From contig CBDDTI010000426.1 of assembly GCA_965233585.1 (NCBI GenBank), positions 1 through 33,793 of the forward strand: 33,793 nt of DNA, given 5' to 3'. Of the stretch, positions 1-33,793 are shown piece after piece; positions within the stretch are counted from its first letter, which is position 1, and every line of letters begins with the position of its first letter. The stretch is from a bacterium. Its GTDB lineage: Bacteria > SAR324 > NAC60-12. The notes under the pieces are model-generated. The model did not search any database. It saw only the letters and a program-made list of their open reading frames with translations, and had not been told where the DNA came from. The position numbers were made by a program, and so were the translations under genes.

Positions 1-2
1 GG

Positions 3-392
3 ATAAGAGTGCCGGATGAAATAAGATTATTGCTAGGAATAAGTCAAGATGATGACATTGTTTTGGCGGATGAAAGTAATCAATTTATAAGTGACGAACG
101 TCTAGATCCGCACTATGTATATCCGGGAGTGATGATCTGCTATGCCAATGTCGTCAATCACTCGGTAATTGGAGACGAGTTTTACCCTGTATTAAAAGTT
201 ATACCAATTAATAGAGCCGAGGAACAAGACAATTATGTGACGACGCATTTTGAAAATTTGGAATACATAAAGTGTAATACAAGTCGACTGGATTTGTTGC
301 ATTTTCAGTTAAAAAGACTTGACAGAGAATTGATTAATTTTGAAACAAATGAAAAAATCATGATGAATTTAGCCATACAAAACCCTAAATAA
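3..392 (+). CDS. Minor capsid protein (penton), C-terminal part, copy A (5' end outside window)
   Basis: Near-identical to the C-terminus of the 14162-15754 protein (YAN.VNHSVIGDEFYPVLKVIPI...HFENLEYI). Confidence 0.88.
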   Translation: MRVPDEIRLLLGISQDDDIVLADESNQFISDERLDPHYVYPGVMICYANVVNHSVIGDEFYPVLKVIPINRAEEQDNYVTTHFENLEYIKCNTSRLDLLHFQLKRLDRELINFETNEKIMMNLAIQNPK

Positions 393-442
393 AAACATGA
401 TCTGTATTTGAGCACATAAAAATAAAATTTTGATGTGTATTT

Positions 443-712
443 TTAGTTAAAACGCGATTGAACATTATCATTTTCTGATTTGTCTGATTCCGACCAAGCG
501 GCGTAGAATGCTCCTACGGTTGAAAAGAGCAAGAAAAATACCAATGCCACTATAATAAATGGGGTTGAGGTTCTTGTATTATCTGACGACGATAGGAGTT
601 TATCCAAGGTGTTAATTACAATCTTGTTAATAGCGTTCGTTGTGATGTTGGGGGTGGCGGTAACATTTGACACGTCTGCTACTTGATAATTGTCTTCGCG
701 CGAGGGACTCAT
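443..712 (-). CDS. Small predicted single-pass membrane protein, copy A
   Basis: 89 aa with hydrophobic stretch FIIVALVFFLLFSTVGAFYAAW; counterpart of 13842-14111. Confidence 0.7.
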   Translation of the reverse strand: MSPSREDNYQVADVSNVTATPNITTNAINKIVINTLDKLLSSSDNTRTSTPFIIVALVFFLLFSTVGAFYAAWSESDKSENDNVQSRFN

Positions 713-726
713 TCTTGTATTTCAAA

Positions 727-1326
727 TTAAAGAGAACCGGCCGTGGAGTATTTGGAGCGGTCGTAATTTTGTGGGTTAACATACACCCCATCTTCTAACA
801 TACCCATAATTTCCCTCTTTAATTTTCTCACTTGTCTAGTCATTTGTCGAAATTTTTCAATCGATCTCTCCAATAACTTTTCTTCTTTGTGAGCATCTTC
901 ACGAGTCATATCAATAGGAAAACTCAACTTTAGTTTTTCGAGCTCGAAAATGAGGTAAGAGACGTTTGCCATCAAATTCTCTAAGATGCTTTTAACATGG
1001 TAGGACCTTTGGTGCGTCAACGGTGACCAATTAAAACAGTTTGGCACGGTGTAAGACAATGGATTTGAAGTTTCTATTTTTGGTTGATTTTCATCAGCAA
1101 TCCAGGCATCAGTCCGCTGAGTTTCAGGAAATGGTGGGATGATTGTTTTATAACCACTCGTGTCACTAATTTCCGTTTCATCGTTTGTAATGGGAGTCGA
1201 CGAAGAATTTGCTATTGTCATCTGATTATCGTTTTTCATCCAGGTATCAGTCATCTGCGTTTCTGGGAATGGAGGAATGATTGATTTATAACCAGTCATG
1301 TCTCTAATTCCTGTTTCGTCAGTCAT
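727..1326 (-). CDS. Hypothetical protein with two N-terminal repeats, copy A
   Basis: Counterpart of 13228-13845; 6 aa shorter because a GAA codon is TAA here. Confidence 0.7.
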   Translation of the reverse strand: MTDETGIRDMTGYKSIIPPFPETQMTDTWMKNDNQMTIANSSSTPITNDETEISDTSGYKTIIPPFPETQRTDAWIADENQPKIETSNPLSYTVPNCFNWSPLTHQRSYHVKSILENLMANVSYLIFELEKLKLSFPIDMTREDAHKEEKLLERSIEKFRQMTRQVRKLKREIMGMLEDGVYVNPQNYDRSKYSTAGSL

Positions 1327-1386
1327 GATGATGATGATTTTTCAAGCGATGGATTTGAACTGCAATAAAATGTGATGTTTAGGCTG

Positions 1387-1544
1387 CTTATATACCTTAT
1401 TACAAAGGAAATTTCTAGAAAACCCCAGAAAAAATTGCGGACAGTTTGAAAAATTTATTTTGAAAAAAATTAAAAATTATTTTACAAAATACCGCCAATC
1501 CTAATTGTTTCTAAATGATAGGAATTTTCTAGAAATGGGAAGAA
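1387..1544 (-). promoter_or_regulatory. HSE clusters plus TATA box, copy A
   Basis: GAAatTTCtaGAA at 1408-1420 and GAAttTTCtaGAA at 1522-1534; TATATAAG on the minus strand at 1387-1394. Confidence 0.6.
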
Positions 1545-2005
1545 TTTATAAAAGAACAAAAGAAAGATACATCTGCTTTGCGCAAAAATATTATCTAGAA
1601 AACACCAGAAAAAATTGCGGTCAGTTCAAAATTTATTTTTGGAAAAAATTAAAATTGCATGGTAAAAAAATACCAAGGAACCATACAACTTTTTCGAGAA
1701 ATCAAATGTATTATAAAACCTTTTTGTGCTAAAACAAAAACACAATTGATTAAATTATTGATAAAAATCGCATTAAATTATTGATAAAAATCGCTCGTTC
1801 ACTGGTAACATTACAGCAAGAAAATTTACACAGAATGAAGAAGAACATTTCTTCCACTTTCTTTTACACTCATTCAACAACGACAGTCACTCATTAAAAT
1901 GACAAATTATTTTTTTCTCCAATTTTTCTATTTTTAGTTGACATTGCAACACCAGTTATGGCAAAAAGAGAAAAAAGCTCTGCTTCTTTTCTCCAATTTA
2001 CTCAA

Positions 2006-2521
2006 CTATGGACCGCTGACATTCTGGTGCCTGGATCTAAAATTTCATGCCAGCATCAAAATTGAGATCCCGGCACCAGAAAAAGTAATACAGACATGAA
2101 AAATTTTGATGCAGGCGTGAAATTTTTAGTGCGTGCACCAACTTTTTCATGCCTGCATTAGACAGAGCAATGCAGGCACCAAACTTTTCATGCACGCACC
2201 AAACTTCTCATGCCAGCATTAGACAAAGCAATGCAGGCACCAAATTTTTCGTGCACGCGCCAAACTTTTCATGCCAGCATTAGACGGAGCAATGCAGGCA
2301 CCAAACTTTTCGTGCACGCACCAAATTTCTCATGCCAGCATTAGACACAGCAATGCAGGCACCAAACATTTGGTGCACGCACCAGAAATCAGTTTGCATT
2401 CAGATGCTTTTAGATTGAATCAGTTGACGTTTTGCTTGCAACGAGAACGCATTTAGATGAATTTAGAACGCATTTAGATTTTTTTAGATGAATTCGGGCC
2501 GAAAACATCTAATTTTTCTCT
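2006..2521. repeat. Terminal inverted repeat of copy A, with ~60-bp internal tandem units
   Basis: Matches 32230-32817 directly and 12023-12548 in reverse complement. Confidence 0.92.
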
Positions 2522-2546
2522 CCTGTCATCCGTTTTTACTACAACA

Positions 2547-5500
2547 TTCCATTTATGTAGTGACATCAAAATATAAGACGACAATTTGAGCGGGTCAAAT
2601 TTCCATTAATGTAGTGACATCGAGATATAAGGTGCAAATTATGGCGGGTCATTTTTCCATTTATGTAGTGACATCGAAATATAAGGCGCCAATTTGGGTG
2701 GGTCATTTTTCCATTTATGTGGTGACATGGAAATATAAGGCGCCAATTTGGGCGGGTCATTTTTCCATTTATGTAGTGACATCAAAATATAAGGTGCCAA
2801 TTTTGGCAGGTCATTTTTCCATTTATGTAGTGACATCTAAATTAAGGTGCCAATTTGGGCGGGTCATTTTTCCATTTATATAGTGACATCGAAATATAAG
2901 GCGCCAATATCGGCAGGCCATTTTTCTATTTATGTAGTGACATCAAAATATAAGGCGCCAATTAGGGCAGGTCATTTTTCCATTCATGTAGTGACATCGA
3001 AATATAAGGTGCCAATTTGGGCGGGTCATTTTTCCATTCATGTAGTGACATCGAAATATGAGACGCCAATTTGGGTGGGTCATTTTTCCATTCATGTAGT
3101 GACATCGAAATATAGGGCGCCAATATGGGCGGGTCATTTTTCTATTGATGTAGTGACATCGAAATATGAGGCGCTAATTTGGGCAGGTCATTTTTCCATT
3201 CATGTAATGACATGAAATATAAGGCGCCAATTTGGGCGGGTCATTTTTCCATTCATGTAGTGACATCAAAATATAAGGCACCAATTTGGGCGGGTCATTT
3301 TTCCATTTATGTAGTGACATCGAAATATAAGGCGCCAATTTGGGCGGGTCATTTTTCCATTGATGTACTGACATCGAAGTATAAGGCGCCAATTTGTTCG
3401 GGTAATTTTTCCATTGATATAGTGACATCGAAATATAAGGTGCCAATTTGAGCGGGTCATTTTTCAATTTATATAGCGACATCGAAATATAAGGCTCCAA
3501 TTTCGGCAGGTCATTTTTCCATTTATGTAGTGGCATCGAAATATCAGGCGCCAATTTGGGCGGGTCATTTATCCATTTATATAGTGACATTAAATATAAG
3601 GCGCCAATTTGGGCGGGTCATTTTTTTATTGATGTAGTGACATCGAAATATAAGGCGCCAATTTGGGCGGGTCATTTTTCCATTTATTTAGTGACATTGA
3701 AATATAAGACGCCAATATGGGCGGGTTATTTTTCCATTCATGTAGTGACATCTAATTTAAGGCGCCAATTTGGGCAGGTCATTTTTCCATTCATGTAATG
3801 ACATCCAATTATGAGGCGCCAATTTGGGGCGGTCATTTTTCCTTTCATGTAGTGACATTGAAATATGAGGCGCAAATTTTGGCGGGTCATTTTTCCATTG
3901 ATGTACTGACATCAAAATTTACGGCTCCAATTTTGGCGGGTATTTTTTCTATTTATGTAGTGACATCGAAATAAAAGGCGCCAATTTGGGCCGGTCATTT
4001 TTCCATTGATGTAGTGACATCGATATATAAGGCGCCAATTTTGGCAGGTCATTTTTCCATTAATGTAATGACATCGAAATATAAGGCCCCAATTTGGGCG
4101 GGTCATTTTTCCATTTATATAGAGACATCGAAATATAAGGCTCCAATTTCGGCAGGTCAGTTTTCCATTTATGTAGTGACATCGAAATATAAGGCTCCAA
4201 GTTGGGCGGGTCATTTTTCCATTTATGTAGTGACAACGAAATATAAGGCGCCAATTTGGGCGGGTCATTTTTCCATTTATGTAGTGACATCAAAATATAA
4301 GGCGCCAATTTGGGCGGGTCATTTTTCTATTGATGTAGTGACATCGAAATATAAGGCGCCAATTTGGGAGGGTCATTTTTCCATTTATTTAGTGACATCA
4401 AAATATAAGGCGCCAATATGGGCGGGTCATTTTTCCATTCATGTAGTGACATCTAAATATAAGGCGCCAATTTGGGCAGGTCATTTTTCCATTCATGTAG
4501 TGACATCCAATTATGAGGCGCCTATTTGGGCCGGTCATTTCTCCATTTATGTTGTGACAACGAAATATAAGGTGCCAATTTGTGCGGATCATTTTTCCAA
4601 TAATGTAGTGACATCGATATATGAGGTACCAATTTGGGTGTGTCATTTTTCCATTCATGTAGTGACATTGAAATATAAGGCGCCAATTTGTGCGGGTCAT
4701 TTTTTCATTCATGTAGTGACATTATAATAGAAGGCACCAATTTGGGCGGGTCATTTTTCCATTAATTTAGTGACATCGAAATATAAGGCACCAATTGGAG
4801 CGGGTCATTTTTCCATTTATGTAGTGACATAAAATATAAGGTGCAAATTTGGGCGGATCATTTTTCCATGAATGTACTGACATCGAAATATATGGCACCA
4901 ATTTGGGCGGGTCATTTTTCCATTTATATAGTGACATTGAAATGTAAGGCGGCATTCCAATCATTTTTCCGTTGATGAAGTGACCTCAAAATATAAGGCG
5001 CCAATTTCGCGGGTCATTTTTCCATTCATGTAGGGACATAGAAGTATAAGGCGCCAATTTGGGTGGGTTATTTTTCCATTCATGTAGTGACATGGAAATA
5101 TAAGGCGCCAATTTGGGCAGGTCATTTTTCCATTGATGTAGTGACATCAAAATATAAGACGCCAGTTTGGGCGGGTCATATTTCCATTAATGTAGTGACA
5201 TCGAGATATAAGGTGCCAATTTGGGCAGGTCATTTTTCCTTTTTTGTAGTGACATCGAATTATAAGGCGCCAATTTGGGTGGGTCATTTTTCCATTTATA
5301 TAGTGACATCGAAATATAAGGCTCCAATTTTGGCAGGTTATTTTTCCATTTATGTAGTGACATCGAAATATAAGCCTCCAAGTTGGGCGGGTTATTTTTC
5401 CATTCATGTAGTGACATCGAAATATAAGGCGCCAATATGGGCGGGTCATTTTTCCATTCATGTAGTGACATCTAAATATAAGGCGCCAATTTGGGCAGGT

Positions 5501-8500
5501 CATTTTTCCATTCATGTAGTGACATCCAATTATGAGGCGCCTATTTGGGCCGGTCATTTCTCCATTTATGTTGTGACAACGAAATATAAGGTGCCAATAT
5601 GGGCGGGTCATTTTTCCATTCATGTAGTGACATCTAAATATAAGGCGCCAATTTGGGCAGGTCATTTTTCCATTCATGTAGTGACATCCAATTATGAGGC
5701 GCCTATTTGGGCCGGTCATTTCTCCATTTATGTTGTGACAACGAAATATAAGGTGCCAATTTGTGCGGGTCATTTTTCCATTGATGTAGTGACATTGAAA
5801 TATATGGCGCTAATTTGGGCAGGTCATTTTTCCATTTATATAGTGACATCGAAATATAAGGCTCCAATTTTGGCAGGTTATTTTTCCATTTATGTAGTGA
5901 CATCAAAATATAAGGCGCCAATTTGGGCGGGTCATTTTTCTATTGAAGTAGTGACATCGAAATATAAGGCGCCAATTTGGGAGGGTCATTTTTCCATTTA
6001 TTTAGTGACATCAAAATATAAGGCGCCAATATGGGCGGGTCATTTTTCCATTCATGTAGTGACATCTAAATATAAGGCGCCAATTTGGGCAGGTCATTTT
6101 TCCATTCATGTAGTGACATCCAATTATGAGGCGCCTATTTGGGCCGGTCATTTCTCCATTGATGTTGTGACAACGAAATATAAGGTGCCAATTTGTGCGG
6201 GTCATTTTTCCATTGATGTAGTGACATTGAAATATATGCCGCTAATTTGGGCAGGTCATTTTTCCAATAATGTAGTGACATCGATATATGAGGTACCAAT
6301 TTGGGTGTGTCATTTTTCCATTCATGTAGTGACATTGAAATATAAGGCGCCAATTTGTGCGGGTCATTTTTTCATTCATGTAGTGACATTATAATAGAAG
6401 GCACCAATTTGGGCGGGTCATTTTTCCATTAATTTAGTGACATCGAAATATAAGGCACCAATTGGAGCGGGTCATTTTTCCATTTATGTAGTGACATAAA
6501 ATATAAGGTGCAAATTTGGGCGGATCATTTTTCCATGAATGTACTGACATCGAAATATATGGCACCAATTTGGGCGGGTCATTTTTCCATTTATATAGTG
6601 ACATTGAAATGTAAGGCGGCATTCCAATCATTTTTCCGTTGATGAAGTGACCTCAAAATATAAGGCGCCAATTTCGCGGGTCATTTTTCCATTCATGTAG
6701 GGACATAGAAGTATAAGGCGCCAATTTGGGTGGGTTATTTTTCCATTCATGTAGTGACATGGAAATATAAGGCGCCAATTTGGGCAAGTCATTTTTCCAT
6801 TCGTGTAGTGACATCAAAATATAAGGCGCGAATTTGGGAGGGTCATTTATCCATTCATGTAGTGATATCGAAATATAAGGTGCCAATTTGGGCGGGTCAT
6901 TTTTCCATTTATGTAGTGACATCGAAATATATGACGCCAATTTGGGCGGGTCATATTTCTATTAATGTATTGACATCGAGATATAAGGTGCCAATTAGGG
7001 CGGGTCATTTTTCCATTTATGTAGTGACATCGAAATATAAGGCGCCAATTTGGGTGGGTCATTTTTCCATTAATGGAGTGACATCGAAATATAAGGCGCC
7101 AATTTGGGCGGGTCATTTTTCCATTCATGTAGTGACATCGAATTATAAGGTGCCAATTTTGGCGGGTCATTTTTCCATTTATGTAGTGACATCTAAGTAT
7201 AAGGTGCCAATTTGGGCAGGTCATTTTTCCATTTACATAGTAACATCGAAATATAAGGCGCCAATTTCGGCGGGTCATTTTTCTATTTATGTAGTGACAT
7301 CAAAATATAAGGCGCAAATTTGGGCGGATCATTTTTCCATGAATGTACTGACATTGAAATATATGGCGCCAATTTGGGCGGGTCATTTTTCCATTCATGT
7401 AGTGACATCGAAATATAAGGGGCCAATTTAGGCGGGTCATTTTTCCATTCATATAGTGACATGGAAATATAAGGCGCCAATTTGGGCGGGTCATTTTTCC
7501 ATTCGTGTAGTGACATCGAAATATAAGGCGCGAATTTGGGAGGGTCATTTTTCCATTCATGTAGTGATATCGAAATATAAGGTGCCAATTTGGGCGGGTC
7601 ATTTTTCTATGGATGTAGTGACATTTAAATACAAGGCGCAAATTTGGGTGGGTCATTTATCCATTTATGTAGTGACATCGAAATATAAGGCACCAATTGG
7701 AGCGGGTAATTTTTCCATTTATGTAGTGACATCAAAATTTAAGGCGCAAATTTTGGCGGATCATTTTTCCATGAATGTACTGACATTAAAATATAAGGCG
7801 CTAATTTGGGCGGGTCATTTTTCCAATTATATAGTGACATCGAAATATAAGGCGCCAATTTCGGCGGGTCATTTTTCTATTTATGTAGTGACATCAAAAT
7901 ATTAGGCACCAATTAGGGCGGGTCATTTTTCCATTCATGTAGGGACATCGAAGTATAAGGCGCCAATTTGGGCGGGTTATTTTTCCATTCATGTAGTGAC
8001 ATGGAAATATAAGGCGCCAATTTGGGCGGGTCATTTTTCCATTCCTGTAGTGACATCGAAATATAAGGCGCGAATTTGGGAGGGTCATTTTTCCATTCAT
8101 GTAGTGATATCGAAATATAAGGTGCCAATTTGGGCAGGTCATTTTTCCATTCATGTAATGACATCAAAATATAAGGCGCCAATTTGGGCGGGTCATTTTT
8201 CCATTCATGTAGTGACATCAAAATATAAGGCACCAATTTGGGCGGGTCATTTTTCCATTTATGTAGTGACATCGAAATATAAGGCGCCAATTTGGGCGGG
8301 TCATTTTTCCATTGATGTACTGACATCGAAGTATAAGGCGCCAATTTGTTCGGGTAATTTTTCCATTGATATAGTGACATCGAAATATAAGGTGCCAATT
8401 TGAGCGGGTCATTTTTCAATTTATATAGCGACATCGAAATATAAGGCTCCAATTTTGGCAGGTCATTTTTCCATTTATGTAGTGGCATCGAAATATCAGG

Positions 8501-11500
8501 CGCCAATTTGGGCGGGTCATTTATCCATTTATATAGTGACATTAAATATAAGGCGCCAATTTGGGCGGGTCATTTTTTTATTGATGTAGTGACATCGAAA
8601 TATAAGGCGCCAATTTGGGCGGGTCATTTTTCCATTTATTTAGTGACATTGAAATATAAGACGCCAATATGGGCGGGTTATTTTTCCATTCATGTAGTGA
8701 CATCTAAATTTAAGGCGCCAATTTGGGCAGGTCATTTTTCCATTCATGTAATGACATCCAATTATGAGGCGCCAATTTGGGGCGGTCATTTTTCCTTTCA
8801 TGTAGTGACATTGAAATATGAGGCGCAAATTTTGGCGGGTCATTTTTCCATTGATGTACTGACATCAAAATTTACGGCTCCAATTTTTGCGGGTATTTTT
8901 TCCATTGATGTAGTGACATCGATATATAAGGCGCCAATTTTGGCAGGTCATTTTTCCATTAATGTAATGACATCGAAATATAAGGCCCCAATTTGGGCGG
9001 GTCATTTTTCCATTTATATAGTGACATCGAAATATAAGGCTCCAATTTCGGCAGGTCAGTTTTCCATTTATGTAGTGACATCGAAATATAAGGCTCCAAG
9101 TTGGGCGGGTCATTTTTCCATTTATGTAGTGACAACGAAATATAAGGCGCCAATTTGGGCGGGTCATTTTTCCATTTATGTAGTGACATCAAAATATAAG
9201 GCGCCAATTTTGGCGGGTCATTTTTCTATTGATGTAGTGACATCGAAATATAAGGCGCCAATTTGGGAGGGTCATTTTTCCATTTATTTAGTGACATCAA
9301 AATATAAGGCGCCAATATGGGCGGGTCATTTTTCCATTCATGTAGTGACATCTAAATTTAAGGCGCCAATTTGGGCAGGTCATTTTTCCATTCATGTAGT
9401 GACATCCAATTATGAGGCGCCTATTTGGGCCGGTCATTTCTCCATTTATGTTGTGACAACGAAATATAAGGTGCCAATTTGTGCGGGTCATTTTTCCATT
9501 GATGTAGTGACATTGAAATATATGGCGCTAATTTGGGCAGGTCATTTTTCCAATAATGTAGTGACATCGATATATGAGGTACCAATTTGGGTGTGTCATT
9601 TTTCCATTCATGTAGTGACATTGAAATATAAGGCGCCAATTTGTGCGGGTCATTTTTTCATTCATGTAGTGACATTATAATAGAAGGCACCAATTTGGGC
9701 GGGTCATTTTTCCATTAATTTAGTGACATCGAAATATAAGGCACCAATTGGAGCGGGTCATTTTTCCATTTATGTAGTGACATAAAATATAAGGTGCAAA
9801 TTTGGGCGGATCATTTTTCCATGAATGTACTGACGTCGAAATATATGGCACCAATTTGGGCGGGTGATTTTTCCATTTATATAGTGACATTGAAATGTAA
9901 GGCGCCAATTTGGGCGGGTCATTTTTCCATTTATGTAGTGACATAAAATATAAGGTGCAAATTTGGGCGGATCATTTTTCCATGAATGTACTGACATCGA
10001 AATATATGGCGCCAATTTGGGTGGGTCATTTTTCCATTAATGGAGTGACATCGAAATATAAGGCGCCAATTTGGGCGGGTCATTTTTCCATTTATGTAGT
10101 GACATCGAAATATAAGGTGCCAATTTTGGCGGGTCATTTTTCCATTTATGTAGTGACATCTAAGTATAAGGTGCCAATTTGGGCAGGTCATTTTTCCATT
10201 TACATAGTAACATCGAAATATAAGGCGCCAATTTCGGCGGGTCATTTTTCTATTTATGTAGTGACATCAAAATATAAGGCGCAAATTTGGGCGGATCATT
10301 TTTCCATGAATGTACTGACATTGAAATATATGGTGCCAATTTGGGCGGGTCATTTTTCCATTCATGTAGTGACATCGAAATATAAGGCGCCAATTTAGGC
10401 GGGTCATTTTTCCATTCATATAGTGACATGGAAATATAAGGCGCCAATTTGGGCGGGTCATTTTTCCATTCCTGTAGTGACATCGAAATATAAGGCGCGA
10501 ATTTGGGAGGGTCATTTTTCCATTCATGTAGTGATATCGAAATATAAGGTGCCAATTTGGGCGGGTCATTTTTCTATGGATGTAGTGACATTTAAATACA
10601 AGGCGCAAATTTGGGTGGGTCATTTATCCATTTATGTAGTGACATCGAAATATAAGGCACCAATTGGAGCGGGTAATTTTTCCATTTATGTAGTGACATC
10701 AAAATTTAAGGCGCAAATTTTGGCGGATCATTTTTCCATGAATGTACTGACATTAAAATATAAGGTGCTAATTTGGGCGGGTCATTTTTCCAATTATATA
10801 GTGACATCGAAATATAAGGCGCCAATTTCGGCGGGTCATTTTTCTATTTATGTAGTGACATCAAAATATTAGGCACCAATTAGGGCGGGTCATTTTTCCA
10901 TTCATGTAGGGACATCGAAGTATAAGGCGCCAATTTGGGCGGGTTATTTTTCCATTCATGTAGTGACATGGAAATATAAGGCGCCAATTTGGGCGGGTCA
11001 TTTTTCCATTCCTGTAGTGACATCGAAATATAAGGCGCGAATTTGGGAGGGTCATTTTTCCATTCATGTAGTGATATCGAAATATAAGGTGCCAATTTGG
11101 GCAGGTCATTTTTCCATTTATGTGTGACATCGAAATGTAAGGCGCCAATTTGGGCGGGTCATTTTTCCATTCATGTAGTGACATCATAATGTAAGGCGCC
11201 AATTTGGGCGGGTCATTTATCCATTTATGTAGTGACATGGAAATATAAGGCGCCAATTTGGGCAGGTCATTTTTCCATTGATGTAGTGACATCAAAATAT
11301 AAGACGCCAATTTGGGCGGGTCATATTTCCATTAATGTAGTGACATCGAGATATAAGGTGCCAATTTGGGCGGGTCATTTTTCCTTTTTTGTAGTGACAT
11401 CGAATTATAAGGCGCCAATTTGGGTGGGTCATTTTTCCATTTATATAGTGACATCGAAATATAAGGCTCCAATTTTGGCAGGTTATTTTTCCATTTATGT

Positions 11501-12000
11501 AGTGACATCGAAATATAAGCCTCCAAGTTGGGCGGGTTATTTTTCCATTCATGTAGTGACATCGAAATATTAGGCGCCAATTTGGGCGGGTCATTTTCCT
11601 ATTTATGTAATGACATCAAAATATAAGGCACCAATTTCGGCGGGTCATTTTTCCATTTATGTACTGACATCGAAATATAAGGTGCCAATTTGGGCGGGTT
11701 ATTTTCCCATTTTTGTAGTGAAATCGAAATATGAGGCGCCAATTTGGGCGGGTCATTTTTCCATTGACGTAGTGACATCAAAATATAAGGCGCCAATTTG
11801 GGCGGGTCATTTTTCTATTGATGTAGTGACATCGAAATATAAGGCGCCAATTTGGGCAGGTCATTTTTCCATTTATTTAGTGACATCGAAATATAAGGCG
11901 CCAATATGGGCTGGTCATTTTTCCATTCATGTAGTGACATCTAAATATAAGGCGCCAATTTGTGCAGGTCATTTTTCCATTCATGTAGTGACATCCAATT
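2547..12000. repeat. 54-bp tandem satellite array, ~175 units, with higher-order block duplications
   Basis: Consensus CCATTTATGTAGTGACATCGAAATATAAGGCGCCAATTTGGGCGGGTCATTTTT repeated head-to-tail in a single orientation; copy number is length divided by 54. Confidence 0.98.
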
Positions 12001-12022
12001 TGTAGTAAAAACGGATGACAGG

Positions 12023-12548
12023 AGAGAAAAATTAGATGTTTTCGGCCCGAATTCATCTAAAAAAATCTAAATGCGTTCTAAATTCATCTAAAATGATCTA
12101 AATGCGTTCTCGTTGCAAGCAAAACGTCAACTGATTCAATCTAAAAGCATCTGAATGCACACTGATTTCTGGTGCGTGCACCAAAAGTTTGGTGCCTGCA
12201 TTGCTGTGTCTAATGCTGGCATGAGAAATTTGGTGCGTGCACGAAAAGTTTGGTGCCTGCATTGCTCCGTCTAATGCTGGCATGAAAAGTTTGGCGCGTG
12301 CACGAAAAATTTGGTGCCTGCATTGCTTTGTCTAATGCTGGCATGAGAAGTTTGGTGCGTGCATGAAAAGTTTGGTGCCTGCATTGCTCTGTCTAATGCA
12401 GGCATGAAAAAGTTGGTGCACGCACTAAAAATTTCACGCCTGCATCAAAATTTTTCATGTCTGCATTACTTTTTCTGGTGCCGGGATCTCAATTTTGACG
12501 CTGGCGTGAAATTTTAGATCCAGGCACCAGAATGTCAGCGGTCCATAG
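12023..12548. repeat. Left TIR of copy B
   Basis: AGAGAAAAATTAGATG...GTCCATAG is the reverse complement of 32230-32817; contains ~4 units of a ~60-bp repeat. Confidence 0.93.
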
Positions 12549-13009
12549 TTGAGTAAATTGGAGAAAAGAAGCAGAGCTTTTTTCTCTTTTTGCCATAACT
12601 GGTGTTGCAATGTCGCCTAAAAATAGAAAAATTGGAGAAAAAAATAATTTGTCATTTTAATGAGTGACTGTCGTTGTTGAATGAGTGTAAAAGAAAGTGG
12701 AAGAAATGTTCTTCTTCATTCTGTGTAAATTTTCTTGCTGTAATGTTACCAGTGAACGAGCGATTTTTATCAATAATTTAATGCGATTTTTATCAATAAT
12801 TTAATCAATTGTGTTTTTGTTTTTAGCACAAAAAGGTTTTATATACATTTGATTTCTCGAAAAAGTTGTATGGTTCCTTGGTATTTTTTTACCATGCAAT
12901 TTTAATTTTTTCCAAAAATAAATTTTGAACTGACCGCAATTTTTTCTGGTGTTTTCTAGATAATATTTTTGCGCAAAGCAGATGTTTCTTTCTTTTGTTC
13001 TTTTATAAA

Positions 13010-13167
13010 TTCTTCCCATTTCTAGAAAATTCCTATCATTTAGAAACAATTAGGATTGGCGGTATTTTGTAAAATAATTTTTAATTTTTTTCAAAATAAA
13101 TTTTTCAAACTGTCCGCAATTTTTTCTGGGGTTTTCTAGAAATTTCCTTTGTAATAAGGTATATAAG
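13010..13167 (+). promoter_or_regulatory. Candidate heat-shock promoter: two HSE clusters and a TATA box
   Basis: TTCtaGAAaaTTC at 13020-13032 and TTCtaGAAatTTC at 13134-13146, each with a further in-phase TTC 10 bp upstream; TATATAAG at 13160-13167; ATG at 13228. Confidence 0.62.
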
Positions 13168-13227
13168 CAGCCTAAACATCACATTTTATTGCATTTCAAA
13201 TCCATCGCTTGAAAAATCAACATCATC

Positions 13228-13845
13228 ATGACTGACGAAACAGGAATTAGAGACATGACTGGTTATAAATCAATCATTCCTCCATTCCCAGAAACGCAGA
13301 TGACTGATACCTGGATGAAAAACGATAATCAGATGACAATAGCAAATTCTTCGTCGACGCCCATTACAAACGATGAAACGGAAATTAGTGACACGAGTGG
13401 TTATAAAACAATCATCCCACCATTTCCTGAAACTCAGCCGACTGATGCCTGGATTGCCGATGAAAATCAACCAAAAATAGAAACTTCAAATCCATTGTCT
13501 TACACCGTGCCAAACTGTTTTAATTGGTCACCGTTGACGCACCAAAGGTCCTACCATGTTAAAAGCATCTTAGAGAATTTGATGGCAAACGTCTCTTACC
13601 TCGTTTTCGAGCTCGAAAAACTAAAGTTGAGTTTTCCTATTGATATGACTCGTGAAGATGCTCACAAAGAAGAAAAGTTATTGGAGAGATCGATTGAAAA
13701 ATTTCGACAAATGACTAGACAAGTGAGAAAATTAAAGAGGGAAATTATGGGTATGTTAGAAGATGGGGTGTATGTTAACCCACAAAATTACAACCGCTCC
13801 AAATACTCCACGGCCGCTTCTCTTGAATTTGAAATACAAGAATGA
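13228..13845 (+). CDS. Hypothetical protein with two ~35-aa N-terminal repeats and a predicted coiled-coil C-terminus
   Basis: 205-aa ORF downstream of a TATA box; repeats DETGIRDMTGYKSIIPPFPETQ and DETEISDTSGYKTIIPPFPETQ; retained in both copies. Confidence 0.72.
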   Translation: MTDETGIRDMTGYKSIIPPFPETQMTDTWMKNDNQMTIANSSSTPITNDETEISDTSGYKTIIPPFPETQPTDAWIADENQPKIETSNPLSYTVPNCFNWSPLTHQRSYHVKSILENLMANVSYLVFELEKLKLSFPIDMTREDAHKEEKLLERSIEKFRQMTRQVRKLKREIMGMLEDGVYVNPQNYNRSKYSTAASLEFEIQE

Positions 13846-14111
13846 GTCCCCCGCGCGAAGACAATTATCAAGTGGCAGACGTGTCAAACGTTACCGCCAC
13901 CCCCAACATCACAACGAACGCTATTAACAAGATTGTAATTAACACCTTGGATAAACTCCTATCGTCGTCAGATAATACAAGAACCTCAACCCCATTTATT
14001 ATAGTGGCATTGGTATTTTTCTTGCTCTTTTCAACCGTAGGAGCATTCTACGCCGCTTGGTCGGAATCAGACAAATCAGAAAATGATAATGTTCAATCGC
14101 GTTTAAACTAG
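13842..14111 (+). CDS. Small predicted single-pass membrane protein
   Basis: 89 aa with one ~22-aa hydrophobic segment; ATGA overlap with the upstream stop. Confidence 0.7.
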   Translation: MSPPREDNYQVADVSNVTATPNITTNAINKIVINTLDKLLSSSDNTRTSTPFIIVALVFFLLFSTVGAFYAAWSESDKSENDNVQSRLN

Positions 14112-14161
14112 AAATACACATCAAAATTTTATTTTTATGTGCTCAAATACAGATCATGTTT

Positions 14162-15754
14162 TTATTTAGGGTTTTGTATGGCTAAATTCATCATGATTTT
14201 TTCATTTGTTTCAAAATTAATCAATTCTCCGTCAAGTCTTTTTAACTGAAAATGCAACAAATCCAGTCGACTTGTATTACACTTTATGTATTCCAAATTT
14301 TCAAAATGCGTCGTCACATAATTGTCTTGTTCCTCGGCTCTATTAATTGGTATAACTTTTAATACAGGGTAAAACTCGTCTCCAATTACCGAGTGATTGA
14401 CGAAATTGGCATAGCAGATCATCACTCCCGGATATAGATAGTGCGGATCTAGACGTTCGTCACTTATAAATTGATTACTTTCATCCGCCAAAACAATGTC
14501 ATCATCTTGACTTATTCCTAGCAATAATCTTATTTCATGCGGCACTCTTATCCTTACTACCAAGGAGCGATTGAATTGATTGCCGACCCGTTTTACTTTA
14601 AAATGGTTTTTATGTGCGGAAATTTGAATGAGTCTTTGTAAATCTTTGCTCATACCATTATACATGGCCTCGATTAATTCATCCGTTGTTTTGATAGACC
14701 TCTTCTCAATGCAAAAGCAAAATCGCATTGTTTCAATCATTACCTCGATTTTCACAGGTGGAAATGTTTCTGTTGGGTCAGGATTTTGCATTGGCTGTTG
14801 CGATATAAATTCTTTTCTCTCCGGTCCCATAACAATATATTCTTCTTTGATTCCCAAAATGTTTTTTAATTCGGGCGGTATCAGCACTTTTACCTCAGGT
14901 GATTTAAATTCGGCATCGTACGTCGTCGGTCCGGTGTAAATTACTCGAAAAAACATATCTGCCGATTCTTTTGTTTTCTCCGTTTGCCCAAATTCAACAA
15001 AATTACGTACTACGCTGTCTCTTCCGTCGTTTAAGCGATGTAATAAGTAAGCAATTGTTTTCCGCTGATCAAGTTTGACCTCGATTTCTTGCTTGAACGG
15101 GTCTGTACTTACTTTAATTTTCTTATCAAAAACGCTTAACGGAACGCTATTAACCCGATTTGGAAAGGAGATGTCGGCTAAGGCTATTTTAGCTCCTTCG
15201 TTTAAATAAATGGGATGGCTCAAATGTACCTCGAAATTGTTGTTTTTCTGCGCGGGTTTTATGTTGTCGTCCATTTTTGAGTCGACGCGAATGTGCTTTG
15301 TCAAATATGACATCGCTCGTTTTGTTTTTCGCAAATGAAGTAAAACTAGACTCGGCTGACCCGATTTTAGTTTCAGAAGTTTGTCGGATGCGTCTAAAAA
15401 CTCAATGCCCACTGATTTTATTGAAGTGTTTTGAATAGGATAATATCGTATGTTGTTTAAAGTATGGTAGAAATATTTCCGTTTTTTGCTTGAAGGCAAG
15501 TCGGCCACGCATAAGATGTGAGAATTCTCGTTTGAGCTTGTAGACACAATGTTGGATTTAACCTGGACCACGTCAAAAACAAAATCTTGTTTCACATTTA
15601 AATGCAGACCAAAAGCTACAACCCCGACTTCCCAATCTCTTCTTTTGTTTAATTCTAAATTTTTCGGTAAAAAATTGTTAAAACGCGTTAGCGTGTTCAC
15701 GTAACAATCAGTGCTTGCGTTTGAAATGCAATATATAAGATGTCCTCCTTTCAT
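14162..15754 (-). CDS. Minor capsid protein (penton), apparently two tandem jelly-roll domains
   Basis: Polinton penton N-terminal pattern SNAS...NTLTRF...LP..LEL...WEVG and C-terminal pattern S.IGD..YPVLK.I...F....YI.....L..I.F. Confidence 0.85.
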   Translation of the reverse strand: MKGGHLIYCISNASTDCYVNTLTRFNNFLPKNLELNKRRDWEVGVVAFGLHLNVKQDFVFDVVQVKSNIVSTSSNENSHILCVADLPSSKKRKYFYHTLNNIRYYPIQNTSIKSVGIEFLDASDKLLKLKSGQPSLVLLHLRKTKRAMSYLTKHIRVDSKMDDNIKPAQKNNNFEVHLSHPIYLNEGAKIALADISFPNRVNSVPLSVFDKKIKVSTDPFKQEIEVKLDQRKTIAYLLHRLNDGRDSVVRNFVEFGQTEKTKESADMFFRVIYTGPTTYDAEFKSPEVKVLIPPELKNILGIKEEYIVMGPERKEFISQQPMQNPDPTETFPPVKIEVMIETMRFCFCIEKRSIKTTDELIEAMYNGMSKDLQRLIQISAHKNHFKVKRVGNQFNRSLVVRIRVPHEIRLLLGISQDDDIVLADESNQFISDERLDPHYLYPGVMICYANFVNHSVIGDEFYPVLKVIPINRAEEQDNYVTTHFENLEYIKCNTSRLDLLHFQLKRLDGELINFETNEKIMMNLAIQNPK

Positions 15755-15759
15755 ACTTG

Positions 15760-16839
15760 TTACGCTCGATTAATAACGCTATCTTCTGCAATCCAGCTAA
15801 GGTTTTTATAGCCTTTCCACTTCACCAACACCAACTTCTGCCCGGTTCTTTTATCTTTCTTCCTTCTCACAATTTTTTCAATGTGAAATAATTCCGGCGG
15901 CTTGGCCAGAGTCAGCTCATTAGCATAAAAATTTCCCTCTACCGTCTCGTCACCGTCCAGAGTTTCTAGCTCGTATGTAGGTATGGGTAATCGCGTAAAC
16001 ACCCGTCTGATCTTGTAAATTTCTTCAGTAAATTGCTTATTGTAACCTCTGTCAAATTGAGCTCTGTAGTTACTTATTCTGACCGTCTGGCCTTTCTTAA
16101 ATTTAGGCGGTCGCCTCTTTATTTTCGCATAAGCCTCTTCTTGTTTCATTCGGACTTTGGGTGCGTTTTTTGCTTTTTCCGCTTCAGCTGGACTCATACC
16201 GATCATTCTATGAACGCGCGAGTTATACGTCTTTACTAAAGATTGAAGCACGTGGATAAATCGATCCGTACCCCTAGATGTCATATATTTAAACATTAGA
16301 CTTTTAAGAGATCTGTTAAATCTTTCCACAAACGGCGCGTGCACAAAGTTGTCGCTGTGTAAAAGAGTAATGCCTTTACGTCGACAGTAGTCTTTAAAAA
16401 ATTTATTCTTGATCTCTAACCCTCTATCAGCTAGAATTTTTCGAGGCGGCTGTCTGGCTTTTTTTACAATGGTTTTGAATCCTTTTAAAAAAACCAAAGC
16501 TGTCTTGTTTTTTATGGGTTCAACAAAGGCATATCTCGAAAAAATGTCGATCGCTGTCAGCAAGTAACGATAATTGTCATTCGCGTTTGCCATTTTCCCA
16601 ATTTCAACCAAGTCTATTTGGAATTGATATCTTTTGTAATAAACATAGGTTGGGTTCCTAGGTTTTGGAGCCTTAGGTTGTCGGTGCAGAGTATAGGTGT
16701 CCGACGCCTGCAGCCATTTCTTTATTTTATTTATGGGTATGGACCCGTTAAAATGATTAAAAACGCGGTTCGGCGATGAAAAGGCAAAAGGCGAGCCGGG
16801 CGAAGTGTAAGCTTTTAAAAATTCGCGTTTAGTAATCAT
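15760..16839 (-). CDS. Retroviral-type (RVE) DDE integrase with C-terminal chromodomain
   Basis: WL.....YTLH, FQIDL, IDIFSRYAF, ILADRG, VERFNRSLK, YN...H..IGMSP; chromodomain IEKIV...LVKWKGY. Start taken at the ATG at 16839. Confidence 0.95.
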   Translation of the reverse strand: MITKREFLKAYTSPGSPFAFSSPNRVFNHFNGSIPINKIKKWLQASDTYTLHRQPKAPKPRNPTYVYYKRYQFQIDLVEIGKMANANDNYRYLLTAIDIFSRYAFVEPIKNKTALVFLKGFKTIVKKARQPPRKILADRGLEIKNKFFKDYCRRKGITLLHSDNFVHAPFVERFNRSLKSLMFKYMTSRGTDRFIHVLQSLVKTYNSRVHRMIGMSPAEAEKAKNAPKVRMKQEEAYAKIKRRPPKFKKGQTVRISNYRAQFDRGYNKQFTEEIYKIRRVFTRLPIPTYELETLDGDETVEGNFYANELTLAKPPELFHIEKIVRRKKDKRTGQKLVLVKWKGYKNLSWIAEDSVINRA

Positions 16840-17254
16840 CCTCGTCGTCGTTGTCGTCCTCAACATAAAACAGCGGTTTTTGTTTTGTTTTTCTTCTCTT
16901 ACCGCTTCCTACCGCATGCGTGCTATTTTTTCTCTTGACCGGTCTCTTGGACGCCTGTGCAGGCCTACTCGCCTTACCAGCCAGTAAGATGTTTCTAGTC
17001 GCGGATTTTAATCTCTTTTTCGCAGCGGCTCCAACTGCCCTGCCGTCCAAGGCTTCCAGTGCGGTGTCAATGGCTGCTCGTCCCGCCTCTTTTTTCAAAT
17101 ATCGTCCCGCTGATCTGACACCCTCGCTTCTCGCAATTTTACCGATTGTCTTTGCGGCGCCCTTCGCCACCGGAACCAACGACCGGAAAAGACTGCTAAA
17201 AATTGAACCTAATCCCGCCCCAGCTTGCACAGACGGTCCACGGTGGTATCGCAT
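16829..17254 (-). CDS. Basic virion core-like protein with N-terminal amphipathic helix
   Basis: QAGAGLGSIFSSLFRSLVP pattern typical of small Polinton structural proteins; K/R-rich. Confidence 0.75.
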   Translation of the reverse strand: MRYHRGPSVQAGAGLGSIFSSLFRSLVPVAKGAAKTIGKIARSEGVRSAGRYLKKEAGRAAIDTALEALDGRAVGAAAKKRLKSATRNILLAGKASRPAQASKRPVKRKNSTHAVGSGKRRKTKQKPLFYVEDDNDDEDDY

Positions 17255-17260
17255 ACTTTA

Positions 17261-17980
17261 TCAATTTTCAATTTTTTTGACGCACCTGCTTAAGGCCATC
17301 GGACTAACGCCTAATTGCTCGGCTAAACGCGATAAGCTTTTCGGCTTTTCCTGATCAACCCTACTCCGTTGTTCTCTTAAAAAGACGTGCGCGCATGCCG
17401 CGATTAGTGTTTTTGGCGAAAAAACAAACTTTTTTTCGTGTTGCTTTACTTTCTCTCTAATTTCCTTCAACTCCTTGTAGCTTAGATTTAAAGAGTGAAG
17501 AAAATATTCGCACATTAAATTTGGGCTGTAGAAAGAGTCGTCGTTTTTGAGATATTGCCACACTTTGTCCTGCTTGACGCCGGTTATGCCACATAAATCT
17601 TTCATCGGTCGCGGCACCCCCGACTCTATAAGCGCGGTGTAGATGCACATTACCGCTAAACTTTCTAAACAAACACCTCTTTTCCCTCTTTTCCCGCTAG
17701 CGTCCCATTTTTTGGCGATGACGCGTTTTAAATCCGCGCATTCGATATTGCACTTATAGCATACCCTTTGCATTGTCTCATCAGTAAAATTGTTTTTGTC
17801 GCAAGTCACATCCTCGCTCATTTTCTCCGCTTTAATCGATTCGAGCCGATAGTCGTACGGGGCATATATCCGATCATGCATCACGAGCCCGCAATCTGTA
17901 CATACTTCACACCCGTTTGAAAAATCATCCACAATATTGTAATGAGAACAAGTCCTGTTGAAATTATGAAAACGAGGCAT
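17261..17980 (-). CDS. TFIIB-like transcription initiation factor
   Basis: Zn-ribbon CSHYNIVDDFSNGCEVCTDCGLV; cyclin repeat 1 SLAVMCIYTALIESGVPRPMKDL; repeat 2 SPKTLIAACAH...LAEQLGVSPMALSR. Confidence 0.9.
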   Translation of the reverse strand: MPRFHNFNRTCSHYNIVDDFSNGCEVCTDCGLVMHDRIYAPYDYRLESIKAEKMSEDVTCDKNNFTDETMQRVCYKCNIECADLKRVIAKKWDASGKRGKRGVCLESLAVMCIYTALIESGVPRPMKDLCGITGVKQDKVWQYLKNDDSFYSPNLMCEYFLHSLNLSYKELKEIREKVKQHEKKFVFSPKTLIAACAHVFLREQRSRVDQEKPKSLSRLAEQLGVSPMALSRCVKKIEN

Positions 17981-18023
17981 GTTTATTTCTCCGCACGCGC
18001 TGCAAAACTGAAACGCGAATCAA

Positions 18024-18584
18024 CTATCGATCGCTCTTATATTGTTTTAAAAAATCTATAATAAAGTCCAAACTATGTTTGACCGCATCTTCGGACTTGG
18101 CCCCGATAATTACCATCTTGCCTGTGGAAAATATTAAAACCGTGTTGGCTTCAAAAGTCACAAACATGCCTGGGAAACGTTCGGGATTGAAGCGTACTTT
18201 TTTCACGTAGCTCTCCTTCCGAAGTTTATCAAAAACGTCCGGCAGCGGTATCTCAAAGCCTGCACGAAAGGAACAAGTTAAATTGTTTATTTCCCATGTT
18301 TGCACAGAGAAACGATTGCTGATAATGTCCGTCAGCAGACTTAACGATATTTTTATATCCGCTCGCGATGGCACTTTGGTAATATTGACATGATATGATT
18401 TGTTGTTTCCACGAGTCTTGAAAATGGTGTAGACGTATTGTTTCCTTACTACCGTAAAATTACTAAAAACTTTTTGTGACACATCTTTATTTAAGGATAA
18501 CGGCCCCTCATCCGCAAGAATAATTGTGCAGCTAAGCTTTATATTTGTCACAGTGACGTGCTCCGTGTTGTCTAGAAATGTCAT
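18024..18584 (-). CDS. TATA-binding protein (TBP)-like factor
   Basis: 186 aa; VTNI at the start of repeat 1, then INNLTCS...FNPERFPGM...VLIFSTGKMVIIGAKSED matching the TBP repeat signature. Confidence 0.92.
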   Translation of the reverse strand: MTFLDNTEHVTVTNIKLSCTIILADEGPLSLNKDVSQKVFSNFTVVRKQYVYTIFKTRGNNKSYHVNITKVPSRADIKISLSLLTDIISNRFSVQTWEINNLTCSFRAGFEIPLPDVFDKLRKESYVKKVRFNPERFPGMFVTFEANTVLIFSTGKMVIIGAKSEDAVKHSLDFIIDFLKQYKSDR

Positions 18585-19918
18585 CGTTGATTAATGGCGG
18601 TGTCGGTGGTTTAAATGTGGATTTCAATGAATTGCAGGGTGATAGTTTGAATGCGCATGCGACCCCCCTTGAAGACGCGGATTTAATATCGGGTCGTACT
18701 GTGCTATATAGTAGCGTGACTCCCGTCGAAGATTTAGAAGATGTTACGTTTTCAATTCCTTCCGACCCCGAATGCGCTTTTGTTTTAAATCAGACGAGGC
18801 TAGAGGGTCACTTTGTGGTAAAGACTGACAGCGGCGAGGGTGTAGCAGAGACTGACACGACAACAATTACTAACCATTATTGCGCCGCATTATTCTCGCA
18901 AATTGAAGTCCACCTTAACAAAACTCAAATATGTGATTTGAGTGCCCCTCTTTCTTATTCGTACAAACATCACATTGATTTTCTTCTGTCTTATAATAAT
19001 AATGTATTAACAAATGTGGGACGGTCCGAAGGCTTTTGCCGGACGCACCACGACAAATGCTTTGACAATATTGCCACGACCGGTAAAATGTGCCAATGCA
19101 TCGCGGAGAATCGTCCGAAAATAATGAACGACAAAAAAGTTTATTTTAGCTCAACTTTGCCCGTCGATATTTTTTACACCGACAAATATTTACCTCCGAA
19201 TGTGGAAATCACTGTTGTATTACGCAGGTTCAACCCATGTTTCGGGCTGCTTCAAGATAATCCGAACAAAGTCTATCGCATTCGTTTAAAGGAATTAAAA
19301 CTTCGCATGAGAAAAGTGTTACCGTGCGAGCGTGTGCGAAACAGGCTAAACGCCGAACTGCTAAAAGGTCGACCTTTTTTTCTGCCTTTTAAAGACACGC
19401 AGATGAAGCATTATCTGATCCCGTCTGGTTCCCTTAGTTTCTCCGCAAATCACATCAACAATAGCGAGATGTTGCCGCAACAAATTATTTTCTGCATGCT
19501 TCGAAGCGACCTTTTTGCTAAGGGACCGAGCTATCATTTCCCCTTTAAATTTAAACACGCCGATTTAGCATCCGTAATTTTGAAAAACAATGGAAGACCC
19601 CTCTTGCCTAGGCCTATAGAATGCAAGATAGATACAGGCGATTATATGGAATTGTACGACCATTTTCAAAGCAACGTCGGCGGCAGAAATTGTATTTCGC
19701 CCCAAGCTTTTACAGAGGGTCAGATGTTTCTCGCGTTCGACCTGACTCCGGATAAATGCCTATCCTTTCACAATCACGTCGGAGTGCCTGGAAATTTAGA
19801 AGTAGACTTGACTTTTAACACCGCCACCAGATCCCCCTTAACCCTGATTTCTTACGCTATTTATAATGCTGCCATTTCCATCGACAGCAACCTTCAGGTT
19901 ACCAAAATAAAATATTAA
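18578..19918 (+). CDS. Major capsid protein (double jelly-roll) paralog 1
   Basis: LNQTRL, ALFSQIEVHLN, YSYK, DIF..DKYLPPNV...V.L.R, LPQQI, AFDLTPD, GNLEVDLTF. Confidence 0.88.
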   Translation: MSSLINGGVGGLNVDFNELQGDSLNAHATPLEDADLISGRTVLYSSVTPVEDLEDVTFSIPSDPECAFVLNQTRLEGHFVVKTDSGEGVAETDTTTITNHYCAALFSQIEVHLNKTQICDLSAPLSYSYKHHIDFLLSYNNNVLTNVGRSEGFCRTHHDKCFDNIATTGKMCQCIAENRPKIMNDKKVYFSSTLPVDIFYTDKYLPPNVEITVVLRRFNPCFGLLQDNPNKVYRIRLKELKLRMRKVLPCERVRNRLNAELLKGRPFFLPFKDTQMKHYLIPSGSLSFSANHINNSEMLPQQIIFCMLRSDLFAKGPSYHFPFKFKHADLASVILKNNGRPLLPRPIECKIDTGDYMELYDHFQSNVGGRNCISPQAFTEGQMFLAFDLTPDKCLSFHNHVGVPGNLEVDLTFNTATRSPLTLISYAIYNAAISIDSNLQVTKIKY

Positions 19919-19987
19919 AATTGCACACCGCCGACTCCCTCTTTTTAAGAAGAACAGAAAACTACAGACTAGCATGCATTTTCGACA

Positions 19988-21322
19988 ATGACTGAAAAGG
20001 GTGGCATCGGAGGTCTAGGGTTCGAGCAGGACGATTTGACAGAACAAGCTCTTGATCTGCACGCGCCGCTCGGGGTCGATATAAGCCTTGAAAAAGGCAA
20101 TGATGTGGTCTACAACAGCGTTTCCAGCGTTTCAAACACCGGACCGATCGAATTCATCATCCCGCGAGACGAAGAGTGTTCCATCATTCTGGATCAGACT
20201 AGATTAATAGGGCATTTCGTTGTCAAGACAGCAAAGGATGAAAATGTCGGACCCGACGATCGAGTCTTTCTGGTCAATAATTTCGCGAGCAATCTATTTA
20301 GCGCGGTTGAAATCTACATTAACGGTACTCAAGTCTGCGACTTGAGCACGGCAAATTCCTACCCTTTCAAAAACTTTATCCAGACCGAGTTGTCGTTTGA
20401 TAGAGAGACCAAACAGAGTCAGCTAAGAGCCGAAGGTTATTTTGAAGAAAAAGAAAACGATATTGGAGCTTGCGAGCCCGGTATAAATCAGCGTTTAATA
20501 CACCGTCGAAATCTTATACTTCACGGCAAAAAAGTTTATTTCTGCTCTCGATTGGGGGCGGATATTATGTATACGGATAAGTATATGCCACCGAATGTCG
20601 ACATCAAGATTAAGCTTATTAGAAACAGTCCGACATTCGGTATTCTTCACGCCGAAGATGACAAATCTTTTAAAATCGTTTTAAAGGATTTAAAGTTGAA
20701 AATGAGAAAAGTTTTGCCGGTCGAGCAGCAGAGAAAGCATTTTAGGATGAAAATGTCTCAACAGCCCTGCTATATACCCTTTAAGCTGAGTCAGTTGAAG
20801 GTTTTTGTGATTCCAGCCGGGGTCACATCGTACACCGTTACCAATATTGCCTCACAAATACTGCCCAAACAAGTTATTTTCACCCTAATTCACAACCAAG
20901 CCTTGACGCACGATAGCAAATTCAACCCGTTCGACTTTCAACACTTTGATCTTAATTATTTCAATCTTATTAAAAACGGACAATGCGTCTTCCCAAAAGC
21001 TTTTCAGCCGGATTTTGATGATGATAACTACATGGACCTGTACAGACACATGTACGACAGCACGGGTTTCGGCATTTCAAATAGTTCTTGCGACATTTCG
21101 CCCGCGGTTTTTAAGAGAGGAAGATGTTTTCTAACTGCCGATTTGACCCCCGATCGCTGCAACAGTTTTCACATTCACCCCGACGAAAAAGGCAAGTTGG
21201 ACTTGGAATTAGGCTTTAAAACAGCCAAGCCTCACCCCATCTACCTGCTAGCCTACAGCATTTTTAATTCCGGAATTAAAATAGAGGAGAACGGCCAAGT
21301 TATTAGGGCCGAAGAGCGATAA
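19988..21322 (+). CDS. Major capsid protein (double jelly-roll) paralog 2
   Basis: GPIEFII, VNNF..NLFSAVEIYING, YPFKNFI, DKYMPPNVDIKIKLIR, LPKQV, NPFDFQHFDL, DLTPD. Confidence 0.92.
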   Translation: MTEKGGIGGLGFEQDDLTEQALDLHAPLGVDISLEKGNDVVYNSVSSVSNTGPIEFIIPRDEECSIILDQTRLIGHFVVKTAKDENVGPDDRVFLVNNFASNLFSAVEIYINGTQVCDLSTANSYPFKNFIQTELSFDRETKQSQLRAEGYFEEKENDIGACEPGINQRLIHRRNLILHGKKVYFCSRLGADIMYTDKYMPPNVDIKIKLIRNSPTFGILHAEDDKSFKIVLKDLKLKMRKVLPVEQQRKHFRMKMSQQPCYIPFKLSQLKVFVIPAGVTSYTVTNIASQILPKQVIFTLIHNQALTHDSKFNPFDFQHFDLNYFNLIKNGQCVFPKAFQPDFDDDNYMDLYRHMYDSTGFGISNSSCDISPAVFKRGRCFLTADLTPDRCNSFHIHPDEKGKLDLELGFKTAKPHPIYLLAYSIFNSGIKIEENGQVIRAEER

Positions 21323-21807
21323 TGGCCGGTTTGAGCAACGTATTTCTAGATCGGTTTTTATCCCCACTTTGCAAGAATTTCATCGGCACCTTTGCAGTCG
21401 ACACGTTACCCTCAAACTTGTGGAACACTAGCTGTTGCGCCATCGTCAATCTTTCGGTTTCAAGCCATCCCGGCAGTCATTTCATCGCCTTTTTTATTAA
21501 TAAGCAAAACTATTTGTATTATTTCGACAGCTATGCACTACCCGTGCCCACCTATAATCACCACCTCATCCATTTTTTGAAAAAATGGGAAAATTGCGGC
21601 AGAATAAGACATGTCCTGGACCGATCGATTCAAGCTTTCGATTCTTTGTTTTGCGGGTGGTATGCTGCCGCATTCTGCATGTTTGTCAATGCATACGCAA
21701 ACGTGAAGCCGCGGCACTTTTGCACTTTTTTTAATCCCAATAATTTACGCGAAAATGAAAAACGCGTCAAACATTTAGTTAATTGTTTGCAAGTCAAGCT
21801 TTATTAG
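21322..21807 (+). CDS. Adenain-family (C5) maturation cysteine protease
   Basis: IVNL....PGSHF, YFDSY, IQ...S.FCGWY provide the His, Asp, Gln and Cys catalytic residues. Confidence 0.93.
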   Translation: MAGLSNVFLDRFLSPLCKNFIGTFAVDTLPSNLWNTSCCAIVNLSVSSHPGSHFIAFFINKQNYLYYFDSYALPVPTYNHHLIHFLKKWENCGRIRHVLDRSIQAFDSLFCGWYAAAFCMFVNAYANVKPRHFCTFFNPNNLRENEKRVKHLVNCLQVKLY

Positions 21808-21930
21808 AAAATACAGAATTGCCTATAATGTTTTAGTTAATAAAAAGCCGCAAATCTGATTTCTGTTCTGCAGCAAAGCTGCAGTCGCCGCCGTTGCCGC
21901 GGCTGTTGCCGCGGTTGCACACACGCATCT

Positions 21931-23143
21931 TCACTTGCTGCCGAGTTTGGCATTGACGGGGAAATCCAGACCTTGACACAGCTCCACCATACCCTCGGTA
22001 AATTCATCCAACTTGTGCAGAGGAAAATTCATCCTAATTATCTTGGTGCTGTGGCTTTTGTTGTTGTCGTTATACTGTGGGAAAAAAGATTTTTTACGCA
22101 TTTTTCCGCTCAATTTTTTTCTATTTACATTTTTATTTCGCCTTACCTGCTCTTTAGAGACGTAAAATACCGGCCACACGCTAAGGCCCGCAGCACGCTG
22201 GATATGCCTAACGCCGCTAACTCCAATTACCATCCTAGGGTTGGATGCAATCACTTTGCTCATCGGGGCAAAAGGCAAGCTCACCGATCGCGATGACACC
22301 TCCTTGTTTTTAAAAGCCTCAATAAACTTTTTCATGGTGGCTGGATTAGGGTAGATGTACTGTTGGGCAAAACAGTGCAAAAAGTTTTTTAAACAAAAAT
22401 ACGCTGAGCTGATTTTGAACTGTTTTACTCACCCCGTCGTCTCCAATAAAATATTGTTCGCGATGGCTGTGGCTTTCTAGCCACTTGGAAAAGTTTACCT
22501 CCGCGGTTTTTACGCGCTCGTTAACATCCCATTTGCAAGGTCGAAACAACTCCTCTTGCTTTTTCCTTGACAAATTAATCCCATCCACCTTGGACGAAAC
22601 CGGCTCCGGCTCGACATAATTTTTCCTTTTTGAATCTGGTAATTTCTTTTTGCCTGAATCGGACCTGGGTCTTTTTTTCACGCAAAACGGCTTTCCTCGA
22701 TCCTCCATCTCCGGTTCTTCAATATCAGTCGGAGCATCGTCATCATCATCGTCATCATCGTCATCCTCATTATCATCTTGGGCGGCATCAGACTCAACAT
22801 CGTTATCATCGTTATCAGAGCCGTCTCGCATGTTCTCTGAGCCGGATTCTTCAGACTCGTCATCGCTTGAATTCTCGTTGTCTCTCATGTCCTCATCCTT
22901 CTCCATGTCTGAGTCGGAATCTTCTAATTGCTTATGTCCTTTGTTCGCAGACGACGAACGGGATTTGGCAAGTTTACTACTTTTTTGCTCTTTGGTGTAA
23001 ACTTTTGACGTTTTTTCAACGAGGCTTTTGTCGAACGGTGTCTTTTTCGTGACCTTTTTATGCGCAGACTTCCCCTTTTTTTTGTACAAGATCGTCTTGC
23101 TGCCTTTGCCATTGCTTTCAGATGATGTAGCCAGTTTACCCAT
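21931..23143 (-). CDS. Hypothetical ~379-aa protein with basic and acidic low-complexity N-terminus; two exons (23143-22433, 22359-21931)
   Basis: Two out-of-frame ORFs join in frame through a 73-nt intron GGG|GTGAGT...CAACAG|TAC, giving FIGDDG-YIYPNP. Confidence 0.7.
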
Positions 23144-23222
23144 GACGCGACCGATGTTTTTTCTTAGGTGTGGATGTGAAGCCAGTCAAAATATTATTGG
23201 TGTTTCACCAAAAGCGCAAATT

Positions 23223-23336
23223 GGCTTTTATACTATTTTGGCTTATATAATGGCAAATGCTAGAATATTCTCGATGAAATTGTGGTCAACTTTTAACCCA
23301 TTTTAAGGTAAAAAAAAGTTCTAGAAGAAACTAGAA
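23223..23336 (-). promoter_or_regulatory. Two TATA boxes with upstream HSE-like elements
   Basis: Minus-strand TATAAAAGCC (23232-23223) and TATATAAGCC (23249-23240); plus-strand GAAtaTTC at 23263-23270 with partial flanking units; TTCtaGAAgaaactaGAA at 23319-23336. Confidence 0.5.
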
Positions 23337-24127
23337 AAATCGAAAAGCAATTATTTTTATAAAGGTTTGAAAAAATTTAAAAATGCTCATTTCTATTTTT
23401 TGTCGGTAAAATGACCTAAAATTAGGGCATCTTTTGTAAAATGATTAATTTTTTCCCCTTTTTAGATCCTGCTCCTTGGCACGTGCTTTTTTTCTCACTT
23501 GAGCTAATGGTTTTCTGCTTAATGGTTTTCAACGCTAATTTTTCCTTCCAGAAAATTGTCATTCTTTATTTCTTTGACCGCAAAAAAGGGTGCAAAGACC
23601 CGATTGTTAACCTTTTAATAATTAATCTTTTTCCTTTTTGCTGATTTATTTTAATGGGTGTGCTGCTAAAAAATTGGCTGTTGTTTAAAAAGAAAAAACA
23701 ATTTTTAGCAAACACTCTGTCTCATATCTTGTCATTAATTTGCTCCAATTTCGGCGCTTTTTTGCTTTAAGCCTTAATGCATGTGCGGAAAAATGAACAA
23801 AAATAAAGGAAAATTGCACGGAAAACACAATCTGACGTCAGGTTGCGGGGATAAAAGGATTTACAAGAAGGGTTAAAATTTTCTCCAAAATTAATTATCT
23901 TTTTCAAAAAACCAGGTTTAATTTTTGCGCCTTTTTTCTACTATTAAAAAGTTTACATGAATGACCCTTTTTGGATAAGGAGTCATTCCAAAATCTAAAC
24001 TGAAACCGAAAAGATCCTGGTTTTATCTTTTAGACACTTTGAAAAAAATCGTAAGTAGACAAAAAGTCTTTACAATTTTAAAACATTGAATTTTTTGAAA
24101 AAATATTTTTAAACATAAAGTTGGTTA

Positions 24128-24240
24128 AAGTCTAAAAAAATTTTTTACACAAAAAAATTGAGCTTACGCAAAAAAATTTTAACAATTGCTTAAAGTCTTA
24201 AAATTTTTTACACAAAAAATTGAGCTTACGCAAAAAAAAA
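24128..24240. repeat. Two ~50-bp direct repeats in the AT-rich intergenic region
   Basis: AAAGTCT..AAA.TTTTTTACACAAAAAATTGAGCTTACGCAAAAAAA occurs at ~24128 and ~24192. Confidence 0.8.
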
Positions 24241-24279
24241 ATTCTTAAACCACATTTCAATCACCCTGCTTTCTAGACA

Positions 24280-25056
24280 ATGCCGAAAAATAGGGAATCA
24301 AGATTAATTGGTTTTAAGAGGTGTGGGCCTTTCCAAATAAAGCTGGGAAGAAGGACACCTGTGGATCAAGTCTCGGTCGAGCTCACGTCCGCATCTTCCA
24401 CCGTCGCGCTGCCTTCAACCTCACCGCCCGCTTCCCTTTCAACCTCTTTTATTCAAATTAGAACCGAGCCCCTTTTATCCTCGACGCCTAACACCTCGTT
24501 TAGACCGGTGTGTTACAGCCCCCCGGCTCTCCCTTCGCCCGTACCATCACCGGTCTATTCAATGCCCGCTCCCTTTCGTCCGCTTCAACCTGACATGTTC
24601 TTACCGGGCCCCCCAACTCCGGCTCCACCGAGACTACCAACCATGTCTCCAACGGCTGTGTCCCTCCCGCAATCCCCGATGTTGTGTGACATGAGGTCTT
24701 TGCGGGCTCAGCTAAGGCCGATCCGTCCGGCGCCCATAACAACTCCGCTTTTGGCAGCACCACCGCGACTCGTAATCCCCGAACCGCGAGGAGCAAGGGT
24801 GGTAAGATTACCGGGCGTGTCGGTAAATGGAGGGGCCATAAGTGAGGGGCTCGACTTGAGGGTAAACCGCCCCTGCCCGGATCCGCAGGTTTTTTCGGAT
24901 AAATTAAAGAAAATTTTAAGTAAGGTGTCACCCTTGCTCGTATTTTACGAGTCGCAAGGGGAAAATTTATTTTTAAACCCGTCAATTCGGGAATTGTATA
25001 AAAAAAATTTAAACGATGTGCAAGAAATTGTAGAGAGTGCTAATAATTTATTGTAA
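24280..25056 (+). CDS. Proline/serine-rich hypothetical protein
   Basis: 258-aa GC-richer ORF following a ~1 kb AT-rich intergenic region; helical-looking C-terminus. Confidence 0.65.
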   Translation: MPKNRESRLIGFKRCGPFQIKLGRRTPVDQVSVELTSASSTVALPSTSPPASLSTSFIQIRTEPLLSSTPNTSFRPVCYSPPALPSPVPSPVYSMPAPFRPLQPDMFLPGPPTPAPPRLPTMSPTAVSLPQSPMLCDMRSLRAQLRPIRPAPITTPLLAAPPRLVIPEPRGARVVRLPGVSVNGGAISEGLDLRVNRPCPDPQVFSDKLKKILSKVSPLLVFYESQGENLFLNPSIRELYKKNLNDVQEIVESANNLL

Positions 25057-25152
25057 ATATAACAATTGTGTGTGTATATATATATATAAAGATTAAAAGA
25101 TACAACATTTTTTCTTTTTCCAGAAAAAGTTTAAAAGCGAGAGAAAAAAAGA

Positions 25153-25788
25153 ATGACGCACAAGTGTGAAACGTGTCACATATCGTTTTCCAGAAAGAGT
25201 CGTCTTGCCAATCATTTAAAATTAAAACACGGAAATCAAGCAAATCATAATGGTCGCGACAAGTTGAGAAAGTGCCCGTTTTGTGAACTTAAATACAGTG
25301 ATAAGAACGAGTTATCGCTTCACGTAGATTCGAATCACGCGGAATCAAGGGTATTTTCTAAAAGGCAAGGAGCCATTGGCGACAAAGTTTGCATTTTCCA
25401 ACAAGAACTGACTCACCTAAAAAGCTCTTTGCAAGATTTTTGCAACTCTAAGCAAACGATCGAGAATGTGTTTAATCTCGTTAAAAGTCAATTTACACAT
25501 CGGGTGGTTTGTCGAATAAGTATAACAATCACGGCAGATTACGAGATACAGGGTTTAGACGAAGAAAGTCAGGGAAAAAGCATCGACATCGATTCTTTCA
25601 CGTTACGGTCAAAAGGCGTCGCGGTCAACAAATATCAAAGCGATAAGCAGATTCGAGATAGGATAAAGTCACTTTTGGCTGGATCGGTGGAGAGGGAAGA
25701 CGATTTGTTAACTAGAGGTTCAGGTTGGCGATTTGCTCAACTTCAAAGTTGCAGCGTTTTAATCTATGACTGTAGCAGTATTTTTTAA
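25153..25788 (+). CDS. C2H2 zinc-finger protein carrying the Polinton pPolB N-terminal (terminal-protein-like) region
   Basis: CETC...HLKLKH and CPFC...HVDSNH fingers; RGSGW motif normally found upstream of the vOTU-like region of Polinton PolB. Confidence 0.75.
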   Translation: MTHKCETCHISFSRKSRLANHLKLKHGNQANHNGRDKLRKCPFCELKYSDKNELSLHVDSNHAESRVFSKRQGAIGDKVCIFQQELTHLKSSLQDFCNSKQTIENVFNLVKSQFTHRVVCRISITITADYEIQGLDEESQGKSIDIDSFTLRSKGVAVNKYQSDKQIRDRIKSLLAGSVEREDDLLTRGSGWRFAQLQSCSVLIYDCSSIF

Positions 25789-25790
25789 TA

Positions 25791-28700
25791 ATGAACAGCG
25801 ACTCTGTAAACGTGCCCGAGTATTTATTAAAGTGTCGAAGTGTTTTATGGAACAGAAAATACGATGAAAAGAATTTTCTATATTGTGTCATAGGACATCT
25901 TTGGCCGGAAACGGCAAACATCAGACAATGTGAAAAAATTCCAAAGGAGTATGAAAGTAAATTTAACTTGCAGGGTTTAACCTTTCCCCTGCAGTTTAGC
26001 CAGATTAGCAAGTTTGTTCGAATTAACAAGCACCTACCGTTACGTATAAGAGTTCTTTTTGAAGGTGAACATCAACTGAGTGTTTTAGACGTTTTCTCCA
26101 ATAGATCCGGCGAGAAAAATAAGAACAAAAATACGCTAAATTTGCTAATGATTAAAAGTGATCGTCAAATTTCATCGGCCAATAAAGACAGCATTGACGT
26201 AAATGGCATTTCCAACGTGAAAGACCTTGAGCATCAGCACCATTTTTTCACCATTGCTAATTTAAATGGCTTTCTGAACAACCGAAAATCTGCTATGACC
26301 AAAGGAAGACGGCATAGAAGTCAGTTTTATTTTTGTGACAGCTGTTTAAGAGATTTTCGTTCGCGCAAGAAACAAAAATTACACGAAAAAATCTGTCAAA
26401 TGGATAAACAAGCGGTGATTTATCCAGAAAAGGGCAGTGTCTTGAATTTCGATAAGCAAAGAAATGCTTTTAAAGCACCTGTAGTGGGATTTGCTGATTT
26501 TGAGTGTTTTATGGAAAAGTCAGAGCAAGAAGCAAAAACATGTAAAACATGCGGAAAAGCGTGGGTGACATGCGAATGTCAAGTGTCGGGATGTGCTGAG
26601 CTAAGTAAACATCGAGCTTGCGGCTATTCAATTTGTTTTGTCGATTCGGAAAACGAAGTATTTTATCAAGAAACGTACAGTGGAAAAGACGCTGTGGAAA
26701 ATTTTTTATCAAAGCTGGATTATTTCGAAGAATTAGTGGAAGCGCGAAAGCAACGGTTCAAGAACACATCTCAAATTATAGCGAGCAAACATGATTGGGA
26801 AGAGTACCACGCCGCCACGCTATGTCATATTTGCAAAAAAGATTTTGATTCAGGCTCGCGATTATATAAAAAAGTGGTTGATCATGATCACGTCACCGGA
26901 AACATTGTTCAAGCGGCGCATTCTATTTGCAATCTGCAACGACAGGGTCCATTTAGAACACCTATATACTTTCACAACGCCAAGGGGTAAGTACAGACTT
27001 TTTTAATCAAATGCAAATATTTATAATCCTTGACTTGAGGGAAGGTCAAGATAAAATTTTTTTTTTATTTTAAGATATGACATAAATCTACTAGTAGAAA
27101 AATTGGACAAAGAGGCTAATCTGATGGCGAGTAACCAAGAAAAGTTTAGGACAATCACTATTGGAAAATTTCAAATTAGGGATTCTCTAGAGCACGTGCC
27201 ATCCAGTCTTGATGCGCTCATGACGGATTTATGCAAGGATGAGACGTTTACCTTCCCGATTCTCAAACAATTCGAGCCTTACAAGAGGCTGTGGACGCGA
27301 CAAAAGGTGAAAGGTTTAAAATTATTGAAAAGAAAAGGAGTATATCCGTATGAATACTTTTCATCATATGAGTCGATTAAAAACAGTCAATTTCCACCAA
27401 AAGACGCTTTCTACTCGAGATTGAGCGAAGCCCACATCTCAACCGAAGATCATAAGCACGGCTATGAAGTGTTCAAGTTTTTTAATTGTAAAAATATGGA
27501 CGACTACATGAAGTTATATTGTGGACTGGACGTGATTTTGCTGGCTGAGATTTTTGTAAAGTATCGAGAAATGGTGATGAAGCACTTTGAGTTGGATCCC
27601 ATCTACTATTTAGGTATACCTGGCTTGTCATTTGACATCATGCTTAAAATGTTTCAAAATGAAGAAAGAAAAGACGAAGAAGAGATTAGTCCTGATTTAA
27701 TGTCGAAACCACCGGGCTCATTGGACTTGTTTCACGATCCGGCAATGGAACAGTTTTTTACACGCGGCATTAGAGGAGGGCAGAGTTTTATAGCTACCAG
27801 ACAAGCAACGGGTCAGGCCGATCCTAAAGCGAGCGGCGAGCATTTACTATATGTAGATGGTAATATTTTTTATTAAACGTCAAAGAAAAAAAGTTTGATT
27901 AAAATTACGATACATTTTCAGCTAACAATCTTTACGGCAGCATGGAAACACGCATGCTGCCGGTGGGTAATTTTAAGTGGGTGCCAAAAAAGGAGATAAA
28001 AACATGGACGGACAAGGACATTTTGAATTTGCCTTCGCAAAGCAGGATTGGCTATGCTTTTGAAGTGGATTTGCACTATCCAAAAAAATATCATGAGGTA
28101 AATAATTGTTTCTGCTAAACACCAACTGCTAGAAAAAATTTTTTTATTTATTTTGCAGAGAGATGATCAATTTCCTTTGGCTCCTTACACTGACACAATA
28201 AACTATGATGATCTGTCACCGTTTAACAAACAACTTTTGAAGAAGCACTGTCCGACAGATTACAAAAACAAACGTTACAGTTCGCGAAAGCTTCTTGCCA
28301 CATTCTACCCGCGACGTAAATATGTCGTCTTGTTAGATAATCTAAAGTATTATTTGAGGCGAGGGCTGAAGCTTACAAAAATCAGACGAGCGGTCAAGTT
28401 TGAGCAAAAAGACTTTTTAAAAAACTTTATCACAAAAATTACAAAATTAAGGTCGGAGGCAAAAACTGATTTTGAATTACGTCTCTTCAAGTTGTTTGCC
28501 AATTCCACATTTGGCAAATTTATAGGTAAAATAAAGTAATGGCTCCATTTTTTTCACAATAAAATGTTTAATTTTTTTCAGAGAACGCGCGAAACTACAT
28601 CGAAATCGTATTGTGCCACAATGAAAAGAAGCTGAGAAAGACTTGCGTGGGTCAGCATGTTTCGAATTTGAAAGTCATAAACGAAAACCTTGTGGCTGTC

Positions 28701-29369
28701 ATGAAAAAACCGGCCGTTATTGAAATGAAGAAACCGTTGGCGGTAGGGTTTGCGATTTTGGAACTATCCAAACTCTACATGTATCGATCGTACGACAAAT
28801 TTAGACGTTACTTTGGAACGGAGAATCTAAGGCTGTGCTTTTCGGACACAGACTCGTTTCTGTTTCAAGTAAAATGTCAAAATTTAGTTAAAAAGTTAAA
28901 AAGAATGGAACACATGTTCGACTTCTCAAAATACGATAAAGATCACGAGTTGTTTGACGATAGCAGAGCCAATCATTTGTTTTACTTCAAAGACGAGCTA
29001 AAAGGAAAGGCTGCAATTACTGAATTTATCGGCTTAAGGCCAAAATGTTACAGCATGACGGTCAAGGATTTGAAAACCCGAGGAGCCAGCGTAAAGAAAA
29101 TTTGTAAGGGCCTCAAAAAAACTAGTATTAAGAATCACTTGACCTTTGAGGATTATAAAAAATGTTTAAACGAATCAACATTGGTATATAAGCCTCTTGT
29201 TAATATTAAATCAAAGAATCACAGAATGTCAACAACCTACCAACGGAAAATTGCTCTATCTGCCATGGACACCAAACGTTATGTGCTTTCTTGCGGAAAG
29301 TGCACTTTGGCCTTAGGAAGTTGTCATGTAAAAAAATGTTATAAACATGAATGTAAGAAAATCAAATAA
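25791..29369 (+). CDS. polB: Protein-primed family B DNA polymerase, 5 exons (25791-26986, 27075-27859, 27922-28097, 28159-28525, 28582-29369), ~1103 aa
   Basis: Splicing restores HNAKG|YD, YVD|ANNLYG, YHE|RDDQFPLAP and KLFANSTFGKFI|EN; also ADFEC, RKGVYPYEY, SDTDS and an EndoVII-like insert CHIC...DHDH...AHSICNL. Confidence 0.93.
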
Positions 29370-29431
29370 ACGTATTGATAAAAATTGATGGTAATATTTT
29401 GTCTCTTTTTTGTGACAAGAAAATTAAAAAC

Positions 29432-30118
29432 ATGGACGGATTTGATTTGCGCTTTAAGCTTCCATCTAACTTACTCGCGGTAGGTCCCACTTCTTGCGGA
29501 AAAACGTCATGGCTAAAAAAACTGGTTGAAGATAGGGCCATAATGTGCTCGCCCGTTCCGGAATGTATGATTCTATTTTACAAAGAATTTCAACCGACCT
29601 ATGCTGATATGGAGCGGGGGATGAACGATGACGCGCGTGAAAAGAGGTTTTGCAAATTTTCATCCATGCCAGAATCGGTTGAAGAGATGAAAGATATACT
29701 GGAAACGTTCCCTAGAGCTCTTCCGAAAATTGTGGTATTTGACGATTTTCTTGATGAAGTAGGATCGGTGCTAAAGCACTTTTTCACGGTTTTAACGCAT
29801 CATTATAATTGTTTGACAGTTTTTTTGTGTCAGAACATGTTTAGCGCCAAAAGCGAACTCAGAATGCTCAGCATCAACTCGCAGTACATGATTTTATTCA
29901 ACAATCCGAGAGACCGTAGCGCCGTCTCGCACCTGGCTAAACAGGTGTATCCGGGTAACGTGCATCGGCTAAACGATGCATATGCGGCAGCAACCGGTGA
30001 AAGACCTTATGGCTATTTACTGTTGGATTTTCATCAGCAGCAAAATAATTCGGTTCGATTAAGAAGTCATATTTTTCCGGACGAACAGCCTACAAGGGCG
30101 TACAACGTACGCACGTAA
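29432..30118 (+). CDS. A32/FtsK-like DNA packaging ATPase
   Basis: Walker A GPTSCGKT, Walker B IVVFDD, HH.N..V....QN, NPRD, PYGYLLLD. Confidence 0.94.
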   Translation: MDGFDLRFKLPSNLLAVGPTSCGKTSWLKKLVEDRAIMCSPVPECMILFYKEFQPTYADMERGMNDDAREKRFCKFSSMPESVEEMKDILETFPRALPKIVVFDDFLDEVGSVLKHFFTVLTHHYNCLTVFLCQNMFSAKSELRMLSINSQYMILFNNPRDRSAVSHLAKQVYPGNVHRLNDAYAAATGERPYGYLLLDFHQQQNNSVRLRSHIFPDEQPTRAYNVRT

Positions 30119-30148
30119 GAATGGCGAAATCGTTAAGTATAATGGTAA

Positions 30149-30502
30149 ATGACGAAATCACTAGAAAAAGCAGTTTCTCTTTTAAACGCGGTAAAACATT
30201 TAAAAGACCGTGACTGTTCCAATTTCATCGGATGTTTAAACGAGGAAGGCATCTATACTCTGTGTCGAATAATACACTACGTTTTGAACGGAGAGCTTAC
30301 TTTTAGTAAGCGCGTTCGAGCAAAGTTAAGATCGAAAGTCGGGTGTCATCTGCCTGACTTTAAAAAACTGTCAAATTACCCGCGCAATAGTCGAGATATT
30401 TGCAAAAAGAAACGAATACTGCAAAGAGGAGGCATAATCGGGGTTTTGACGGCTATTGCTAGCGCTGTAATACCTCTAATCACTCAACTTATTACAAAAT
30501 GA
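30149..30502 (+). CDS. Small Polinton-type protein with C-terminal QxGG plus hydrophobic/amphipathic helix
   Basis: KKKRILQRGGIIGVLTAIASAVIPLI, immediately after the ATPase as is common in Polintons. Confidence 0.78.
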   Translation: MTKSLEKAVSLLNAVKHLKDRDCSNFIGCLNEEGIYTLCRIIHYVLNGELTFSKRVRAKLRSKVGCHLPDFKKLSNYPRNSRDICKKKRILQRGGIIGVLTAIASAVIPLITQLITK

Positions 30503-32043
30503 AGAAGAAACAGGAAGAGGACGTATCCACCATGTTTTTGGTGCCGAAACGAATTTACCTTGCCGTGAGGGAGGTCATTAGCGAAGATGACAAGCTTAAT
30601 CAATTAGATCAATTGAATAAAGGTACAAATTATATAGAAAACGCTATTCAATTTAAGCAGCAGAAATCCTACAAGTCACAACCGGAAGATTTGAAGAAAA
30701 CGGTTTCAACTTCGGTAAATACGTTCAATAACATTGAGCAGCCGGCACAGATTGAAAGGAAATCCTTGCCTGCTCGAAACAGCGAAGAACTCTCGCAAGA
30801 TGGTTTTACTTCTGTCCCTCCATCAAGCGGGAGCCAGCTCGATGGTCCTAATTTCATCTTTCCACCTGTAAATCCAACGGAAGCGGAAAACGTAAAACAT
30901 CAAAAGGAAATAACGCTTTCGCATCAGGAAATTGCGTCGGAAAATTTACTCAATAACAAGCCTCAGCCTCAACATTGCGAACCATCAAACATCGACTCGA
31001 AAAAGAAGAACAACGTTCCGCCAAAACTTAGATGCCCGTTTTGTAACTATGCAACCTACTCAAGGGTATATTTTCTTATGGAACATTTGCGTAATAAACA
31101 CAACTACCGCGCTAGTTTGGAAGAAGAAAGATCAGCAAGAGAAACATTGGAAAAGGCCAAAATTGAGCGCAATTCAAACAAAACCAAGGAACCTTTGCCA
31201 TCTTTTCGCGGCAAAAGAAAAAACATTAATGTCGAGGATGAAAGCGACATTCCATTAAAGCGACGAAAACGTAATTGTTTAACTAAAAATTACGATGAAA
31301 ATGAACCACTTTCGAAATTAAGACGCAATGTAAAAAATAAAAAATTAAATGCAAAACCGACAAAGAAAAAGGTAAAAAAGTCAACTTTTGATGAAAACGA
31401 GCCACTTTCTAAATTAATACGTCGAGATGTAAAAACGAAGAAAGAAAAGAAAGAATTAAGAAAATTAACTGTTGATGAAATACCTAAACAGGATGGGAAG
31501 CTTTTTAAATTACGAAAAAACCCGTTTTACATGAAGCCTTATAAAAATTACAATACGAAGAAAGAAAAGAAAGAATTAAAAAAGTTGACTGTTGATGAAA
31601 TACTTAAACAGGATGGGAAGCTTTTTAAATTACGAAAAAACCCGTTTTACAAGAAGCCTTGTGAAAATTACGATGAAAATGAACCACTTTCGAAATTAAG
31701 ACGCAATGTAAAAAATAAAAAAATAAATGCAAAACCGACAAAGAGAAAGTTAAAAGAGTCGACTTTTGATGAAAACGAGCCACTTTCTAAATTAAGACGT
31801 CAAGATGTAAAAACGAAGAAAGAAAAGAAAGAATTAAGAAAGTTGACTGATGATGAAATACAGCTTTTTAAATTACGAAAAAACCCATTTTACAAGAAGC
31901 CTTATAAAAATTACGATGAAAATGAACCACTTTCAAAATTAAGACGCAATAGAAAAAAAAAACCCGTTTTACAAGAAGCCTTCAATAGCGGAGCGACAAG
32001 AGGAAGTATTACCAGCGCAAGTACAATTGCGAAAACTAGATAA
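30499..32043 (+). CDS. Lys-rich repeat protein with a C2H2 zinc finger
   Basis: 514 aa; MFLVP near the N-terminus, CPFC...HLRNKH finger, five DENEPLSKL repeats. Confidence 0.75.
   Translation: MKKKQEEDVSTMFLVPKRIYLAVREVISEDDKLNQLDQLNKGTNYIENAIQFKQQKSYKSQPEDLKKTVSTSVNTFNNIEQPAQIERKSLPARNSEELSQDGFTSVPPSSGSQLDGPNFIFPPVNPTEAENVKHQKEITLSHQEIASENLLNNKPQPQHCEPSNIDSKKKNNVPPKLRCPFCNYATYSRVYFLMEHLRNKHNYRASLEEERSARETLEKAKIERNSNKTKEPLPSFRGKRKNINVEDESDIPLKRRKRNCLTKNYDENEPLSKLRRNVKNKKLNAKPTKKKVKKSTFDENEPLSKLIRRDVKTKKEKKELRKLTVDEIPKQDGKLFKLRKNPFYMKPYKNYNTKKEKKELKKLTVDEILKQDGKLFKLRKNPFYKKPCENYDENEPLSKLRRNVKNKKINAKPTKRKLKESTFDENEPLSKLRRQDVKTKKEKKELRKLTDDEIQLFKLRKNPFYKKPYKNYDENEPLSKLRRNRKKKPVLQEAFNSGATRGSITSASTIAKTR
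31285..31980. repeat. Intragenic mosaic tandem repeats
   Basis: Recurring GATGAAAAYGARCCACTTTC blocks and AAAGAAAAGAAAGAATTAA...TTACGAAAAAACCC blocks. Confidence 0.85.
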
Positions 32044-32229
32044 AAATGACAAATCTTTGTATAAAAAATTTCCTAAATTGATTGTTAGAAAATTTTAAAA
32101 AACAAGATAAAAGATAAAAATAAAATTTTCATATTTTTGCAATTTCCTTAACTATTTAGTAACAGCATTCCGTTGAAGTTTATAGCAAAAAAGAAAAGAA
32201 AACCCGAGTTATTGAGCGCGTTTCTTCGT

Positions 32230-32817
32230 CTATGGACCGCTGACATTCTGGTGCCTGGATCTAAAATTTCACGCCAGCGTCAAAATTGAGATCCCGGCAC
32301 CAGAAAAAGTAATGCAGTCATGAAAAAATTTGATGCTGGCGTGAAATTTTTAGTGCGTGCACCAACTTTTTCATGCCTGCATTAGACAGAGCAATGCAGG
32401 CACCAAACTTTTCACGCACTGCATCAAACATTTCATGCTGGCATTAGACAAAGCAATGCAGGCACCAAATTTTTCGTGCACGCGCCAAACTTTTCATGCC
32501 AGCATTAGACAGAGCAATGCAGGCACCAAACTTTTCATGCACGCACCAAATTTCTCATGCTGGCATTAGACGGAGCAATGCAGGCACCAAACTTTTCGTG
32601 CACGCACCAAATTTCTCATGCCAGCATTAGACACAGCAATGCAGGCACCAAACTTTTGGTGCACGCACCAGAAATCAGTGTGCATTCAGATGCTTTTAGA
32701 TTGAATCAGTTGACGTTTTGCTTGCAACGAGAACGCATTTAGATGAATTTAGATGAATTTAGAACGCATTTAGATTTTTTTAGATGAATTCGGGCCGAAA
32801 ACATCTAATTTTTCTCT
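32230..32817. repeat. Right TIR of copy B
   Basis: Reverse complement of 12023-12548 with one extra ~60-bp unit. Confidence 0.93.
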
Positions 32818-32824
32818 CACAACA

Positions 32825-33438
32825 CACAAGGCTCTCCTGTTCCTCTATGTATATAATATTACTCTGTGATGGTCATATTCATAGACATGTTCATGCAGAA
32901 GTTTCAATTGAGCTTTTTATACGTTACAGAATATTCGCAGAAGCATGCACAGAAGATTCAGCTAACTAAACAGCAAAAAGTGACCGTGGAACAACTGCCC
33001 CCCCCCCCCCAAATTTTTTTATCCTTCTTTAAGGCAAGGGCAACAACTCCTTGGCCACCTTTTTGTCTCAAGATACCAATTTAGTAATCCCTCACTCAGA
33101 AAAAATGCTCCGATATTTCTATGCTCTGGGGTATCTTAAAAATGGTCGAGAGATGGATATCACAAATTCTTGGATCTTTCTTGCATTAAACATATCAAAC
33201 CTATTCAGCATAGATATGCTTGATAAAAGAAGGATATTTATTTACTTTATTCAAGAATTTGTGATATCCATGCACCAGGCCACTAAATACTATTATAAAC
33301 ATAGAGGAACAGGAGAGCCTCGTGCATGTTGGGGCAGCCAACAGCTGCTAGAGAGAGATATGAGCTAGCCTGGTGCATGAATATTACAAATTCTTGGATA
33401 AAGTAAATATCTATCCCTCTTTTTATCAAGCATATCTA
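32825..33438. repeat. Host-flank inverted repeats (possible MITE remnants)
   Basis: 32825-32858 pairs with 33291-33324; 33211-33280 pairs with 33368-33438. Confidence 0.6.
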
Positions 33439-33793
33439 CCAGGCATTTGGAACTGAACGAAGGAACTGAACGAAAAAGTAACGATTCCTTTTTTTTTGGA
33501 GCCGTTACTTTTTTTTAAAAGGAACTGAACTGAACGGGGAACGAGGCGAAATTTAGGCCTTCACGTTCAGTTCCTTTTTATGTATAGTCCTCCACAGAGA
33601 AATGTGGAAGGCAAGAGAGTGGCAGGTAAAGTACACCCCACCCCCACACTACCACTGTTTAATCTCATAGACAGTCTGACACACAGTCTATTCTGTGATT
33701 AACCATTTTACTAGAGTATTGAATTATTTGGTATTTTATTATTATAATATTTACTTAATTTTATAAAAAAACATTTCTCATAATAAATATTAG

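What the first reader, a model, noticed from the sequence alone, without database searches (positions are those of the whole stretch)
17261..18584. A Polinton encoding its own TBP and TFIIB pair
Seen: adjacent, co-oriented, uninterrupted ORFs with TBP and TFIIB signatures sit between the integrase/core genes and the capsid genes, and no RNA polymerase gene is present. Known: TBP and TFIIB nucleate the Pol II preinitiation complex; viral versions occur in large nucleocytoviruses, and beta/gammaherpesviruses use a TBP mimic for late genes, but they are not part of the standard Polinton gene set. Both proteins are strongly diverged (degenerate first TBP repeat; short segment between TFIIB Zn-ribbon and core), which argues against recent host capture. 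Inference: a ~20 kb element with a minimal initiation module that redirects host polymerase to its own, probably late/structural, promoters. I cannot confirm it is undescribed.
Basis: partly seen in the sequence, partly recalled or inferred. Interest (0 to 1): 0.92.

Follow-up and report, generated by a model that had tools for sequence, protein, structure and literature searches.

The report
Polinton transposon with own TBP–TFIIB pair
A 20.8 kb virus-like transposon with no RNA polymerase gene carries its own diverged copies of the two proteins that start transcription in eukaryotes, and a very distant relative keeps the same gene pair in the same place.

Summary
ORF 18024-18584(-) is a two-repeat TBP. 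Pfam gives E=1e-16 for the C-terminal repeat. The AF2 model (pLDDT 91.7) matches 44 TBP chains over about 190 columns. ORF 17261-17980(-) is a compact TFIIB: Zn ribbon plus two cyclin folds. Its family profile matches human TFIIB at E=6.9e-9, and a wider profile at 4.6e-33. It lacks about 44-55 residues between ribbon and core, where TFIIB's B-reader/B-linker lie.

Both genes sit in a ~20.8 kb TIR-bounded element with an intron-bearing pPolB and an rve/chromo integrase. No RNA polymerase was detected.

The pair is conserved, not a recent capture:
- 9 of 28 TFIIB-like clusters share an exact contig length with a TBP-like cluster.
- A 22.9 kb contig (L001) whose proteins are only 23-35% identical keeps the order protease...TBP→TFIIB→small basic protein→integrase→~530-aa protein.

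The TFIIB-like protein belongs to a large compact family (177 representatives at E≤1e-10).

The proposed function, an element-encoded initiation module recruiting host polymerase, is inferred. "Late/structural promoters" has no support.

The only precedent I found is a figure-legend "TBP" label in the adintovirus paper.

The parts
18024..18584 (-). TBP-like gene (186 aa). It forms a two-repeat saddle. The C-terminal repeat is canonical in sequence. The N-terminal repeat is sequence-degenerate and lacks helix H1.
   Evidence: Invariant residues across 20 family members include N42, F43, F55, H65, N67-K70, N101, T103, F132, F137, P138, F141, T148 and S153.
17261..17980 (-). Compact TFIIB-like gene (239 aa). 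It has a CxH...CxxC Zn ribbon (C11, H13, C27, C30), a variable low-confidence linker (residues 36-62), and two five-helix cyclin folds (68-146 and 153-238) ending in a conserved HTH.
16829..17254 (-). Basic Ala/Gly/Lys-rich 141-aa ORF directly downstream of the TFIIB-like gene. It is a conserved neighbour and possibly a core or DNA-condensing protein (inference).
   Evidence: The L001 homologue is 31% identical, E=9e-11, in the same position. P0047 is a read-through ORF joining a TFIIB-like C-terminal part to this protein on another contig.
15760..16866 (-). Integrase with an rve core and a C-terminal chromodomain.
   Evidence: Pfam rve E=6.5e-10 (above cut-off) and Chromo E=1.8e-4. The L001 homologue is 35% identical, E=1.5e-74.
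14162..15754 (-). 530-aa ORF of unknown family, the last gene of the conserved TBP→TFIIB→basic protein→integrase→~530-aa block.
   Evidence: No Pfam or PHROG family. The L001 538-aa ORF matches it at E=7.6e-10.
18578..19918 (+). 446-aa ORF (here 'DJR1'), a candidate major capsid protein. Its ATG overlaps the TBP-like ATG (ATGTCAT), and the two genes are divergent.
   Evidence: No PDB or Pfam match, even with a 30-sequence profile. The capsid identity is a lead only: in one ESM Atlas cluster 15% of members carry PF21738 (DJR-like).
19988..21322 (+). 444-aa paralogue of the previous ORF ('DJR2').
   Evidence: 39% identity, E=1e-101. The single L001 homologue is closer to this copy (27%, E=8e-53).
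21322..21807 (+). Candidate adenain-like (C5) maturation protease, 161 aa.
   Evidence: Peptidase_C5 E=0.11. The L001 homologue is 30% identical (E=2.7e-14) and scores Peptidase_C5 E=0.0019. An H...D...Q...CG pattern is seen in the translation; reading it as the catalytic motif is from recall.
25791..29369 (+). Protein-primed family B DNA polymerase gene, interrupted by at least four short GT...AG introns with T-rich ...CAG/AAG acceptors.
   Evidence: DNA_pol_B_2 on two exons at E=2.7e-7 and 3.2e-6. L001 ORFs match all four pieces.
29375..30118 (+). P-loop ATPase (Walker A GPTSCGKTS, Walker B KIVVFDDF), a candidate genome-packaging ATPase.
   Evidence: Pfam ATPase_2 E=0.0015, below the cut-off. 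Motifs are read from the translation.
12022..12557 (.). Left terminal inverted repeat, containing 61-nt tandem repeats.
32221..32818 (.). Right terminal inverted repeat. The element therefore spans about 12022-32818 (20.8 kb).
   Evidence: The arms are 95-96% complementary. No clear target-site duplication was seen.

Best explanation
The two ORFs are real, selectively maintained homologues of TBP and TFIIB. They form an element-encoded minimal transcription-initiation module in a Polinton/Maverick-type virus-like transposon that has no RNA polymerase.

Proposed mechanism (inferred):
1. The TBP-like saddle binds and bends a promoter element in the transposon.
2. The two cyclin folds of the TFIIB-like protein clamp the TBP-like C-terminal stirrup and the flanking DNA. 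The conserved C-terminal HTH contributes sequence readout.
3. The strictly conserved Zn ribbon docks a host multisubunit RNA polymerase, most likely Pol II.

Element genes could then be transcribed without depending on host TFIID/TFIIB. The B-reader/B-linker segment is missing family-wide. Start-site selection and promoter opening must therefore differ from canonical TFIIB or be supplied by host factors.

Shown: fold and family of both proteins, their linkage and conserved synteny, and the absence of an RNA polymerase gene. Inferred: DNA binding, mutual binding, polymerase recruitment, and which polymerase and promoters are used.
For: TBP identity.

TFIIB identity. Of 125 compact family members, 75 match Zn_Ribbon_TF and 64 match the TFIIB repeat at E<=0.001.

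Constraint on functional parts:
- The ribbon ligands C11, H13, C27 and C30 and the GLV after them are invariant in 19 sequences.
- The stirrup segment F132-N-P-E-R-F137-P-G-M-F141 is invariant or nearly invariant in 20 sequences. It aligns with the ...P(E/D)xFPG... segment of archaeal TBPs.
- F137-P138-G139, F141, F152, N14, N101 and the VNIT motif persist in the L001 protein at 23% identity.
- The C-terminal HTH residues S226, M228, A229 and C233 are invariant.

Intact ORFs:
- 19 of 34 TBP-like hits cover at least 90% of the query.
- 20 of 28 TFIIB-like hits cover at least 96%.

Linkage:
- 9 of 28 TFIIB-like clusters share an exact longest-contig length with a TBP-like cluster.
- P0030 is a single ORF joining TBP-like and TFIIB-like parts.
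- L001 keeps the order protease...TBP→TFIIB→basic protein→integrase→~530 aa, at 23-35% identity.

No RNA polymerase, tRNA or Rfam RNA gene was found in the window. None was found among 20 L001 ORFs.

Established knowledge (recalled): TBP plus TFIIB/TFB suffice to recruit archaeal RNAP and nucleate the Pol II preinitiation complex, and the B-ribbon binds the polymerase dock.
Against: - There is no functional, expression or binding evidence of any kind.
- The TFIIB-like protein lacks about 44-55 residues where the B-reader and B-linker lie. From recall, these are needed for start-site selection and DNA opening in Pol II and archaeal systems. A factor without them might not support initiation and could act as a competitor instead.
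- The N-terminal TBP repeat is unrecognisable by sequence and lacks H1, so DNA specificity, and even DNA binding, is uncertain.
- The TFIIB-like model has moderate confidence (pLDDT 74) and Foldseek TM of only about 0.32.
- The candidate promoter motifs (TATAWAAGC, TTCTAGA) were found post hoc, and some copies lie in duplicated sequence.
- Canonical TATA-like boxes upstream of several genes could equally serve host TBP.
Confidence: 0.6

Rival explanations
1. The pair is a decoy or competitor. It binds promoters, host TBP/TFIIB partners or the polymerase dock non-productively. This would shut down or re-balance host transcription, or blunt host silencing, rather than initiate element transcription.
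For: The B-reader/B-linker segment is absent across the family, while the polymerase-docking ribbon and TBP-binding core are kept. That is the architecture expected of a dominant-negative TFIIB (inference). Several element genes have ordinary TATA-like boxes that host TBP could use.
Against: A decoy does not obviously need both a TBP and a TFIIB homologue kept adjacent over deep divergence. It also does not need a conserved, lineage-specific HTH and N-terminal TBP repeat. Those features suggest a specific DNA target.
Confidence: 0.15
2. The pair has a DNA-architectural or targeting role linked to integration or genome packaging. It would bend or mark DNA for the neighbouring integrase or basic protein, or tether integration to promoter regions, as Ty3 uses TFIIIB.
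For: The conserved block is TBP→TFIIB→basic protein→chromodomain integrase in both the window and L001. Spacing in the window is very tight: 43 nt, 6 nt, then an overlap. The Ty3-TFIIIB targeting complex 7q5b appears among the structural neighbours of the TFIIB-like model, at rank 45. That shows only that such a mechanism exists.
Against: The strictly conserved Zn ribbon is a polymerase-docking module in every characterised TFIIB-family member (recalled). It has no known role in integration. Gene adjacency in a compact element is weak evidence of joint function.
Confidence: 0.08
3. The pair works with host Pol III or Pol I (Brf- or Rrn7-like use) rather than Pol II, for example to make small non-coding RNAs from the element.
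For: All TFIIB-family factors share the ribbon plus two-cyclin plan. Brf1 and Brf2 are also hit by the family profile, at 6.6e-19 and 2.8e-12.
Against: The profile matches TFIIB best: human 4.6e-33 and yeast 7.6e-21. The protein has no C-terminal extension like the Brf TBP-binding domain; it ends with the second cyclin fold at residue 239. No tRNA or Rfam RNA gene was found in the window. The element's cargo is protein-coding genes, one of them with spliceosomal introns.
Confidence: 0.07
4. The two genes are passenger genes captured from a host and are decaying or neutral, with no role for the element.
For: Many copies are fragmentary or chimeric (P0008, P0011, P0027, P0030, P0047). Polintons are known to carry variable cargo (recalled).
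Against: Both genes stay intact and syntenic between elements whose proteins are 23-35% identical. Invariant residues cluster in recognisable functional motifs. Identity to cellular homologues is only 13-24%. The TFIIB-like family is large and uniformly compact.
Confidence: 0.03

Closest known systems
Nucleocytovirus TBP-like and TFIIB-like factors (giant-virus TBPs, the ASFV B263R TBP-like protein; poxvirus VITF-3 as a TBP/TFIIB-like heterodimer, PMC12917281, of which I saw only the search-listing abstract)
   Same: These are virus-encoded, strongly diverged homologues of TBP and TFIIB. The best viral structural neighbours of the TBP-like model are nucleocytovirus TBPs: Heterosigma akashiwo virus 01 at 9.9e-12, Terrestrivirus at 5.1e-10, and an abalone asfa-like virus B263R homologue at 1.9e-6. 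In all, 45 matches reach E<=0.001.
   Different: Those viruses encode their own multisubunit RNA polymerase, and the factors serve it. Here no polymerase gene exists in a 20.8 kb element. The proteins here are also smaller, at 186 and 239 aa. Whether the two groups are sister lineages was not tested.
Cellular TBP/TFIIB (eukaryotes) and TBP/TFB (archaea)
   Same: The folds and domain order match: a two-repeat saddle, and a Zn ribbon plus two cyclin folds. The C-terminal stirrup FPG motif and the ribbon ligands are conserved.
   Different: The first TBP repeat is unrecognisable by sequence and lacks H1. The ribbon is CxH rather than CxxC/H. About 44-55 residues between ribbon and core are missing. 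NCBIfam scores are far below the archaeal TBP/TFB cut-offs, for example 48.7 against 181 bits.
Polintons/Mavericks and adintoviruses (Preplasmiviricota)
   Same: The element has pPolB, an rve integrase, TIRs, a size of about 20 kb, a candidate adenain-like protease and a P-loop ATPase.
   Different: A TBP+TFIIB pair is not part of the described core gene set (recalled). Two nematode Polinton/Maverick papers contain no occurrence of TBP, TFIIB, TATA or 'transcription factor' in their main text. [quoted passage not shown] 5 legend for a MELD virus map. It has no TFIIB and no discussion in section 3.4, which I read, and the figure itself was not visible.
Beta/gammaherpesvirus late-gene viral preinitiation complex (TBP mimic)
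   Same: A polymerase-less nuclear DNA virus supplies its own TBP-fold protein to direct host Pol II to its promoters (recalled). One herpesvirus protein, Ranid herpesvirus 2 ORF75, appears among the structural neighbours at 5.4e-5.
   Different: Herpesviruses have no TFIIB homologue (recalled). Their mimic contacts Pol II directly and recognises a TATT motif (recalled). The protein here is a near-canonical-size TBP paired with a TFIIB homologue.

Membership tests
TBP (Pfam PF00352) | Sequence match above the curated threshold | tested here: met
   61 bits against a cut-off of 22.9, E=1e-16, on residues 98-182 only. 30 of 34 homologue clusters carry precomputed PF00352.
TBP (Pfam PF00352) | Two tandem repeats forming one saddle | tested here: met
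   The AF2 model has pLDDT 91.7 with two S1-(H1)-S2-S5-H2 halves. Foldseek aligns about 190 columns to 44 TBP chains at TM 0.57-0.72. The N half lacks H1 and has no sequence similarity to the C half.
TBP (Pfam PF00352) | DNA-kinking phenylalanine pairs and S1 asparagines on the concave face | tested here: inconclusive
   In the C repeat, F137 and F152 align with the FPG and LIF phenylalanines of archaeal TBPs and are invariant or nearly so. N14 and N101 are conserved. Assigning these residues as the DNA-contacting ones is from recall. The equivalents in the N repeat (F43/F55) are guessed from strand positions only.
TBP (Pfam PF00352) | Binds TATA-type DNA | not testable with these tools
   Needs EMSA or SELEX.
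TFIIB/TFB/Brf family | N-terminal zinc ribbon | tested here: met
   C11, H13, C27 and C30 are invariant. Pfam Zn_Ribbon_TF scores E=1.2e-4 for the window protein, below the cut-off. 75 of 125 family members match at E<=0.001. The ribbon aligns to human TFIIB residues 23-53. 127 of 146 representatives match a ribbon regex.
TFIIB/TFB/Brf family | Two cyclin-fold repeats (B-core) | tested here: met
   Ten helices form two sets of five. Profile A3 aligns positions 51-224 to human TFIIB 109-289 at E=4.6e-33. Foldseek ranks 1-37 are TFIIB-family chains. The window protein alone scores only E=0.13 for PF00382.
TFIIB/TFB/Brf family | B-reader and B-linker between ribbon and core | tested here: not met
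   Human residues about 54-108 have no counterpart in the profile alignment. The ribbon-to-Y114 distance is 83 in the window and a median of 76 (range 59-101) in 125 members, against 127 in human TFIIB. Residues 36-62 are variable and low-confidence. The protein is therefore a TFIIB homologue but not a canonical TFIIB.
TFIIB/TFB/Brf family | Binds TBP-DNA and the RNA polymerase dock | not testable with these tools
   Complex prediction was never accepted: the queue was full through, and the tool was declared unavailable.
Polinton/Maverick | Protein-primed family B DNA polymerase | tested here: met
   DNA_pol_B_2 is above the cut-off on two exons.
Polinton/Maverick | Retrovirus-like (rve) integrase | tested here: met
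   rve E=6.5e-10, 39.6 bits against 32.6, plus a chromodomain.
Polinton/Maverick | Terminal inverted repeats bounding a 15-25 kb element | tested here: met
   12022-12557 against 32221-32818, 95-96% complementary.
Polinton/Maverick | 6-bp target-site duplication | tested here: not met
   The flanks differ. The left flank may not be the original one, because it is shared with a second inverted copy.
Polinton/Maverick | Double jelly-roll major and single jelly-roll minor capsid proteins | tested here: inconclusive
   The two paralogous ~445-aa ORFs have no Pfam or PDB match, even as a profile. The only lead is one ESM Atlas cluster in which 15% of members carry PF21738.
Polinton/Maverick | Adenain-like protease and packaging ATPase | tested here: inconclusive
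   Peptidase_C5 scores E=0.11 in the window and 0.0019 in the L001 homologue. The ATPase has Walker A and B motifs but only a sub-threshold Pfam hit.
Nucleocytovirus-type autonomous transcription system | Virus-encoded multisubunit RNA polymerase | tested here: not met
   No RNA polymerase family was found in any scanned ORF of the window or of L001.

The most novel reading that the evidence does not exclude
It would be widespread in Polinton-class elements; the compact TFIIB-like family has 177 representative clusters at E<=1e-10.

The module would let a polymerase-less nuclear element recruit host Pol II independently of TFIID and TFIIB. It might also be the sister or precursor of the TBP/TFIIB factors of giant viruses. 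In that case the giant-virus transcription apparatus began with initiation factors acquired before the polymerase.
Probability: 0.2. Interest if true: 0.9.

Novelty: new variant of a known kind. Interest (0 to 1): 0.72.

Why it matters
Small nuclear DNA viruses and transposons are assumed to rely on host general transcription factors. Virus-encoded TBP/TFIIB homologues are known from large viruses that also bring their own polymerase.

A conserved TBP+TFIIB pair in a 20 kb polymerase-less Polinton lineage raises three points:
- A mobile element may carry its own core-promoter recognition. This could explain how such elements are expressed despite host silencing or host factor turnover.
- The family provides a natural 'minimal' TFIIB without B-reader or B-linker. 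It can be used to ask what those segments are needed for.
- It gives a testable link to the origin of the giant-virus transcription machinery from Polinton-like ancestors.

Tried and rejected

It was never accepted: the queue was full through, and the tool was declared unavailable. There is no result either way.
Source names and accessions of the homologues stayed unseen.
The genomic context of the 34, 28 and 150 protein hits could be judged only from shared contig lengths.

**Searches that gave nothing**
- Capsid identity of the two 445-aa paralogues: phmmer against PDB gave 0 hits. A 30-sequence profile against PDB gave 0 hits. Pfam on 30 members gave nothing relevant, as did PHROGs.
- hhalign of the N half against the C half of the TBP-like family gave no similarity.
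- There are no tRNA genes and no Rfam families.
- PHROGs and NCBIfam added nothing beyond weak sub-threshold TBP/TFB hits.
- No TIRs were found in the L001 locus, which lacks both contig ends.

**Promoter motifs**
- The TATAWAW scan found 41 sites in the element, mostly inside genes, so it is not informative.
- TATAWAAGC occurs 5 times against 0.79 expected. TTCTAGA occurs 15 times against 3.0 expected. Both were chosen post hoc and include palindrome double counts and duplicated sequence. They are kept only as leads.

**The search for related loci**
- Alignment A3 was rejected as too divergent. A2 worked.
- L002 is an archaeal TFB ribbon match only and was not pursued.

**Literature (10 of 10 searches used)**
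- Searches found no paper describing a Polinton/Maverick TBP-TFIIB pair.
- One search was used only to locate the two nematode Polinton/Maverick papers checked.
- merely repeated.
- Searches were badly designed: with min_terms 2 they were swamped by TBP/TFIIB synonyms. They exclude nothing.
- Subscription-only papers and bioRxiv supplements were not searchable.

**Phylogeny**
- No labelled eukaryotic, nucleocytovirus or mirusvirus sequences could be obtained.
- Only an unlabelled FastTree of the compact family was made. It shows the window protein in a 6-member clade with support 0.996, nested within the larger family.
Full report
**What is there**

The window holds a TIR-bounded element of about 20.8 kb. 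The TIRs are 12022-12557 and 32221-32818, 95-96% complementary, and both start GAGAGAAAAATTAGATG. Its genes include:
- an rve integrase with a chromodomain (15760-16866, minus strand; rve E=6.5e-10);
- a protein-primed family B DNA polymerase spread over 25791-29369 (DNA_pol_B_2 E=2.7e-7 and 3.2e-6 on two exons), interrupted by at least four short GT...AG introns with T-rich acceptors;
- a P-loop ATPase with Walker A and B motifs (29375-30118);
- a weak adenain-like protease candidate (21322-21807, Peptidase_C5 E=0.11);
- two tandem paralogues of about 445 aa (39% identical) that are the presumed capsid genes.

pPolB, rve integrase, TIRs and size meet the defining features of a Polinton/Maverick. 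The capsid identity could not be verified: PDB and Pfam gave nothing, even with a 30-sequence profile. The only lead is one ESM Atlas cluster of animal proteins in which 15% of members carry a DJR-like Pfam domain.

**The finding itself**

ORFs 18024-18584 (186 aa) and 17261-17980 (239 aa) are adjacent, co-oriented on the minus strand and uninterrupted.

The first is a TBP.
- Pfam PF00352 scores 61 bits against a cut-off of 22.9 (E=1e-16), but only over residues 98-182.
- All 35 PDB sequences matched are TBPs.
- A profile of 20 family members reaches 2.2e-23.
- The AF2 model is confident (pLDDT 91.7, pTM 0.81) and shows two strand-helix halves.
- Foldseek aligns about 190 columns to TBP chains. 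All 44 matches at E<=0.001 are TBPs, with TM 0.57-0.72.
- The N-terminal half has no detectable sequence similarity to the C-terminal half (hhalign probability 0.3%) and lacks helix H1.

The second is a TFIIB homologue.
- Alone it is weak in Pfam: ribbon E=1.2e-4 and TFIIB repeat E=0.13.
- It hits human TFIIB at 3.2e-6 with ribbon and first cyclin repeat in order.
- Its 19-member family profile hits at 6.9e-9.
- The AF2 model (pLDDT 74) shows a beta ribbon, a disordered stretch (36-62) and ten helices in two sets of five.
- Foldseek ranks 1-37 are all TFIIB, TFB or Brf chains (best 3.7e-7). The low TM of about 0.32 reflects domain orientation.

**A large compact TFIIB-like family**

A profile search of 1.84 billion representatives found 789 proteins at E<=0.001, 177 at <=1e-10 and 16 at <=1e-30. 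The best 150 are almost all full-length matches of 210-290 aa.
- 127 of the 146 new representatives show an N-terminal C-x-H...C-x-x-C-type ribbon.
- I aligned 124 of the 150 with the window protein (A3). I dropped 26 that were fragments, lacked the ribbon or were over 400 aa.
- 75 of 125 match Zn_Ribbon_TF and 64 of 125 match the TFIIB repeat at E<=0.001.
- The A3 profile matches human TFIIB at 4.6e-33. The ribbon aligns to residues 23-53 and both cyclin repeats to 109-289. Weaker matches follow for yeast TFIIB (7.6e-21), archaeal TFB (1.2e-19), Brf1 (6.6e-19) and Brf2 (2.8e-12).

Human residues about 54-108 have no counterpart. From recall, this is where the B-reader and B-linker lie. The distance from the last ribbon Cys to the conserved Tyr of the first cyclin fold is 83 in the window protein. 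It is a median of 76 (range 59-101) across 125 members, against 127 in human TFIIB. The protein is therefore a TFIIB homologue that fails one defining feature of canonical TFIIB.

**Is the pair conserved?**

Yes.
- The TBP-like search returned 34 proteins, 19 of them covering at least 90% of the query.
- The TFIIB-like search returned 28 proteins, 20 of them covering at least 96%. Identities go down to 33% and 38%.
- Nine of the 28 TFIIB-like clusters share an exact longest-contig length with a TBP-like cluster: 38135, 13686, 9421, 11102, 1794, 5462, 9991, 3532 and 10665. Identities in these pairs fall in step, from 85/87% down to 46/41%.
- P0030 is one ORF that joins a TBP-like N-terminal part to a TFIIB-like C-terminal part. 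P0047 joins a TFIIB-like C-terminal part to the downstream basic protein. Both are decayed copies that prove adjacency elsewhere.

The strongest evidence is locus L001, a 22.9 kb contig filed under a bacterial MAG.
- It encodes a 189-aa TBP (PF00352 E=1.9e-11).
- A TFIIB-like protein follows directly (PF00382 E=5.8e-6, ribbon E=3.1e-5).
- Next come a small protein, an rve+chromo integrase and a 538-aa protein.
- A capsid-candidate homologue and a Peptidase_C5-like protein (E=0.0019) lie just upstream.
- BLASTP links these ORFs to the window's genes at 23-35% identity: TBP 27%, TFIIB 23%, basic protein 31%, integrase 35%, orf530 26%, protease 30%, DJR2 27%, pPolB 28-54%.
- The L001 TBP-like protein keeps N14, K16, N42, F55, the VNIT motif, N101, F137-P-G, F141, F152 and G155.

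The order TBP→TFIIB→basic protein→integrase→~530-aa protein is thus ancestral to a deep Polinton lineage. That argues against a recent host capture.

**How it probably works**

What is shown:
- two real homologues of the factors that nucleate Pol II and archaeal preinitiation complexes;
- conservation of the ribbon ligands (C11, H13, C27, C30), of the C-terminal HTH (S226, M228, A229, C233) and of the TBP C-terminal stirrup and Phe positions;
- tight linkage of the two genes;
- no RNA polymerase, tRNA or known RNA gene in the element.

What I infer: the TBP-like protein binds an element promoter, the TFIIB-like core binds it and the flanking DNA, and the ribbon recruits a host polymerase, most likely Pol II. 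I put this at 0.6.

The missing reader and linker are the main caveat. They keep a decoy or competitor role alive (0.15). An integration- or packaging-linked architectural role (0.08), use with Pol III or Pol I (0.07) and neutral cargo (0.03) are less likely.

- TATA-like boxes sit 56-106 nt upstream of several start codons.
- Two motifs are over-represented: TATAWAAGC, 5 against 0.79 expected, and TTCTAGA, 15 against 3.0 expected.
- Both were picked post hoc and include duplicated sequence.

**An unexplained asymmetry**

The TBP-like profile scores archaeal TBPs best: five archaeal entries at 2e-23 to 1e-18, against 1e-16 for the best eukaryotic entry. The TFIIB-like profile scores human TFIIB best. 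HMM scores are not phylogeny, and I could not build a labelled tree.

**Comparison with what is known**

Virus-encoded TBP/TFIIB-like factors are known from nucleocytoviruses, where they serve a viral polymerase.
- The nearest viral structural neighbours of the TBP-like model are giant-virus TBPs and an asfarvirus-like B263R homologue.
- Poxvirus VITF-3 has been described as a TBP/TFIIB-like heterodimer (PMC12917281; I saw only the listing abstract).
- Herpesviruses use a TBP mimic without a TFIIB homologue (recalled).

For Polintons, full-text searches found no description of the pair. I searched Polinton or Maverick combined with TATA-binding protein, TBP, TATA-box and TFIIB.
- Two nematode Polinton/Maverick papers contain none of these terms.
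- The one precedent is the Fig. [quoted passage not shown] Section 3.4, which I read, has no further comment and no TFIIB. The figure itself was not visible.
- An ESM Atlas cluster of 185-aa proteins has 52% of members with the TFIIB repeat and some members recorded as Preplasmiviricota. Relatives are therefore already in databases unannotated.
- Subscription journals and preprint supplements were outside the searches.

**Verdict**

The gene identities, the divergence and the non-recent origin are supported, and the mechanism is inferred. It is a new variant of known kinds: a polymerase-less Polinton lineage with a conserved TBP plus reader-less TFIIB module. It is part of a much larger, apparently undescribed family of compact TFIIB-like proteins.

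Left open:
- the complex prediction (tool unavailable);
- a labelled phylogeny;
- the genomic context of most relatives (contig collections closed; cluster look-up off).

Noticed in passing
window 1-2544, 2547-11995, 12000-14553: A 54-nt satellite of about 175 copies (9.4 kb, one orientation throughout) is flanked by two inverted copies of the element's left end. Bases 1-2544 are the reverse complement of 12000-14553 at 98%. The two copies share 22 nt beyond the TIR that the right end lacks. This could be two head-to-head insertions, an inverted segmental duplication or an assembly artefact.
   Followed up: partly
window 26986-27072, ~27858-27921, ~28097-28156, ~28525-28581: The pPolB gene carries at least four short GT...AG introns of about 55-90 nt with T-rich TTTTCAG/TTTTAAG acceptors. 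The TBP-like, TFIIB-like, integrase and capsid-candidate genes are intronless. This points to a eukaryotic, invertebrate-like host, but the host was not established (ESM Atlas taxa).
   Followed up: partly
window 18578-18584: The start codons of the TBP-like gene (minus strand) and the first capsid-candidate gene (plus strand) overlap in the palindrome-like ATGTCAT. Each gene's promoter must therefore lie inside the other's coding region. A TATA-like TTTATATTT about 40 nt upstream of the plus-strand ATG is encoded by the conserved N-I-K codons of the TBP-like gene.
   Followed up: no
window 12954, 13020, 13134, 18571, 21344, 23319, 24271 (and the copies at 1413-1600): TTCTAGA(A) is over-represented, at 15 matches against 3.0 expected, with 0 of 100 shuffles reaching 15. 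It lies mostly in intergenic or upstream regions, 7-9 nt before the ATGs of DJR1 and orf258. It was found post hoc. Counts include palindrome double counts, a ~180-nt subterminal direct repeat and the duplicated copy.
   Followed up: partly
window 13160, 23224, 23241, 29185 (and 1386): An extended TATA motif, TATAWAAGC, occurs 5 times against 0.79 expected. Three sites lie 68-106 nt upstream of orf205 and orf265. It was found post hoc, and one site is the duplicated copy.
   Followed up: partly
window 18578-19918 and 19988-21322; L001 6724-8106: The window's element has two tandem capsid-candidate paralogues (39% identical). The distant relative L001 has one, which is closer to the second paralogue. 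This suggests a lineage-specific duplication.
   Followed up: partly
L001 (contig JANYCR010000279.1, 22.9 kb): A contig filed under a Leptospiraceae bacterial MAG encodes pPolB, an rve/chromo integrase, an adenain-like protease, TBP-like and TFIIB-like proteins. It is evidently a Polinton-like element of a eukaryote, mis-binned into a bacterial genome.
   Followed up: partly
window 25153-25788; L001 3937-6564: The separate C2H2 zinc-finger ORF just upstream of pPolB in the window weakly matches the N-terminus of the 875-aa pPolB ORF of L001 (26% over 104 aa, E=0.003). It may be a first exon or a detached domain of the polymerase.
   Followed up: no
window 30499-32043 (repeat at 31435-31671): The 514-aa ORF at the right end is Lys-rich. 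It has one C2H2-like finger (weak Pfam hits) and internal 120-nt tandem repeats encoding repeated ...DENEPLSKLRR.../...KLFKLRKNPFYKKP... units. Its function is unknown.
   Followed up: no
proteins P0030, P0047, P0008, P0011 (other contigs): Several relatives are truncated or chimeric ORFs: TBP-like fused to TFIIB-like, and TFIIB-like fused to the basic protein. Many genomic copies of this element family are therefore decayed, alongside near-identical intact ones. Clusters P0001 and P0035 have 26 and 30 member sequences.
   Followed up: partly
profiles A1 and A3 against PDB: The TBP-like profile scores archaeal TBPs above eukaryotic ones. The TFIIB-like profile scores human TFIIB far above archaeal TFB. 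This discordance is unexplained without a phylogeny.
   Followed up: no

Follow-up and report, generated by a model that had tools for sequence, protein, structure and literature searches.

A TBP and TFIIB gene pair and a candidate late promoter box in a clade of Polinton-type elements

Results

Organization of the element

The window, that is, the whole stretch of 33,793 nucleotides analysed here, contains a Polinton element that spans about 20.8 kb between inverted repeats. The hallmarks of Polintons/Mavericks (pPolB, rve integrase, terminal inverted repeats, and a size of 15-25 kb) are present, and the packaging ATPase and the adenain protease were recognised via relatives. This agrees with the element of about 20 kb proposed in an earlier note, which was made from the letters of the window. 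The features of the element are as follows.

12022..12557, plus strand: left terminal inverted repeat (repeat comparison)
14162..15754, minus strand: conserved 530-aa protein, penton or minor capsid protein by position only (no useful profile match)
15760..16866, minus strand: rve integrase with a C-terminal chromodomain (family match)
16829..17254, minus strand: basic Arg/Lys-rich protein, putative virion core (label from composition and position; no family match)
17261..17980, minus strand: viral TFIIB, 239 aa, with zinc ribbon, short linker, two cyclin repeats and HTH (profile and fold)
18024..18584, minus strand: viral TBP, 186 aa, no N-terminal extension (PF00352 and fold)
18578..19918, plus strand: putative major capsid protein 1 (40% identical to capsid 2; PF21738, weak)
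19988..21322, plus strand: putative major capsid protein 2 (paralogue of capsid 1)
21322..21807, plus strand: adenain-type maturation protease (family profile E 1.6e-8)
25791..29369, plus strand: protein-primed DNA polymerase B (pPolB) in five pieces, with four short GT-AG stretches between them
29432..30118, plus strand: A32/FtsK-type packaging ATPase (relatives match PF04665, E 3.6e-9)
32221..32818, minus strand: right terminal inverted repeat, without the approximately 20 outer bases common to both left ends

On the minus strand, the genes are arranged in the order TBP, TFIIB, basic core protein, integrase and 530-aa protein. The TBP and TFIIB ORFs are adjacent, co-oriented and open, as the earlier note had described them, with TBP first and 43 nt between the two; the TFIIB stop codon lies 6 nt from the basic core-protein gene, and the start codons of TBP and capsid 1 overlap head to head by 7 nt (18584 / 18578). 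The pair was also rightly placed between the integrase/core genes and the capsid genes, with the reservation that the capsid label is weakly supported: of 29 family members, two matched PF21738 (E 2.8e-4 at best), and neither the capsid nor the penton-like (530-aa) profile matched a solved relative. No RNA polymerase family was found among the 20 element ORFs scanned, in accordance with the earlier note; the other ORFs of the 51 were satellite frames, duplicate copies and short overlapping frames.

The two capsid paralogues stand in tandem at 18578-21322, where environmental relatives and two families of the assembly have one. The TBP-proximal paralogue evolves faster (dN/dS 0.17-0.35 versus 0.05-0.11).

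The four candidate GT-AG introns in pPolB are about 56-88 nt long, and their coordinates give compatible phases. In some environmental relatives the polymerase frame runs without interruption for 830-1040 aa. Another candidate GT-AG intron (22346-22430) joins a 265-aa acidic ORF to a 134-aa ORF, and its donor and acceptor were visible in all families that were compared. The assembly comprises 12 Mb and was scored 92% complete as a prokaryote, yet it holds 41 copies of an intron-bearing eukaryotic element, which points to a bin with much eukaryote DNA. Judging from the introns and the gene set, the host is a eukaryote, probably an animal.

No target-site duplication was seen at the element ends, and the right end looks clipped by another element; one or more short inverted-repeat elements abut the right terminal repeat (32825-33423). 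The left end of the element is duplicated in inverted orientation (1-2544 versus 12000-14553, 98% over 2467 nt), and the two copies face each other across a 54-bp satellite of about 170 copies (2460-12000). Both left ends have about 20 common outer bases starting with TTGTAGT, which also occurs in the satellite unit. The satellite was absent from all other contigs of the assembly.

Viral TBP

In the search with PF00352, only residues 98-182 of the viral TBP, the second repeat, were matched (E 1e-16). When its AlphaFold2 model (pLDDT 91) was compared with solved TBPs using Foldseek, both lobes aligned over about 190 columns (E 7e-10 to 9e-7, TM 0.55-0.70, identity 16-24%), and the first match that was not a TBP appeared at E 1e-3, weaker than the last TBP by three orders of magnitude. 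The protein is, as modelled, a full two-lobed TBP saddle. The earlier note had called the first repeat degenerate; since both lobes align in the model though Pfam covers the second repeat only, this holds for the sequence and not for the fold. The first helix of the N-lobe is missing, according to DSSP on the model.

We examined the residues expected at the DNA interface in 106 relatives, where the register against yeast TBP was set by motif and the residue roles were taken from Table 1 of PMC12529657, consulted in part. The four intercalating Phe residues are largely kept (F43 in 81, with Tyr in 17 more; F55 in 99; F137 and F152 in all 106), as are the Asn/Pro contacts N14 (103), N101 (102) and P138 (102). 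Four other DNA-face positions differ from those of cellular TBP: in yeast numbering, Lys stands at V71 and Asn at V122 in 106 of 106, V161 is mostly Thr/Ser, and T215 is Val/Ile/Leu. In the acidic stirrup of the C-lobe that binds TFIIB, one Glu is kept in 78 of 106 and the other position is Asn in 92 of 106.

In the protein atlas, generic TBP/TFIIB clusters alone were found. A Polinton-type TBP of 318 aa (P0155) carries about 130 extra N-terminal residues that matched no Pfam family.

Viral TFIIB and the predicted pair

As a single sequence, the viral TFIIB gave weak matches (PF08271 at E 1.2e-4, under the cut-off; human TFIIB at E 3.2e-6). The profile of the 46-sequence family matched human TFIIB at E 7.1e-19 and yeast TFIIB at 7e-8, followed by archaeal TFB (4.5e-6), Brf1 (1.4e-5) and Brf2 (2.3e-5). 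Among the 46 members, 40 matched the zinc-ribbon family and 36 the TFIIB-repeat family; in the ribbon motif C-x-H/C-x2-C, the three Cys were present in 45/45 and the His in 41/45. The first 25 structural matches of the model were TFIIB, TFB or Brf1 (Z 10.4-12.3), with an rmsd to solved matches of 7-9 A over about 165 residues and of 2-3 A per single repeat. A cyclin followed at Z 10.3, so the fold alone cannot separate TFIIB from cyclins. The identities proposed in the earlier note are thus borne out by the fold for TBP (Foldseek) and by the family profile (E 7.1e-19) for TFIIB.

The segment between the ribbon and the core, which the earlier note had described as short, comprises 23-44 variable residues in 45 relatives. 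Counterparts of human TFIIB residues 55-104 are absent, so that about 50 residues of the reader and linker are missing, and no B-reader motif was found. With the B-reader and B-linker missing, the protein is to be regarded as a TFIIB-like variant and not as canonical TFIIB, and the loss of about 50 residues may impair initiation.

The predicted TBP-TFIIB complex scored 0.43 against 0.00 for the best control, which is weak support: of 157 solved pairs 116 reached the mark, as did 2 of 215 mismatched ones, and the range at or below 0.60 held 18 solved pairs and both mismatches. The runs agreed in 71% of contacts, and the partner pLDDT was 79 or higher. Since TBP and TFIIB are a textbook pair, the prediction may pass from likeness.

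Spread, conservation and selection

TBP occurs at 41 loci of the assembly, which form about six families that share less than 80% identity. TFIIB lies next to TBP in all 41, and TBP lies upstream in 41 of 41 core-protein loci with room for it. Other Polinton-like elements in the same assembly are without TBP and TFIIB, and the module is therefore clade-specific. Among the best 150 clusters (50% identity) in the profile search of the full library, more than 130 further ones carried this signature. We examined 81 environmental loci (the best 80 of 139 confirmed and one more), which are partly redundant and comprise 47 lineages under 80%. TFIIB is next to TBP in 78 of 81, the other three stopping at TBP, and the capsid gene stands head to head with TBP in 73 of 81, the misses lying at contig ends. 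One fixed gene order was thus kept across more than 45 divergent lineages. The earlier note had named loss of the pair from related elements as a finding that would count against it; the clade keeps both genes (41/41 and 78/81), where the environmental loci were selected by TBP and are for that reason unable to show such a loss.

In five family pairs of the assembly, dN/dS was 0.20-0.31 for TBP and 0.12-0.31 for TFIIB, values similar to those of the protease and core genes; near-identical environmental pairs were uninformative for this measure. Both genes are under purifying selection. In a quick tree of 32 rows, 29 element TBPs were set off by a long branch from three cellular TBPs; with three cellular rows and no giant-virus rows, the tree cannot name a donor. 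The position outside the cellular TBPs, the 16-21% identity to eukaryotic TBPs and the dN/dS of 0.12-0.31 speak against recent host capture, as the earlier note had argued.

Searches of viral contigs with a single TBP, the integrase and a close TBP alignment gave no real match, two phage false matches having been dropped before the counts, and a search with the capsid profile found only one contig, already in the set. A few copies in the assembly are broken (C670, C224 and C514). A different Polinton-like element, with integrase and protease, encodes a zinc-ribbon protein (G000:C389:6740-7615 and G000:C273:10902-11648) and no TBP; the C273 protein matched the TFIIB profile faintly (E 0.0065).

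A candidate box before capsid and core genes

Upstream of the capsid genes we found a putative box with the consensus (A)ACAN-TATYTAAR, in which AACAN comes from flanking positions. TATYTAAR occurs within 220 nt of the capsid start in 42 of 45 non-redundant environmental loci (about 3 expected) and before 6 of 12 capsid genes in the assembly (0.8 expected). The copies in the window are as follows.

17376..17383, minus strand: variant form TTTTTAAG, within TFIIB, 129 nt upstream of the core gene (family C98 has TATTTAAG at -128)
18488..18495, plus strand: TATTTAAG, the putative late box, 90 nt upstream of capsid gene 1 and antisense to TBP codons 30-33
19942..19949, plus strand: variant form TTTTTAAG, intergenic, 46 nt upstream of capsid gene 2 (families C593 and C93 have TATTTAAG)

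The capsid box overlaps TBP codons in antisense orientation, so that codon usage can distinguish constraint on the protein from constraint on the DNA. The TBP Leu codon at the box was TTA in 47 of 47 (background 0.39, p 4e-20 with 76 columns examined). When the codons of TFIIB were scanned independently, an Ile codon turned out to be ATT in 42 of 45 (background 0.48, p 7e-11, 82 columns); the site within TFIIB has the sense-strand sequence (A/T)CAN-T(A/T)ATTAAR, lies 163-188 nt upstream of the core gene, and is not kept in the window's own family. These codon patterns indicate DNA-level constraint on the box copies that lie within the coding sequences of TBP and TFIIB.

Some candidates were rejected. 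The strongest TBP codon signal, Ser AGT in 45 of 53, was set aside since all 53 Ser codons are AGY, a codon-family lock, within which AGT makes up 85% against a background of 67%. The N-I-K codons were rejected as a capsid TATA box, the constraint lying eight to ten codons further on.

Subsequently, a box matrix trained on the capsid sites alone was applied to the other gene classes, which had been held out. Upstream of the core, ATPase, 117-aa and penton-like genes, the matrix gave 5.8-7.4 against 0.1-1.3 for shuffled sequences, and no enrichment was observed before integrase, TBP, TFIIB and polymerase genes (-0.8 to 1.7). A control comparing sense and antisense strands split the gene classes in the same way; the protease class was ambiguous, being flat against shuffles and giving p 6e-5 in the strand control. 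In the families of the assembly, the matrix backs the capsid genes only (6.6 versus -0.7; core -0.9, ATPase -1.8). In the window's own element, a box stands in 3 of 22 upstream regions, two of them as the TTTTTAAG variant that was chosen after seeing the data, and the ATPase, penton-like, protease and 117-aa genes are without a box upstream. A form with C at position 4 was found in 28 of 47; the window's family has the T form, without TCTA. The guess in the earlier note that the pair serves late or structural promoters thus gains support, at the level of sequence, from the box before capsid and core genes.

Candidate promoter of the TBP gene

Upstream of the TBP genes of relatives, TATAWAW was found in 18 of 50 (3.8 expected) and the initiator TCAGT in 32 of 50 (10.1 expected); in 13 of 18 the two motifs were 27-34 nt apart. 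In the assembly, 6 of 6 families had no TATA plus initiator within 120 nt of the TBP gene.

Discussion

Proposed mechanism

We consider it probable, from the sequence patterns, the models and the analogy with known systems, that the viral TBP and TFIIB are made early and guide host Pol II to late structural promoters; likewise, the pair is likely to serve throughout the clade as a two-protein module for late transcription, in a nuclear virus of the Polinton/Maverick type. In this mechanism, host TFIID and Pol II would act first, transcribing both viral genes early from a promoter with an ordinary TATA and an initiator. The viral TBP, with the four DNA-bending Phe kept and polar changes on the DNA face, would then bind the variant box TATYTAAR. 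The viral TFIIB would bind the C-lobe of TBP, its terminal HTH may read the upstream ACA bases, and its zinc ribbon would dock host Pol II without a B-reader. Finally, the capsid, core-protein and other morphogenesis genes would be switched on. Since the capsid box lies within the 5' end of TBP on the opposite strand, late capsid transcription could, speculatively, damp TBP transcription.

A bolder reading is one that we hold tentatively, as a little short of an even call: the re-specified TBP and the reader-less TFIIB alone may redirect host Pol II to TATYTAAR, and would then be the smallest viral initiation kit seen so far. As parts of the same tentative reading, the elements may form a widespread, undescribed clade of Polinton viruses of about 20 kb with an early-to-late switch whose target promoters lie inside both genes, and may, by analogy, have converged on the herpesvirus TATT solution, including the same Val-to-Asn change.

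Alternative explanations

The box might instead be a weak TATA read by host TFIID, with the viral proteins serving as decoys or as competitors (in host shut-off, or to titrate Pol II or TBP regulators), or else boosting transcription in general, instead of conferring specificity. A TFIIB without reader and linker and a TBP whose N-lobe lacks the first helix would fit such a role, and cellular TBP can use TATTTAA as a TATA variant. We nevertheless regard this explanation as unlikely: the DNA-face residues of the viral TBP are invariant, yet unlike those of cellular TBP; C stands at box position 4 in 28 of 47, and C at this position is poorly tolerated by cellular TBP; the box and the ordinary TATA sort by gene class; and C304, the one element in which a capsid homologue was verified and TBP is absent, is without the box (n=1). 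That the pair recruits Pol III in a Brf-like manner, or has a role outside transcription such as binding the termini or guiding integration, appears very improbable. Brf1 and Brf2 are among the structural matches of TFIIB, and the short linker resembles Brf proteins, but the TFIIB profile reached E 7e-19 with human TFIIB against 1.4e-5 and 2.3e-5 with Brf1 and Brf2, and the box stands before long protein-coding genes and not at the termini.

The element might also resemble virophages, so that the RNA polymerase of a helper giant virus transcribes it, the box mimics the late promoter of the helper and the pair adapts the enzyme. TATCTAA includes TCTA, which is the CroV late motif (PMC5294985, consulted in part), some Polinton-like viruses use helper promoters (bioRxiv 2022.07.28.501842, likewise in part), and giant-virus proteins are also among the fold matches of TBP and TFIIB. 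On the other hand, the four GT-AG stretches in pPolB point to a nuclear, spliced transcript, which argues against a cytoplasmic helper polymerase; a host-type TATA plus initiator precedes TBP in relatives; the giant-virus early motif AAAATTGA stands before 0 of 53 TBP and 0 of 50 TFIIB genes, and before 2 of 12 polymerase genes with 0.3 expected; the window's family has the T form of the box and no TCTA; and a helper would supply its own factors. We therefore judge this explanation to be rather improbable. Recently captured or neutral host cargo, which the few broken copies (C670, C224 and C514) would suit, is refuted for practical purposes by the 16-21% identity to eukaryotic TBPs, the dN/dS of 0.12-0.31 and the gene order fixed across more than 45 lineages.

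Relation to known systems

In polymerase-less Nucleocytoviricota, TBP and TFIIB occur without a polymerase in chloroviruses, prasinoviruses and CpV-BQ1, and redirection of host Pol II has been proposed for them, as described in the consulted part of PMC12085832. The same source describes giant viruses with further late factors (VLTF3), whereas the pair found here belongs to a 21-kb integrating element in which the genes are adjacent and minimal and the candidate box is embedded in them. No evidence of descent from the TBP/TFIIB of Nucleocytoviricota was found, the structural matches having 11-21% identity.

The viral TBP also resembles KSHV ORF24 and EBV BcRF1 in the TBP fold, the four Phe and the polar residue at V161, and N485 of ORF24 is the same Asn as that of the viral TBP at yeast V122, with the register set by motif (PMC12529657, in part). 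According to that part of the source, beta/gammaherpesvirus late promoters carry TATTWAA, which the TATT-like box before structural genes recalls. ORF24 is, however, a protein of 752 aa that has its own N-terminal Pol II-binding domain, needs five more viral factors and is without the TFIIB-binding acidic residues (PMC12529657), whereas the viral TBP is a bare 186 aa, keeps one stirrup Glu (78/106) and is accompanied by its own TFIIB. The element has this 186-aa TBP only, and no large vTBP of the kind in the herpes-type pre-initiation complex. Poxvirus VITF-3 is similar as a dedicated TBP/TFIIB-like pair for one temporal gene class; it works with a viral cytoplasmic polymerase and forms a three-lobed ring (PMC12917281, in part), whereas two lobes and no viral polymerase were found here. 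Compared with cellular TBP-TFIIB/TFB (PDB 1VOL, 1C9B and 1AIS), the folds and most DNA-contact residues are shared; in contrast, the viral TBP is 16-24% identical, lacks the N-lobe helix and has four DNA-face substitutions, and the viral TFIIB differs in its recognition helix and has nothing that corresponds to human residues 55-104. By analogy, the Polinton clade would work like the herpesvirus and polymerase-less giant-virus systems, and it is a member of neither.

The element otherwise resembles Polintons/Mavericks/adintoviruses in its inverted ends, pPolB, rve integrase, ATPase, adenain, putative capsids and size of about 20 kb (PMC8502044, in part). In that source, Starrett et al. gave a lone 'TBP' label in figure legends on MELD viruses in the non-animal section; its text described no TFIIB, pair or promoter, and one supplement file had no match. 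Beyond this label, no TBP+TFIIB pair was found in the Polinton literature searched, a scope outside which lay most subscription papers, Repbase and figures; in further Polinton papers searched, TBP and TFII were absent as terms, apart from a mention of TFIIB that concerns giant viruses only. The novelty considered in the earlier note consequently stands in that no TBP/TFIIB pair was found for Polintons, and is reduced by the TBP-like label of Starrett et al. and by the polymerase-less pair of giant algal viruses. What is new here is the TBP+TFIIB pair in Polintons together with the box, and what was already known is the polymerase-less viral pair in giant algal viruses, so that the claim is slightly narrower than had been implied.

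If the bolder reading is true, TBP, TFIIB and promoter would make up an orthogonal set, in which nature tests whether Pol II can start without B-reader and without TAFs. Initiation factors that hijack a polymerase, known from giant viruses and herpesviruses, would with this pair reach down to elements of 20 kb. The pair and the box address the question of gene control in Polintons, and of whether these pass through a true viral cycle that has an early and a late phase. With two proteins and one 14-bp element, the pair and the candidate box offer a direct small-scale test system, and studies of Pol II initiation would gain a natural altered-specificity TBP and a reader-less TFIIB.

Codon signals were also seen in other genes of the element. 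In the 530-aa (penton-like) gene, the Asn at codon 109 (region of 15428-15430 in the window) is AAC in 26 of 27 relatives (background 0.32, p 2e-12), a sign of constraint on the DNA itself, and in the capsid gene a Phe codon is TTC in 23 of 32.
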